NCBI GenBank assembly: GCA_963762145.1
Contig: CAVXJS010000009.1
Span: 96,001-160,000 of the forward strand
DNA from: an uncultured Candidatus Rokubacteria bacterium
Lineage (GTDB): Bacteria > Methylomirabilota > Methylomirabilia > Rokubacteriales > CSP1-6
DNA length: 64,000 bases
Direction: 5' to 3'
Shown here: piece by piece, positions 1 to 64,000 of the stretch
Layout: each line of letters opens with the position of its first letter
Position numbering within the stretch: position 1 is the stretch's first letter
Notes under the pieces: model-generated
What the model was told of the DNA's origin: nothing
Seen by the model: the letters and a program-made list of their open reading frames with translations, nothing else
Database searches by the model: none
Made by a program: the position numbers and the translations under genes

Positions 1-831
1 GACGTCCACCCGGATCTCGGTCCGGCCTCCGAGCCGCCGCACCGCACCGTCCTGCAGAATGCGGAGGAACTTGGCCTGGGTGCCCGGATTCATCTCCGCG
101 ATCTCGTCGAGGAAGATGGTGCCTTCGTGCGCGAGCTCGAAGCAACCGGGCCGCCGCTCGAGCGCGCCGGTGAAGGCCCCCTTCTCGTGGCCGAAGATCT
201 CGCTCTCCAGCAGGGTCTCCGGGATGGCCGCGCAGTTCACGGCCACGAACGGCCCCTTGGACCGCGGGGAGAGATCGTGCAGGGTGCGCGCCACCAGCTC
301 CTTCCCGGTGCCGCTCTCCCCGCTGATCAGCACCGGAGCCGTCGTGGGGGCCGCCACCTCGATGAGGCGGTACACCTCCTGCATGCCCACGCTGGTGCCC
401 ACCAGGCGTCCCATCCCCCACACCTGGCTGAGCTTGCGGCGCAGCAGCGCGACCTCGCGGACCGCCTCGCCCCGCTCCGCGGCCTTGGGAATGAGCAGCC
501 GCAGGCGCGCCACGTCCACCGGCTTGGTCAGGTAGTCGTACGCGCCTTCCCTCATCGCGGTCACCGCGGTGTCGATGGAGCCCTGCCCGGTCAGGAGGAT
601 CACCGAGGCGAAGGGCACGTCGGTCTTGAGCGCGCGGAGCAGCTCGAGGCCGTCCATCTTGGGCATCACCAGGTCCGAAACCACGACCGAGGGCAGGCCC
701 GCGGCGGCCTTGGCGAGCGCCTCCTGGCCGTCGCCCGCCTCGTCCACGTCATAGCCCCAGCGGGCGAGGAGCGCGGTGAGGCCCTGGCGGGCCGGCTCTT
801 CGTCGTCAACGACCAGGATCTTGAGCGCCAT
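1..831 (-). CDS. NtrC-family sigma54-dependent response regulator (partial, runs off the left edge)
   Basis: Read by hand; absent from the ORF track. Receiver MALKILVVDDEEPAR...SDLVMPKMDG, then GESGTGKE, GAFTGA and IFLDEI motifs. Confidence 0.93.
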   Translation of the reverse strand, partial: MALKILVVDDEEPARQGLTALLARWGYDVDEAGDGQEALAKAAAGLPSVVVSDLVMPKMDGLELLRALKTDVPFASVILLTGQGSIDTAVTAMREGAYDYLTKPVDVARLRLLIPKAAERGEAVREVALLRRKLSQVWGMGRLVGTSVGMQEVYRLIEVAAPTTAPVLISGESGTGKELVARTLHDLSPRSKGPFVAVNCAAIPETLLESEIFGHEKGAFTGALERRPGCFELAHEGTIFLDEIAEMNPGTQAKFLRILQDGAVRRLGGRTEIRVDV

Positions 832-844
832 GCTCCGGCTGGCC

Positions 845-2171
<1,327 letters not shown>

Positions 2172-2179
<8 letters not shown>

Positions 2180-3517
2180 CTCCGTCTCCAAGTCCCGGGA
2201 AGTGCGGCCGCGGGTCCGCGAGCAGCTCGCCACACGTCACCATCCGCTCCACCGCCGCCTCCGCCGCGCAGATCCAGGATCCGCACCGGTCCGGATCGGC
2301 CCCGTCGGTCCCGATGATCAGCGCCCAGGCGCGCGTGCTGCCCCCGCGCGTAGGCCAGCGACTCGGCCAGCGGGCGGCTGATGATGTCGCGCGCCACCGC
2401 GGCTCCCGCGTCCCGCAGCCGCCGCGAGAGCGCGAGCGCCCGGGTCTTGTCCGCCGTGAAGTCGATCACGAAGAAATCGGGCCCGGGCAGCCGCGGCTCC
2501 GCGCCCTGCGACGCCATCGCCAGCAGCGCCCGGCCCGGTCTCGAAGCGCGAAGCCGGTCGCCGGACAGTCGTAGCCGAAGCGGCCCAGCATCTGGTCGTA
2601 GCGCCCGCCCCCCACCAGCGGGGCGCCGAGACCCGACACGTAAGCCTCGAAGTGTACGCCCGAGTAGTAGTCGAAGCCACGTACTTCGCCCAGGTCGAGC
2701 AGGACCGAGTCGGCGAGGCCGTAGGCGCGCAGCAGCCGGTAGACCTCGGCCAGGTTGGCGAGCGCGGCCTCCGAGCGGGGGTTCTTGACCAGGCGCTCGG
2801 CGCGGTCGAGCACGTCGCCGCGCCCGTAGAGCGTGGGCAGGGCCAGCAGCAGCTCGGTCACCGCCGCGGGCGCGGCCAGCTCGCCGACCAGGCGCTCGAG
2901 GGCCGAGAGGTCCTTGCGGCCCAGCGCCGACCGCAGCTCCCGCCCGGTGGCGGGGTCGGCGGCCACGTCCTCCAGGATGCCGCGGAAGAACTCGGTCTGG
3001 CCCACGTCGATCTGGAAGCGCTCGAGGCCGAGGGCGCGAAGGCCTTCGACGGTCATCGCGATCATCTCGGCGTCGCCCTCGGGGTTGGGCAGCCCGATCA
3101 GCTCCACCCCGGCCTGGTAGAACTCGCGGTAGCGGCCCACCTGCGGCTCGTCGTAGCGGAACACGTCGGTGACGTAGGCCAGGCGCAGCGGCTTGGGCTC
3201 GTCGCGCATGCGGGTGGCGACGATGCGCGCGATCTGGGGTGTGACGTCGGCGCGCAGCGCGAGGAGGCGGCCGCTCTCGCGGTCCACCATCTTGAACATG
3301 CGCTCCTGCAGCTCCTGGTCGGTGCCGTGGGAGAGCACGTCGAAGTACTCGTACGCGCTCGTCACCACCTCGCGATAGCCCCAGCGCCGGAAGACCTCGA
3401 AGAGGCGCTCCTCGACCGCGCGCTTGCGGGCCGCCTCGTCGGGCAGGTAGATCTTGGCGCCCTTGGGAGCTGTCTGGGGGCAGTTGAGTCGGCTGGCTCT
3501 TGCGCGAGCACGCTCAT
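2172..3517 (-). CDS. hisZ: ATP phosphoribosyltransferase regulatory subunit HisZ (frameshifted)
   Basis: [51 protein letters not shown]. Canonical hisZ-purA adjacency; its stop overlaps the purA start. Confidence 0.9.
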
Positions 3518-3526
3518 CGGCGCGCC

Positions 3527-4147
3527 TCAGGCGATCGCGACGTCGGTCAGGTGGATGAGCGAGTTCATCCGGTGCAGCGTCGTCCAGTCGTCGCGGAACT
3601 CGAGCTCCGAGATCCCCGTGGAGGCGAGCTGGAGCGACCAGAGCCGGTCCAGGCCGAGCCCGAGGGCCTCCAGGATCAGGACCCGGCAGGTGATCCCGTG
3701 GGAGACGAGGCAGACGGTCTGCTCCGGGTGGGCCTGCCGCATCGCCTCGAGGCCCGGCCAGGGCGCGGGCCCGCACCGCGGCCAGCGGCTCCGCCCCGGG
3801 CCACGCGGCCTCGTGCGGGGTGCTCGGCCCAGGCGCGGAGCGGGCCGGGGAAGCGCGCCGCCACCTCGTCCCGCGTGAGTCCCTCCCACTCGCCGAAGCC
3901 CATCTCCTTGAAGGCCTCGGCCTCGCGCACCGCGAGCCTGTGGGGGGCCGCGATGATCGCGGCGGTCTCCCGCGCGCGCCCGAGCGGGCTCGACCAGACC
4001 GCGGCCAGCCGGCGAGCCGGCGAGCAGCCGCGCCGCCGGCTCGGCCTGGCCCCGGCCGGTGGCGGAGAGCGGGCTGTCGCGCCAGCCCTGGAAGCGGCGC
4101 TCCCGGTTCCAGTCGGTCTCCGCGTGACGGAGCAGCAGCACGCGCAT
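3527..4147 (-). CDS. Histidine phosphatase (PhoE/PspA-like), frameshifted
   Basis: LLRHAETDWN...FQG, EMGFGEWEGLT and LVSHG motifs. Confidence 0.85.
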   Translation of the reverse strand: MRVLLLRHAETDWNRERRFQGWRDSPLSATGRGQAEPAARLLAGSPAGRGLVEPARARAGDRRDHRGPPQARGARGRGLQGDGLRRVGGTHAGRGGGALPRPAPRLGRAPRTRPRGPGRSRWPRCGPAPWPGLEAMRQAHPEQTVCLVSHGITCRVLILEALGLGLDRLWSLQLASTGISELEFRDDWTTLHRMNSLIHLTDVAIA

Positions 4148-4153
4148 CGGCGC

Positions 4154-5297
4154 TCAGCGCTCGGCCAGGACCTTCTGGGCCGCGCGGACCGCGGCGCCGA
4201 AGTCGACGGGGTGCCCGAGCTCGTGCAGGACCTGCTCGAGCGCGGCGAGCGCGGTGATCACGTCGAAGTCGCCGACGTAGCCCATGTGGCCGAGCCGGAA
4301 CACGCTGGCCCTTCATCTCGCCCTGCCCGCCCGCGATCGTGATGTTGTGCGAGGTCGAGTAGGTGGACAGCACCGCCTCGCTGTCGATCCCGCGCGGCGC
4401 GACCACCGCGGTCAGGGCCGGGCTCGGCCCGGACTTGGCGAAGAGCTCGAGGCCCAGGGCCTCCACGCCGGAGCGGGTGGCGCGCGCCAGCCGCTCGTGG
4501 CGCCGGAACACGTTCGTCAGGCCCTCCGTCTCGATCATCTTCAGCACCTCGCGCAGTCCCACGAAGATGGAGACGGCCGGGGTGAAGCGGCATTCGTTCC
4601 GGGCCACGAACTTCCGCTCGGTCGCGATGTCGAAGTAGTACTTCGGCAGCCGCGAGGCCTTCACGTGGCCCCACGCCTTCTCCGAGAGCGCGCAGAAGGA
4701 CAGGCCGGGCGGGAGCATCAGGCCCTTCTGGGAGCCCGCGACCACCGACGTCCACGCCCCACTCGTCCATGCGCAGGTCGGCGATGCCGAGGCTCGATAC
4801 CGCGTCCACGATCAGGATCGCGCCGGTCGCGCGCGTGACCGCCGCGATGCCTCGGACGTCGTGGAGCACGCCGGTGGACGACTCGCTGTGCTGCATCAGC
4901 ACCGCCTTGGCCTCCGGATGCTGGCGCAGGGCGTCCGCGAAGGCTCGACGCCGGGCACGGTGTGGCCGAAGGGCGCGTCCATCGGGATCACGGTGACGCC
5001 GTAGGTGCGGCAGATCTCCTCCCAGCGCTCGCCGAACTTGCCCGCGCGGAGCACCAGCACCGCGTCGCCCGCGGACAGGGTGTTGCACACCGCGGCCTCC
5101 AGGGCCCCGGTGCCCGACGAGGTGAAGGGGATCACGTCCTGGCTGGTCTGGAAGAGGCGCTTGAGCCCGGCCCGGACCTCGAGGAAGAGCGCCTCGTACT
5201 CCGGCGTCCGGTGGTGGAGGATCGGCGCGGCCATCGCCAGCAGCACGTTCGACGGCACGGGCGTCGGCCCGGGCGCCATCAGGTAGTACTTCTTCAT
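4154..5297 (-). CDS. Class V PLP aminotransferase (serine-pyruvate/phosphoserine aminotransferase-like), frameshifted
   Basis: LMAPGPTPVP, HHRTPEY, SSGTGALEAA, HSESSTG, VDAVSS and the PLP lysine in GSQKGLMLPPG. Confidence 0.9.
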
Positions 5298-5389
5298 TAC
5301 AAGCTCCTTGGGGGTCAGGTTGACCCGACCACGGTATCAGAACCCCGCGATACGTTGCAACGAGCGCCCGGCTTGTGAAGCCGTGTACC

Positions 5390-5962
5390 ATGGGCGCCGT
5401 GCCTCAACTGGTGCTTGCGCTGCTTCTGCTCGGCGCGCCGGCCCTCGTCGGCCCCGCGGATGCCGACGAAGGCCTCTGGCGACGGCTCGCGGCGGGCGGC
5501 CAGGTCGTGCTCCTGCGCCACGGCACGACCACCCCCGGGGTCGGTGACCCAACCGGCTTTCGGCTGGACGACTGTGCGACGCAGCGCAACCTGACCGAGA
5601 CCGGCCGCGAGGAGTCGCGACGGATCGGAGCCGCCTTCAAGGCCCGCGCGATCCCGGTCGAGCGGGTGCTCTCGAGCCCGTGGTGCCGCTGCCTCGAGAC
5701 CGCGCGGCTGGCCTTCGGATCGGCCGAGCCGTGGGAGCCCCTGACCTCGCTCTTCGCCGACCGGACGCGCCAGGCGGAGCAGACGCGGGCGTTCCGGACC
5801 CTCGCCGCCGAGAAGCGCGCGGGCGGCAACATGATCCTCGTGACCCACGGCGCCAACGTCACGGCCTTCGTCGGCGTGAGCCCGGCCATGGGCGAGATGG
5901 TGATCGTCACGCCGCAGGGCAACGGGACCTTCACCGTCACGGGCCGCCTCCCGGCCCCGTGA
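5390..5962 (+). CDS. Secreted histidine phosphatase family protein (SixA/PGM-like)
   Basis: Signal peptide; LLRHG, QRNL, SSPWCRCLETA and LVTHG motifs. Confidence 0.85.
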   Translation: MGAVPQLVLALLLLGAPALVGPADADEGLWRRLAAGGQVVLLRHGTTTPGVGDPTGFRLDDCATQRNLTETGREESRRIGAAFKARAIPVERVLSSPWCRCLETARLAFGSAEPWEPLTSLFADRTRQAEQTRAFRTLAAEKRAGGNMILVTHGANVTAFVGVSPAMGEMVIVTPQGNGTFTVTGRLPAP

Positions 5963-5978
5963 AAGACAGGAGCACGCG

Positions 5979-6326
5979 ATGATTCGACCCGTGCTGATCA
6001 CGGCAACGCTTCTCGCCCTGACCACTCCCGCCCTGGCCCATCACGGCTGGAGCGGCTACGACAGCACCAAGGAGATGACCCTCACCGGCACCATCCGCGA
6101 GGCCGGCTACGAGCACCCGCACGGATACATCCGGCTCGAGGCGGGCGGCAAGGTCTGGGTCGTGGTGCTGGCTCCGCCGACGCGGATGGAGAACCGCGGC
6201 CTGCCGCGGGCCGAGCTCCGGGCGGGCGCGGCCGCCACCGTGGTCGGCTACCCCCATCGCACGGATCCCGACGAGCTGCGCGCCGAGCGCATCACGGTCG
6301 GCGGGAAGACGACGGAACTCCGCTAG
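5979..6326 (+). CDS. Exported DUF6152-like protein
   Basis: Signal peptide ending ALA|HHGW; LTGTI...HPH...ELRAERITV pattern; AGGAG ribosome-binding site. Confidence 0.75.
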   Translation: MIRPVLITATLLALTTPALAHHGWSGYDSTKEMTLTGTIREAGYEHPHGYIRLEAGGKVWVVVLAPPTRMENRGLPRAELRAGAAATVVGYPHRTDPDELRAERITVGGKTTELR

Positions 6327-6329
6327 GCC

Positions 6330-6824
6330 GTGCATCCGCCCGAGGGTGCCGCCTGGCTCGTCTGGCTGGAGACGTCCGCGCTCGCGGTGGCGATGCGCCA
6401 GTGGCAGTGGCTCTACCCCATCGTCGAGATCCTGCACATCCTGGGCTTCGTGCTCGTGGTGGGCGGCGCCTTCTTCTTCGACCTGCGTCTGCTCGGACGC
6501 GCCCGCTCACTGCCGGTGAGCGGCCTGGCCGCGCATCTGCTGACGTGGTCTCGCCGGGGCTTCGCGGTGGTGGTGCCGACCGGCTTCATGATGTTCACGG
6601 CCCACGCCACCGAGTTCGCGGTGAACCCCGCCTTCCGGCTCAAGCTGATCCTGATCGCGCTGGCGCTGCTCAACGCCGCCGCGTTCCATCGGTGGCCCTT
6701 CCGGTCCGTCGCCGGCTGGGACGTCGGGCGCGGCACGCCCGTCTGGGCCAGGACGGCGGCGACGGTGTCGCTCGCCTGCTGGATCGGCGCGATCGCCTGC
6801 GGACGCCTGCTGGCGTACTTCTAG
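6330..6824 (+). CDS. Inner-membrane protein with about 4 TM helices (DUF6644-like)
   Basis: [25 protein letters not shown] and GRLLAYF; hydrophobic segments. Confidence 0.7.
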
Positions 6825-8368
6825 CGCGCCGGCGCCTTGACGGAGCGGCCCAGGGCGGTGACGAAGATCGCGTCCTTGCCCGCGGCGTGAGGCGAGAAGA
6901 ACTCCACCACCGCGCGATCGTAGAAGGTGAGGCCGCTCGCCCCGAAGCGCTGGCCGTAGGCGCCCAGGTAGAGCCGCCCGCCGATCAGCCCCGCCTCCAG
7001 GTTCACGAGCCGGTAGCCGCGATTGCCCCACCGCTCGAGGACGGGCGCGAGGTCGGCGAGGAAGAAGACGGTCGCGCTCGACGTTCCGCCGAGCGCCTGC
7101 TCGAGACAGAGGAACGCGGACGCGTCGCGCACGTCGCCGTCCCGCAGGGGGACGAGCGCGTGCCCCGCGCGGTCATACGCATAGGCTCCCGGCTCGATCC
7201 CGGTCACCGCGTGCACGTTGACGTAGAGGTCCACCAGCCCCGACGGCACGTCGGCGGGGAACCCGCGCGTGGCGTGATAGAGCGCGCTCGACAGGGCCTC
7301 GGCGGTGATCGCCTCTCCCGAGAACGCCCGCGTCGATCCCCGCTTCGCGATCGTCTCGCCCAGTGAGCGGCCCGCCACGCTCAGGGGTACCGGCAGCGCG
7401 ACACGCGGCGCGGCGGGCGAAATGTCGGAATGCAAGACCTGACCCCCGTCTTGCTCGCGCCAGTCGGGCGACCTCGGCTTCGGAGTCGAGACTCGAGTTG
7501 TCGTAGGCGTCGCGCAGGACTGGGTAGTCGACCTCGCGGGCGGAGAGCGGGATGATCTCGGGCGCGAGCGTGGTGATGACCGGGGGCGCGGCGCCGACCC
7601 CGACCGGCGGCGCCCAGCGGGACCAGTCACGAGGGCGCCCTCCTTCTCGGCATCGAGGCCGAGCAGGCCGTTGAGCTGTGCGTCCACGAAGCCGGTGACA
7701 GCCGCGCCGGCACGTCGAGCGCGCGCGCCACCGCGAGGAGCTGGCCCAGCAGCGTGCCGGAGTCCCAGAAGAGGTGGCGGTAGCCCCGCGCCTCGGTACT
7801 TCCAGGTATTGCGCCAGTAGATCGCGGAGAGGATCAGCGAGGCCGGCTGCGCGGCGACCGCCTCGTCGGCGGTGGCCAGCGCCGACCGCGCCCCGGAAGT
7901 CGCCCCGCGCGCAGCCGCCGGAGGCGAAGTCGCCCGGACTGAAGTGGTAGACGCCCGGCGCGAGCCCCTCGACGCGCGCCGGCCACCACGTACACCTCGG
8001 TCTGGTAGAGCGCGCCGGTGGAGGCCGCCGCGCGGAAGTGGATCTGCGCGCCGCCCGGGTAGGTCTTGACCCGCGTGACGCCCGCGGAGAAGAAGAGCAG
8101 CGCGGCCAGGCGCTCGAGGTCGAGCGCGGCCGGTGGCGCGGACGGATCGCCGGGCGCGAGCGACGCGAACGTGTCGACGGCCAGCGCGGCGAGATCGGTC
8201 GAGCAGCCGGATCTGCTCGAGCGCGGGATAGACCTTGAAGGGCGAGCGGCTTGGTCTCCCAGTCGAGCGCGTGGCCGCTCTGTCGCACCGACTCGGGGGA
8301 GTGCGCGGTCGCGGTCGTGGTACCGGCGGGCGCTGCTGGTGTCGCGGTTGGCGGAGATGGCCCCTCAT
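6821..8368 (-). CDS. SagB/ThcOx-like tandem nitroreductase (frameshifted; start approximate)
   Basis: [50 protein letters not shown] and GLTFYD. Confidence 0.8.
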
Positions 8369-8430
8369 CCTCCTGTCGCTCGCCTCGCCTCGGCTCAGCT
8401 CGCCCGCGGCCTCTCCCCGGAGGGGAAGGG
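8361..8430. repeat. CCCTCTCCC-type REP-like palindrome (variant copy)
   Basis: CCCCTCATCC...GGCCTCTCCCCGGAGGGGAAGGG, resembling the copies at 52840 and 58298. Confidence 0.5.
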
Positions 8431-9452
8431 CTAGCTGAAGTGGTAGGGCGGCCGGAACACGCCGCGCTCGGTGATGATCGCGCTGATCAGCGCGGCGGGC
8501 GTGACGTCGAAGGCGGGGTTGAACACCGGCGAGGCCGCGGGAGCGGTCTCGGCGCCCGGCCACGCCGCGCACCTCGGCCGCGTCGCGCTCCTCGATCACG
8601 ATCGTGTCGCCGCTCGGGATCGACGGGTCGATGGTCGAGGACGGCGCGGCCACGTAGAACGGGATGCCGTGGTGGCGGGCGAGCACCGCCACGACGTACG
8701 TGCCGATCTTGTTGGCGGTGTCGCCGTTGGCGGCGATGCGGTCCGCGCCGGTCACGACCAGGTCCACCTCGCCCCGCTTCATCACGAAGCCGGCGGCCAC
8801 GTCGGAGATCAGCCGGTGCGGGATGCCCTCCTTGACCAGCTCCCACGCGGTGAGCCGCGAGCCCTGCATGACCGGGCGCGTCTCGTCCACCCAGACCATC
8901 GCGAGCTTGCCCCGCTCGTGCGCGGCGCGGATCACCCCGAGCGCGGTGCCGTAGCCCGCGGTGGCGAGCGCGCCCGCGTTGCAGTGGGTGAGGAGACGCG
9001 CGCCGTCGGGCACCAGGGCGGCCCCGTGCGCGCCCATCGCGCGGTTCGCGGCCAGGTCCTCGGACAGGATCGCCTGCGCTTCTTCCAGGAGCCGTCGCGC
9101 GTAGGCCCGCCAGGGGCATGTCCGCGCCGCCGCGACCACCAGCCGCCGCATGCGGTCGAGCGCCCAGAACAGGTTGACCGCGGTGGGCCGCGTGGCGGCG
9201 AGCCCCTTGATGGCCTCCTCCAGATCGGCGAGCAGCGCGGCGTGGCTCGTGGCGCCGCTCGCCCGCGCGGCCAGGACCACCCCGAACGCGGCGGCGACTC
9301 CGATGGCGGGCGCCCCGCGGACGACGAGCGTGCGGATGGCCTCGGCCACGTCCGGCCAGGCGGTGTAGGTGCGCTCCACCTCCTCGGTGGGCAGCCTGCG
9401 TCTGGTCGAGCAGCACCAGCCCACCGTCTTCCCAGCGAACCGGCGTGATCAC
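8431..9452 (-). CDS. mtnA: S-methyl-5-thioribose-1-phosphate isomerase (frameshifted)
   Basis: [38 protein letters not shown] and [18 protein letters not shown]. Confidence 0.95.
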
Positions 9453-9730
9453 CTCCGGACCCCCTCGCCGCTCTGCGGAGAGGGCCGGGGGAGGGGCCGT
9501 CGCTGGATCGCGGAACAGCTTGTCGCGCGACGTCGCCCCGCGCACCAGCGCGACCCGAGACGGCGCGACCCCGAATGCCTCGGCCAGGAGCCCGATCACC
9601 GCCCGGTTCGCCTCTCCGCCCTCGGGCGCCGCGGTCACCCGAACGCGGAACCTCCCATCCGGCTGTTCCACGATTTCATTGCGCCGCGCCTTCGGCTGGA
9701 CCCGCACCTGCAGCAGCTGCTCGCCGCCCG
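9449..9730 (-). CDS. DUF167/YggU family protein (start approximate; indel near 9510)
   Basis: VRVQPKARRNEI...RVTAAPEGGEAN...GATSRDK; typical position after divIVA. Confidence 0.85.
9461..9496. repeat. CCCTCTCCC-type REP-like palindrome inside the 3' end of yggU
   Basis: Minus strand reads CCCCTCCCCCGGCCCTCTCCGCAGAGCGGCGAGGGG. Confidence 0.55.
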
Positions 9731-9744
9731 ATAATTCGGTCCCA

Positions 9745-9853
9745 TTCGAGCGCGGGCTCCGCCCGCGCAATCCATCTTGGGGGAGGCAGGAAGGAGCGCG
9801 CCGAAAGGCGCGCGACGACCGCCGGAAGGGGGCGCAGCCCCCTCCGGGCCTAC
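9745..9853. repeat. ~110-bp three-hairpin interspersed repeat, copy 1
   Basis: Closely similar to 31168-31278. Hairpins GCGCGGGC/GCCCGCGC, GCGCGCC-GAAA-GGCGCGC and GGAAGGGGGC/GCCCCCTCC; ends in CTAC. Confidence 0.85.
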
Positions 9854-10321
9854 TCGTTCTGGTTCGCATCGGCCTCGAGATCCTGGTCCAGCAGGCGCTG
9901 GTACATGTCCACGGTGGCTCGCAGGGATTCGGCGAGCTGCCGCCGCGTGCGCTTGAGCTGGCTGATCTGCGGCCTGGATGGCGGCCTCGGCGGTGCGCGC
10001 GGCCTCGATGGTCTTCTCGCCCTGCATCTCGGCTTCCTTGATCACGAGCTGGGCCTCGCGCCGGGCGTTGTCCTTCATCTCCTCGACCATCCGCTGGGTG
10101 GTGACGAGGGTCTCCTGGAGCATGCGCTCGCGCTGCTCGAGGCCGCGGGTACGCTCCTCCGCCGCCTGGAGATGCTCCTTGAGCAGCGTGTTCTCCTTCA
10201 GCATGGCCTCGTAGTCGCCGGCCAGGTCCTCGAGGAAGGTGTCCACTTCCTGGACGTCGAAGCCACGGAACATTCGAACCGTGAACTGCTGCTGCCGGAT
10301 ATCCATGGGGGTGATGCGCAC
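9850..10321 (-). CDS. divIVA: DivIVA domain protein (indel near 9970)
   Basis: MRITPMDIRQQQF...RGFDVQEVDTFL followed by a coiled coil. Confidence 0.9.
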
Positions 10322-10331
10322 GGCGGCCTCC

Positions 10332-10597
10332 TCAGTGCTGAGCCTGGAAGAGCAGGCGTGGCAGGCCCCACTCCACCAGCTGGATGGCGAAGATGACGAT
10401 CAGCGGAGAGAAGTCGAGCCCGCCGGTCTTCCATGGTGGCAACAGCCGCCGGGCCGGGCCCGAACACCGGCTCGGTGACCTGACGCAGGATCGTCACGAT
10501 CGGATTACGGGGATCCGGGCTCACCCAGGTGATGAGGGCGGCCGCGATGATCACCCACTTGTAGATGTCGAGCAGCGATGAAGATCAGGTCGAGCAC
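10332..10597 (-). CDS. yggT: YggT family membrane protein (frameshifted)
   Basis: YKWVIIAAALITWVSPDPRNPIV...VTEP...GLDFSPLI. Confidence 0.88.
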
Positions 10598-10598
10598 G

Positions 10599-11420
10599 CT
10601 ATGGTCTCTTCCCCAGCTCGCGCGAGCGCTGCGTCGCGCGCTCCACGGCGCCGATGAATGTCCGCCGCACGCCCCCCTCTTCCAGCGCCGCGATGCCGGC
10701 GATGGTGGTACCTCCGGGGGAAGACACCATGTCCTTGAGCTGCCCCGGATGCATCCCGGTCTCGAGAATGAGCTTGGCCGAGCCGAGGACGGTCTGGGTG
10801 GCCAGGATCATCGCGGTGGCGCGGTCCAGCCCCATCTTCACGCCGCCGTCGGCGAGCGACTCGATCACGATGGCCACGTAGGCAGGCCCGGAGCCCGAGA
10901 GCCCGGTGACCGCGTCGAGGTGATCCTCCTCGAGCACCACCACGCGCCCCACCGCGCCGAAGAGCTCCTGCGCCATCTCCAGATCGCCGGACTCGAGTCC
11001 CTCGGCCCGCGCGATCGCGGTGACGCCTTCGAGCACGAGCGCGGGGGTGTTCGGCATCACCCGGATCAGGCGCGCGGGCTTGCCGAGCGCCTCGCGCAGG
11101 GCGGCCACCGGCACGCCCGCGGCCACCGAGATCAGCAGCCGGCCGCGATCGACCGCGCCCGCCACGTCCTTCAGCACCGCGCTCATGATCTGCGGCTTGA
11201 CCGCCAGGATCACCACGTCCGCTTCCGCCACCAGCGCCCGGTTGGACGTGGCCGCGCGGATGCCGTACTGCTTGGCGATCTGCTCGAGCCGGTCGGCGCG
11301 CGCGTCGGTGGCCGCGATGGACGAGGCGGGCACGAGCCCGGTCTGGAGCAGGCCCTTGATGATGGCCTCGCCCATGTTCCCCCCGCCCAGGAAGCCGACC
11401 TTCTTGTCCTTGATGCTCAC
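10599..11420 (-). CDS. proC: Pyrroline-5-carboxylate reductase
   Basis: GFLGGGNMG, LAVKPQ, RVMPN, GLSGSGPAY and SPGGTT. Confidence 0.97.
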   Translation of the reverse strand: MSIKDKKVGFLGGGNMGEAIIKGLLQTGLVPASSIAATDARADRLEQIAKQYGIRAATSNRALVAEADVVILAVKPQIMSAVLKDVAGAVDRGRLLISVAAGVPVAALREALGKPARLIRVMPNTPALVLEGVTAIARAEGLESGDLEMAQELFGAVGRVVVLEEDHLDAVTGLSGSGPAYVAIVIESLADGGVKMGLDRATAMILATQTVLGSAKLILETGMHPGQLKDMVSSPGGTTIAGIAALEEGGVRRTFIGAVERATQRSRELGKRP

Positions 11421-11423
11421 CGT

Positions 11424-12107
11424 CTAGCCCCTCACAGGGGGAGTCTGCCGCGGGCCGAAGATGGCGGTGCCGACCCGCACCATGGTCGCGCCCTCCTCGA
11501 TGGCCACCTCGTAGTCGGCGCTCATGCCCATGGACAGGTGCTCGAGCCCCAGGCCGTCGCGCAGCTCCCGGAGCGCGCGGAAGTGGGGCCGCGTGTCCTC
11601 CGGGGTCGGCGCGGCGGGGGGGATCGCCATCAGGCCGCGTACGCGCAGGCCCGGCAGGCCGGTGACGGCCTCGCACAGACGCTTCGTCTCCGAGGGGGTC
11701 ACGCCCCCCTTCTGCGGCTCGTCGCCCAGATTGACCTGCACCAGGACGTTCACGGTGCGCTCGGCGGCATGGGCGCGTCGGCTCAGCTCCTGGGCCAGCT
11801 CGAGCCGATCCACCGAGTGGATCCAGTCGAAGAGCCGCGCCGCGTCCCGGGCCTTGTTGGTCTGGAGCCCCCCGATCAGGTGCCACGGCACTGGGTGCCC
11901 CAGCGCCTCGATCTTGTCACGCGCTTCCTGGACGCGGTTCTCCCCCAGGGCCGCGACGCCTGCCGCAACCGCCATCCGGACGCGCTCGGCGTCCATCGTC
12001 TTGGAGACCGCGATGAGGAGCACGTGGTCGGGGGAACGACCGGATCGCGCGCACGCTCGCGCCACAGCCTCCTGGACTCGCCCGAGATTGGCGCGTATGT
12101 CCAGCAT
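11424..12107 (-). CDS. yggS: PLP homeostasis protein YggS
   Basis: IAVSKT, GENRVQE, WHLIGGLQTNK and LSMGMSADY...VRVGTAIFG. Confidence 0.96.
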   Translation of the reverse strand: MLDIRANLGRVQEAVARACARSGRSPDHVLLIAVSKTMDAERVRMAVAAGVAALGENRVQEARDKIEALGHPVPWHLIGGLQTNKARDAARLFDWIHSVDRLELAQELSRRAHAAERTVNVLVQVNLGDEPQKGGVTPSETKRLCEAVTGLPGLRVRGLMAIPPAAPTPEDTRPHFRALRELRDGLGLEHLSMGMSADYEVAIEEGATMVRVGTAIFGPRQTPPVRG

Positions 12108-12121
12108 GAGTGGGGGGGATT

Positions 12122-12886
12122 CTAGCACGCCCGCTCGGGGAGCGCCGCCACCGTGACCAGGCGGCCGGCGCCGCGCTCGCGGCGATAGGAGAAGAGCAGA
12201 TCCGGGCGGCACCCGGTGCAGAGGCGCAGGCTGTCGACACGGTCGGGCCGGACCCCCGCCCCGGAGAGCTGGTCCAGGTTGGCCCCCCAGAGGTCGAGCA
12301 TCCACTTGCCCGGCCCCTTGGGCGTCATCCACCCCTCCCACGCGCCCGGGAACGCGGCCTGGAACCGCTCGATCACGGGGGCATCCACCTCGTAGCAGCA
12401 CGGGCCGATGGACGGCCCGATGGCGACCACCAGATCGGCCGCCGCGCTCCCTGCCGCGACCAGGTCGGCGACGGCGGCGCGGGTCACCCCCTGGACGGTG
12501 CCTCGCCAGCCCGCGTGCACCGCGGCCAGCCGCCCGGCGTGCGCGTCGTAGAGCACGATGGGCAGGCAATCAGCGGTGGAGATGGCCAGCGGCAGGCCGC
12601 GACGGGCCGTCGCCAGGGCATCACCGTGGCCCGCGAGCCCGCCCTTCTCCGCGCGCAGGACGGCCGCGCCGTGCACCTGCCTGGCGAAGGCGGCCTGGCC
12701 CCCGAGTCCACGCGGCGCGAGGAGCGGCGCGGCCTCGGGCCCGAAAGGGGGTCGCGGCTCGGTCGGCTTGACCACGCCTGGGAAGTGACGCGTGGTGAAC
12801 AGATGCGGCAGCCCGTGGTCCTCGAGCAGCCGGGATGTCACGAAGCGCGGCGGATCATCGTGCAAACGTGGAGCGAATGTCGTCAC
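12122..12886 (-). CDS. pgeF: PgeF/YfiH family (peptidoglycan editing factor / purine nucleoside phosphorylase)
   Basis: QVHG, TADCLP, HAGWRG, GPSIGPCCYEV and FSYRR. Confidence 0.93.
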   Translation of the reverse strand: MTTFAPRLHDDPPRFVTSRLLEDHGLPHLFTTRHFPGVVKPTEPRPPFGPEAAPLLAPRGLGGQAAFARQVHGAAVLRAEKGGLAGHGDALATARRGLPLAISTADCLPIVLYDAHAGRLAAVHAGWRGTVQGVTRAAVADLVAAGSAAADLVVAIGPSIGPCCYEVDAPVIERFQAAFPGAWEGWMTPKGPGKWMLDLWGANLDQLSGAGVRPDRVDSLRLCTGCRPDLLFSYRRERGAGRLVTVAALPERAC

Positions 12887-12968
12887 CGGGTCATTCTCTC
12901 ACGACTGCGCTTCGCGCCTGTATGCGCGGGTGGCCGGGAGAACGACTGGCCGGACTACGTCGCCACCG

Positions 12969-13005
12969 CCCCTCGCCCTCTCCCCCGTGAGGGAGAGGAT
13001 GAGGG
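12969..13005. repeat. CCCTCTCCC-type REP-like palindrome
   Basis: CCCCTCGCCCTCTCCCCCGTGAGGGAGAGGATGAGGG, downstream of ftsZ. Confidence 0.6.
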
Positions 13006-13036
13006 ACGGCCTGGATACGGGGGGCGGCGCGCCTCC

Positions 13037-14188
13037 CTAGTCTGCCTGCCGCCGCAGGAACGCGGGCACGTCCAGATCTTCGTCGACCGGCTCCTCGCCT
13101 TCAGCCCGGAGGTCGGCGATGCGCTTGCGCCAGTCCTTGGCCGGCGCGGGGCCGCGCGGCCCCGGGGCGATCGGCACCACCTTGGAGCTCGGCAGCGTCG
13201 CTTCCTTGCGCTCCGTGAATCCGGTCGCGATCACGGTGATGCGCACCTCGTCGTGGAGGCTCTCGTCGATCACCGCGCCGAAGATGATGTTGGCCTCCTC
13301 GTGGGCGGCCTCCTGGACGATGCGGGCCGCCTCTTCGACCTCATGGATGGACAGGTCGGCCCCGCCCGTGAAGTTGATCAGGATGCCGCGCGCCCCCTCG
13401 ATCGAGGTCTCGTCGAGCAGCGGGCTCGCCACCGCCTTCTGGGCCGCGTCGAGCGCGCGGTTCTCGCCCTTGCCGAGGCCGGTGCCCATGAGGGCCATGC
13501 CCATGCCGGACATGATCGTGCGCACGTCGGCGAAGTCCAGGTTGATCAGCCCGGGCACCAGGATCAGGTCCGAGATGCCCTGCACCGCCTGCAGCAGCAC
13601 GGCGTCGGCGACCTTGAACGCCTCGAGCAGCGGGGTGCCGCGATCCACCACCGCGAGCAGCCGCTGGTTGGGGATCGCGATCAGGGTGTCCACCACCGCG
13701 CGCAGCTCGGCCATCCCCGCCTCGGCCTGGAGCGCGCGCTTGCGGCCCTCGAACGCGAAGGGCTTGGTCACCACCGCGACGGTGAGGATGCCGAGCTCCT
13801 TGGCCACCGAGGCCACGATCGGGGCGGAGCCGGTGCCGGTACCGCCGCCCAGGCCCGCGGTGACGAAGACCATGTCGGCGCCTTCCAGCTCCTTCTTGAT
13901 CGCCTCGCGATCTTCGAGCGCCGCGTTCTTTCCGACCTCGGGATCCGAGCCCGCCCCGAGACCCGAGGTGAGCCGGGCGCCGAGCTGCAGCTTCACGGGT
14001 GCCGGGGAGGACTTGAGCGCCTGCAGATCGGTATTGGCGACTATGAAATCCACCCCGGTGAAGGAGGCCGCCATCATGCGGTTGACCGCGTTGGAGCCGC
14101 CCCCGCCGAGGCCGATCACCTTGATCTTCGCCGCCTCGCGCTCGTCCTCCAGCTCGAACACCGGTCGCCGCCCCTGAGTGTGCTCCAT
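13037..14188 (-). CDS. ftsZ: Cell division protein FtsZ
   Basis: [25 protein letters not shown]-terminal [13 protein letters not shown]; AAGGAGG before the ATG at 14188. Confidence 0.99.
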
Positions 14189-14297
14189 CGAGTCCTCCTT
14201 CAATCGAGCTCGTGGTTGCCGCGCCCGGACGGGCGGCACGTTCGTGAAGAGCTCCGCCTGTCCGGCGGCGCGCGAAGGCTTCCCTTCGCCGCCTCCC

Positions 14298-15545
14298 CTA
14301 GAAGAGTTCCGCAAACCAGTCCCTCAGGCGCCGGCCGGTGCGACCGACCAGCGTACCGTCGTCCACTTCGGTGGGCCCGCCGCCCGCGCCGTGGCCGCGC
14401 GCCCCGTAGAGCGCGAGCCCCACCGCGGTCGCGTGGATCGGGCTCTGCACCACGTCGGCGAGCCCGGAGAGTCCCGCGGGCACCCCGCGCCGCACCGGCA
14501 TGTCGAAGACCTGCTCGGCCAGCTCGGGCACGCCGTGCATGATCGAGCTGCCCCCGGTGACCACCACCCCGCCCGCGGCCACGTCGTTGAGCCCGCCGCG
14601 CACGAGGTCGCGCGCGACCAGCGTGAAGATCTCCTCGACGCGGGGCTGGATGATCTCGGACAGGATCTGGCGCGAGAGCTGCCGCGCCTTGCGGCCGCCC
14701 ACGCTCGGCACGTCGACCACCTCGTCCTCGCGCACCAGGGCGGTCAGCGCGCAGCCGTGACGCTTCTTCAGCTCCTCCGCGTCCGCGGTCGGGGTGCGCA
14801 GGCCCACCGCGATGTCGTTCGAGATGTGGTCGCCGCCCAGCGGCAGGCTGCCGGTGTGCCAGACCGCGCCGTCCCGGAAGAGGGCCACGTCGGTGGTGCC
14901 GCCGCCCAGGTCGATCAAGAGGATCCCGAGCTCCTTCTCCTCGGCCGAGATCACCGCCTCCGCGGAGGCGAGCGGCTCCAGCACGAGATCCTGCACCTGC
15001 AGCCCCGCGCGATTGACACTGCGCACCACGTTGCGCACCGAGGTGGTGGCCCCGGTGACGAGGTGCACCTCCACCTCGAGCCGCACCCCGGACATGCCGA
15101 GCGGCTCCTTCACTCCGTCCTGGTCGTCGACCAGGAAGGTCTGGGGGAGGACGTGGATGATCTCGCGATCCTGCGGCAGGTTGACCGCGCGGGCCGCGTC
15201 GAGCGCGCGCTCGACGTCGGCCTGACTCACCTCGCGGTGCTTGCCGGAGACGGCCACCACCCCGCGGCTGTTGATGCCGCGGATGTGCCCGCCGGCCACC
15301 CCCGCGATCACCGACTGGATCTCCACGCCCGCCATCTCCTCGGCCTCGGCGACGGCGTGCTTGATGGATTCGACGGTGGAGTCGATGTTGACCACCACCC
15401 CCTTGCGCAGTCCCCGCGACGGGCTCATCCCGACGCCGATGATGTCGAGATTGCCGACCGGCGACCAGTCGGCGATGACACAGCAGATCTTGGTCGTCCC
15501 CACGTCCAGTCCGGCGATGACCTGACGCACTCGGGATCTGGCCAT
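14298..15545 (-). CDS. ftsA: Cell division protein FtsA
   Basis: [29 protein letters not shown] and a C-terminal amphipathic LRDWFAELF. Confidence 0.98.
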
Positions 15546-15553
15546 TTCCCTCC

Positions 15554-16420
15554 TCACCTCGCCACGGCCTTGAGGACCACCTGATCGCGGAAGCGCAGAT
15601 CGATCGTGCTGACCGGCTCGCCTCCCGCCCGCAGCTGGGCCAGCACGCCCTGCAGCCGGCCGAGCCGAGCCTCCCAGTCCTCCGCGCCCAGCCGCACCTC
15701 GACGCCCTCCACGGTGTAGAGCACGGGCCCGTCGGGCCGGCTCACGTCGATCTCCGAGATCTGCCGCAGCAGCGCGGTCTCGGAGCGCAGCAGCATCCGC
15801 AGCAGCGAGATCCCGGCCGCAACCCGCGGGCTCGGCGTGCCGTCGCCCGCCGCGAGATCCGCGGGGACCAGTCCGGTGATGACCGGGGCCTCCGGCGCCA
15901 CCGCGCGCGGCTCCGCGCCCAGGCTCACCCCCTGCTCGTCGATCCAGTGCAGCCGCCCCGCGTGGGCGAGCGTGAAGGGCCGCCGTTCTTCCACCGCCAC
16001 CGTGACCCGGTTCGGGAAGCGGCGCACCACGTCGGCGCGCCGCACGAGCGGCAGGCTCTCGAGGCGGGCCACCACCGAGCTCCGGTCGAGCCGGAAGAGA
16101 TTGACCCCCGGGCCGATGCCGGACGCGGCCACGATCTCCGCCGGCGTGAGCCGGCTCGCGCCCACCACCGCGACCTCGGTGATCGCAAAGCGCGGCGACG
16201 TGAGCAGCCAGCCGACCGCGCCGGCGCCCGCCCCGAGCACCGCGAGCGACACCGCGATCGGCACGATGCGCGTGGCGATCCACCGCGCGCGCCGACTCAA
16301 CCGGCGCGCGAGCCGCACGCGCGACACCCGCTGCCGGGCCATCGCGCTGCCCTGCTCCGCGAGATCCTCGACGCGGGCCTGCCGGCCTCGCGGTGAAATT
16401 ACCGAGCTATGTGCGCGCAT
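15554..16420 (-). CDS. ftsQ: Cell division protein FtsQ/DivIB (start approximate)
   Basis: Single TM helix, POTRA region (RRFPNRVTVAVEERRP), C-terminal IDLRF; lies just upstream of ftsA. Confidence 0.92.
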   Translation of the reverse strand: MRAHSSVISPRGRQARVEDLAEQGSAMARQRVSRVRLARRLSRRARWIATRIVPIAVSLAVLGAGAGAVGWLLTSPRFAITEVAVVGASRLTPAEIVAASGIGPGVNLFRLDRSSVVARLESLPLVRRADVVRRFPNRVTVAVEERRPFTLAHAGRLHWIDEQGVSLGAEPRAVAPEAPVITGLVPADLAAGDGTPSPRVAAGISLLRMLLRSETALLRQISEIDVSRPDGPVLYTVEGVEVRLGAEDWEARLGRLQGVLAQLRAGGEPVSTIDLRFRDQVVLKAVAR

Positions 16421-16499
16421 GAGCACCGGAACGGATGTGAGCGCCGGAACGGACATCCGCGCGCGGCGGCAAGGTCCGGTAGTCCGGCTTGTCCGCGGT

Positions 16500-16548
16500 T
16501 GGGGAAGTGCGGGGGCCATGTCTGGGCCTCCGCATCAGATAAAAGAGC
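16500..16548. repeat. Hairpin repeat TGCGGGGGCC-N7-GGCCYCCGCA, copy 1
   Basis: Matches 47060-47105, including the TGGGG(A/G)AG and AGAGC flanks. Confidence 0.75.
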
Positions 16549-16612
16549 GGGTACACACTACCTCCCAAATGGTGATGCGGACGCAAACCGAGCGTTCCAG
16601 CCGGCATGTCCG

Positions 16613-17497
16613 CTAGATCTCCCCCATGGTCTTCATCTCGGGCTCGAGCGTGATGCCGAAGTGGTTGCGCACCCGATCGAGGGTGAGCTGCATGAGGGCC
16701 TTGATGTCGGCGGCGGCGGCGCCGCCCCGGTTCACGATGAAGTTGGCGTGCTTGGCCGAGATCTCCGCGCCGTTCAGCCGCTTGCCCTTGAGGCCCACCT
16801 TCTCGATCAGCCGGGTGGCGGTCTCGCCCGGGGGGTTCTTCCACACGCAGCCCACCGAGGCCAGGGCCAGCGGCTGGGTGGACTTCTTCTGCTTGAGGCG
16901 CTGCTTGATGTCCTTCTGGATCTCCGCGAAGGGCCGCCGGTGCAGCTGCAGGCGCGCGCCGATCAGCACCGACTTGGCCGGCGGCGTGAACACGTTGTAG
17001 CTGAACGAGCCGCCCGCCCCCGGCTTGAACTCGCCGAGGGTTCCGTCGGGATACAGGAAGTACACCGCGGAGATGAAGTCCGCGATGCCGCCGTCCTGGG
17101 TGCCCGCGTTCATGGCCACCGCGCCGCCCACCGTGGCGGGCACGCCGACCAGGCACTCGATGCCGCCCAGGTTCAGCGCGGCCGCCTCGCGGATCAGGGC
17201 GGAGAGGCTCACCCCCGCGCCGGCCACCGCCTCCTCGCCGTTGAACTCGGCGCGGCCGAGACAGCCCTCCAGCTTGAGCACCACTCCGCGCACCCCGCGG
17301 TCGCTCACCAGCAGGTTGTTGCCGCCGCCGATGACGTCGAGCGACAGCTGCTCCCGCTCCGCGAACGACAGGGCGAGCCGGATGTCCTCCACGTCCTGCG
17401 GCACGATGAAGATGTCCGCGGGACCTCCGATGCGCAAGGAGGTGTGAAAGCTGAGGGGTTCCTTGAACCGGACCTCGCCTCGAATCTCTCCCAGCAT
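16613..17497 (-). CDS. murB: UDP-N-acetylenolpyruvoylglucosamine reductase
   Basis: HTSLRIGGPA, GGGNNLLVSD, GGAVAMNAG and KHANFIVN. Confidence 0.96.
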   Translation of the reverse strand: MLGEIRGEVRFKEPLSFHTSLRIGGPADIFIVPQDVEDIRLALSFAEREQLSLDVIGGGNNLLVSDRGVRGVVLKLEGCLGRAEFNGEEAVAGAGVSLSALIREAAALNLGGIECLVGVPATVGGAVAMNAGTQDGGIADFISAVYFLYPDGTLGEFKPGAGGSFSYNVFTPPAKSVLIGARLQLHRRPFAEIQKDIKQRLKQKKSTQPLALASVGCVWKNPPGETATRLIEKVGLKGKRLNGAEISAKHANFIVNRGGAAAADIKALMQLTLDRVRNHFGITLEPEMKTMGEI

Positions 17498-17499
17498 GT

Positions 17500-18900
17500 C
17501 TATCTCCTCTTGGATGTCGTCCCGGAGTCCGGGCCGAGCCGCGTGAGCAGTTCCCCGCCCAGCAGCCCCACGTCGCCCGCCCCGAGAGTGAGCACGAGAT
17601 CACCCGCCCTGGTGGATTCGCACAGGTAGTCGACGATGGCCGCGCGGTCGCCGCCCAGAAAGAGCACCTCTCGGTGCCCGTGGGCCGCGATGCCGTCGGC
17701 AAGATCGCGCGCGTGGACGCCCGGGATCGGCGCCTCGCCCGCCGCATAGATGTCCATGACGATGAGGACGTCCGACTGGTAGAACGCGGTCAGGAAGTCG
17801 TTCCACAGATGCTGCGTCCGGGAGTAGCGATGCGGCTGGAACACCGTGATCACACGACGGTCGAACCCCGCCTTGGCGGCGGCGAGGGTCGCCCGGATCT
17901 CGGCCGGGTGATGGCCGTAGTCGTCCACCACGAGCACGCCCTGGGCCTCACCCCGGATCTGGAACCGGCGCTGGACGCCCGCGAAGGACGCGAGCGCGGC
18001 CTGGATCTTGTCGAACGGCATCTCGAGATCGAGCCCCACCGCGGCGGCGGCGAGCGCGTTCAGCACGTTGTGCCGTCCGGGCACCTGCAGCGCGACCGGC
18101 CCCAGCGACTTGCCGCGATGCACCACTTCGAACTCCGACCGCATCTCGGCGAACGAGAGCCGCCGGGCCATCAGGTCGGCGCCCGCCTCGAGCCCGTAGG
18201 TCACCACGCGCTTCTCGATCCTCGGGATCATCCGCTGGATGTTGGGGTCATCGAGGCAGACCACCGCCGAGCCGTAGAACGGGACCTTGTTCACGAAGGT
18301 GAGGAACGCGGCCACGATCGAGTCGAGATCGGCGTAGTGATCCAGGTGCTCCGCGTCCACCGTGGTCACCACCGCGATGGTCGGCGAGAGCTTGAGGAAC
18401 GTCCCGTCCGACTCGTCGGCCTCCGCAACCAGGAACTCGCCCTGGCCGAGCCGCGCGTTGGCGCCGAGGCCGTGCACGCGCCCGCCCACCACCACGGTGG
18501 GGTCGAAGCCGCCCGCGCCCAGCACCGCCGCCACCATCGAGGTGGTCGTGGTCTTGCCGTGGGTGCCCGCGATCGCGATGCCGTACTTGAGGCGCATGAG
18601 CTCGGCGAGCATCTCGGCTCGCCCGATCACCGGCACTCCGCGCTGGCGCGCCGCCTGCACCTCCACGTTGTCGCGCGCGACCGCCGAGGAGTAGACGACG
18701 ACCTGCGCGCCCTCGACGTGGGCCGCCTCGTGGCCCAGGTACACCTTCGCCCCCAGCCGCTCGAGCCGCTCCACCGTGTCGCTCCGCCGCGCGTCGGAGC
18801 CGGTCACGCGGTAGCCCAGGGTGAGCAGGACCTCCGCGATGCCGCTCATGCCGACGCCGCCGATGCCCACGAAGTGGATGTGCTGGTACTTCTTGAACAT
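17500..18900 (-). CDS. murC: UDP-N-acetylmuramate--L-alanine ligase
   Basis: [34 protein letters not shown] and FQPHRYSRT. Confidence 0.98.
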
Positions 18901-20027
18901 CAGGCGGACTTCCCCATGAACGTCTCTCGGTAGCCGGTTCCGTGCTGGGAGATGTTGAGGAGCACGCCCGCCGAGAAGAGCGTCATCAGGAGCGCCGAGC
19001 CCCCGAAGGAGATGAACGGCAGCGGCAGCCCCTTGGTCGGCAGCGCGCCCGTCACCACGCCCAGGTTCACGAGGGTCTGGGTCGCGAGCATGATGGTGAG
19101 CCCGAGCCCCAGGTAGGCGCCGAAGGCGTCCGGGGCGCGCAGGCCGACCCGCAGGCCGCGCCAGATCAGGAGCGCGAACAGCGCGACGATCGCGGTGGCG
19201 CCCACCAGCCCCAGCTCCTCGCCGATGATCGCGAAGATGAAGTCGGTGTAGGGCTCCGGCAGGTAGAAGAGCTTCTGCTTCGAATCGCCGAGCCCCACCC
19301 CGAGCCAGCCCCCCGAGCCCAGGGCCAGGAACGACTGGATGATCTGGAAGCCGCTCCCCTGCGGATCGTCCCACGGGTTGACGAACGCGACCATGCGGCG
19401 CCACCGGTAGGGCTTCATGGCGATGGCCGCGATCACCACCGGGAGGGCGCAGCCCGCGATCGCGGCCATGTGCTGCACGCGGGCGCCCGCCATGTAGGCG
19501 AGCGCGAGCGTCAGGATGATGAGGGCCAGGCTGTTGCCCAGGTCCGGCTGCAGCAGGGTGAGGGCGGCCATGCCGCCCGCCACCAGGAGAATCGGGAGCA
19601 GACCCTCGGTGAAGCGCGCGATGACCTCCTGCCGCCGGCTGAGGAACGAGGCCAGGTAGAGCACGAGGGAGAACTTGGCCAGCTCCACCGGCTGGAAGGA
19701 GACCGGCCCCACGTGGAACCAGCGCCGCGTGCCGTTGATGGACTGCCCGAACGGCGGCACCAGCACGAGCACGAGCAGGGCGAAGGAGAGCACGAGCAGG
19801 GGGATCACCAGCCGCTCGAGCCAGCGGTAGTCGAGCAGCATGCCGACCCACAGGCCGCCGAGCCCGAGCAGGGCCCAGAAGAGCTGCTTCTTCAGGAAGA
19901 AGAACGGATCGTGGAAGCGATCCGCGGCCACGATCGCGCTCGCCGAGTAGACCATGACCACGCCCACGCACACGAGGGTCACCACCACCCCGAAGAGCGG
20001 CAGGTCGGGCGTGAGCTTGCGGGGCAT
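18900..20027 (-). CDS. ftsW: Peptidoglycan glycosyltransferase FtsW
   Basis: [30 protein letters not shown] and [16 protein letters not shown]. Confidence 0.97.
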
Positions 20028-21478
20028 CAGGCGAGCAGCGCCCGCACCACGGACTTGAAGACGTCGCCGCGGTGCTCGAAGTTGCGGAACATGTCGAACG
20101 ACGCGCACGCGGGCGAGAGCAGCACCACGTCGCCCACCTGGGCCGCGTCGCGGGCGCGGCGGACCGCGTCGTCCATGGACTCCGCGTCCTCCGCGGGGAC
20201 CCCGGCCGGCTCCAGCGCGGCGCGGATCCGCACGCGGTCCTGGCCGATGAGGATCGCGCGGCGCACCCGGCCGCGGGCCGCCTCCGCGAGCGGGCCGAAG
20301 TCCTGGCCCTTGCCCTTGCCCCCCGCGATCAGGACCACCGGCTCGGTGAAGCTCTCGAGCGCCTTGATCGTCGAGTCCACGTTGGTGCCCTTGGAGTCGT
20401 TGTAGTAGACGACCCCGCGATCGTCGTGCACCCGCTCGATGCGGTGGGCCACCCCGCGGAAGGCCGCGATCCCGCGCCGGATCGCGGAGGGCGACATGCC
20501 GGTCCAGAGCGCGCACGCGGTGGCCGCGAGCACGTTCTCCACGTTGTGCTGGCCGCGCAGCGTGATCTCGGTGACCGGGCAGATGCGCTCGGTGCTGCCG
20601 TTGAGCTTGGCCACGATCCAGCCGTCGTAGATGAAGACCCCGTGGGTATGGGTCAGGGTCGTGAGCCGGCTGAACCAGATCACCCGCCCGCGCGCCCGGC
20701 CCCCCAGCCCGGCGGTGACCGGGTCGTCCGCGTTCAGCACCACGCAGTCGGTGGGAGTCTGGTTGGCGAAGATCCGCGCCTTGGCGTCCACGTAGCGCTC
20801 GAAGGTGCCGTGCCGGTCGAGGTGGTCGGGCGTGATGTTGAGGATCGCGCCGACGCGCGGGCGGAACCGGTCGGTGGTGTCGAGCTGGAAGCTGGACGTC
20901 TCGGCCACCACGAGCCCGTCGCCCGGGAACTCGAGCGCGTGCTCGGCCAGGGGCGTCCCGATGTTGCCGCCCACCAGCACCGGGCGCACCTGGGTGCGCA
21001 GCAGCTCCCCGGTCAGCGCGGTGGTCGTGGTCTTGCCGTTGGTGCCGGTGATCGCGATGACGTCGGCTTCCATCACCCGCCACGCGAGCTCGAGCTCGCC
21101 GATGATGGGCACCCCGCGGGCGCGCATCGCGACGAGCGCGGGCAGCTCGAGCGGCACGCCCGGGCTCACGACGACCAATTCCGCGCTCGCGAACGCGGCG
21201 TCGGGATGGCCGCCCGTCCAGAGCACGCAGCCGAGCTGCTCGAGGGCGCGGGCGTCCGCGGGCAGCGCCTCGAGCGGGCTCGAGTCGGAGGCGAGCACGC
21301 GGCCGCCGAGGCGGCGAATGAGCCGCCCGGCCGCCACCCCGCTCTTGGCCAGCCCGACCACGGAGACGGTCTTCCCCGCGATGGACTGGCGATAGGTCGC
21401 GCCTCGCTCGCCGTTACCGCTCACGAAGATCCCCGTGGGATACGGGACGTCCCGTCGCAGCGAGATCGTGATGGCCAT
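20027..21478 (-). CDS. murD: UDP-MurNAc-L-Ala--D-glutamate ligase (start may lie ~90 nt downstream)
   Basis: [34 protein letters not shown] and [10 protein letters not shown]. Confidence 0.97.
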
Positions 21479-21489
21479 TTCATATCACC

Positions 21490-22572
21490 TCAGCGGAGCT
21501 TCAGGGTGGTGAGCGCCAGCAACGCGAGCATGAACGACAGGATCCAGAAACGGACGATGATCTTGGGCTCCGCCCAGCCCTTGATCTCGTAGTGATGGTG
21601 CAGCGGGGCCATCTTGAAGACCCGCTTCCCGGTCAGCTTGAACGAGGTCACCTGGATGATGACCGAGGCCGCCTCCACCACGTAGATGCCGCCGATGAGG
21701 GGCAGCAGGAGCTCCGACTTGGTGAGCACCGCGAGCGTCCCGATGGCCCCGCCGAGGGCCAGCGAGCCCACGTCGCCCATGAACACCTGCGCGGGATAGC
21801 TGTTGAACCAGAGGAAGCCGAGCGCCGCGCCCACGAGGGCGCCGCAGAAGATGGTCAGCTCGCCGGTGCCCTTGACGTTGAGGATGCGCAGGTACTCCGC
21901 GGCCCGGAAGTTGCCGGTGAGGTACGCGATCACCGCGAAGGCCCCGCCCGCGGTCACGATCGGCCCGATGGCGAGCCCGTCGAGCCCGTCGGTCAGGTTC
22001 ACCGCGTTGGACGCGCCCACGATCACCAGGATCGCGAACGGGATCCAGAGCCAGCCGAAGGTGATGAGCCAGCCCTTGAAGAACGGGATCACGACGCTGG
22101 TGGTGAAGCCGTCCGCCGGCCACCAGTAGAGAAATCCCATCAGGAGGCCCACCAGCACGATCTGGGCCCCGAACTTCTCCTTGGCCGAGATGCCGCGGCG
22201 GGTCTTGAGCTTCTTCCAGTCGTCTTTCAGGCCGATCAGCCCCATGCCCGCGGTGGCCAGCATCAGCACCCACATGTAGCGGTTGCGCAGGTTGGCCCAC
22301 AGGAGGGTCGACACCAGGATCGCCACCAGGATCCCGATGCCGCCCATGGTGGGCGTGCCGGTCTTGGTCTTCTGGTGCCGCTCCGGCGTATCCTCGCGAA
22401 CCGTGCTCTCCCCGTGCTGCATCTGGCGCAGCCGATTGATGAGCCACGGCCCCAGCAGGAAGGAGATCACCAGGGCGGTGACCGTCGCCATCGCGGTCCG
22501 GAAGGTGATGTACCGGAACACGTTGAACGCGGTGTTGTACTTCGCGAGCGGCACGAGGAGCTCGTAGAGCAC
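21490..22572 (-). CDS. mraY: Phospho-MurNAc-pentapeptide transferase
   Basis: FRYITFR, GTPTMGG, SNAVNLTDGLDGL, FMGDVGSL and MAPLHHHYE. Confidence 0.98.
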   Translation of the reverse strand: MLYELLVPLAKYNTAFNVFRYITFRTAMATVTALVISFLLGPWLINRLRQMQHGESTVREDTPERHQKTKTGTPTMGGIGILVAILVSTLLWANLRNRYMWVLMLATAGMGLIGLKDDWKKLKTRRGISAKEKFGAQIVLVGLLMGFLYWWPADGFTTSVVIPFFKGWLITFGWLWIPFAILVIVGASNAVNLTDGLDGLAIGPIVTAGGAFAVIAYLTGNFRAAEYLRILNVKGTGELTIFCGALVGAALGFLWFNSYPAQVFMGDVGSLALGGAIGTLAVLTKSELLLPLIGGIYVVEAASVIIQVTSFKLTGKRVFKMAPLHHHYEIKGWAEPKIIVRFWILSFMLALLALTTLKLR

Positions 22573-23963
22573 TAGCCAGCCACTCCTCCGAAGCGAGCCA
22601 CGAGCGCGTCCACCACACGCTCCATGCGCATGCCCCGGGAACCCTTGACGAGCACCGCGTCGCCGGGCGCGAGCCGCTTGAGCAGCAGCGCCACCGCATC
22701 CTCGAAGGTGGTCACGTGATGGCTCTCCGCCAGGCCCGCCTGACGCGCCGCTTCCACCGCGGTCTGAGCCCAGCGGCCCATGCCGACGAACTCGCCCGCG
22801 CCCGACGCGGCGACCGCGCGGCCCATGTCGCGATGCGCGGCCTCGCTGATCTCGCCCAGCTCCAGCATATCGCCCAGCACCACCACGCGCCGCGGCGCGT
22901 CGGCGGCCGCGGCGAGCGTGGCCAGCGCGGCGCTCACCGAGGTCGGGTTGGCGTTGTAGGTGTCGTCGAGGATGCGCAGGGCCCCCGCGCGCCGCCAGAC
23001 GCAGCGGCCCTTGGCCGGGTGCGCGGCCTCGAGCCCGCGGGCGACCTGCTCGAGGGTGAGCCCGAGGGCGAGCCCGATCCCGGCCGCGGCCAGCGCGTTG
23101 ATCACGTTGTGCCGTCCCGCGAAGTGCAGGCGCACCGGCCGCCGGGCGGTGCCGGCGGCCAGCGTGAAGCGCAGCCCGTCCCCGTCGTCTTCCGCCGGCC
23201 CCGCCGCGAACACGTCCGCCCCGGGACGCGTGCCGAAGTAGAGCACCCGCGCCCGGCTCTGCGTGTGCATCGCGAGCACGCGCGGGTCGTCGGCGTTGAG
23301 CACCACCGTCCCGTCGGGCGGGATCGCGCGCACCAGCGCGCTCTTCTCCTCGGCCACGCCGTCGAGCGAGCCGAAGAACTCGGTGTGGGCGCTCGACACC
23401 ACCGTGACCGCGCCGACGGTGGGCCGGCAGATCGCGGCGAGCGAGGCGATCTCGCCCGGCGTGTTCGCCCCCAGCTCGAGCGCGAGCGCCTTGTGCTCGG
23501 GCCCCAGGCGCAGCAGGGTCAGCGGCAATCCCCACTGATTGTTGAAGCTGCCCTCCGGCTTGAGCACCGGACCGAGCGCGCCCAGGACCGCGGCCATCAT
23601 CTCCTTGGTCGTGGTCTTGCCGTTGCTGCCCGTCACCGCCGCCACCGGCACCGTGAAGCGCGCCCGGTGATAGGCGGCCAGCCGCCCGAGCGCGCGCGTG
23701 GTGTCGTCCACCAGGACCGTCGGCACCGAGGGCGGCAGGTCGTCCGTCAGGTTGGAGACGACCAGGCACGCCGCGCCGCGGGCCGCCGCGTCGCGCAGGA
23801 AGCCGTGGCCGTCGCGGTTCGGCCCGCGGATCGCGAAGAAGGCCTCGCCGATCCCCAGGTGACGGCTGTCGATGCTGACGCCGGTGACGGGCACGCCGAG
23901 GTCGCCCGCCACGAGGGCGCCCTGGGTCCCGCGGACCACGTCCTCGACGCTCAGCCCCGCCAC
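22572..23963 (-). CDS. murF: UDP-MurNAc-tripeptide--D-Ala-D-Ala ligase
   Basis: SIDSR, VTGSNGKTTTKEM, DDTYNANP, GDMLELG and VKGSRGM. Confidence 0.97.
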   Translation of the reverse strand: MAGLSVEDVVRGTQGALVAGDLGVPVTGVSIDSRHLGIGEAFFAIRGPNRDGHGFLRDAAARGAACLVVSNLTDDLPPSVPTVLVDDTTRALGRLAAYHRARFTVPVAAVTGSNGKTTTKEMMAAVLGALGPVLKPEGSFNNQWGLPLTLLRLGPEHKALALELGANTPGEIASLAAICRPTVGAVTVVSSAHTEFFGSLDGVAEEKSALVRAIPPDGTVVLNADDPRVLAMHTQSRARVLYFGTRPGADVFAAGPAEDDGDGLRFTLAAGTARRPVRLHFAGRHNVINALAAAGIGLALGLTLEQVARGLEAAHPAKGRCVWRRAGALRILDDTYNANPTSVSAALATLAAAADAPRRVVVLGDMLELGEISEAAHRDMGRAVAASGAGEFVGMGRWAQTAVEAARQAGLAESHHVTTFEDAVALLLKRLAPGDAVLVKGSRGMRMERVVDALVARFGGVAG

Positions 23964-25486
23964 GCCTGCCCTCCCGCTCCCCCGCGCGCCCGCAGCGCCG
24001 TCCGGGCGATCTCGCGATCGTCGAAGTCGTGCGACTCGGTGCCGATGATCTGGTAGGTCTCGTGCCCCTTCCCCGCGATCACCACCACGTCGCCCGCGCG
24101 TCCCCAGCTCACCGCGGCCTCGATGGCGCGGCGGCGATCGGCGAGGGACTCGTGCCGGCCCGCGGCCTCGGCCGGGATGCCGGTCTCGATCTCGGCCAGG
24201 ATCGCCTCGGGACGCTCGGTGCGGGGATTGTCGGAGGTCACCCAGGCGAAGTCGCCGAGACGCGCCGCGATGCCGCCCATGATCGGCCGCTTGCCCCGGT
24301 CGCGGTCGCCGCCGCAGCCGAAGACCACGCCGAGGCGTCCGCCCGGGCGCAGCAGCTTGCGGGCGGTGGTCAGCACGCGCTCCAGCGCGTCGGGCGTGTG
24401 GGCGTAGTCCACCACCACCAGGAAGGGCTGGCCGGCCTCCACCCGCTCGAATCGGCCGGGCACGGTCGCCACCCGGGACAGCGTCTCGCCGATCCGTCGG
24501 GGCTCCATGTCCAGAGCGAGTCCGACGCCGATGGCCCCCAGCAGATTCATCACGTTGTGCTCGCCCACGAGGGGCGACACGATCTCGATGAGGCCCTTCG
24601 ACGACACGACCTCGAGGCGGATGCCGTCCATGCCGGAGTCCCACCGGCGCGGCCGCAGGTCGGCCTGGCCGTGCAGGCCGAAGGTGATCGCCCGCACCCG
24701 CGCGTCCGCGGCCGCCGCGGCCACCATGGCCGCGCCCGCCGGATCGTCCGTGTTCACCACCGCGGCGCGATAGGGCTTGCGGCTGCCCGCCAGCAGGGTG
24801 AACAGCCGGGCCTTGGCGTCGCGATAGGCCTCGAGGGTCCGGTGGAAGTCGAGATGATCCTGGGTCAGGTTGGTGAAGACGGCCACGTCGAACTCGATCC
24901 CGTCCACGCGGGAGAGCGCGAGGGCGTGCGAGGAGACCTCCATCGCGGCGCCCCCGACGCCGACGCTTACCATTCGCGCCAGCAGCGACTGCAGCTCGAG
25001 GGCCTCGGGCGTGGTCTGGCTGGCCGTCTCCACCTGATCGCCGACGCGATACTCGATCGTGCCGATGACGCCGGTGGGCCGCCCGCCCGCGCCCAGCAGG
25101 GCCTCCACGAGCAGCGATGTCGTGGTCTTGCCGTTCGTGCCGGTGATGGCGACGACGGTGAGTCGCCGCGAGGGATGGTCGTGGTAGGCATCCGCCAGCC
25201 GCGCCAGCGCCTCACGCGACGACGGCACGATGATGCGCGGCGTCGCGCTGCCCGGCAGGGGATCGGCGCCTTCCGCGACGACCACCGCCGCGCCCCGCCC
25301 GACCGCGTCGGCGGCGAAGCGCCGGCCGTCCTGCTTGAAGCCGGAGATGGCCACGAAGAGTCCGCCGGGCGCGACCTTGCGGGAATCGTAGGCGACCCCG
25401 GTCACGCGCCCGGGCAGGGTGCCCAGCACCGTCTTGTCCGGCAAAGCCTCGAGCAGCGTGGGGGTGGGCACGGCGGTCTCGCTCAT
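23951..25486 (-). CDS. murE: UDP-MurNAc-dipeptide--meso-DAP ligase
   Basis: GTNGKTT, MEVSSHAL, DHLDFH, DYAHTPD, the DAP-specific DNPR motif and GKGHE. Confidence 0.98.
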   Translation of the reverse strand: MSETAVPTPTLLEALPDKTVLGTLPGRVTGVAYDSRKVAPGGLFVAISGFKQDGRRFAADAVGRGAAVVVAEGADPLPGSATPRIIVPSSREALARLADAYHDHPSRRLTVVAITGTNGKTTTSLLVEALLGAGGRPTGVIGTIEYRVGDQVETASQTTPEALELQSLLARMVSVGVGGAAMEVSSHALALSRVDGIEFDVAVFTNLTQDHLDFHRTLEAYRDAKARLFTLLAGSRKPYRAAVVNTDDPAGAAMVAAAAADARVRAITFGLHGQADLRPRRWDSGMDGIRLEVVSSKGLIEIVSPLVGEHNVMNLLGAIGVGLALDMEPRRIGETLSRVATVPGRFERVEAGQPFLVVVDYAHTPDALERVLTTARKLLRPGGRLGVVFGCGGDRDRGKRPIMGGIAARLGDFAWVTSDNPRTERPEAILAEIETGIPAEAAGRHESLADRRRAIEAAVSWGRAGDVVVIAGKGHETYQIIGTESHDFDDREIARTALRARGGAGGQAWRG

Positions 25487-25490
25487 GTCC

Positions 25491-27545
25491 TCACGGCCGG
25501 AGGCTCGCCGCCAGCGTGGCGTGGCCGGCGCGGCCGGCCGGCGGCGCGAGCTGGAGCCGGCACATCGCGCCCGAGGCGAGCGGGGCGCCGGGCAGCGGCG
25601 TCTGGCCGGTCACGATGCCGCGGCCCGTGATCTCGAGGCGCACGTCGAAGGGCGCGAGGGCTTCCAGGGCCTGCCGGAGCGAGAGACCGGCGAGGCGCGG
25701 CATCACGGCCTGGGCGTCGCCCACCGGGGCGGGCGGCGCCGGGGCCAGGCCGGCGGCCACCGCGGACGCGGCGGGCTCCACCGCGCCGCCGGCGCGCGGG
25801 CTGGCCGAGGCCCCGGCCACGATCTCGCCGCGCTCGATCGGCACCGGGCTGCTATCTCGCGGGGGCACGTTGAGGTAGCGCAGGGCCTCACGGCCGATCG
25901 TGGCGAACATGGGCGCGGCCGCCTCGCTCCCCCACTTCTCGTTCTTGGGCTCGTCGAGCAGCACGATCATGGTGAGCCGCGGGTCGTCGGCGGGCACGAA
26001 TCCCACGAACGAGAGCACGCCGGGCGCGCGCGAGTAGCGCTTGGTCGCGGGGTCCATCTTCTGGGCGGTGCCGGTCTTGCCCGCCACGTCGTAGCCGGGG
26101 ATCGCGGCGTGACGCCCGGTCCCGTTGGCCACCACGTTCACCATCATCTCGGTCAGCGTGCGCGCGGTCTCGGGGCTGATGACCTGGCGCACCGTCTTGG
26201 GCTCGAAGGAGCGGATCTCACGGCCCTGCGCGTCCACCACCGCGCGGATGATCTGCGGCTGCATGAGCCGGCCGCCGTTGGCCACCGCGGAGAACGCGGC
26301 GATCATCTGCACCGCGGTCACCGAGATCTCCTGGCCGATGGACATGGTGGCGAGCGAGAGGCCGGACCACTGCGCGGGCGGACGGAGCTGGCCGCGGCTC
26401 TCCCCGGGCAGCCCCAGGTTGGTGGGGGCCCCGAACCCGAACGCGGTCATGTACTTGTAGTAGCGCTCCCGCCCGATCTGCATCCCGACCTTGATCGAGC
26501 CCACGTTGGAGGAGTTCTGGAGCACCTCGGTGAAGGTGAGCCAGCCGTACTTCTTCCAGTCGTGGATGGTCGCGTTGGCGATCGTGATCGCCCCGTTCTC
26601 GCCGAAGATGCGGTCGGTGGGACGGACCACGCCCTCTTCGAGCGCGGTGGCGGCCATGATCACCTTGAAGGTCGAGCCGGGCTCGAACGGATCGGTGACC
26701 GCGCGGGCGCGCCGGTCGTCGTCGGTGGCGGTGGTGAAGGCGTTCGGGTTGTAGGTGGGCCGGATCGCCATCGCGAGGATCTCGCCGGTGCGCGGGTCCA
26801 TCGCCACCGCCATCGCCGACTTGGCCCGGGTGCGCCGCCACGCCGCGTCCACTTCCTTCTCGGCCAGGTACTGGATGGTGGCGTCGATCGTGAGCATGAT
26901 CCCCTGCCCCGCCACCGACGGCTTGAGCACGATGGGCGCGCCGGTCACCTCGCGGCCGAGGGCGTCGCGCTCCACCACCGCGCGGCCCTCGACGCCGGCC
27001 AGGTGGCCGTCCCACATCTGCTCCATGCCCGCGAGTCCCTTGCCCTCCGCGCCCTCGAAGCCGACGAGCTGGGCCGCGAGCTCGCGGTTCGGGTACAGGC
27101 GCAGGCTATCCTCCACCAGCGTGAGCGACGGATCCTTCAGGTCCCGCACCGCGCGCGCCATGTCCGGGGTGAGCCGCCGCCGCACCGGCGCGAACTTCTT
27201 CGACACGGTGAGCTTGCGGGCGATGTCGCGCGCGGGCTCGCCCAGGATCGGGGCCAGGCGCGCCGCGAGACGGGCCGCGTCCTCCACCTTTCCCGGCGTG
27301 ACGTAGAGCGCGTCGGCGCGGGAGGAGACCGCGAGCGCCTGGCCGCCACGGTCGAGGATCGGCCCGCGCTTGGGCCTGAGCGGCACGGTCTTGGCGTGCT
27401 GATTCTCGGCGAGCCGGGAATACTCGTCGTGCTTCCAGACCTGCAGGTAGGCGAGACGGCCGAGGAGTCCGAGGAAGGCGAGGGCCAGGCACGCCGCGAA
27501 CACCAGCGTCCGGGTTCTCAGGCCCTCGATGCGGATCTCGGTCAT
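25491..27545 (-). CDS. ftsI: Class B penicillin-binding protein FtsI with a C-terminal PASTA-like domain
   Basis: RGPILDR, EPGSTFK (SxxK), SSN (SxN) and KTGT. Confidence 0.96.
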   Translation of the reverse strand: MTEIRIEGLRTRTLVFAACLALAFLGLLGRLAYLQVWKHDEYSRLAENQHAKTVPLRPKRGPILDRGGQALAVSSRADALYVTPGKVEDAARLAARLAPILGEPARDIARKLTVSKKFAPVRRRLTPDMARAVRDLKDPSLTLVEDSLRLYPNRELAAQLVGFEGAEGKGLAGMEQMWDGHLAGVEGRAVVERDALGREVTGAPIVLKPSVAGQGIMLTIDATIQYLAEKEVDAAWRRTRAKSAMAVAMDPRTGEILAMAIRPTYNPNAFTTATDDDRRARAVTDPFEPGSTFKVIMAATALEEGVVRPTDRIFGENGAITIANATIHDWKKYGWLTFTEVLQNSSNVGSIKVGMQIGRERYYKYMTAFGFGAPTNLGLPGESRGQLRPPAQWSGLSLATMSIGQEISVTAVQMIAAFSAVANGGRLMQPQIIRAVVDAQGREIRSFEPKTVRQVISPETARTLTEMMVNVVANGTGRHAAIPGYDVAGKTGTAQKMDPATKRYSRAPGVLSFVGFVPADDPRLTMIVLLDEPKNEKWGSEAAAPMFATIGREALRYLNVPPRDSSPVPIERGEIVAGASASPRAGGAVEPAASAVAAGLAPAPPAPVGDAQAVMPRLAGLSLRQALEALAPFDVRLEITGRGIVTGQTPLPGAPLASGAMCRLQLAPPAGRAGHATLAASLRP

Positions 27546-27554
27546 GCGGTCCCG

Positions 27555-28016
27555 CTAGCGCACTCCGACGTCACGGGGTACCGGGTGCTCGGCCACCACC
27601 GACGGCCGATCGAGCGCGGTCGCCCCCCGGCCGTCCGGGACGAACTCGCGGGCGAGGCGGACCTGGTCGCGCGCGGGGGCCACCATGCCGAGCTCGGTGC
27701 GGGCCTTGCCCTCGATGCGCGAGAGCGACTTGAGCGTGGCCATCTCCACCCGCAGCCGGCGATTGAGCTCCTCCGCCTCGGCCCGGCTGCCGCGGAGCGC
27801 GTCCAGGCGATACGACAGACGCACCTGCTGCACGCGGAGCCCCACCACGCCCAGGATCAGCACCACCGCCAGGCCCGCGCCCACCACCGCGGTGGCCATC
27901 GAGCGGAGCCGGCGCCGGTCCTTCTGGTGATGCCGCCGCACCGCCTCCGGCTGCCGGGCACGGTGCTCGCGTCCCCACGCGGACTGGGGCACGGCGCGGA
28001 CCACCCGGGCGCTCAT
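27555..28016 (-). CDS. ftsL: Cell division protein FtsL
   Basis: TM helix plus coiled coil, RIEGKARTELGM; lies between rsmH and ftsI. Confidence 0.85.
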   Translation of the reverse strand: MSARVVRAVPQSAWGREHRARQPEAVRRHHQKDRRRLRSMATAVVGAGLAVVLILGVVGLRVQQVRLSYRLDALRGSRAEAEELNRRLRVEMATLKSLSRIEGKARTELGMVAPARDQVRLAREFVPDGRGATALDRPSVVAEHPVPRDVGVR

Positions 28017-29077
28017 GCCGCCTCCCGGCGCGCGAGCACGCGGAGCTTCGCGCTGCGGGCGCGCGGGTTGAGCGCGGTCTCCTCGCGGCCCGCGGTGACC
28101 GGCGAGGGCTCGAGCTCCACGAAGCCCGAATCCTCGAGCGAGCGGAACGCGCGCTTCACCACCCGGTCCTCGCCCGAGTGGAACGAGATGACCCCGAGAC
28201 GGCCCCCGTGCTCCAGGAGCGCGGCGGCCTGCGGCAGCGCCTCGGCCAGCGCGCCGGGCTCGTCGTTGACCGCCATGCGCACCGCCTGGAAGGTGCGGGT
28301 GGCCACGTGGGTGCGCTTGGACCACGCGGCGCGCGGCACCGCGCGCTTCACCACCGAGACCAGATCGGCGGCGGTTCGCAGCGGGCTGCGGCGGCGCTGC
28401 TCCACGAGCACGCGCGCGATGCGCCGGGCGTGCCGCTCCTCGCCATACTCGGCGAGAAGGACCTCGATCTCCTCGGCGGCCAGGCGGCCGAGCAGCGCCG
28501 CGGCGGTGTCGCCCTCTCTCGGATCGAAACGCATGTCGAGCGGCTCCTCCCCCTGGAATGAGAACCCGCGCCCGGACTCGTCCAGCTGATACGACGAGAG
28601 TCCGAGGTCCAGCAGCACCGCGGCGGCACGCTCCACGCCCGCGTCCGTCGCGATCGCGCGAAGGTGACGGAAGCTCCCGCGCACCAGCACCACGCGGGCG
28701 CCGAAGCGCTCCAGGCGGCGCGCCGCGCGCGCGAGGGCTTCGGGATCGCGATCGATGCCGAGCAGGCGGCTCGTGCCACCCGTCGTGTCCAGCAGCTGCT
28801 CCGCGTGTCCACCCATGCCGATTGTCCCGTCCACCACCCAGCCCCCGCGACGGGGGCGCAAGAGGAACGTCACTTCGTCGAGCAGGACCGGGATGTGAAC
28901 CGTTGGCTCGTCCGATGCGTGCTCGGGCTCTATCGCGTTGCCACCGGAAGCTTCTCTTTTGAGTGCGCTCGGCTCGCCTTCGGCTGCGCCTCGCCCTGCT
29001 ACTGCGCTCGAGTCAGGCCGTTTTGCGTGGAGGTGCTGTTTGCCGCTCTCGTGCCGTTGGCGTTGCTTCTTGCGCAT
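28013..29077 (-). CDS. rsmH: 16S rRNA m4C1402 methyltransferase (conserved part begins ~28900)
   Basis: HIPVLLDE, DGTIGMGGH, DLGLSSYQLD, ISFHSGEDR and NPRARSAKLR. Confidence 0.97.
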   Translation of the reverse strand: MRKKQRQRHESGKQHLHAKRPDSSAVAGRGAAEGEPSALKREASGGNAIEPEHASDEPTVHIPVLLDEVTFLLRPRRGGWVVDGTIGMGGHAEQLLDTTGGTSRLLGIDRDPEALARAARRLERFGARVVLVRGSFRHLRAIATDAGVERAAAVLLDLGLSSYQLDESGRGFSFQGEEPLDMRFDPREGDTAAALLGRLAAEEIEVLLAEYGEERHARRIARVLVEQRRRSPLRTAADLVSVVKRAVPRAAWSKRTHVATRTFQAVRMAVNDEPGALAEALPQAAALLEHGGRLGVISFHSGEDRVVKRAFRSLEDSGFVELEPSPVTAGREETALNPRARSAKLRVLARREAA

Positions 29078-29081
29078 TTTT

Positions 29082-29534
29082 CTAGACGCCCTTCTGGGCG
29101 AGGCGCTCGCGCAGGTCGTCGAGCGGGCCCGCGTTCTCGCGCTGATAGTGCGACCAGCGGTCTTCGTCCCAGATCTCGAAGTGATCCATCATGCCGATGA
29201 TCACCACGTTCTTGGCAAGGGCGCCGCGCTCACGATAGTCCTGCAGGATCTGGATGCGGCCGTGCGGATCGAGCACGACGTCGAGACCCGCGGAGAGGTA
29301 CACGTGCTGGAAGCGACGACGATCCGGATCGAGCTTGGCCAGCGTGCTCACCTTGTCCTCGAGCTCGCGCCATTTGTCCTCCGGGTACACGTCGAGCGAC
29401 GTGCCGTTGGGCGCCATCACCAGGCGGTCGCTGCCGCCCTCCCGCAGCACGTCCCGGAACTTCGCCGGGATGCTGAGGCGTCCCTTCGGGTCGATCGTGT
29501 GCCTGAAATGGCCCCGAAACACTGTCTCCCCCAC
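29082..29534 (-). CDS. mraZ: dcw transcriptional repressor MraZ
   Basis: FRGHFRHTIDPKGRLSIPAKFR, DPHGRI and HFEIWD. Confidence 0.96.
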   Translation of the reverse strand: MGETVFRGHFRHTIDPKGRLSIPAKFRDVLREGGSDRLVMAPNGTSLDVYPEDKWRELEDKVSTLAKLDPDRRRFQHVYLSAGLDVVLDPHGRIQILQDYRERGALAKNVVIIGMMDHFEIWDEDRWSHYQRENAGPLDDLRERLAQKGV

Positions 29535-29615
29535 CGGGGCCTAGCCGCCCCCGGAACCCCTCGGAAATGACTTCTTAATGACACTTCATGGGATTTCATC
29601 CCACTGCCGGGGACC

Positions 29616-29644
29616 ATCCTAGAAGGGGTCGCTAGGGGTGTCAA
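29616..29644 (-). promoter_or_regulatory. Sigma70-type promoter of the mraZ/dcw operon
   Basis: Minus strand TTGACA-N17-TAGGAT, followed by a GTGGGGA-containing AT-richer tract that may hold MraZ boxes. Confidence 0.75.
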
Positions 29645-29757
29645 GGGAAAACTCCAAGATTTTCAATGCCATTGAGACCCACCCCCTGGCCCATGGGTTG
29701 GGGGTGGCCGAGCCGGGTCTACTTCAGGTAGATGGCCCGGGGGGAGGACGCCGGGCC

Positions 29758-30544
29758 CTAGCGGGCCGGGCGGTAGTACGTGAGGGCCTCGGGCAGCCAC
29801 CCCTCGATCTGCTGGATCCGGGTGGCCTCCGAGGGGTGGGTCGAGAGGAACTCGGGGGGGCGCTGGCCCTTGGCGGCCTCCGCCATGCGCTTCCACAGCT
29901 CGAGCGAGGCGCGCGGATCGTAGCCGGCCTTGGCCATCAGGATGAGGCCCACGTGGTCCGCCTCCGACTCCTGCGCGCGGCCAAAGGGCATCAGCACGCC
30001 GACCGAGGCGCCGGCGCCCAGGGCCGCGGTCACGAGCTGCACGGTCGCCGGATTGCTGCTCGCCATCCCCGCCAGCACCTGCGTCATCGTCTGCACGCCC
30101 ATCTGCTGGCTGACCCGCTCGCCGCCGTGACGCGCGAGCACGTGAGCGATCTCGTGGCCCAGCACCGCGGCCAGACCCGCCTCGTCGCGCGTGATCGTCA
30201 GCATGCCGGTGTAGACCGCCACCTTGCCGCCGGGCAGCGCAAAGGCGTTGGCCTGCTTGTCGTCCTGGATGACGCGGAACTCCCACTGGTAGTTCAGATC
30301 GGTCACCGCGGCGATCCGGCTGCCCACCCGCTGCACCAGGGCATTCGCCTGCGCATCGGTGGACAGGGTCGCCTTGCCGACGATCTCCTTGAAGGACTGC
30401 GCGCCCATCTGCGCTTCCTCGCTCGGCGAGACGAGCTGGAGCTGGTGCCGGCCCGTGTAGGGCACGGTATCGCAGCCGATGGAGACCGCGAGGACGACGC
30501 AGGACGAGACGGGCGACGGTGAGTCGGCGACGCACGACGGTCAT
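29758..30544 (-). CDS. M48 (Oma1-like) zinc metallopeptidase, probable lipoprotein (indel near the N-terminus)
   Basis: NAFALPGG, HEIAH, QESEAD and FLSTHP. Confidence 0.92.
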
Positions 30545-30545
30545 T

Positions 30546-31091
30546 CTACCAGAGACGATTGCGGAGGGTGGCCTGGGTCTCCATCAGCACGCCTGTTCCC
30601 GCGCTGCCGACCTCGAGCCGCGCCCGCACCGCGATCACCGCCGCGGGATCAGTGGTCTCCACGCCCTCGCGATCGAGATAGACCAGCTGGAACGCGCGCA
30701 CGCCGTTGATGACCGGCTGCGCCCCGCCTCCGGCATCGCGGCGCAGGATGGACTCCCCCGCCCGCAGCAGGTAGGTCACGCGCTCCCGGGTCGGATCGAT
30801 GACCCCGTTGCCGTTCAGGTCCCGCTGGAATTCGACGCGGGCCGGCTCGGCCACCACGACGGGGGCGATGCCGGCCGCGGTGGGATCGTACCCCGCCTCG
30901 CGCAGCTCGCTCGCCATGCGCTCGAGCGCGTAGCGGGTCGACTGCTGCGCCTCGACGCGCGCAGCGCCCCACACCCACGCGTGGAGCCCGAGGTGCAGTA
31001 GCGTGGCGCTGGCGGCCAGCATGCCGCCGCCGATCGCCATGGCCACCAGCATGTCGACCAGTGAGTACCCGCGACTGCGCCGTGCCCGCAC
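30546..31091 (-). CDS. Prepilin-type N-terminal cleavage domain protein (PilW/GspJ-like)
   Basis: RG|YSLVDMLVAMAI plus a hydrophobic helix; ALERMASELREAG; DLNGNG. Confidence 0.75.
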   Translation of the reverse strand: MRARRSRGYSLVDMLVAMAIGGGMLAASATLLHLGLHAWVWGAARVEAQQSTRYALERMASELREAGYDPTAAGIAPVVVAEPARVEFQRDLNGNGVIDPTRERVTYLLRAGESILRRDAGGGAQPVINGVRAFQLVYLDREGVETTDPAAVIAVRARLEVGSAGTGVLMETQATLRNRLW

Positions 31092-31167
31092 GCCCGCCAG
31101 CCTCGCGCCCAGGCCCGGATCCGCACAATGCCGACCTTTCTGGACGCCTCGGCGTGGATACGCTCGC

Positions 31168-31278
31168 TTCGAGCGCGGGCTCCGCCCGCGCAATCCTGCC
31201 TTTCGGGGGAGGCAGGGAGGAGTGCGCCGTCAGGCGCGCGACGACCGTCGGAAGGGGGCGAAGCCCCCTCCGAGCTAC
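31168..31278. repeat. ~110-bp three-hairpin interspersed repeat, copy 2
   Basis: Closely similar to 9745-9853; ends in CTAC, overlapping the amidase stop codon. Confidence 0.85.
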
Positions 31279-32693
31279 ATCGGCCGCAGATGCGCCCAGG
31301 GCGCGATCTTCTCGAACGCGGCCGAGGCCCGCAGCACGGTGGCGTCCTCGAAGCGCCGGCCCAGGATCTGCAGCCCGATGGGCAGCTTGTCGCTCGTGAA
31401 CCCGCAGGGCACCGACGCGCCCGGGATGGCCGGTCATGTTGAACGGGTACGTGAACGGGATCCAGTCGTAGATCCCGGTGGCGGTGCCCGCGATCTCGCC
31501 GGGGCCGTCGAGGCCGACCTTGAAGGCCGCGCACGCGATGGTCGGCGTCAGCAGCAGGTCGTAGCGCTCGAAGAGCCGGCGCGGGTGCTCCTCCCAGGCG
31601 AGGCGGTCGAACCAGGCCTGGACGAACTGGGTGGGGCTCCAGCTCTGGGTCTCGTCGGCGATCGCGACCAGGCCCGCGATCGATGTCGTCGCGTCGATCG
31701 CGCAGCGCGGGACCGAGGCGGGCGGCGATGCCGCCCAGGAACATGGTCCGCCACGCCGCCTGCGGGCTCGGCCACCGGGGCGAGACCTCCTCCACGCGGC
31801 AGCCCAGCTCGCGGAACCGCCGCGCCGCGCGCTCGCAGGCCGCCTTCACCTCGGGATCTACGACCTTGGCGAAGCCGAGATCGGCGGTCCACGCCACGCG
31901 CAGCCCCTTCACGCCGCCCTTGAGCGCCTTGACGTAGTCCACGCGCGGGCCCGGCAGCGAGAAGGGATCGCGCGCGTCGGGCCCCGCGCACGCGTTCAGC
32001 ATCAGCGCGGCGTCCGCCACCGTGCGGGTCATGGGCCCGATGTGCGAGAGCCCCCACGCGGCGCTGAACGGATAGATCGGCACGAGGCCGAACGTGGGCT
32101 TGATGCCGTAGATGCCGGCCAGCGAGGCCGGGATGCGGATCGAGCCGCCGCCGTCGGTGCCGATGGCGAGCGGGCCCATGCCCGGCGGCCACCGCCGCGC
32201 TGGCGCCGCCGCTCGAGCCGCCCGGCGTGCGATCGAGGTTCCACGGATTGCGCGTGGCGCCGAAGAGCAGGTTGTGCGTCGCCCCGATCCAGCCCAACAT
32301 CGGCGTGTTGGTCTTGCCGAGCTGGATCGCGCCCGCGGCCTGCATGCGCTCCACCATCGGCGCGTCCTCGGCGGGCACGTTGTCGGCGAAGAGCCGCGTG
32401 CCGAACGTGGTGCGGATGCCCCGGGTGATCACGAGGTCCTTGGTGGAGAACGGCACGCCGTGGAGCGGCCCGAGCTTGGCGCCCTTCTTCATCACCGCGC
32501 GCTCCGCCGCGCGCGCGTCCTTGAGCGCCTGGTCCGCGGTCAGCGTGACGAAGGCGTTGAGCGCGCGGGTTCAGCCGCTCGATGCGGGCGAGCACCGCCT
32601 TCATCACCTCGACCGGGGAGAGCTTCGCGGCGCTTGATGGCGGGGCCATCTCGGACGCGGGCATCCAGCAGAGGTCGTCGGCACGTCGCTCAT
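31275..32693 (-). CDS. Amidase signature family enzyme (frameshifted)
   Basis: LHGVPFSTKD, GKTNTP, TPGGSSGGA, GTDGGGSIRIPA and LPIGLQI. Confidence 0.92.
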
Positions 32694-32725
32694 CGCGAGT
32701 GTTCCCTCGACGCTGCCTTCCGGAT

Positions 32726-33631
32726 CTAGCCGCCGCGGAGGCGCGGATCGAGCGTGTCGCGGAGCGCGTCGCCGAGCAGGTTGGAGCCGAAGACGGCGAG
32801 GCTGATGGCCAGCCCCGGGAACAGCACGAGCCACGGCGCCTTCTGCGCGTACTCCGCCGCGGAGACCGAGAGCATCCGGCCCCACGAGGGATACGGCTCG
32901 GGCACGCCGAGGCCCAGGAACGACAGCGCGGCCTCCACCAGGATCGCGCTGCCGAGCTGCGCGGTGCACAGCACGATGAACGGGCCCATGGTGTTGGGCA
33001 GGACGTGGCGGAACGCGATGCGCAGGTGCCGGAGGCCGACCGCGCGGGCCGCCTCCACGTACTGCATCTCGCGGATCGACAGCACGCTCGCGCGGATGAC
33101 CCGCGCCGCCCGCGGGATGATCGGGATCGAGATGGCGATGATCACGTTCGGGATCGACGGTCCGAGCGCCGCCGACATCACCAGGGCCAGCACGAGCAGC
33201 GGCAGCCCCTGCAGGATGTCCATCACCCGCTGGGTGATGAGATCGGTCTTGCCGCCGATGTAGCCGGACAGGAGCCCGATGATCCCGCCGAGCACCGAGC
33301 CGAGGAGCGTGGAGGCCAGAGCCCGACGATGAGCGAGACCCGCGCGCCGTGGACGATGCGCGAGTAGATGTCGCGCCCGAGGTGATCGGAGCCCAGCCAG
33401 TGGTCGGCCCCCGGCCGGGCCAGGGTCTGCGCCGCGTCGGTCGCGATCGGGTCGTGGGTCGCGAGCTGGTTGGCGAAGACCGCGGTCAGCGAACATCACC
33501 ACCATGAGCACGCCGCCGACCGCGCCCAGCGGCTTCTTGCGGCAGAAGCGGCCGAGCACGGTCCACGCCCCCGGCCGGCGCAGGCCGATGCTGACCTGCG
33601 GCACCTCGACCCCGAGCGGCCTAGTGGCCAT
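32726..33631 (-). CDS. Peptide/nickel ABC permease (DppC-like), frameshifted
   Basis: LGSDHLGRD, YVEAARAVG, EAALSFLGLG and LGDALRDTLDPR. Confidence 0.9.
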   Translation of the reverse strand: MATRPLGVEVPQVSIGLRRPGAWTVLGRFCRKKPLGAVGGVLMVVMFADRGLRQPARDPRPDRDRRGADPGPAGGRPLAGLRSPRARHLLAHRPRRAGLAHRRALASTLLGSVLGGIIGLLSGYIGGKTDLITQRVMDILQGLPLLVLALVMSAALGPSIPNVIIAISIPIIPRAARVIRASVLSIREMQYVEAARAVGLRHLRIAFRHVLPNTMGPFIVLCTAQLGSAILVEAALSFLGLGVPEPYPSWGRMLSVSAAEYAQKAPWLVLFPGLAISLAVFGSNLLGDALRDTLDPRLRGG

Positions 33632-34577
33632 AGCGGACGCGCGGGTCGAGGACGCCGTAGAGCATGTCCACGACCAGGTTGGAGACGATGACCACGATGG
33701 CGATGAACATGACGAGGTTCTGCACGATCGGGTAGTCCCGCCAGAGGATCGCCTCCACCAGGAAGCGCGCGAGCCCGGGCAGGTTGAAGACAGTCTCGGT
33801 CACCACGAGCCCGCCGATGAGGAACGCGAACTCGATGCCGATGACGGTGACCACGGGCAGGATCGCGTTCTTCAGCGCGTGGCGCCAGATCACGACGCTG
33901 CCGGACTGGCCCTTGGCCCGCGCGGTGCGGATGTAGTCCTCGCGCATCACCTCGAGCAGCGACGAGCGCGTGATGCGCATGATCAGCGCCGACGAGCGGT
34001 AGCCGACCGCGAGCGACGGGCAGCGCGAACTGCACCGCGTGGAGCCAGAAGTTCTCGGACGGCGACACGTAGGTCACCGGCGGGATCCAGCCGATCCACG
34101 CGACCAGCCCCAGGATGATGACCATGCCGAGCCAGAACGACGGCATGCTGAGGCCGGCGAGGCTGAACACGCGCAGCGCGTAGTCGAGCGGGGTGTCCTG
34201 GCGGACCGCGCTGATCACGCCGAGCGGGACGCCGAGCACCACCGACACGATCAGCGACAGCATCGCCAGCTCGAGGGTGACCGGGATGAGCGGGCGGATG
34301 ATCTCCCACGCGGGCAGATCGTAGCGGTACGACTTGCCGAGATCGCCGGTCATGATCTGGCGCATCCACTCGACGTACTGCACCCACACCGGCCGGTCGA
34401 GTCCCGAGCTCCTTCACGATCGCCAGCCGCTCCACCGGGTTCACGTAGCCCGCCGGTGGAGAAGAGAATGTCGACGATGTCGCCCGGGGCCAGGCGCAGC
34501 ATGCCGAAGATCACGATCGACATGCCGAGCAGGGTCAGGAGGCCGATGCCCAGCCGCTGGGCGATGTACGTCTTCAC
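33621..34577 (-). CDS. Peptide/nickel ABC permease (DppB-like), frameshifted
   Basis: GDLGKS, SMPSFW, EDYIRTARAKG, HALKNA and LDPRVRY. Confidence 0.9.
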
Positions 34578-34603
34578 CGTCGAGCCCGGGGCGCGCGGGT
34601 CGC

Positions 34604-36211
34604 TTACTTGTCCCGCCACACGTCGGCCATGCGGCCGAAGTTGTAGATGTTGTCGTGCGGGATCAGGTTCTTCACGTGCGGCCAGAACGTGAAGTAGTCG
34701 AGCCTCCAGTCGAGGATGGGCCGCGCCGCGTCCTCCTCGACCTTGCTTCTGGAGCCCCGCGAGCAGCAGCAGGCGCTTCTGCGCGTTGAGCTCCTGGGAC
34801 TGCTGGTCGACCATCTTCATCACTTCCTCGCTGCAGTACTGGCTGTAGTTCCGCGGCGAGCCGCAGGCGTAGTTCTCGTAGTAGTTGGCGTCCGGCTCGT
34901 CGACGCCGAGGCCGGTGAGGTTGGCCCCGATCTGGTAGTCGCCGCGGGTGGCCATCGCGTGCCACTGCGCGGTCTCCACCTGCTTGAGGCTGGCCTCGAT
35001 GCCGACCTGCTTCAGCTCGTTGATGACGAAGGAGGCCATGTCCACGTAGATCGCGATGGCCCGGGTCGCCATCTCCACGCTGAGCGGGTTCTGCGGGGTG
35101 ATGCCCGCCTCGCCGAGCAGCTTCCGGGCGCTGCGCCTTCATGTCCTCGGGCTTGCCGTACCCGGGGAGGCGCGGCGAGGTCCTTCTCGAGCAGCCCCCA
35201 GACGCCGTACGGCTTTGGCTGCATCGAGGCGCCCAGCACCGCGCCGCCCTGGTGCACGGCCTGGATGAGCGCGCGCCGGTCGATCGCGTAGCTGACGGCC
35301 TGCCGCACCTTGGGATTGTCGAACGGCGCCTTCTTCGTGTTCATGATGATGTTGTCGCTCACCGCCTGGGCGACCGGCGTGATCACGAGCTGCGGGACGG
35401 CCTTCTTGAGCTGCTCGGCCGCGGTCTTGGTGGTCTCGCCCGGGAACGAGACGTCGAGCTGCCCCGACTGCAGCGCGGCGACGCGGGTGCCGCGCTCCTT
35501 GATGATCACGTAGCGGAGGCTGTCGAGGTAGGGACGGCCCTTCATGAAGTAGTCCGGGTTCTTCACGTAGTCCACGAACTCGCCCTTCCGCCACTCCTTC
35601 ACCTTGAAGGGACCGGTGCCGATGCAGCCGGTGCGATACGTGGCGGGATTGACGTGGGCCGCGTAGATCGGCGTGTAGCCGGAGGCGAGCATGTTGAGCA
35701 GGCCCGGCTGCGGCCGCTTGAGCCGGAAGACCACGGTATGGGAATCCGCCGCCTCGACCGCCTCGAGGTTCGCGTACCAGTCCTTGCGGGGATTGATCCG
35801 GAGCTTCCCGGTGGCGTCTGGGGCCTCGCGCAGCATGTCGAAGGTGAACTTCACGTCCTTCGACGTGAACGGCTGGCCGTCGTGCCACTTGACGTTCTTG
35901 CGCAGGAAGAAGACCAGGTTGCGGTAGTTGTCCTGCCAGGACCATTTCTCGGCGAGCTCGCCCACGATGTTCTCGGGGGTCTCGGGCCGCTTCAACTGGT
36001 CGAAGACCACCAGGTTGTTGAAGCACGGCATCGACGGGAACGAGGTGGAGATCGTCGAGGACTCGTGAACCGCGAAGCCCGGCGACAGGTCCTCCCTGAG
36101 CATGATGTTCAGATGCCCGCCGGACTTCGGCGTTTGGGCAGTGGCGGCGCCCGCCCCGAGGACCAGCAGGGACAGAACCAGCACCAAGGGCATGCAGCGG
36201 GAACGCGTCAT
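34604..36211 (-). CDS. Family 5 ABC substrate-binding protein (frameshifted)
   Basis: Signal peptide, QTPKSGG, WHDGQPFTSKDVKFTF, IGTGPF and NPKVRQAVSYAIDR. Confidence 0.92.
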
Positions 36212-36376
36212 TGTGTCCCTCCATTCGCGAGAACGCCGGGGCGGTCGCGGGTGAAGCCGGAGTCGGAAAGTGCTGAAGAATATACGACAATGCGCCGACT
36301 CCGACAACTGCTACCGCCCCGGCGCCGCGGCGGGCCCGCGGGCCCAACGGCCCGGAGGGCGCGTGGAGGCCGGCGC

Positions 36377-36889
36377 CTAGACCGTGGCGTGCGGCTCCCG
36401 GATGCCCCGGCGCACGTCGCGGCGGGTGAGCAGCTCCTCGAGCGCGATCGTGCGGGCTCCGCCCCGGCGCCGCAGCTCGGGCCGCGTCAGGATCGGGCGC
36501 TGGCGGATCTGCGAGGCCAGCCCGTTCCGCACCGCTCGGTCGGCGTAGAGGCTCCGCAGCGCGCGGCACATCAGCGGCCGGCCCCGGTTGTACCCGAAGC
36601 GGTGCTTGTACTCGTCGGCCGTCAATCCGTGGCTTCGCAGGTGCGTATTCGTGAGCTGGCGAAAGACGCCGCCGCAGACGAGGCAATGGATCGCGTCCTC
36701 CTGCACGGCCTGCCGCGGATCGGCCCGCAGCCCGGACAGCGTGCGACGACTTCCGGCCGGGCTCGCGAAAAGACCCGCGCGACCGACGGCCGAGGCGGCA
36801 CGGACCCGGTCGCGTTGGATCGCCGGAGCACCGTTCCGGGGCGTGAGGAGCCCGAGCGAAGCGTTGAGCGGCGTGCCGACCTCGGACAT
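36377..36889 (-). CDS. Ros/MucR-family zinc-finger regulator
   Basis: QEDAIHCLVCGGVFRQLTNTHLRSHGLTADEYKHRFG...PL; AAGGAGG before the ATG at 36889. Confidence 0.85.
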   Translation of the reverse strand: MSEVGTPLNASLGLLTPRNGAPAIQRDRVRAASAVGRAGLFASPAGSRRTLSGLRADPRQAVQEDAIHCLVCGGVFRQLTNTHLRSHGLTADEYKHRFGYNRGRPLMCRALRSLYADRAVRNGLASQIRQRPILTRPELRRRGGARTIALEELLTRRDVRRGIREPHATV

Positions 36890-36947
36890 GTCAGCCTCCT
36901 TGAGAGATGAGCAGCAGATGAGGGAAAGAAAACATGCCCCTACACAT

Positions 36948-36963
36948 CGCAAACCAAATGCCA
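36948..36963 (-). promoter_or_regulatory. Sigma54 (-24/-12) promoter upstream of the MucR-like gene
   Basis: Minus strand TGGCATTTGGTTTGCG = GG-N10-GC, close to the TGGCAC-N5-TTGC consensus. Confidence 0.8.
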
Positions 36964-36979
36964 CGGAAAAAGGCAGTGA

Positions 36980-36992
36980 GATCAATAGCTTG
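36980..36992 (+). promoter_or_regulatory. Putative IHF-binding site
   Basis: GATCAATAGCTTG versus consensus WATCAANNNNTTR (mismatch only at W); lies between the sigma54 promoter and the dyad. Confidence 0.6.
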
Positions 36993-37022
36993 TCAAATTA
37001 GGTATTAACGGTCGGTGTTCGA

Positions 37023-37056
37023 CTGGTAAGAATCTGACCAGCAACTTGACCAGTAA
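37023..37056. promoter_or_regulatory. Putative enhancer (UAS): dyad plus direct repeat
   Basis: CTGGTAAGA-A-TCTGACCAG is an 8/9 inverted repeat; TGACCAGCAA and TGACCAGTAA are direct repeats 12 bp apart. Confidence 0.55.
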
Positions 37057-37084
37057 GGGCTTCTGCGTTAATCCTTACCGCGCG

Positions 37085-40000
37085 ATGGATCCTTGGAGCG
37101 ATCTCCTGGGACGGAGCGCCGCAATGGAGACCGTGCGGGAGACGGTCCGGCGGCTTCCGGGACGCCAGCACGCGGGCCGCCGGCTCCCGGCGATCCTCCT
37201 GCAAGGCGAGACCGGGACCGGCAAGGGTCTCGTCGCCCGGCTCATCCACCGCCTCGGTCCGCGCGCCACCGGGGAGTTCGTGGACATCAACTGCGCGGCG
37301 ATCCCGGAGACGCTGCTCGAGGCGGAGCTGTTCGGCTTCGAGCGCGGGGCATTCACCGACGCCCGCAAGGCCAAGCCCGGCCTCTTCCAGACCGCGCATC
37401 ACGGCACCATCTTCCTGGACGAGATCGGATCGACGCCCGAGGCGCTGCAGGCGAAGCTCCTGACCGTCATCGAGGAGCGTGTGGTGCGGCGGCTCGGCGG
37501 CACGCGGCCCGAGCCCGCGGACGCCTGGATCATCAGCGCCACGAACACGGATCTCCTCGCGGGCGTCCGCGAGCGCCGCTTCCGGGAGGACCTGTATCAT
37601 CGGCTCGCGGTGCTGACCCTGCGCCTGCCTCCGCTCCGGGAGCGCGGCCAGGACGTCCTGCTCCTCGCCGAGCGGTTCCTCGCGCGCGTCTGCGCCGACT
37701 ACGGCCTGCCGGTGAAGATCCTGGCCGCCGACGCGCGCGAGCGCCTGATCGCCTATCCGTGGCCCGGCAACGTGCGCGAGCTGTCGAACGTGATCGAGCG
37801 GGTCGCGCTCCTCACCGAGGAGCCCGTCATCACGGGCGAGCACCTGGGCCTGAGCGACGGAAGCCCGGCCCCCGGGCCCGCGCCGGCCGACGCGGGCGAC
37901 GCCCCGCCCCTGATCTCGTTCGGCGACGCCATACGCGCACACCTGCGCGCCACGCTCGATCAGACCGGCTGGAACATCTCCCGCACCGCCGCCATCCTCA
38001 ACATCTCCCGCAACACCGTGCGCGCGCGCATGGAGAAGCTGGGACTACGCGAAGGTCCTCCCGTCCCGGCGAAGCGTCACGCGCGCGCGCCGGGTGTCGC
38101 CCGCCCGGCCCCGAGGCCCCCCTCGCTCGCGTCCGTACCCGGACCCGCGGCGCGCACCGCGCCGCCCACCGTCCGCTGGGAGCGCCGGCCCATCGCCCTG
38201 ATGCGCGTGGCGCTCATGGTGCCGGAGGCCGGCGATGTCCTCTCGGACGCCTCGCGCGCGCTCGAGACGCTCATCGAGAAGGTCGAGAGCTTCGGAGGGC
38301 GGGTCGAGGCGCTCGGGCAGCGCGCCCTGGACGCCGCGTTCGGCGTGGAGCCCGTCGAGGACGCGCCGCGGCGCGCCGCCCACGCCGCGATGGCGATGCA
38401 GCGGGCCGTCGAGCGGATCCGCGGGGATTCCCTCGCCCCGCTCGCGACCCGGATCGCCATCCACGCGGCCCAGGCCCTGGTGGCCCAGGCGGGACGCATG
38501 ATCCAGATCGACCGGGAAGCGAAGGAGCAGAGCGCGTTCGTGCTGGACGACCTGATCGCGGCCGCCGAGCCCGGCGGGATCCTGGCCAGTCCCGCCGCCG
38601 GCGTGCTGCTCGAGCGGCGCTTCGATCTCGTCCCCCTCGATGGGACGGAGGAATCCCCGACCGCGTTCCGCCTCGTCGGGCGCGAAGGACCGGGGCTCAG
38701 CGCGGCCGGGCGCATGGCGAGCTTCGTGGGCCGCCATCAGGAGATGGCGGTGCTGCACAGCCGGCTGCTCTCGGCCCTCCGGGGCCGGGGCCAGCTCGTC
38801 AGCATCGTCGGGGACGCCGGGATCGGGAAGTCCCGCCTGCTCTACGAGTTCAGCCAGAGCGTGAGCGCGGAGCAGGCCGCCTACATCGAGGGGCGCTGCC
38901 TGTCGTACGGGAGCACGATCCCGTACCTCCCGGTGCTCGACCTGATTCGCGGCGTCTGCCGCGTCACCGAGACCGAGGGCGCGGCGGACGCGGGCGAGAA
39001 GATCAGGCAGGCGCTCGGGCGGGCGGGCATGGATCCGTCCAAGCTCACCCCCCACCTGCTCGATCTCCTGGGATACAAGGACGTCACCGAAGGGCTCGAT
39101 CTCGCGCCGCCCGACGCGATCAAGGTCGGTATCTCGGAGGCCCTCCGCCAGATCACGCTGGGCGCCAGCCACCGCCAGCCGTTGCTCGTCGTGATCGAGG
39201 ATCTCCACTGGATCGACCAGGCGTCGGAGGAGCTGCTCGCGTCCATGGTGGACGGCCTGCCCGGCGCGGCGGTGCTCCTGGTCGTGACCTACCGGCCGGG
39301 ATACGAGCCGCCGTGGACGAATCGATCCTTCGCCACCCAGCTCTCGCTGCCGCCGCTGTCGAACGAGGACAGCCTGACCGTCACGCGCTCGGTGCTTCCC
39401 GCGGTGGCGCTGCCCGACGCGGTCGCGGAGGTGATCCTGAGCCGCGCCGAGGGCAATCCGTTCTTCCTCGAGGAGCTCGCCCTGTCGCTCCAGGATCGCG
39501 GCGGCCTGGCCGCCGACCTGGCGGTTCCCGACACGGTGCAGGGCGTCCTGCTGAGCCGGATCGGCCGCCTCGCCGAGACCGAGCAGGCGCTCCTCCAGTC
39601 CGCCGCGGTGATCGGCAAGGACGTCCCGCTTCCGGTCCTGGCCGCGGTGACCGAGCTCGCCGAGGACCCGCTCGTGCAGGCGCTTCGCCAGCTGAGCGCG
39701 GCGGAGTTCCTCTACGAGGTCAGCAGCTTCCCGGAGGTCAAGTACCGGTTCCGGCACGCCCTCACCCACGAGGTCGCCTACGAGAGCCTCCGACCGGAGC
39801 GCCGCCGGTTGCTCCACGCCCGCATCGTCCTCGCCATCGAGGCGAGCCGCTCCGACCGTCTGCTCGAGGACGTCGGCCGCCTCGCGCATCACGCGACGCG
39901 AGGAGAGCTCTGGGAGAAGGCGGTGGAGTACGCGCGGCAGGCCGGCGCCAAGGCCGCCACGCGCTCCGCCCACCTGCAGGCGGTCGCGTACTTCGAGCAG

Positions 40001-41197
40001 GCGCTGGAGGCTCTCACGCGTCTGCCCGAGGATCGGGCGCGGCTCGAGCAGGCCATCGATCTACGCCTCGAGCTGCGCAACTCCCTGCACCCGCTCGGGG
40101 ACCCGGAGCGGATCCTCGCCCGGCTCCGGGAGGCCGAAGGGCTCGCCCGGACCCTCGACGATCCGCGGCGGCTCGCGCGGATCTTCTCGTTCATGACCCA
40201 GTACTACCGGCTGATGGGACACCTCGATCTCGCGGTGGAGTCGGCCGAGCGCGCCCTCGCGCTCGCCGACCGGCAGCGGGACGGCGCGCTCTGGGTCGTC
40301 GCGAGCACGTATCTGGGCTCGGCCTACGATGCCCAGGGCGAGTACCGCAAGGCGGCCGACGTGCTCCGCAAGAGCGTGGAGGCCCTGCCCGGCATCTCGA
40401 TCGGCCAGGACGCGCGCGTTGCCGGCCTCGTGCCGGTCTTCGCGCGGATCTACCTGGCGTACTGCCTGGCCGACATGGGCGAGTTCCGCGAGGGCCTGGC
40501 GTACGGGGACGAGGGCACGCGGCTCGCCGAGGCCGCGGATGACGCGTACAGCCTGATCTTCGCCTCCTGCGGCGTGGGCACGCTCCACCTCCTGCGGGGC
40601 GACGTGGAGCCGGCAATCGCCACCCTGGAGCGCGGGCTCGCGCTCTGCCGGACGCTGACGGTGCCGGTGGCGCTCCCGCTGATCGCGTGCGCGCTCGGGG
40701 CCGCGTACTCGCTCGCCGGCCGGTCGGGCGACGCGATCGCCCTGCTGGAGGAAGGGGCGCGGGAAGGCCTCGCGATCGGGAGGATGGGTGGGCACTCCCT
40801 CCTGATCTTCCGCCTGGGCGAGGCCTATCTCCGCGCCGGGCGCCTCGACGACGCCGACGACGCGGCCCGCCGGGCCCTGCTGATGGCCCGCGAGAAGCGG
40901 GAGCGCGGGCACGAAGCCTACGCCCTGCACCTCCTGGGCGAGGTGGCGGCCCGGCGGACGCCCAAGGATGCGGGCGCCGCCGAGGCCGCGCTCCGGCAGG
41001 CCTCGGCCCTCGCCGAGGAGCTCTCGATGCGGCCGCTCCTGGCGCACTGCCACGTGAGCCGCGCCCGGCTCGAGGGGCGGGCGGGGCGCGCCGCGACCGC
41101 TGGGCAGCTTCGCGACGCGGCCACCGCGGCCTTCCGTGAGCTGGACATGCCCTACTGGCTCGGGCGGGTGGAGGCCGAGGTCCGGCCGCTAGCCTGA
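37085..41197 (+). CDS. Fusion of sigma54 activator (AAA+ and Fis-HTH), degenerate class III cyclase, STAND ATPase and TPR domains
   Basis: GETGTGK, GAFTDA, FLDEIG, FREDLYHRL, WPGNVREL, HTH WNISRTAAILNISRNTV; second P-loop GDAGIGKS and IEDLHWID; GNPFFLEE; helical repeats at the C-terminus. Confidence 0.93.
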   Translation: MDPWSDLLGRSAAMETVRETVRRLPGRQHAGRRLPAILLQGETGTGKGLVARLIHRLGPRATGEFVDINCAAIPETLLEAELFGFERGAFTDARKAKPGLFQTAHHGTIFLDEIGSTPEALQAKLLTVIEERVVRRLGGTRPEPADAWIISATNTDLLAGVRERRFREDLYHRLAVLTLRLPPLRERGQDVLLLAERFLARVCADYGLPVKILAADARERLIAYPWPGNVRELSNVIERVALLTEEPVITGEHLGLSDGSPAPGPAPADAGDAPPLISFGDAIRAHLRATLDQTGWNISRTAAILNISRNTVRARMEKLGLREGPPVPAKRHARAPGVARPAPRPPSLASVPGPAARTAPPTVRWERRPIALMRVALMVPEAGDVLSDASRALETLIEKVESFGGRVEALGQRALDAAFGVEPVEDAPRRAAHAAMAMQRAVERIRGDSLAPLATRIAIHAAQALVAQAGRMIQIDREAKEQSAFVLDDLIAAAEPGGILASPAAGVLLERRFDLVPLDGTEESPTAFRLVGREGPGLSAAGRMASFVGRHQEMAVLHSRLLSALRGRGQLVSIVGDAGIGKSRLLYEFSQSVSAEQAAYIEGRCLSYGSTIPYLPVLDLIRGVCRVTETEGAADAGEKIRQALGRAGMDPSKLTPHLLDLLGYKDVTEGLDLAPPDAIKVGISEALRQITLGASHRQPLLVVIEDLHWIDQASEELLASMVDGLPGAAVLLVVTYRPGYEPPWTNRSFATQLSLPPLSNEDSLTVTRSVLPAVALPDAVAEVILSRAEGNPFFLEELALSLQDRGGLAADLAVPDTVQGVLLSRIGRLAETEQALLQSAAVIGKDVPLPVLAAVTELAEDPLVQALRQLSAAEFLYEVSSFPEVKYRFRHALTHEVAYESLRPERRRLLHARIVLAIEASRSDRLLEDVGRLAHHATRGELWEKAVEYARQAGAKAATRSAHLQAVAYFEQALEALTRLPEDRARLEQAIDLRLELRNSLHPLGDPERILARLREAEGLARTLDDPRRLARIFSFMTQYYRLMGHLDLAVESAERALALADRQRDGALWVVASTYLGSAYDAQGEYRKAADVLRKSVEALPGISIGQDARVAGLVPVFARIYLAYCLADMGEFREGLAYGDEGTRLAEAADDAYSLIFASCGVGTLHLLRGDVEPAIATLERGLALCRTLTVPVALPLIACALGAAYSLAGRSGDAIALLEEGAREGLAIGRMGGHSLLIFRLGEAYLRAGRLDDADDAARRALLMAREKRERGHEAYALHLLGEVAARRTPKDAGAAEAALRQASALAEELSMRPLLAHCHVSRARLEGRAGRAATAGQLRDAATAAFRELDMPYWLGRVEAEVRPLA

Positions 41198-41413
41198 CGT
41201 CCCCTTCCCGCGCGTCTCTACCCGCACCTCCACGAGGTCCAGGCCGCACGCCCGGGCCAGCCGCCTGATCTCCAGGCCGACCGCCTCGAGCGTGTGAGAG
41301 CCGATCAGGCCGTCCAGCTCGATGCTACCGACGACGACGGCGGCGGCCGGCCTTGCCGGCCTTGGCGGCCCGCTTCTTGGCCGCGGCGGCGTGCGCCTTC
41401 CACTTCTTCTCAA
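41189..41413 (-). CDS. Small hypothetical protein (start uncertain, overlaps the upstream ORF)
   Basis: The C-terminal half (GSIELDGLIGSHTLEAVGLEIRRLARACGLDLVEVRVE) has coding-like GC-rich third positions. Confidence 0.45.
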   Translation of the reverse strand: MRRSGRRTPPRPRSGPPRPARPAAAVVVGSIELDGLIGSHTLEAVGLEIRRLARACGLDLVEVRVETRGKGTSG

Positions 41414-41534
41414 TGGCCTTCACTCCCTTCTTGAACTGGGCGAGGAGCGCCCGCGTCTGGGGGCTCTTGGGCGTCCCCGCGATCCGGATCGTGGTACGGC
41501 CCTTCCGCGTGGTCTGGCTCACTTGAAGCATCAT
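41325..41534 (-). CDS. Small, extremely basic Lys/Arg/Ala-rich protein (69 aa)
   Basis: GGAGGAG precedes the ATG. Sequence MMLQVSQTTRKG...[21 protein letters not shown], with AAG/GCC codon bias. Confidence 0.7.
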   Translation of the reverse strand: MMLQVSQTTRKGRTTIRIAGTPKSPQTRALLAQFKKGVKAIEKKWKAHAAAAKKRAAKAGKAGRRRRRR

Positions 41535-41611
41535 TGGCGTTGTCTCCTCCGGGCGCCGGTTGGCGTTGTCTCCTCCGGGCGCCGGTTGGCGTTGTCTCCT
41601 CCGGGTGCCGG
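41534..41611. repeat. 3 x 26-bp tandem repeat containing a Shine-Dalgarno sequence
   Basis: TTGGCGTTGTCTCCTCCGGGCGCCGG at 41534, 41560 and 41586, with one C>T change in the third copy. Confidence 0.95.
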
Positions 41612-41631
41612 TTGCCATGTTGCGCTCGCCT

Positions 41632-42705
41632 CTAGCCGCGAGCGTCCTCCACTCCCTCGAAGAACTCATCGGCGTGAAACACGCGCGGGACCGAGTCGAT
41701 GTCCCGCAGCATGTAGTGGTGCGCGGTCCCCTCGTACTCCTCGTGGAGACTCACGCGCTCGCCCCGGGCGAGGTCGAGGTACACCGCGGTCATGTTGTGC
41801 TTGCCGGTCAGGTCCAGGAGGTTGGTGCTGGACGTGAAGCGGCCCGCGTTGATCTCGGTGACACGCGGAACCTGGCGCGCGTCCTCCTTGAGGTCCACCG
41901 CGAACACGCCCGAGGCCTTGCGATCGACCGCGCGGATGGCCCGGACCGCGACCTCGAGCACCCGCGGCTCGTGGACGGTCTTGGTGAGCGCGCCCACCGC
42001 CGACACCTCGCTGGGCTGACTGGCGCTGCCGAGGTACGACAGGCGCTCGTACGTCTTCGCGAGGGCCAGGCGGCCGTCCTTCCACACGCTCTGGCAGCCG
42101 AAATCACGGCCCGGCAAGTACTCGGACAGGGTGAACGCGGAGACCGGGATCCCCCGCATCGTGCGCCAATATCCGATCCAGCTTCGAGCCTGGTCCGGCC
42201 CCGCGACCGGCGCCGCGCCCCGCGAGCCCGCACCCGTGCGGATGCGACACCACGCGCGGGCCGGATTTCCCAGCCGCTCGAAGATGCGCTCGAGCCGCCG
42301 CAGGTCGGTCACCCGATGGGTCGCGGGCGCGGGCACGCCGCGCGCCCGCAGCCACTCGATGAGGACGTACTTGTCGCCGCAGCGCTCCACCGTGGCGGCC
42401 CGGGGAAGGAAGAGCCGCCCGTCGAGCGCGCTCCGCGCGCGCGAGAGCGCGGCGACGTCTCCGTCGCCGGCGGGGATGACGAGGTCGATCCGCTCCGCTT
42501 CCACGATCCGGCGCAGCGAGCGACGCCACCCCGGATGCGCGATCGGAGGGACGAGATAGTTGCGATCCGCGGTGGAGTTCTTGAGGATGAACTGGTCGTC
42601 GTGGCAGCCGACGATGGTGAGCCCCGCGGTCCCCGCCCGGAGACTCCGCATGAGGTTGACACTCGCTCCGCTGCCCGCGCTCGTAACGAGCAACCGCGCG
42701 TCCAT
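41632..42705 (-). CDS. ATP-grasp enzyme (PylC/CarB-like)
   Basis: LLVTSAGSG, IDLVIP, DKY, GAGSRG, EYLPG and VDLKED...TEINAGRF. Confidence 0.85.
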   Translation of the reverse strand: MDARLLVTSAGSGASVNLMRSLRAGTAGLTIVGCHDDQFILKNSTADRNYLVPPIAHPGWRRSLRRIVEAERIDLVIPAGDGDVAALSRARSALDGRLFLPRAATVERCGDKYVLIEWLRARGVPAPATHRVTDLRRLERIFERLGNPARAWCRIRTGAGSRGAAPVAGPDQARSWIGYWRTMRGIPVSAFTLSEYLPGRDFGCQSVWKDGRLALAKTYERLSYLGSASQPSEVSAVGALTKTVHEPRVLEVAVRAIRAVDRKASGVFAVDLKEDARQVPRVTEINAGRFTSSTNLLDLTGKHNMTAVYLDLARGERVSLHEEYEGTAHHYMLRDIDSVPRVFHADEFFEGVEDARG

Positions 42706-42825
42706 CGGCGCGGAGCCTAGACGATATCCAGCGCGACCGCAAGCGTCCCGCGCGCCCGACGATGGCGCTGTGCTTACTGGGTCCGGGCCCAAGCGCGAAT
42801 CACTTCACGCGCTTCCCGTCATGCG

Positions 42826-42862
42826 AAAAAAGAAACGGGCCGGGTCCTGGAGACCCGGCCCG
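42826..42862 (-). terminator. Rho-independent terminator after sodC
   Basis: 11-bp stem CGGGCCGGGTC/GACCCGGCCCG followed by TTTCTTTTTT on the minus strand. Confidence 0.8.
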
Positions 42863-42886
42863 CGCGATCGTCTCGCCGGCCCGCGA

Positions 42887-43408
42887 CTACTTCGCGATGA
42901 CCCCGCAGGCGATGCGCCCGCCGCTGTTGCCGGTGGGATCGGTCTTGTCGTCGTCGGGATTGGCGTGCACGACGAGCGAGGTCGGCTTGTCGCCGAGCAC
43001 CGAGTTGGGACCGGGGCTCAGGGTGAAGGCCTTCGTGGTGATGTCGATGCCGCCCTCACCCGACGCCGCCACCACCAGGTTGGGCAGGTCGCCCGCGTGC
43101 GGGCCGGCCGGGTTCTGGCGGCCGTGCTGCTTGCCGGTGGGGTTGAAGTGCGCGCCCGCCGACGTGAACTCCGGCGGCTCGCACAGCCCGACCGCGTGGA
43201 TGTGCAGCCCGTGCCCGCCCGGGGGCAACCGGTAGCCGGTCACCGCCAGGCGCACGCCTTCCGGGGTCTCGATGAACGTCGCCACGCCCACCGGCTTGCC
43301 GTCCTTGTCCTTGAGAGCCGCCTCGGCCGACAGCGGTCCCCGGTCGCCGGGCGTGCTCGCGCATCCGGCCAGCATTGCGGCCACCCCGAGCAGCAGTAGT
43401 GGTCTCAC
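42887..43408 (-). CDS. sodC: Cu/Zn superoxide dismutase lipoprotein
   Basis: LAGC lipobox, HGLHIH, GAHFNP, PHAGDL, VVHA and GNSGGRIACG. Confidence 0.95.
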   Translation of the reverse strand: MRPLLLLGVAAMLAGCASTPGDRGPLSAEAALKDKDGKPVGVATFIETPEGVRLAVTGYRLPPGGHGLHIHAVGLCEPPEFTSAGAHFNPTGKQHGRQNPAGPHAGDLPNLVVAASGEGGIDITTKAFTLSPGPNSVLGDKPTSLVVHANPDDDKTDPTGNSGGRIACGVIAK

Positions 43409-43427
43409 CGTTGAGTGCCCTCCTCGT

Positions 43428-46400
43428 TCAGTTGAGCTGCGCGATGAGCTGCTTGGCCTTCTCCCGGAACCGCGCCACGCCCTCGAGCTTGATGTGCTCG
43501 TAGCCGCGGATCTCGTCCGGCAGCTCGGCGAGGGTCACCGCCGCGCGGTGCGTGACGGGGCTGAGCCGCACGAGCGCGGTCTCGATGAGCTGGCGGTACT
43601 CGGCGATGAGTGCCCGCTCCACCTTCCGCACCTCCGCGTAGCCGAAGGGATCGAGCGAGGTGCCCCGGAGGCCCTTCATGGCGCGGAGCATCCGGAAGGC
43701 GGGCGCGAACCAGGCGCCGAGCCGGATCTTCTTCTTGAGGCCGAGCGCGCGCAGGAGCGGCGGGTGGAGGTGCCAGTACGTACGGACCTTCTGGCCGAAC
43801 TTCGCCTGGAGCTGCGCGTCCACCGCCGCGTCGAGATGCAGGCGTGCCACCTCGTACTCGTCCTTGTAGGCCATGAGCTTGTAGAGGTGCCGCGCGACGG
43901 ACTCCGCGAGCCCCGCGCTGCCGGGCGCGCGCTCCACCTCCACCTGGACCACGCGGCGGACGAAGTCCACGTACTCGCCCGCGTAGGCCGCGTTCTGGTA
44001 CGCGATCAGCTCGGGCACGCGGATCTCGAGCAGGCGCCGGAGCTCTCCCGACGCTTCCACGCGATCCACCAGCGCCCGCGCCTCCGCGCTCAGCACGCGC
44101 GGGGCCTCGACCGCCTGCGCGGTGGCCTGGGCCACCGCGGCCTCCACCTGCGGTGCGGTCGACCACCGCCATCCGGCCCCACCGGAAGGCGAGCACGTTC
44201 ATGTCCACCGAGACGCCGTTGATCCGGATGGCCCGCTCGATGGCCGCGGCCGAGATCGGCAGCGCGCCCGCCTGGAAGGCGGCCCCGAGCATGATCGGGT
44301 TCACCGCCATGTGGTCGCCGAAGAGCCCCTCCGCGATGGCCTGGGCGTCGAGGTAGACGTTGTCGGATCCTTCCGGGTCACCCGGTCGATGCTCATCAGC
44401 ATGCTGCTGAGCTCGGGGAAGTGCACCGCGGTGTCCACCACCATCTGGCCGGTGGGGATCTGGCTCGTGGAGACCACCGCGATGGTGCGGCCCGATTCGG
44501 CCTTGTCCAGGTTGACCGGATCGGTGGACACCAGGAGGTCGAAGCCCAGGTAAAGGTCGGCGGCCTCCCGCCGAGATCTTGTTCGCGCGCTCGATCGGCT
44601 CGGAGCCGATCTTGAGGTCGGAGACCACCGGCCCGCCCTTCTGGCTGAGCCCGGTCTGGTCGAGCCCGCGCACGTGCCGGCCGTCGAGCATGGCCGCGGT
44701 GCCGAGGATCTGGTTCATGGTGACGACCCCGGTGCCGCCGATGCCCATCATGTGGAGCGCGAAGCCCTCGCCGGGCACCTTCAGCACCGGCTCGGGCAGC
44801 TCGACGTCGAGCGGGCGTGAGCCGCCGCTCCTTCTTCGCCGCGGGCGCGGCGCCCTCGATGGTCAGGAACGACGGACAGTCGCCGAGCAGGCACGAGTAG
44901 TCCTTGTTGCACGACGACTGGTGGATCGCGGTCTTCCGTCCGAACTCGGTGTCGATCGGCTGCACGGACAGGCAGTTCGACTTCTTGCCGCAGTCCCCGC
45001 ATCCCTCGCACACCCGCTCGTTGATGAAGACGCGGGTCGTCGGGTCGACCATCTTGCCGCGCTTGCGCAGCCGCCGCTTCTCCGCCGCGCAGTGCTGGTC
45101 GTGGATCAGCACCGTGACGCCCGCTGATGGCCGCGAGCAGGGACTGGGCCTCCAGCAGCCGGTCGCGATGCCAGACCTCCGCGTTGCCCGCGATCGAGAT
45201 CCCCGAGTACTTGGCCGGATCGTCGGTCGTGATGATGATCCGCTTGACCCCTTCGGCCTCGAGGCGCCGGCTGAGCGCGGGAATGGGGAGAGCTCCCGCC
45301 GCGTTCTGGCCGCCGGTCATCGCGACCGCGCCGTTGTAGAGGATCTTGTAGGTGATGTTCACCCCGGAGGCCACCGCGTAGTTCAGCGCGAGCCCGCCCG
45401 AGTGGAAGAACGTCCCATCGCCGATGTTCTGGAAGAGGTGCGGCGTCTCGGTGAACGGCGCGATCCCGACCCACTGCGCGCCTTCCGCGCCCATGTGGGT
45501 CACCCCGATGATGCCGCGGTCCATCCCCATCGCCATGCCGTGACAGCCGATGCCCGCGGCGGCCACGCTGCCCATCCGGGATCACGGTGGAGCGGTTGTG
45601 GGGGCAGCCCGAGCAGAAGAACGCGGAGCGGGCCAGGGTCAGCGTCTTCGGGCGGCGCTTGAGCTCGTCGAGGTGCTGGATGCGCGCCTCGACCGAGTCG
45701 ATCCTGACGCGGCGGGCGAGGCGCCGGGCGATGGCGCGCGCGATGAGGTCGGAGTCGAGCTCGCCGACCGGGGACAGCAGGGGCCGGTCCTCCTCGTCGA
45801 GCTTGCCCACCACCTGCGGCCGGTCCGCCTGTCCGTAGAGCACGTCCTTGCAGAACATCTCGAGGAACGAGCGCTTCTCCTCCACGACGAGGATCTCCTG
45901 CAGCCCGCGCCCGAACTCGCGCACGATGCGCGGCTCCATCGGGAACAGCATGCCGATCTTGAGGATGCGGATGCCGTAGCGGCGCAGTGCCCCGTCGTCG
46001 AGCCCGAGCTCGACGAGGGCCTGGCGCACGTCGTAGTAGGTCTTGCCGCTCGTGACGATGCCGAGCCACGCGTTCGGCGACGCGATCGTGATCCGGTTGA
46101 GCTTGTTCTCGTACGCGTAGCGGCGGGCCAGCTCGAGGCGCGCCCCGTGAATCGTGCGCTCCATGTCGAGGCCGTAGGGCGGGATCAGGTTCACGTTGAT
46201 CTGGTGCTGGAAGGGCTTCCCGTCCAGCTCCACCACCGGGATGATCGGGCTCACGCGCTCCGGATCCACCTCGGCGGTGCCCGCCTCGTCCGCCACGTTC
46301 GTGACGATCTTGACGCCCACCCAGAGACCGGACGTGCGCGAGAGCATGAAGCCGTGCAGGCCGAGATCCAGGATCTCCTGCACGTTGCCCGGGTAGAGCG

Positions 46401-46914
46401 TGGGCATCAGGGCGTCGTAGAGCGCGACCTCGGAGTGACTCGGCAGGGTCGACGACTTGGACAGGGGATCGTCCCCGGCGAGCGCGAGCACGCCGCCGTT
46501 CTTGCCCACGCCCGCGTAGTTGGCGTGCTTGAAGACGTCGCCGGAGCGATCCACGCCGGGCGCCTTGCCGTACCACATGCCGAGCACGCCGTCGAACCGG
46601 GGATTCGGGAAGAGTCCCGCCATCTGGCTGCCGTACACCGCGGTGGCGCCCAGATCCTCGTTGAGCCCGGAAGAGAACACGACGTCGTGGGCGCGGAGCA
46701 GCGTGGTCATCCGCTCGAGCGTCTGGTCGAGCCCGCCGAGGGGGGAGCCTCGGTAGCCCGAGATGAACGTCGCCGTCTTGAGGCCCCGCCGGATGTCGGC
46801 GCGATGCTGATCGAGGGGGAGCCGGACCAGCGCCTGGATGCCGGACAGATACACGCGTCCGCGGTCCTGGGTGTACTTGTCCTCGAGCGAAAACTCTCCG
46901 GTCGGTGTGGTCAT
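43428..46914 (-). CDS. Fused indolepyruvate:ferredoxin oxidoreductase family protein (frameshifted)
   Basis: [47 protein letters not shown] and [11 protein letters not shown]. Confidence 0.94.
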
Positions 46915-47059
46915 GAGCTCCCCTTGTGGGGTGGCGACGTTAGACAACGAACGACGGCCATATAGTAGTCGGGAAAGGCGTTTCGAGCAATAGGCGCGCA
47001 CCGGTCGCCCGCAGATTCAGAACGGTTGTTGGCAGATCCACGAATGGTTGACCGCCATC

Positions 47060-47105
47060 TGGGGGAGTGCGGGGGCCATTTCTGGGCCCCCGCATTTAAT
47101 AGAGC
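47060..47105. repeat. Hairpin repeat TGCGGGGGCC-N7-GGCCCCCGCA, copy 2
   Basis: Matches 16500-16548; perfect 10-bp stem. Confidence 0.75.
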
Positions 47106-47132
47106 TTAAAGAACTAGACGGTTGTCCGCGCG

Positions 47133-47747
47133 CTACTTCCGCAGCAGCGGCACGAGAAACGGCCACAAGTTGTCCACCACGATCGCGTACCCCTCCGCGG
47201 TGGGGTGAATGCCGTCGGGCTGGTTGAGGCGGGGAATGGCCCCGACGCCTTCGAGAAAGAACGGCAGGTAGGGCGCGTTGCGGGCTCGCGCCACCTCGCT
47301 GAAGAGCCGGCGAAAATCATCGGCGTAGGGAGCGCCGTAGTTCGGGGGCAGGCGCATGCCCGCCACGAGCACACGGGCGCCGGCCGCCTGGAAGCGCGTC
47401 ACGAGCTGATCCAGGTTCGCCCGTACCGAGGCCAGGTTCTGGCCGCGGAGGGCGTCGTTCACGCCCAGCTCCAGGATCACGATCTCGGGCTTGAGGCGCA
47501 GCGCCCAGTCCACGCGGCGGAGCCCGCCCGCGGTGGTGTCGCCCGACACGCCGGCGTTGACGACCTTGTACGGGTAGCCCTCGCGCCGGAGCCGCGCGTC
47601 GAGCAGCGCGGGATAGGTCTGATCGACCGGCACGCCGAGCCCCGAGGTGAGGCTGTCGCCGAAGGCGACGATGACGCGTTCCGAGGCCGCCGCCTCGCCG
47701 GTCGCGAGCTGCAGCACCAGCAGGAGCAGCCAGACGAAGCCGCGCAT
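47133..47747 (-). CDS. tesA: SGNH arylesterase / acyl-CoA thioesterase I
   Basis: FGDSL, NAGVSGDTT, LGVND and DGIHP; signal peptide. Confidence 0.92.
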   Translation of the reverse strand: MRGFVWLLLLVLQLATGEAAASERVIVAFGDSLTSGLGVPVDQTYPALLDARLRREGYPYKVVNAGVSGDTTAGGLRRVDWALRLKPEIVILELGVNDALRGQNLASVRANLDQLVTRFQAAGARVLVAGMRLPPNYGAPYADDFRRLFSEVARARNAPYLPFFLEGVGAIPRLNQPDGIHPTAEGYAIVVDNLWPFLVPLLRK

Positions 47748-47799
47748 GCCGCTAGTGTAGTATGGGCGGCGAGCGCCCGAAGCGGGGAGCGGACGGTAC

Positions 47800-48810
47800 G
47801 TGCGCACGATCCGGACATCGACGATCCACCTGCTCGTCCTCGGGGCCCTCCTCGCCCCCGCCCCCGCGGTGGCCCTCGGTCCCGAGCAGACCGCCGTGAT
47901 CGTCAACACCGCGGATCCGTATAGCGTGGAGATCGGCGCCTACTATGCCCGCCGGCGGGGCATCCCGCCCGGCAACGTGGTGTTCGTCAGGCTGCCGGTG
48001 GGCGAGAACGAGATCAGCCGCCAGGACTTCGAGAGCGCCCGGGCGGAGGTGGACGCTCGCCTCCCCGCGACCATCCAGGCGCTGGCCCTCGCCTGGACCA
48101 CGCCGTTTCGAGTCGACTGCCTGTCGATCACCACCGCGTTCGCGTTCGGCTTCGATTCGGCCTTCTGCGCCCAGGGCTGCCGGCCCACGCGGCGGAGCCC
48201 GTACTACAACGCTCCGAGCCGCGCCCCGTTCTCCGACCTGAAGCTCCGACCCGCCATGCTCCTGGCCGGCCAGAGCGTGGACGAGGGCAAGGCGGTGATC
48301 GACCGCGGCGTCGCCGCCGACGGCACATTCCCGGACGGGACCGCGTACCTGCTCTCCACGTCCGACCGGGCCCGCAACACGCGGGCGGCGGGCTACGCGC
48401 AGATCGACGCGCTGAAGCCCTCCGTGCGGGTGGAGCGGCTCGAGGCGGACGCGCTCCGGGATCGCCGCGACGTGCTCTTCTACTTCACCGGCCTCCCGGT
48501 CGTCGCGGGGCTCGAGAGCCTTCGCTTCCGCCCCGGCGCCATCGCCGACCACCTCACCTCGAGCGGCGGCGTGCTGACCGGGCAGTCCCAGATGAGCGCG
48601 CTCCGGTGGCTTCAAGCCGGCGCGACCGCCAGCTACGGCACGGTGGCGGAGCCGTGCAACTTCCCCGCGAAGTTCCCGCATCCCGCCCTGGCGATCACGC
48701 GATACACGCGCGGCGAGACCCTGCTCGAGGCCTACTGGAAGAGCGTGGCCATGCCCGGACAGGGCGTGTTCGTGGGCGAGCCCCTCGCCGCGCCGTTCCG
48801 CGCCCGCTAG
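47800..48810 (+). CDS. TIGR03790-family exported protein
   Basis: Signal peptide; YYARRRGIP, PGAIADHLTS and GATASYGTVAEPC...KFP. Confidence 0.8.
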   Translation: MRTIRTSTIHLLVLGALLAPAPAVALGPEQTAVIVNTADPYSVEIGAYYARRRGIPPGNVVFVRLPVGENEISRQDFESARAEVDARLPATIQALALAWTTPFRVDCLSITTAFAFGFDSAFCAQGCRPTRRSPYYNAPSRAPFSDLKLRPAMLLAGQSVDEGKAVIDRGVAADGTFPDGTAYLLSTSDRARNTRAAGYAQIDALKPSVRVERLEADALRDRRDVLFYFTGLPVVAGLESLRFRPGAIADHLTSSGGVLTGQSQMSALRWLQAGATASYGTVAEPCNFPAKFPHPALAITRYTRGETLLEAYWKSVAMPGQGVFVGEPLAAPFRAR

Positions 48811-48852
48811 GACCGGGTGCGGCCCGCCGGGCCGTGTAGTATGGACGGGACC

Positions 48853-49514
<662 letters not shown>

Positions 49515-49518
<4 letters not shown>

Positions 49519-52005
49519 GCCGCTTCGTCTTCCGGCTCGCGTGGCGGGAGACGCGCGGGGCGTGGCGGCACTTCGGCTACTTCTTCGCCTGCATCACCCT
49601 GGGCGTCAGCGCGCTGGTCGGGGTGGGCAGCTTCGCGGACAGCCTCGAGCGCACCGTCGCCCGCTCCGCCCGGGCGCTGATGGGCGGCGACGTCGAGATC
49701 CGCGGCACGCAGCCCCCGCCCCCGGACGCGGCGCCCCTGCTCGCGGAGTCGGACACCACGCGCGTGCGCGAGATGGTGGCCATGGCGCAGGCGGGCCCGG
49801 GGCAGAGCCACATCGTCGAGCTCAAGGCGGTGGAGCCTGGCTATCCCTTCTACGGCGCGCTCGTGACCGAGCCGGCGCGCCCGCTCGAGACCCTGATCGG
49901 CGAGGGCCGTGCGCTCGTGCACGACTCGCTCCTCGCCCGCTTCGACCTCCGGGTCGGCGACCGCCTCCGCGTGGGCGACCTCGAGCTGATCATCAGCGGG
50001 GTGATCCAGAAGGAGCCGGACCGTGCGATCGGCGTGTTCTCGCTGGGCCCGCGGGTGCTGATCGCGGGCGCGGACCTCGACCGCACCGGGCTGCTCCGTC
50101 CCGGCAGCCGGGTGCGCTACCGCACGCTGGTGCGCCTCCCCGAGGGCGGCGACGCCCAGGCCTTCCGCGACCGGCTCGCGGCCGCGCTCCCCGCGGGTCA
50201 GCGCGTGTCGACCTACGGCCAGGCCCAGCCCGGCCTGCGACGATTCTGGGATCAGCTCACGATGTACCTGGGGCTCACCGGGCTGGTGGCGCTGATGGTG
50301 GGCGGCATCGGGGTCGCGGTGAGCGTGAACGCCTTCGTGCGGCAGAAGCTGGCGTCGATCGCCATCCTGAAGGCGCTCGGGGCGGGCTGGCGGCCGCTGC
50401 TCGCCGCGTACCTGCTGCAGACCGCGCTGCTCGGGCTGGGCGGCAGCGTGCTCGGCGCGATCCTGGGCAGCGCGGTCCAGCCCCTGCTCGCGCCCACGCT
50501 CACGCGCCTCCTGCCGATCGAGCTGACGCTGTCGTTCTCTCTTCGCGCGGTCCTGCGCGGCCTCGCGATGGGGGTGGGCGTGACCCTGCTCTACGCCCTC
50601 TGGCCGCTACTGCAGATCCGGTACGTCCCGCCGGCCCTGATCCTGCGCCGCGAGGTGGAGCCGCGCCTGCGCGGCCGCCGTCCGTGGGCCGCCGCGCTCC
50701 CGCTCGCGGCCGGCCTCGCCGCGCTCGCGCTCTGGCAGGCCGGCTCCTGGAAGATCGGCGCGCTCTTCGCGGGCGGCCTCGCCGCCGCGCTGATCCTCCT
50801 GGCCCTCGGCGCCCGCCTCGTCATCGCGCTGGCGCGCCGCGTGCGCTGGCGCTCGCCCGCCTGGCGGCAGGGCGCGGCCAATCTCCACCGCCCCGGCAGC
50901 CACGCGGGTCCGGTGCTGGTCTCGCTCGGCCTGGCGGTGATGCTCGTCGTCTCCATCGCCCTGCTCGACCGGAGCCTGCGCGCGCAGCTCGTGGACCGCG
51001 CCCCCGGCAGCGCCCCCGCGTTCTTCTTCATCGACATCCAGACGGACCAGGCCGAGCCCTTCGCGCGGCTCGTGGCGGCCAGCGGCGCGACCTCGCCCGC
51101 GGAGCTGACGCCGGTGGTGCGCTCGCGCCTGGCCGCGGTCAACGGGGTCTCGATCGCGCAGGACGAGCGCGCGCGACGGGAGGACGCGTGGTACCTCACG
51201 CGCGAGTACGTGCTGACCTGGGCCGAGAGGCCGCCCGGGCACAACACGGTCGTGGCCGGCCGCTGGTGGACGCCCGAGGAAGCGGCCCGCGAGCCACTGA
51301 TCTCGGTCGAGGAGGAGATCGCGCGCCAGCTCGGGGTGGGGCTCGGCGACACCCTCACCTTCGACGTGCAGGGGGTGCCGGTGAGCGCGCGCGTGACGAG
51401 CCTGCGCCACGTGGACTGGCGCTCGCTCACGTCCAACTTCTTCGTGATCTTCTCCCCGGGCGCGCTGGAGGGCGGCGCCGAGCACCTTCATCGCCACGGT
51501 GGGCGCGCGGCCCGAGCAGGAGAACCGGCTGCAGGCCGCGGTGGTGGCCGCGTTCCCGAACATCACCGCGATCCCGATCCGAGAGGTGCTCGAGCGCGTC
51601 AACGCGATGCTCGACCAGATCGCCCTCGCGGTCCGGCTGGTGGCCGCCTTCAGCATCGGGGCCGGGCTCATCGTGATGGCGGGCGCGCTCGCGATCACCC
51701 GGCAGCAGCGGCTCTACCAGTCCGTGATCCTGAAGGCGCTCGGCGCGACCCGCGGCTTCGTCTCCCGCGTGTTCGCGGTGGAGTACGCGCTCCTCGGCGC
51801 CGCCGCCGGGCTGGCGGGCAGCGCGCTGGCCGCGCTCCTGGCCTGGGCGGTGCTCCGCTGGGCGCTCGAGGTGCCCTGGCGCTGGGCCCCCGGCACGCTG
51901 CTCGCCGGGGTGGCCACCGCCACCGCGCTCGCGCTGCTGGTGGGCTTCCTGGGCACCCGGCGCCTGCTCGGCCGCCGGCCGCTCGGCGTGCTCCGAAGCG
52001 AGTGA
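49515..52005 (+). CDS. FtsX/YbbP-like ABC permease (indel near 51480)
   Basis: AWRETRG, LMGGD, ELKAV...[15 protein letters not shown] and ILKALGA twice. Confidence 0.9.
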
Positions 52006-52805
52006 CGCTGCTCGAGCGGCTGCGCGCGCTCTACCCGGAGGCGTCGGGTCGGAGCCTCAAGCAGTGGCTCGAGGCGGGGCGCGTGGAGGTCAACGGCCGG
52101 CCCGCCAAGGACGGGCGGCTCGCGCTGACCGCGGACGACGCGGTCGCGCTCGCCGCGCGCCGGGCCGCGCCCTTCCCGCGCGGCCTCTCGCTCGTGCACG
52201 AGGACGAGACGATCCTCGTCGTGGCCAAGCCGTCCGGCCTGCTCTCGATCGCCACCGATCGCGAGCGGGAACGCACCGCCTACCGTCTGCTCTGGGACTA
52301 CCTGGCCGCCAAGCGCCAGCGGCCCTTCATCGTCCACCGCCTCGATCGCGAGACGTCGGGGCTGCTCGTCTTCGCCAAGTCCGAGGAGACGAAGCGGGCG
52401 CTCCAGGCGCAGTTCGAGGCCCGCAGCGTGGAGCGCGTGTACCTGGCGCTGGTCGAGGGCGGCCCGCCCGACGAGCGCGGCACCCTCGAGAGCACGCTCG
52501 CGGAGGATCGCATGCTGCGGGTGCGGTCGGCCGAGAAGGGCCGCCAGGCCATCACCCACTACCGCGTGCTGCGGCGGCGGCGCGAGGGCTGCCTGCTCGA
52601 GCTCCGCCTCGGCACCGGGCGGCGGCACCAGATCCGCGTGCAGCTCGCGGAGGCGGGGTGGCCGATCGTCGGCGACGTCACCCACGGCGGCGCCCGGGGC
52701 AGCGCCGGGCGGCTGTGCCTGCACGCCACGCGGCTCGGCTTCGTGCATCCGGCGACCGAGCGGCAGGTCGTCTTCGAGAGCGCGCCGCCCGCCGACTGGG
52801 TATAA
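52002..52805 (+). CDS. RluA-family pseudouridine synthase with S4 domain
   Basis: KPSGLLS, HRLDRETSG, TGRRHQIR and LCLHA. Confidence 0.93.
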   Translation: MTLLERLRALYPEASGRSLKQWLEAGRVEVNGRPAKDGRLALTADDAVALAARRAAPFPRGLSLVHEDETILVVAKPSGLLSIATDRERERTAYRLLWDYLAAKRQRPFIVHRLDRETSGLLVFAKSEETKRALQAQFEARSVERVYLALVEGGPPDERGTLESTLAEDRMLRVRSAEKGRQAITHYRVLRRRREGCLLELRLGTGRRHQIRVQLAEAGWPIVGDVTHGGARGSAGRLCLHATRLGFVHPATERQVVFESAPPADWV

Positions 52806-52839
52806 TCCGCGCGGTCGCGGGGATCTCCCCCGATCACCA

Positions 52840-52876
52840 CCCCTCACCCTGCCCTCTCCCCTGAGGGGAGAGGGGG
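52840..52876. repeat. CCCTCACCC-type REP-like palindrome
   Basis: CCCCTCACCCTGCCCTCTCCCCTGAGGGGAGAGGGG; shares its first 23 nt with 58298. Confidence 0.75.
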
Positions 52877-52894
52877 AAAAGGACCGGAGGCACT

Positions 52895-53693
52895 ATGGCT
52901 GGGTCGCCGTTTTCCATCGAGGACAAGGTCGCCATCGTCACCGGCGGCGGGGTCGGCATCGGCAAGTCCATCGCGCTCGAGTTCGCCCGCGCGGGCGCCG
53001 ACGTGGTGATCGCGAGCCGCAAGATCGAGAATCTCGAGCCGGTCACCGCCGAGATCCAGAAGCTGGGCCGCCGCTCCTTCTGCGTGGCGCTCGACGTCCG
53101 CCAGGAAGACCAGGTCAAGGACCTGGTCGGAGCGCACCGTGAAGGAGATGGGGCGGCTCGACGTCATGATCAACAACGCGGGCGCCTCGTTCCGCGCCAA
53201 GGTCGAGGACATCTCGGCCAACGGCTGGAACACGGTGGTCGGGATCAACCTGAACGGCACCTTCTTCGGCTGCAAGTGGGCCGCCAAGCAGATGATGGAC
53301 CAGCCGGGCGGCGGGTCGATCATCAACATCTCGTCGATCGCGGGCGTCTACGGCTCGACCATGATGTCGCACTACGGCGCCTCCAAGGCCGCGGTGATCA
53401 ACTTCACCCGCGCGCTCGGCATGGCGTGGGGCCGCAAGGGCGTGCGGGTCAACTGCATCGCGCCCGGCCCGGTGGAGACCGAGGGCTATCTCGGCGTCCT
53501 CACCAAGCAGGACCCGGCCGCGGCCAAGAAGGCCTACGACACGGTGGCCAGCCGCGTGGGCATGGGCCGCTGGGGCAAGGTGGAGGAGATCGCGTATCCG
53601 TGCATCTTCCTCGCCTCCGCCGCGTCCTCGTTCATGACCGGCGAGACCATCGTCATCGACGGCGGAGCCGCGCCCCAGCTCGGCGACGGCTGA
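52895..53693 (+). CDS. SDR oxidoreductase (indel near 53130)
   Basis: TGGGVGIG, NNAG, YGASK and VNCIAPG. Confidence 0.92.
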
Positions 53694-53700
53694 GGCGGCC

Positions 53701-54561
53701 ATGCCCGAGCTGCCCGAGGTCGAGGCGGCGCGGCGCGCGGCCCAGAAAGTTGCGGCGGGACGCCGCATCTCCGAGGTCTGGGTCGCCGACGATCCGATCG
53801 TCTTCGAAGGCGTCGCGCCCGCCCGATTCCGCCGGGCCCTCGTCGGCCGCCGGGTGACGGCGGTGCGGCGCCACGGCAAGCACCTCTGGCTCGAGCTCGA
53901 CCGGCGGCCGTGGCCGTGTCTCCACTTCGGCATGACCGGCGGCATTCACGTTCCGGCGGGGCGCGCGGTGCGGCTCGTGTCGGATGGGACGCCCAATACA
54001 TCTGAAACGATCCGGCCGGACTGGCCGCCGCGCTTCACCAAGCTCCACCTGCGCTTCGCGGGCGGCACCGAGCTGGCGCTGGCCGACGGGCGCCGTCTCG
54101 GCCGCATCCGGCTGCGCCGGGATCCGCCCAGCGAGCCGCCGATCAGCGCGCTCGGCTTCGATGCCCTGCGGGCCATGCCCACGCCGGCGCGGTTCCACGC
54201 GATGCTCCGCGAGCGGAAGTCGCCGATCAAGGCGGTGCTGCTCGACCAGTCGTTCGCGGCCGGCATCGGCAACTGGATCGCCGACGAGGTGCTCTACCAG
54301 GCCGGCATCGCGCCCAAGCGCCGCGCCAGCACGCTCTCCCCGGCCGAGGCGGGCCGGCTGCGGACCCGGATCCGCTCGGTGATCGGCGGCGCGGTGCGGG
54401 CGGGGTCCGACAGCGATCGCTTCCCGCGCTGGTGGCTCTTCCACCGGCGCTGGGGCCATCGCCGCGGGGGCCCGTCCGCCACCACCGTGCGGGGCGAGCA
54501 CATCCGCCACGAGACGGTGGGAGGCCGCACCACGGCCTGGGTGCCCTCGGCGCAGCGCTGA
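53701..54561 (+). CDS. Fpg/Nei-family DNA glycosylase, zinc-less finger type
   Basis: MPELPEVE, HFGMTG and LLDQS..AGIGNWIADEVLY; the C-terminus GGRTTAWVP has no Cys. Confidence 0.9.
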   Translation: MPELPEVEAARRAAQKVAAGRRISEVWVADDPIVFEGVAPARFRRALVGRRVTAVRRHGKHLWLELDRRPWPCLHFGMTGGIHVPAGRAVRLVSDGTPNTSETIRPDWPPRFTKLHLRFAGGTELALADGRRLGRIRLRRDPPSEPPISALGFDALRAMPTPARFHAMLRERKSPIKAVLLDQSFAAGIGNWIADEVLYQAGIAPKRRASTLSPAEAGRLRTRIRSVIGGAVRAGSDSDRFPRWWLFHRRWGHRRGGPSATTVRGEHIRHETVGGRTTAWVPSAQR

Positions 54562-54594
54562 AGGAGGGCGCGCACGCCGGAACGATCGCGTCGC

Positions 54595-55716
54595 TCAGTC
54601 GACCCGAACGCGGTCGCCCGCGCTGACGCCGGCGACGATCTCGGTGGTGATCCCGTCCGAGAGACCCAGCTCGATGGCCCGGCTCTGAAAGACCCCCGGC
54701 GCGGTCTCGACGTTCACGTACGGGCGGCCCTCGCGGAACCGCACGCACCGCTCCGGGAGGGCCCAGACCCCCTCGCGCCGCGCGACGACCACTTCGGCGG
54801 TGGCGCTGTAGCCGGCCCGCACCACGCGGCCGGGTCGGAGTATCAGGGCGGCACGCACCTCGAAGGTGGTCACGCCGTCCTTGTCGGTGGCCTTCGGCGC
54901 GATGAAGTCGAGACGCCCGTCGAAGCGCTCGCCGGGGAGGGCCCCGATCGACACCGACGCCGGCATGCCAACCTGCACGCTCCCCGCGTCCGGCTCGTCC
55001 AGCTTGCCCCGGAAGATGAGATCGGACATGTCGGCGATCGAGACGATCGTCGTTCCCTCGTTAAAGGTGTTGCTCTCGATCACGAAGGCCCCGATCTCGA
55101 CCGGCCGTTCCAGGATCGTGCCGTGCACGGTCGCCCGGACCTCTGACGCGCTACGCCCCAGCGCGGTCGAAGCGCCGGTCTGCACGATCTCCAGGCGCCG
55201 TCGGGCCGCGGTCAGGCGCTGCTCGGCCAGACGGAGCTCCGTCTCCAGCTTCTCGAACTCGGCGCGCGCCACCAGGTGCCGGCTGAACAGCCCCTCCACT
55301 CGCCTGAACTCCTGCTGCGCCTGGGCGTGGCTGATGCGCGCGCCGTCCACCTCGGCCTCGGCCGCGTTCACGTTGGCCGGATTGGGCAGCGGACGGATGA
55401 CCGCGAGCAGGTCGCCGGTCCGCACGGTGTCCCCGCGCGCCACCAGCACCTGTTCGATCACGCCGGAGATCTGGGGCTTGACGTTGACCTCCTTGCGCGG
55501 CGAGATCGTGCCGTTGGCGACGACGGTTCGACGGATCGTGGCCTGGAACGGCTGGATCGTCCGGTACTCCGTCGCCGACCGAGTCGTTCTCGGGTAGAGG
55601 AGATAGCCGGCCGCGGCCAGGAGCCCGAGGAGGAGCGACGTCGCGAGCACCGTCGCCCCGAGCCGTCGCGCCCGCCGCCCCCTCCCGTCGCCGCCGGAGG
55701 GCGTCTCTTCACTCAT
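54595..55716 (-). CDS. MacA-like periplasmic adaptor subunit
   Basis: TM anchor, VKPQISG, helical hairpin, IADMSDL and GLSDG. Confidence 0.9.
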   Translation of the reverse strand: MSEETPSGGDGRGRRARRLGATVLATSLLLGLLAAAGYLLYPRTTRSATEYRTIQPFQATIRRTVVANGTISPRKEVNVKPQISGVIEQVLVARGDTVRTGDLLAVIRPLPNPANVNAAEAEVDGARISHAQAQQEFRRVEGLFSRHLVARAEFEKLETELRLAEQRLTAARRRLEIVQTGASTALGRSASEVRATVHGTILERPVEIGAFVIESNTFNEGTTIVSIADMSDLIFRGKLDEPDAGSVQVGMPASVSIGALPGERFDGRLDFIAPKATDKDGVTTFEVRAALILRPGRVVRAGYSATAEVVVARREGVWALPERCVRFREGRPYVNVETAPGVFQSRAIELGLSDGITTEIVAGVSAGDRVRVD

Positions 55717-56932
55717 GCCGCAGGGCCTCGACGGGGTCGACGCGCGCCGCCTGTCGCGCCGGGATGAGCCCGGCGATGACGCCGCCCGCGACCAGGACCA
55801 GCAAGGCGGTCCCGGCCCCCAGCAGATCGACCTCCGGATCGCGGAAGTACTCGGCCCGAAGTCCCGATCGCCGGACTATCTCGATCACGCCGATTCCGCT
55901 CACGAGGCCCGCGAATCCCGAGGCGATGGTGATCACCAGGGACTCGTGGAGGATCATCACCAGGATCGCTCGAGACGTGGCCCCCACCGCCTTGCGCAGA
56001 CCGATCTCCCGCGTCCGCTCGCGAACGGTGATGATCATGATGTTGCCCACGCCGACGAGCCCCGCGAACAAGGTTCCCACTCCCACGATCGCGCCGAAGA
56101 CCGAGATGCCGTTGAACACGGCCCGGAACTTCTTGTACTCCTCCAGGTTGTTGAAGATCGAGAGCGCAGCGCGGTCGGACGCTTCGAAGCGGTGCCGGGC
56201 CGCCAGCGTGGCGCGGATCTGCGACTCGAGGGCGACCCCGTCGGTGTCTCCGGGAACCGTGAAGGTGATGATGTCGAGGAGACGGTCCTGGCCGAACGAC
56301 CGCTGATACGCCGGATAGGGAACGTAGATCCGGCGGAGCTCCCTTTCCCCGCCCGTATCGGTGAACGTGCCGACGACCAGGTACCCGGCGCCCGCCACGT
56401 CGATGCGCTCGCCCAGGGGATCTCGCGCCCCGAAGAGCAGCTCGACGACCCGCGTGCCGATGACCGCGACCCGTCGGGCCTCCTGCACGTCACGCCAGTT
56501 GATGAGACGCCCCTCGATCAGGATGGTGCGCTCGATGACGTGGTAGCCGGGATGAATGCCCAGGATCTCGAACGCATGACTCTTGCGCCCGACCGTGACC
56601 GGCCGGTCGGAATTCCGCCGCGGGGTCACGTTGTCGATGGTGGGGAGCGCTCTCCCGACCGCGTGCAGGTCGTCGATCGTGAGCTTGATCGGCCGTCCGG
56701 GGACGAGCCCCTGATAGGGGACCGAGGCATGACCACCGTAGATCCAGATGCTGTTGAAGGCGTCGTCGCGGAAGATCTCGAACACGCCCCGCTCCATGCC
56801 CTTCCCGACGCCGAGGAGGAGCACCATCATGAAGACCCCCCAGAACACGCCGAGCGCGGTGAGGCCGGTGCGCAGCTTGTGCCGCGAGAGGCTGACTGCG
56901 ACCAGGCGCCAGTGATCGGCGAGTCGCATCAC
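55709..56932 (-). CDS. MacB-like ABC permease (no ATPase domain)
   Basis: HKLRTGLT.LGV.WG, GVGNIM..TVRERTREIGLRKAVGA and PVEALRHE. Confidence 0.92.
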   Translation of the reverse strand: MMRLADHWRLVAVSLSRHKLRTGLTALGVFWGVFMMVLLLGVGKGMERGVFEIFRDDAFNSIWIYGGHASVPYQGLVPGRPIKLTIDDLHAVGRALPTIDNVTPRRNSDRPVTVGRKSHAFEILGIHPGYHVIERTILIEGRLINWRDVQEARRVAVIGTRVVELLFGARDPLGERIDVAGAGYLVVGTFTDTGGERELRRIYVPYPAYQRSFGQDRLLDIITFTVPGDTDGVALESQIRATLAARHRFEASDRAALSIFNNLEEYKKFRAVFNGISVFGAIVGVGTLFAGLVGVGNIMIITVRERTREIGLRKAVGATSRAILVMILHESLVITIASGFAGLVSGIGVIEIVRRSGLRAEYFRDPEVDLLGAGTALLVLVAGGVIAGLIPARQAARVDPVEALRHE

Positions 56933-57090
56933 TCAGTGGGTGGCCATGACCGCGGTAGGATTCTACACCGCCCCGGCCTTGTCAAAGGTCCCGGGGGGGG
57001 GGCGCCCCGGGCTTTTCCAGGGGATCCCCCTGAGCCGTCCCTTCGGGTATACTCCCCGGGTATCCTCCCCCAAGAGAAAGGAGCCCCCCA

Positions 57091-58278
57091 ATGAGAGAGG
57101 CTGTCGTCGTCGCCAGCTCCCGCACCCCGCTCGCCAAGTCCCATCGCGGGTCGTTCAACATCACCCGCCCGGATGATCTGGCCGCCCACTGCATCAAGGA
57201 CGTGCTCGGCAAGGCCCCGCAGCTCGACATCGCCGAGATCGAGGACGTCATCATGGGCTGCGCCCAGCCCAACGGTCCGCAGGGCAGCAACGTCGCCCGC
57301 GTGGCCCTGATCCGCGCGGGGCTGCCGGTCTCGGTCGCGGGCACGACGGTGAACCGCTTCTGCTCGTCGGGGCTGCAGGCCATCGCGATGGCCGCCCACC
57401 AGATCATCCTGGGCGGCGCGGACGCGGCGATCGGCGGCGGTCTCGAGTCGATCAGCATGATGAAGCGCGACGGGGATCCGAACCCGTGGGTGAAGGAGAA
57501 GAAGCCCGGCATCTACATGGTGATGGGCGACACCGCGGAGGTGGTGGCCAAGCGCTACAACGTCACCCGCCAGATGCAGGACGAGTACTCCCTGGTGAGC
57601 CAGCAGCGCACCGCGCGGGCCCAGCAGGAGGGCTTCTTCAAGGAAGAGATCGCGCCGATGCAGGTCGTGCGCGGCATCGTCGACAAGAAGACCGGCGAGA
57701 TCACCGGCAAGGAAGACGGCTACGTGGAGAAGGACGAGTGCAACCGTCCCGACACCACGCTCGAAGGCCTGCTGTCGCTCCAGCCGCACTTCGACAAGAC
57801 GAGCGGCAAGGGCAGCGTCACCGCGGGCAACTCCTCGCAGCTCTCGGACGGGGCCTCCGCCACGCTCCTGATGTCGGCGGACCGCGCCAAGGCGCTCGGC
57901 ATCAAGCCCAAGCTCATCTTCCGCGGCTTCGCGGTCGCGGGCTGCGAGCCGGACGAGATGGGGATCGGGCCGGTCTACGCGATCCCGAAGCTGCTCAAGC
58001 GCAACGGCCTCAAGATGGACGACATCGACATGTGGGAGCTGAACGAAGCCTTCGCCTCGCAGGTTGTCTACTGCCGCGACAAGCTGGGCATCCCGATGGA
58101 GAAGCTCAACCTGAACGGCGGCTCGATCTCGATCGGCCACCCGTTCGGGATGACCGGCTCGCGCATGGTCGGCACCATCGCCAACGAGATGCTGCGCCGC
58201 AAGGCGAAGTACGGCGTGGTGACGATGTGCATCGGCGGCGGTCAGGGCGCCGCGGGCCTCTTCGAGTCCTGTCTCTAG
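57091..58278 (+). CDS. Acetyl-CoA C-acyltransferase (thiolase)
   Basis: NRFCSSG, NEAFA, GHPFG and MCIGGGQG. Confidence 0.96.
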   Translation: MREAVVVASSRTPLAKSHRGSFNITRPDDLAAHCIKDVLGKAPQLDIAEIEDVIMGCAQPNGPQGSNVARVALIRAGLPVSVAGTTVNRFCSSGLQAIAMAAHQIILGGADAAIGGGLESISMMKRDGDPNPWVKEKKPGIYMVMGDTAEVVAKRYNVTRQMQDEYSLVSQQRTARAQQEGFFKEEIAPMQVVRGIVDKKTGEITGKEDGYVEKDECNRPDTTLEGLLSLQPHFDKTSGKGSVTAGNSSQLSDGASATLLMSADRAKALGIKPKLIFRGFAVAGCEPDEMGIGPVYAIPKLLKRNGLKMDDIDMWELNEAFASQVVYCRDKLGIPMEKLNLNGGSISIGHPFGMTGSRMVGTIANEMLRRKAKYGVVTMCIGGGQGAAGLFESCL

Positions 58279-58297
58279 TCTCCCCGCCGTGAATCCG

Positions 58298-58378
58298 CCC
58301 CTCACCCTGCCCTCTCCCCTCCGGGGCGAGGGTGGAGGACAACCCTCTCCCCCCTGGGGAGAGGGCAGGGTGAGGGGG
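58298..58378. repeat. Inverted pair of CCCTCACCC-type REP-like units
   Basis: CCCCTCACCCTGCCCTCTCCCC...GGGGAGAGGGCAGGGTGAGGGG. Confidence 0.8.
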
Positions 58379-58392
58379 ATGTCTCCCCTCAG

Positions 58393-59556
58393 GTGACCGA
58401 CATGCCCTACGACTTCGACCGCGTCATCGAGCGCCGCGCCACCGCCAGCAACAAGTGGCGGAAGTATCCCGCCGACGTGCTCCCGCTCTGGGTCGCGGAC
58501 ATGGACTTCGCCTCGCCGGAGCCGGTGATCCGCGCGCTGCGCGAGCGGGTCGAGCACGGCGTGTACGGCTACGGCTTCGAGGAGCCGGAGTTCGCTCAGG
58601 TCTTCGTGGACCGCCTGCAGAAGCGCTACGGCTGGACGGTGTCACCCGAGGCGGTCGTCATGATCGCGGGCGTGATCCCCGGCTTCAACGTGGCCTGCCG
58701 CGCGCTCACCCGGCCGGGCGACGGGCTCCTCATGCAGGTGCCGGTCTATCCCCCGATCCTCCGCTCGCCGGGCAATCACGAGCTGACGCGCGACGACGTC
58801 CCGCTCGCCCGCGATCGCGACGGCCGCTACGCCCCGGATCTGGACGCGTTCCGCGCCGCCATCCACGCCCGCACGCGCGCGTTCCTGCTCTGCAACCCGC
58901 ACAACCCGGTGGGTCGCGTCTTCACGAGAGAAGAGCTCGCGGGCATGGCTCGGATCTGCGTCGAGCGCGACCTGGCGATCATCGCGGACGAGATCCACTG
59001 CGACCTGCTCTACCAGGGTCAGCGCCACGTCCCGATGGCCTCTCTCGGCCCCGAGATCGAGCAGCGCACGATCACGCTGATGGCGCCCAGCAAGACGTTC
59101 AACCTCGCCGGGCTCAAGGTCTCGGTGGCGGTCATCCCGAACGCTCCGCTGCGCGAGCGCTTCATGGCCGCGCGCGGCGACTACGTGCAGACCCAGGTCA
59201 ACGTGCTCGGCTACGCGGCGGCCTTCGCGGCGTACCGGGACGGCGACGCGTGGCTCGGCGAGCTGATGCGCTACCTCGAGGCCAACCGGGACTACCTGAC
59301 CGACTACGTGAGCCGCCACCTGCCCGGCGTCACCATGCCGTCGCCGGAAGGCACGTACCTCGCCTGGCTCGATTGCCGGGGCACGCGCGCCGCGGCGGAC
59401 CCCTTCACGTTCTTTCTCGAGCGCGCGAAGGTGGCGTTCAACGACGGAGCGCTCTTCGGCCCGGGGGGCCAGGGCTTCGTCCGCCTCAACTTCGGCTCGC
59501 CCCGGTCCATCCTGACCGAGGGGCTGGAGCGGATGCGCCGGGCCCTCGCCGGCTGA
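58393..59556 (+). CDS. MalY/PatB PLP-dependent C-S lyase
   Basis: LPLWVADMDF, LCNPHNPVGR, DEIH, APSKTFNLAGL and GTYLAWLD. Confidence 0.94.
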   Translation: MTDMPYDFDRVIERRATASNKWRKYPADVLPLWVADMDFASPEPVIRALRERVEHGVYGYGFEEPEFAQVFVDRLQKRYGWTVSPEAVVMIAGVIPGFNVACRALTRPGDGLLMQVPVYPPILRSPGNHELTRDDVPLARDRDGRYAPDLDAFRAAIHARTRAFLLCNPHNPVGRVFTREELAGMARICVERDLAIIADEIHCDLLYQGQRHVPMASLGPEIEQRTITLMAPSKTFNLAGLKVSVAVIPNAPLRERFMAARGDYVQTQVNVLGYAAAFAAYRDGDAWLGELMRYLEANRDYLTDYVSRHLPGVTMPSPEGTYLAWLDCRGTRAAADPFTFFLERAKVAFNDGALFGPGGQGFVRLNFGSPRSILTEGLERMRRALAG

Positions 59557-59709
59557 GCCTCGACGGGCCTTAGACGGGGCCCGCCCCGCAGTCGTTTACA
59601 CGCCTCCTCGCCCGGATCTGACCGTCGTTCCTACCCGAATGTCCTCCGGATGGCCCTCGTCTGACTGCATGTAACCAGACCTCACCGGCCCGGCGGCCAG
59701 GAGAACGCG

Positions 59710-60021
59710 ATGCGTGGCAGGCGAAGCGTGACGGCAGTGGCGGCGACCGTGCTGGGCGTGGGGCTGTGCGCGGGTTGCGCCACCGCGCCCGCGGGCCCGA
59801 GCGTGATGGTCCTGCCGGGCGCCGGCCGGCCCTTCGATCAGTTCCAGGCCGACGTGAGCGTCTGCCGCGACTGGGCCGCGCAGCAGGTGAAGGGCGCCTT
59901 CATGGACGCGCCGTCGTTCGAGGTGCAGCGCCGCTACGACAACGCCTACATCCAGTGCATGTACGCCAAGGGGCATCAGGTCCCGGGATTCGACCTCCCC
60001 GCCCGGACGCCCCCCAGGTAA
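59710..60021 (+). CDS. Small lipoprotein
   Basis: Lipobox-like CAGC; GPSVMVLPG...FDQFQAD..C...QRRYDNAYIQCMYAKG; AGGAG ribosome-binding site. Confidence 0.75.
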   Translation: MRGRRSVTAVAATVLGVGLCAGCATAPAGPSVMVLPGAGRPFDQFQADVSVCRDWAAQQVKGAFMDAPSFEVQRRYDNAYIQCMYAKGHQVPGFDLPARTPPR

Positions 60022-60043
60022 CGCCCGAGTGACGGAGGCCACC

Positions 60044-62287
60044 ATGAGCCACACCTTCAAGCGACTGATCGCCAGCCTCCTGGCGTTGATGCTCTTCGTG
60101 GGGGCCGCGCCGCTGGCGCGTGCCGCCTCGCCCGCTCCTCCCGCACCGCCCGCGCCGCCGGCCGCCTCCGGGCCAGCAGATGGCGAGGCCGACGACAGCC
60201 AGAACCCGGCGCCGACGCCGCCCCGGCTCAGCTACACCAACGGTGACGTCTCGTTCTGGCGCCCCGGCGGCGAGGACTGGGCGCCGGCGCAGGTGAACAC
60301 CCCGCTGGCCCCCGGCGACCAGCTCTATACCGGCAATCGCGGCAACCTCGAGGTGCAGATCGACTCCCGGAGCTTCGTGCGGGCCTGGGGCGACAGCCAG
60401 CTCGGCCTCGAGAACCACGAGCCCGATTTCCTCCAGATCAAGGTGGCGGCCGGCCACGTCTCGCTCGACCTACGCGCGCTGGAGGGCGGGCGCACGGTGG
60501 AGCTCGACACGCCGGCCGCCGCGTTCACCATCGACCGGCCGGGCTACTACCGGGTGGACGTGGCCCCCGATCGCACGTCGTTCGTCACCCGGCGCGGCGG
60601 CACCGCGAGCATGACGCCGGGCGGCGGCGAAGCGGTCCGCATCGCGGCGAGCGAGCAGGTGGTGTTGACCGGCACCGGCCCCTCCGCCGTCCAGACCTTC
60701 GTCGCGCCCGAGCAGGACGTGTGGGACCGCTGGAACTACGCGCGCACCGAGGCCCTCGTGGACACCGTGAGCGCGCGCTACGTGCCGCCGACGGTCTCCG
60801 GCGTGGACGATCTCGACCAGCACGGCAACTGGCGCGTGGTGCCGGAGTACGGCTCGGTGTGGGTGCCGGAAGGCGTCGGGACCGACTGGTCCCCCTACAC
60901 CACCGGCCGCTGGGTCTGGGACCCGCGCTTCGGGTGGAGCTGGGTGGACACGGCCCCCTGGGGCTGGGCGCCCTATCACTACGGCCGCTGGGTCCACCTC
61001 GACCGCGTCTGGGCCTGGGCACCCGGGCCCGTGGTGGTGCGCCCGGTCTACGCGCCGGCGCTCGTGGCCTTCTTCGGGGCGCCCGGCGTGCGGGTCGCCA
61101 TCGGCGCGCCCTTCGTGAGCTGGGTCGCGCTCGGCTGGGGCGAGCCGTGCGTGCCGTGGTGGGGCCGCCCGGGCTTCGTCGGCCGTCCCTGGTGGGGCGG
61201 CTGGGGCGGGCCGCGTGTGGTCAACAACGTGGTCGTCAACCGCACCACGGTGGTGAACGTGACCAACATCAACGTGTACCGGAACGTCAACGTGCGCAAC
61301 GCGGTGGTCGCGGTGCGGCCGGATCGCTTCGGACGCGGGCCGGTCGGTGAGGCACGCATCCGTCAGGTGGACACCCGGCAGCTCGAGCCGGTACGCGGCG
61401 CGGTGGACGTCCGGCCGGATCGCGCGAGCTTCGCCGCGGCGAGCGGCCGCGGCATCCGTCCCCCGGAGAACGTGCTGGATCGGGGCGTCGTCGCGACACG
61501 GCCGCCGATAACCCGGGCCCTGCCGCGCGAGCCGGAAGGCCGCGGACCGGCGCCTCGCATCGTGGCGGCGCCCAGGCCCAGCGAGGTGGGTGACGCGCGG
61601 CCGCCGCTCGGCCAGAGCCGGCTCGAGCGCGCCCGCCCGCCGCGGGCGCCACGCTTCGAGAGCGACCAGCGTCCGGGCGCCACGCCGCCCGCGGCCCGTC
61701 GAGAGGATGCGGCGGGGCCGGAGCGGGGACGCCGGCCCGACGCCCAGCGGGTTCCGGAACCGCAGCGGACGCCCGACTCACCGCGAGGCCCAGAGCCGCC
61801 GCGCGGGCCGGAGGTGCCGCGTGCGCCGGAGCTCCAGCGCGTGCCGCAGCGGCAGTCGACGCCACCGGTGCAGCCGACTCCGCAGGCCCAGCCGACACCG
61901 CAGGTCCAGCGCCCGCCGGACACACCGCGCGAGCGCCGCGCGCCGGCGGACGTCCCGGGGCGCTCGCGACGCGAGACGCCGGATCAGCCTCGCTCCGCCG
62001 AGCGGCCCGCGGCGCCCGCGCCATCGCCGCGTCAGGCGGAGCGGCCTGCGGCTCCGGCCCCGCAGCCGCGCCAGGTGGAGCGGCCCACCGCGCCGCAGCC
62101 GCGCACCGAGGCGCCGCGCCCGCAGCAACGGGGACTGCCCGGTGAGCCGGCGAACCGGCTCTATCCCGGTGGCCGTGTGGAAGCCCCCGCGCGCCGCGGG
62201 CCCGAGTCGCACCCGATGGCCCGTCCGCGCCCGACCCAGGAGCGCGGGGGCGGCCGGGAGCGGGGGCCGGCGCGCGAGCACCGCTAG
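60044..62287 (+). CDS. Exported FecR/DUF6600-like protein with a Pro/Arg-rich tail
   Basis: Signal peptide, RLSY..GDVSF, LDQHGNW, WGWAPYHYGRW and a low-complexity C-terminus. Confidence 0.85.
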   Translation: MSHTFKRLIASLLALMLFVGAAPLARAASPAPPAPPAPPAASGPADGEADDSQNPAPTPPRLSYTNGDVSFWRPGGEDWAPAQVNTPLAPGDQLYTGNRGNLEVQIDSRSFVRAWGDSQLGLENHEPDFLQIKVAAGHVSLDLRALEGGRTVELDTPAAAFTIDRPGYYRVDVAPDRTSFVTRRGGTASMTPGGGEAVRIAASEQVVLTGTGPSAVQTFVAPEQDVWDRWNYARTEALVDTVSARYVPPTVSGVDDLDQHGNWRVVPEYGSVWVPEGVGTDWSPYTTGRWVWDPRFGWSWVDTAPWGWAPYHYGRWVHLDRVWAWAPGPVVVRPVYAPALVAFFGAPGVRVAIGAPFVSWVALGWGEPCVPWWGRPGFVGRPWWGGWGGPRVVNNVVVNRTTVVNVTNINVYRNVNVRNAVVAVRPDRFGRGPVGEARIRQVDTRQLEPVRGAVDVRPDRASFAAASGRGIRPPENVLDRGVVATRPPITRALPREPEGRGPAPRIVAAPRPSEVGDARPPLGQSRLERARPPRAPRFESDQRPGATPPAARREDAAGPERGRRPDAQRVPEPQRTPDSPRGPEPPRGPEVPRAPELQRVPQRQSTPPVQPTPQAQPTPQVQRPPDTPRERRAPADVPGRSRRETPDQPRSAERPAAPAPSPRQAERPAAPAPQPRQVERPTAPQPRTEAPRPQQRGLPGEPANRLYPGGRVEAPARRGPESHPMARPRPTQERGGGRERGPAREHR

Positions 62288-62301
62288 ACCCGCCGGGTTC
62301 C

Positions 62302-62814
62302 TCAGGGATAGACGGGCCGCAGGTCCACCGTCCGCAGGGCGGGCGACGGCGCATGGTCGATCGCGCCCGCCGGCAGGATGTGAACGACCCGCCAGCCCCG
62401 GACGAGGAGCGCGTCCGAGAGCAGCCCGCGGTGGCACCGGGACGGCTCCGCCTCCGCGCACATGATCGCGGTCGCGCCCGCCGCCGCCAGCGCCTCCAAC
62501 CCCTCGAGCCCGCGCCGGAACTCGTCGGTCTGCATGTGATCGGCGTAGCCGCGGAACCCCGCGCTCCGCAGCCCCAGGTTCACCGAGTCCGGCCGCGGCC
62601 GGCGGAGGCCACCGAGCGCCGGGAGATGCGCATACCCGATCCCGATCGCCTCGAGACACGCCGCGAGCGCCTCGCGGGCGAACTGAGGGTTGTGCCGCGA
62701 GTGGGGCAGGCTGCGGACGTCGGCGAGGGTCACGATCTGGTGCGAGCGCAAGAGGGTGGTGAAAGCATCTGCGGAGTGCGTCGAGTGCCCGATGGTGTGG
62801 AGCGTACGGATCAT
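62302..62814 (-). CDS. DUF488 family protein
   Basis: TIGHS, DVRSLPHSRHNPQF, ALGG and MCAE..P.RCHR. Confidence 0.9.
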   Translation of the reverse strand: MIRTLHTIGHSTHSADAFTTLLRSHQIVTLADVRSLPHSRHNPQFAREALAACLEAIGIGYAHLPALGGLRRPRPDSVNLGLRSAGFRGYADHMQTDEFRRGLEGLEALAAAGATAIMCAEAEPSRCHRGLLSDALLVRGWRVVHILPAGAIDHAPSPALRTVDLRPVYP

Positions 62815-62853
62815 GACTGTGAAGAGTAGCGCAGCGTCGGGTCCACGTGAAAC

Positions 62854-62889
62854 CGGCCGGGCACGGGAGCTGGTCCCCGTGCCCGGCCG
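62854..62889 (-). terminator. Strong hairpin, probable terminator after degQ
   Basis: 14-bp stem CGGCCGGGCACGGG/CCCGTGCCCGGCCG; only a short GTTTC tail. Confidence 0.55.
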
Positions 62890-62908
62890 TGGAACGGTGT
62901 GGCCCGGG

Positions 62909-64000
62909 CTACGACGCCATGGCCACGTAGAGGCTGGAGCCGTCGCGCGTGATCATGACGACCAGCGGGGCGCCCTTGGGGTGCTTCTCCATCGCCTGCT
63001 TCATCTCGGCCGCGTCGGCCACCGCCTTGTGGTTCACCTCGGTGATGACGTCACCCGGCCGGACGCCCGCGTTCTCCGCCGGGCTGCCGCTGCGCACCCC
63101 GCGCACCAGCACGCCGCGAGGCTCGGACAGCTTGAGGTTCCTGGCCATGCTCGGGGTCACCGTCTCGACCGTGAGGCCGAGCCGGCCCTTCTCCTCCTCG
63201 GCCTGCGCCACCACCGGCTGGCCGGGCTCGTCCATCTGCGCGATCGTGACGTTGAGCCCGACCGTCTTGCCCTCGCGGACCACGGTGACGGGAACCTGAC
63301 GGCCTACCTTGGTGGCGGCCACCAGCTTGGGAAGATCCGCCGACGTCCCGACCTTCTGGCCGTCGTACTGCGTGATGACGTCGCCGGCCTTGATGCCCGC
63401 CTGCGCGGCGGGCGACTTGTCCTGCACGCCGGACACCAGGGCGCCGGTGCCCTCCGCCACGTTGAAGCCCTTCGCGAGCTCGGCCGTCATCGGCTGGATG
63501 CTCACGCCGAGCCAGCCCCGCGTCACCTTGCCCGACGCGACGAGCTGGGTCACGACGGTCTTGGCCTGGTTGGCCGGAATGGCGAAGCCGATGCCCACCG
63601 AGCCGCCGGACTGGCTGAAGATGGCGGCGTTGATGCCGACCGCCTGGCCGCGCGCGTTGATGAGCGGGCCGCCGCTATTGCCGGGATTGATCGACGCGTC
63701 GGTCTGGATGAAGTCGTCGTACGGGCCCTGGCCGATGACGCGACCGGTGGCGCTGACGATGCCGGTGGTCACGGTCCGCTCGAGACCGAACGGGTTGCCG
63801 ATGGCCATCACCTGCTCGCCGACCTGGAGCTGGGCCGAATCGCCCAGCGGGATCACGGGCAGCCCGGTCGCCTCGACCTTGAGCAGCGCGAGGTCGGTCT
63901 TGGGGTCGCGTCCGACCATCGTCGCCGACAGCTCGCGGCCGTCGTCGATCTTGACCCGGATGTCGGTGGCGCCCTCCACCACGTGGTTGTTGGTCACGAT
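62909..64000 (-). CDS. DegP/DegQ (HtrA) serine protease with two PDZ domains (partial, starts beyond the window)
   Basis: TNNHVV, DLALL, GNPFG, IQTDASINPGNSGGPL and RGWLGV. Confidence 0.96.
   Translation of the reverse strand: MVTNNHVVEGATDIRVKIDDGRELSATMVGRDPKTDLALLKVEATGLPVIPLGDSAQLQVGEQVMAIGNPFGLERTVTTGIVSATGRVIGQGPYDDFIQTDASINPGNSGGPLINARGQAVGINAAIFSQSGGSVGIGFAIPANQAKTVVTQLVASGKVTRGWLGVSIQPMTAELAKGFNVAEGTGALVSGVQDKSPAAQAGIKAGDVITQYDGQKVGTSADLPKLVAATKVGRQVPVTVVREGKTVGLNVTIAQMDEPGQPVVAQAEEEKGRLGLTVETVTPSMARNLKLSEPRGVLVRGVRSGSPAENAGVRPGDVITEVNHKAVADAAEMKQAMEKHPKGAPLVVMITRDGSSLYVAMAS

Follow-up and report, generated by a model that had tools for sequence, protein, structure and literature searches.

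The question raised by this locus is whether a receptor of the STAND type can act directly on sigma-54-dependent transcription. In the 64,000-nucleotide stretch of DNA analysed here (the window), a gene on the plus strand at 37085–41197 (1370 aa plus stop) was read in a preliminary description as a sigma-54 activator (enhancer-binding protein, EBP) core without an N-terminal sensor, followed by an internal helix-turn-helix (HTH), a linker, a dead cyclase, a STAND ATPase and TPR-like repeats, and it was suggested that an NLR-like receptor would thereby switch on transcription. Pfam searches, sequence motifs and structure models bear out this domain order and confirm the fused architecture, and they support the interpretation in part.

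Misassembly had been named as a possible refutation, but the fusion is genuine. The reading frame is uninterrupted (37046/37085–41197, plus strand), the ATG at 37085 matches the start that orthologues use, and loci L002–L005 have no N-terminal extension. The codon composition (GC3 of 0.93 versus GC2 of 0.50) is consistent with a genuine gene in a ∼70% GC genome. The protein matches 269 clusters at 50% identity (E≤1e-30) and has more than 100 full-length homologues, mainly from Methylomirabilota/Rokubacteria MAGs and often with several paralogues per genome, in line with the earlier suspicion that the architecture is common in this lineage. Full-length homologues (1300–1420 aa) make up 112 of the 120 clusters among those listed and derive from many assemblies and sources, and the junction of the fusion is spanned in 145 of the 150 best rows by open frames, mostly of ∼1350–1500 aa. 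Contigs from an independent study (X4) tile positions 36300–39300 with 0–1 differences. Frameshift-like breaks are present in other genes of the window (SBP, amidase) and would favour an artefact of assembly or gene calling that joined two genes; that reading is refuted by the many full-length homologues, the junction-spanning frames and the X4 contigs.

The sigma-54 activator AAA+ core (37106–37846, plus strand) comprises Sigma54_activat (residues 8–179; Pfam, 6.5e-58) and AAA_lid_14 (residues 185–254). Its translation contains Walker A (GETGTGK, residues 41–47), the L1 loop (GAFTDA, residues 88–93), Walker B (IFLDEI) and sensor II (WPGNVREL), and the module aligns to the structures of NifA, NtrC1 and PspF with E values of 6e-64 to 1e-57 (PspF, ∼4e-57), with Walker A and B, the NCAA motif, the L1 loop and sensor II all present in the alignment. 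The absence of an N-terminal sensor holds family-wide, with the core beginning at residue 8 in this protein and Walker A lying at residue ∼38–46 in nearly all of 86 motif-complete representatives. The Fis-type HTH that follows (37937–38041, plus strand; HTH_8, residues 285–319, 2.9e-09) has a mean pairwise identity of 0.70 among 47 homologues. It is joined to the remainder of the protein by a Pro/Ala/Arg-rich linker (38042–38170, plus strand; residues 320–362), which is the least conserved segment in the same comparison (0.35, n=47).

The C-terminal part contains a STAND NOD (NBD-HD-WHD; 38735–39784, plus strand; residues ∼551–900) and an arm plus TPR sensor region (39794–41194, plus strand; residues ∼904–1370). 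AAA_16 is matched at residues 547–732 (Pfam, 6.2e-27), and Walker A (GDAGIGKS, 576–583), Walker B (EDLHWID, 705–711) and GNPFF (790–794) can be read from the translation. Both ATPases of the protein thus have intact motifs. The Walker A G-K, E705/D706, H708, W709 and D711 are invariant in 59 sequences. The STAND identity is supported by fold, as a model of residues 540–980 (pLDDT 89.3) matches Apaf-1 (1.2e-11), PH0952 (6mfv, 4.6e-11) and MalT (8bob, 1.5e-8, TMq 0.55), as well as CED-4, Avs3 and ZAR1. Pfam TPR families extend across residues ∼950–1320, including TPR_12 and a weak TPR_MalT, and PDB TPR proteins are also matched. The term NLR-like is loose, as the nearest relatives are the metabolic zinc-ribbon-cyclase-STAND-TPR proteins and NODs of the MalT/PH0952/Apaf-1 type. 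That the protein is a conflict or defence STAND (Avs- or NLR-like), detecting a protein from an invader and responding through transcription, is a most improbable reading. The likeness of the NOD to Avs3 and plant resistosomes would fit such a role, as would the several paralogues per genome and a TPR region that is among the more variable parts of the protein (identity 0.52). However, PADLOC matches to the fusion protein are confined to the EBP part (RtcR-like models) with none to a defence STAND model, the flanking genes are metabolic (ABC transporter, amidase, ATP-grasp, oxidoreductase) and their arrangement is stable, in synteny across 53–89% identical orthologues, and the protein's closest relatives are signalling proteins of cyclase-STAND-TPR architecture.

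The segment between the linker and the NOD (38174–38680, plus strand; residues ∼364–532) is a pseudo-cyclase with a class III cyclase-homology fold. Of the domains previously proposed, Sigma54_activat, HTH_8, AAA_16 and TPR are all recovered by Pfam but Guanylate_cyc is not (no cyclase match at E≤0.01 with the whole protein or at E≤10 with residues 361–553), and a PDB sequence search with the cyclase-like region returned nothing meaningful. The assignment is upheld by an AlphaFold2 model of residues 361–553 (pLDDT 85.4, pTM 0.82), for which the top Foldseek matches in the PDB are class III nucleotidyl cyclases only (2w01, E 6.9e-11; 3r5g; Rv1625c, 7yz9, TMq 0.71), with 188 matches at E≤1e-3, and by alignment to the Pfam-positive Guanylate_cyc domains of relatives. 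The description of this cyclase as dead is also correct, since A376, R413, F485 and D489 occupy the alignment columns for the pair of metal Asp residues, Asn and Arg. These four catalytic residues are kept in 0, 1, 0 and 1 of 12 fused sequences, respectively, versus 46, 47, 25 and 47 of 47 unfused relatives. With a mean identity of 0.50 against 0.35 for the linker, the pseudo-cyclase sequence nonetheless remains under constraint. Structure prediction suggests that it may homodimerise (score of 0.72, best of three controls 0.00; pLDDT 82; at least 94% of contacts agree between runs). Among proteins of solved structure, 20 of 30 pairs of one chain and 1 of 23 single chains reach the mark applied, and the pass may reflect mere likeness because cyclase dimers exist as solved structures.

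The origin of the C-terminal two thirds is evident. Residues ∼380–1370 are homologous to zinc-ribbon-cyclase-AAA_16-TPR proteins, with 25–45% identity over the cyclase, NOD and TPR regions; seven of eight sampled relatives are DZR-Guanylate_cyc-AAA_16-TPR proteins, and the TOMM kinase/cyclase fusion family TIGR03903 is matched over residues 403–1316 (5.6e-93). Mammalian soluble adenylyl cyclase, in its full-length isoform, also has an NTPase/TPR tail. The fusion family arose when the widespread zinc-ribbon-cyclase-STAND-TPR family, its ancestor in this part, gained an EBP module, and the cyclase later lost its catalytic residues. In the window protein EBP and HTH stand in place of the zinc ribbon, and the cyclase lacks all four catalytic residues and falls below Pfam detection, whereas the unfused relatives retain the metal Asp and Arg residues.

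The candidate target is a divergent gene encoding a 170-aa ROS/MucR-like zinc-finger protein (36377–36889, minus strand; Shine-Dalgarno AGGAGG at 36895–36900). A sigma-54 type −24/−12 promoter, TGGCATTTGGTTTGC (36949–36963, minus strand; TGGCAT-N5-TTTGC), is predicted 122 bp upstream of the EBP gene and points from it to the MucR-like gene. All eight loci that retain the MucR-like neighbour have, like the window, the form TGGCAY-N5-YTTGC on the opposite strand ∼122 bp ahead of the start codon, and EBP identities across these eight syntenic orthologous loci are 53–89%. The promoter call rests on this positional conservation and not on pattern count, as the window shows no excess of the −24/−12 pattern by itself (10 matches versus 16.2 expected at ≤2 mismatches). 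A candidate enhancer (UAS; 37023–37080) is composed of the palindrome CTGGTCAGATTCTTACCAG (37023–37041), which has no second occurrence in the 6.26-Mb genome when ≤1 mismatch is allowed, the direct repeat CTGGTCA-N5-CTGGTCA (37035–37053) and the element CGGTAAGGATT (37070–37080). Between the UAS and the promoter is a conserved AT-rich, IHF-like block, CAAGCTATTGATC (36980–36992, minus strand), and a conserved box, GTGTAGGGGCATG (36933–36945, minus strand), directly follows the −12 element, close to where transcription is predicted to start. The repeat element, AT-rich block and promoter are conserved among orthologous loci while the flanking sequence has diverged. A survey of paralogues, as had been proposed, shows a divergent −24/−12 motif 100–153 bp upstream in 6 of 11 other fused loci with upstream DNA (four by a strict pattern, with a calculated chance of ∼0.03 per locus, and two by a looser score) and no convincing divergent motif in the other five. 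Downstream of the MucR-like gene are genes for an SBP_bac_5 solute-binding protein and two ABC permeases (32726–36307, minus strand), and the order of ROS/MucR-like gene, then peptide-type ABC transporter genes is found in the eight syntenic loci. The transporter genes are only possibly co-transcribed with the MucR-like gene, as a sigma-70-like promoter (36307→36279) lies in between.

In the L1 loop of the EBP, GAFTDA replaces the canonical GAFTGA. GAFTDA is invariant in 112/112 full-length homologues. The G-to-D change could have uncoupled the EBP from sigma-54, leaving a TyrR-like, sigma-70-type regulator or repressor that acts through the HTH, although we regard this as improbable. A review states that mutagenesis finds every GAFTGA residue essential (PMC7057263), and VfmH, also with GAFTDA, is described as having an unproven link to sigma-54 with no interaction detected (PMC10714721); both points favour uncoupling and count against our preferred reading. 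On the other hand, GAFTDA is counted among the activity-retaining loop variants in a paper that lists DVU2106 of D. vulgaris, which has a GAFTDA loop, as a sigma-54 regulator with targets (PMC4641369). Moreover, the loop F and T are invariant, canonical GAFTGA occurs with the same architecture in 9 of 86 family representatives, and the −24/−12 element stands beside the gene in 9/9 syntenic loci (window included). The genome also contains rpoN.

We propose, with a probability of roughly 0.6, that the protein is a one-component, ligand-gated STAND switch that governs assembly of the EBP ring at the neighbouring promoter. The STAND ATPase and TPR region would form the sensor, at the C-terminus and not in the N-terminal position found in most EBPs. 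In the resting state the TPR/arm region would hold the NOD closed, gating ring assembly in cis. A ligand (possibly a metabolite, peptide or protein) would open the NOD, which would then multimerise and gather the tethered EBP cores via the ∼43-aa flexible linker. With the AAA+ core and Fis HTH bound to the repeat/palindrome element at 37023–37080, the assembled ring would consume ATP in opening the sigma-54 holoenzyme complex at 36949–36963, and control would run from the fusion protein to the gene of the ROS/MucR-like regulator and possibly to the ABC transporter genes downstream. The dead cyclase would be retained for a structural role, probably in dimerisation. EBPs form hexameric or heptameric rings whereas STAND oligomers vary in size, and this difference in symmetry counts against the proposal, as do the absent pattern enrichment and the 5/11 motif-less paralogue loci.

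Control could instead operate by relief of inhibition and not by templated assembly. With the same target and sigma-54 dependence, the pseudo-cyclase dimer and closed STAND/TPR region would restrain the AAA+ cores and a signal would merely free them, with no STAND multimer as scaffold. Receiver domains of NtrC1/DctD-type EBPs hold AAA+ cores inactive. The predicted homodimer is consistent with such restraint, and autoinhibitory contacts are reported to restrain STAND proteins with TPR sensors (PMC6468293). Isolated EBP cores such as PspF1-275 are described as active alone (PMC7057263), and for an intrinsically active core restraint alone would suffice. We nonetheless consider this possibility rather unlikely, as the Walker A/B motifs and GNPFF region of the NOD are strictly conserved among homologues, which speaks for continued use of the nucleotide switch and of multimerisation, its usual output.

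The ligand-gated switch has partial precedents. MalT of E. coli and PH0952 share with the window protein the NOD fold, a helical-repeat sensor and the union of sensor and transcription activator in one protein, and they control an adjacent uptake/catabolic system, as the window protein may. In MalT the effector, a LuxR HTH at the C-terminus, acts with sigma-70 RNA polymerase, whereas here it lies at the N-terminus and is an ATP-driven AAA+ machine for sigma-54 in its own right, thus placing two ATPase/oligomerisation modules in series with the pseudo-cyclase between them. In the activation model outlined for MalT/PH0952-type proteins, an inducer leads to NOD opening and then to multimerisation (PMC6468293, PMC4381067). 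PspF and HrpR/HrpS likewise have an N-terminal AAA+ core followed by an HTH, and they lack the cis N-terminal sensor described as typical of most bEBPs (PMC7057263). However, their regulators PspA and HrpV act in trans, whereas the window protein bears ∼1000 residues of sensor machinery C-terminal to its HTH. AfsR/SARP-type STAND activators also carry the transcription effector N-terminal to NOD-TPR, but as a SARP/BTAD effector that works with a housekeeping sigma factor and not as an AAA+ sigma-54 remodeller. A DNA-binding effector is similarly placed before a degenerate cyclase in locus L034 (BTAD-degenerate cyclase-AAA_16-TPR; columns HDLR, weak Guanylate_cyc match of 3.1e-07). LevR-type sigma-54 activators of Firmicutes have an N-terminal HTH and carry regulatory domains (PRD/EIIA/EIIB, under PTS phosphorylation) C-terminal to the AAA+ core, so the inverted EBP layout has precedent. 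No PRD or EII domain was found in the window protein by Pfam.

A sigma-54 activator–STAND fusion was not found described in the literature searched, in agreement with the earlier remark that no characterised example was known. Direct action of STAND proteins on transcription is already established, with MalT, AfsR and GutR as examples (cited in PMC13581612). What is new is the sigma-54 effector, together with the conserved divergent sigma-54 promoter, repeat/palindrome element and IHF-like site beside its gene. The protein represents, in a soil bacterium, a large and uncharacterised family, and it most likely switches on the adjacent conserved sigma-54 promoter.

The gene at 37085–41197 on the plus strand is one open frame of 1370 codons with a codon-position GC of 0.76/0.50/0.93, typical of a real gene in a ~70% GC genome, and its ATG at 37085 is the start also used by orthologues. 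Pfam detects Sigma54_activat (PF00158) at residues 8–179 (6.5e-58; cut-off 20.2 bits), AAA_lid_14 at 185–254, HTH_8 at 285–319 (2.9e-09), AAA_16 at 547–732 (6.2e-27) and TPR families from ~950 to ~1320 (TPR_12, 3.3e-15). The preliminary description had expected Sigma54_activat, HTH_8, AAA_16 and TPR domains and an activator core close to the N terminus without a preceding sensor, as is found here, and every motif that it quoted is present in the translation. It had also expected a Guanylate_cyc domain, and there Pfam returned nothing on residues 361–553, even at E≤10. In NCBIfam, residues 5–321 resemble the C-terminal two thirds of the ordinary sigma-54 activators (EBPs) PrpR, NifA, AtoC, NorR and PspF, and residues 403–1316 match TIGR03903 (TOMM kinase/cyclase fusion) with 5.6e-93. 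Membership of TIGR03903 was rejected, as the match scores 312.7 bits against a cut-off of 705.75, covers only profile positions 332–1254 and lacks the kinase domain. Contigs from X4, a soil sequencing run of another study, tile 36300–39300 with 0–1 differences and provide independent DNA support. One exact 232-nt contig from X17, a metatranscriptomic run, lies at 37685–37916, and another run, X15, has a few short contigs over the stretch, DNA carry-over being possible in RNA-library contigs; both runs leave most of the stretch uncovered, and the uncovered parts are uninformative either way. Because such contigs are too few and cannot show transcription, starts or strands, no expression is claimed for the gene. 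A sigma-70 promoter scan called no promoter for it and a terminator scan called none at its 3' end.

The fusion belongs to a large family. Among the 120 clusters listed in a first protein search, 112 were 1300–1420 aa long with 50–98% identity and ~100% coverage, and their named sources were Rokubacteria/Methylomirabilota MAGs together with single Binatia and Limnocylindria labels. A junction query (residues 230–600, comprising the lid, HTH, linker, pseudo-cyclase and NOD start) matched 156 of 201 genomes of the phylum at E≤1e-10, which bears out the earlier suggestion that the architecture may be common in this lineage; these phylum tallies take in three unpublished genomes (G029, G058 and G101). 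Among the best 150 of 1000 rows, 145 start at query residue 1–2 and end at 361–371, and these junction-spanning rows belong to open frames of mostly ~1350–1500 aa in 87 genomes (hand count). Several genomes, G116, G138, G146, G165 and G019, have at least four such rows each. In a representative library of 1.84 billion proteins, 269 clusters matched the junction at E≤1e-30; of the best 150, 86 have the L1 loop as well as the two Walker A motifs, 66 of them with a length of at least 1290 aa. The EBP Walker A lies at residue ~38–46 in nearly all 86 representatives, and hence an N-terminal sensor is absent family-wide. Two orthologous loci, L002 and L003, carry Limnocylindria and Deferrimicrobiaceae labels; they are 82–83% identical and fully syntenic, were not counted as spread to other phyla, and probably come from mislabelled bins. 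The ESM Atlas offers a further lead, a Sigma54_activat+HTH_8+AAA_16 cluster (1099 aa; 63 members) found most commonly in Acidobacteriota.

The EBP module aligns to the structures of NifA, NtrC1, FlrC, ZraR and PspF (6e-64 to ~1e-57). Its core contains the Walker A motif GETGTGK, retained in 110 of the 112 homologues, and the Walker B motif IFLDEI. The L1 loop is GAFTDA in place of GAFTGA, with the F and T retained, and is invariant in all 112 full-length homologues; the 86 motif-complete representatives (50% identity) have GAFTDA in 75 cases, GAFTGA in nine, and GAYTDA and GAFTEA in one each. The source genome has a second EBP with GAFTDA (C15:347234) and one with GSFTDA, in a survey in which the loop pattern failed on 9 of 23 EBP rows. 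A Desulfovibrio regulome study (D. vulgaris) places GAFTDA among the variants expected to stay active, and in its account DVU2106 carries this loop and has assigned target operons (PMC4641369); the authors of a study on Dickeya VfmH leave undecided what the G-to-D change does there (PMC10714721). The source genome has one rpoN (C11:886058) and 21 strong Sigma54_activat genes, among which only the gene studied here has an open frame of >1000 aa. Another of its sigma-54 activator genes, conventional and with a 496-aa open frame (G000:C9:95905–96405), occupies 1–405 on the minus strand and runs off the window start. As in bacterial EBPs generally, HTH_8, rpoN and a candidate enhancer beside a conserved −24/−12 promoter are found together.

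This candidate promoter is divergent. The EBP-STAND gene stands alone on the plus strand with minus-strand genes on either side, and the upstream neighbour encodes a ROS/MucR-like zinc-finger protein of 170 aa (36377–36889, minus; Pfam 9.4e-15, profile positions 53–120). Read along the minus strand, away from the EBP start codon, the elements are CGGTAAGGATT (37070–37080), a direct repeat CTGGTCA-N5-CTGGTCA (37035–37053), an overlapping palindrome CTGGTCAGATTCTTACCAG (37023–37041), an AT-rich block with an IHF-like site (36980–36992), a −24/−12 element TGGCATTTGGTTTGC (36949–36963) and, directly after the −12 element, a conserved box GTGTAGGGGCATG / GTGTAGGGRCATG (36933–36945, minus), followed by a leader of ~50 nt, AGGAGG and the ATG of the MucR-like gene. 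The same divergent neighbour is present in eight public loci whose EBP-STAND identity is 53–89% (L002–L006, L008, L010 and L020). All eight have TGGCAY-N5-YTTGC at the same offset as the window, and across these loci conservation extends to the repeat element and the AT-rich block, the intervening sequence drifting. Searched at ≤1 mismatch, the 6.26-Mb genome has a single copy of the palindrome. The count of the −24/−12 pattern in the window is not above chance, and therefore the pattern alone was not taken as evidence. If transcription is taken to start ~11 nt past the −12 GC (an estimate), the approximate positions are −85 to −143 for the repeat element and −43 to −55 for the IHF-like site; this predicted spacing is the usual geometry of EBP-dependent promoters, where looping is described as aided by IHF (PMC7057263). 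The box GTGTAGGGRCATG is kept in the window and the eight orthologous loci more strictly than the leader behind it, and could be the start-site region or the site of a second regulator; it includes an ATG that shares the frame of the MucR-like gene in L006 but not in the window. An Rfam search of 36300–37150 gave only a sub-threshold CRISPR-DR20 match (E 0.45). No Shine-Dalgarno sequence precedes the ATG at 37085, and on the plus strand the conserved half-site region at 37035–37085 reads TTGACC...TAATCC, which could be a −35/−10 pair giving a nearly leaderless transcript. If so, binding of the putative enhancer by the EBP-STAND protein could also repress its own gene.

The preliminary description had proposed a survey of paralogues and their neighbourhoods, and six of 11 other fused loci with upstream DNA have a divergent −24/−12 motif. 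In four (L009, L013, L018 and L024) a strict match lies on the opposite strand 100–153 bp upstream, the calculated chance expectation being ~0.03 per locus; in L011 and L016 a looser match lies 109–112 bp upstream, and the other five show no convincing divergent motif. The divergent genes of the paralogues vary and encode an alpha/beta hydrolase, an ICMT-like methyltransferase and proteins without a family. The putative enhancer of L009 has TGGTCA/TGACCA half-sites. L011, L013, L016 and L024 have in common a CCACCACCAnCACC box, unlike the CTGGTCA-type element of the window's orthologues, ~55–75 nt upstream of the divergent −24/−12 motif.

The MucR-like gene is followed, in synteny and on its own strand, by genes for an SBP_bac_5 binding protein, two permeases and an amidase. 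The best NCBIfam similarities of the binding protein are to GsiB, NikA, Opp and Dpp, all under cut-off. A sigma-70-like promoter lies between the MucR-like and SBP genes, and co-transcription is thus only possible. The SBP_bac_5 gene (34350–36307, minus) is split over two frames (35012–36307, profile positions 2–253; 34350–35078, positions 302–364), as is the amidase gene (30815–32495, minus; 31548–32495 and 30815–32179); both look like frameshifts or assembly indel errors, and the EBP-STAND gene is intact. The convergent downstream neighbours (41632–44787, minus), an ATP-grasp protein (weak PylC_N; carbamoyl-phosphate-synthase-like) and a DUF6537/POR/TPP oxidoreductase set, also have conserved synteny with the EBP-STAND gene. 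Further away are an M48 peptidase gene (29758–30465) and the start of a dcw cell-division cluster (25491–29534, minus) with mraZ (29082–29534), mraW/rsmH (28013–29077) and a PBP transpeptidase with a PASTA domain (25491–27554).

Of the STAND ATPase and TPR repeats claimed for the remainder of the protein, the former is borne out by fold and the latter by the Pfam matches. The model of residues 540–980 has a pLDDT of 89.3, and Foldseek matches it to Apaf-1 (1.2e-11), the TPR-STAND protein PH0952 (4.6e-11) and MalT (1.5e-8; TMq 0.55), as well as to CED-4, Avs3, ZAR1, NRC2 and NOD2, the probability being 1.00 for Apaf-1, PH0952, CED-4, Avs3, ZAR1, MalT and NOD2. The modelled NOD has the make-up known from STAND proteins (P-loop NBD, helical domain and winged helix), with the TPR repeats C-terminal to it and the effector, the EBP module, at the N-terminal end. 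Walker A residues G579, G581 and K582, together with E705/D706, H708, W709 and D711, are invariant over 59 sequences. A PDB sequence search with residues 540–1370 retrieved generic TPR proteins only and no NOD. Membership of the anti-phage STAND proteins (Avs/bNACHT-type) was considered and rejected: PADLOC matched no defence STAND model, only RtcR-like EBP models at residues 6–321, and the neighbours are metabolic and syntenic.

We propose, with a probability of roughly 0.4, that these proteins are two-tier ATPase switches in which a STAND hub with bound ligand, comparable to the apoptosome or a resistosome, would serve as the template for a sigma-54-remodelling AAA+ ring on DNA, such that NLR-style induced proximity powers promoter melting; that the family would be a major unnoticed class of one-component regulators in Methylomirabilota/Rokubacteria, in which a genome has several paralogues and every paralogue is paired with a TPR sensor and an adjacent sigma-54 promoter of its own; and that it would have arisen by capture of the EBP with loss of cyclase catalysis. 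The HTH would bind the repeat element, the AAA+ cores would need the ring form to act on the sigma-54 holoenzyme, and the STAND/TPR module would set the timing of ring formation. In the most economical model, after MalT and other TPR-STANDs, an inducer would lift autoinhibition by the arm and sensor, the NOD would then swap ADP for ATP and multimerise, the tethered EBP cores would thereby become locally more concentrated, and the poorly conserved linker of ~43 residues would take up any symmetry mismatch. Release of arm/sensor autoinhibition by inducer, ADP-to-ATP exchange and multimerisation are the steps outlined for TPR-STANDs in PMC6468293. Judging by the conserved neighbours, the signal may be a metabolite related to peptides or amides, a protein partner being equally possible for TPR repeats.

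The region between the EBP and STAND modules had been described as a dead cyclase. A PDB sequence search with residues 361–553 gave chance-level matches only. The AlphaFold2 model (48-row alignment; pLDDT 85.4) had 188 Foldseek matches in the PDB at E≤1e-3, and the top matches were exclusively class III nucleotidyl cyclases, including Cya2 (6.9e-11), CyaB and Rv1625c (TMq 0.71). The four catalytic columns (two metal-binding Asp residues plus Asn and Arg of the transition state) were placed with the help of aligned Pfam-positive relatives and compared in the window protein and 58 complete relatives from public genomes. Dropped from this alignment were split or frameshifted matches (L006, L024 and L070), sequences with masked X (L018 and L038) or internal stops (L022, L061 and L069), and ORFs cut by contig ends; the L006 gene (L006:6001–10120) is split near residue 318–320, and this split and the stops in L022 (L022:5308–10257), L061 and L069 reflect assembly errors or pseudogenes. 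The window protein has A376, R413, F485 and D489 at the four columns. Of the 12 EBP-fused sequences, none retains the first metal Asp and one the second, none the Asn and one the Arg; for the 47 unfused relatives, the numbers are 46, 47, 25 and 47. A cyclase fold without the four catalytic residues makes this domain a pseudo-cyclase, as had been claimed. Its mean pairwise identity (47 homologues) is 0.50 against 0.35 for the preceding linker, so that it is under constraint rather than in decay.

A homodimer prediction for the pseudo-cyclase passed with a score of 0.72, against 0.00 in the best of three controls, and the runs share at least 94% of contacts (pLDDT 82); among proteins solved as one-chain pairs, 20 of 30 attained this mark, as did 1 of 23 among those solved as single chains. 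This dimer enters the main alternative, in which the pseudo-cyclase dimer and a closed NOD would restrain an intrinsically active core that the signal merely releases. Since dimers of class III cyclases are already solved structures, the pass indicates likeness, not binding. The restraint model, which we consider rather unlikely, differs from the preferred model, in which the NOD multimer would assemble the ring, in the sign of control alone.

Loci matching only residues ~380–1370 come from MAGs labelled as Acidobacteriota-type classes, Actinomycetes, Desulfobacterales, Chloroflexota, Alphaproteobacteria and others. Eight of the 47 unfused relatives were sampled by domain scan, and seven have the order double-zinc-ribbon-Guanylate_cyc-AAA_16-TPR. 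In the simplest history, the EBP and HTH module took the place of the zinc ribbon before cyclase-STAND-TPR, and cyclase catalysis was lost afterwards. The eighth, L034 (L034:5068–8730, from a Minwuiaceae MAG), is BTAD (SARP)-degenerate cyclase-AAA_16-TPR, the cyclase match being weak and the catalytic columns reading HDLR. It suggests the same history with a SARP effector, a second transcription effector before a degenerate cyclase.

Both halves of the fusion, sigma-54 activator and STAND, are textbook systems. Non-immune STAND transcription factors discussed in PMC13581612 include MalT, GutR and AfsR, and PspF and HrpRS are given as EBPs without an N-terminal sensor in PMC7057263. The preliminary description knew of no characterised example, and full-text searches of the literature yielded no description of an EBP-STAND or EBP-cyclase fusion, supplementary domain-architecture tables, which could list one, being outside this search; PMC12727194 names both Pfam families, but in different gene groups. 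The database name of these proteins is only 'sigma 54-interacting transcriptional regulator'.

Among switches that act by oligomer assembly, the sigma-54 activators and the STAND/NLR proteins are two of the best studied, each separately from the other. A natural EBP-STAND fusion asks whether STAND multimerisation can drive assembly of an EBP ring, and it offers a simple test system because the likely target promoter, enhancer and target gene lie within 200 bp of the EBP-STAND gene. The finding combines a large family with a hypothesis that is directly testable with the cis elements identified, and the TPR sensors and paired promoters could become new inducible parts. It is also a clear example of how an enzyme domain, here the cyclase, was retained as a structural pseudo-enzyme after the gain of a new effector. 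The regulator family to which it points is large, with 66 or more full-length clusters at 50% identity, and belongs to an abundant but uncultured soil phylum.
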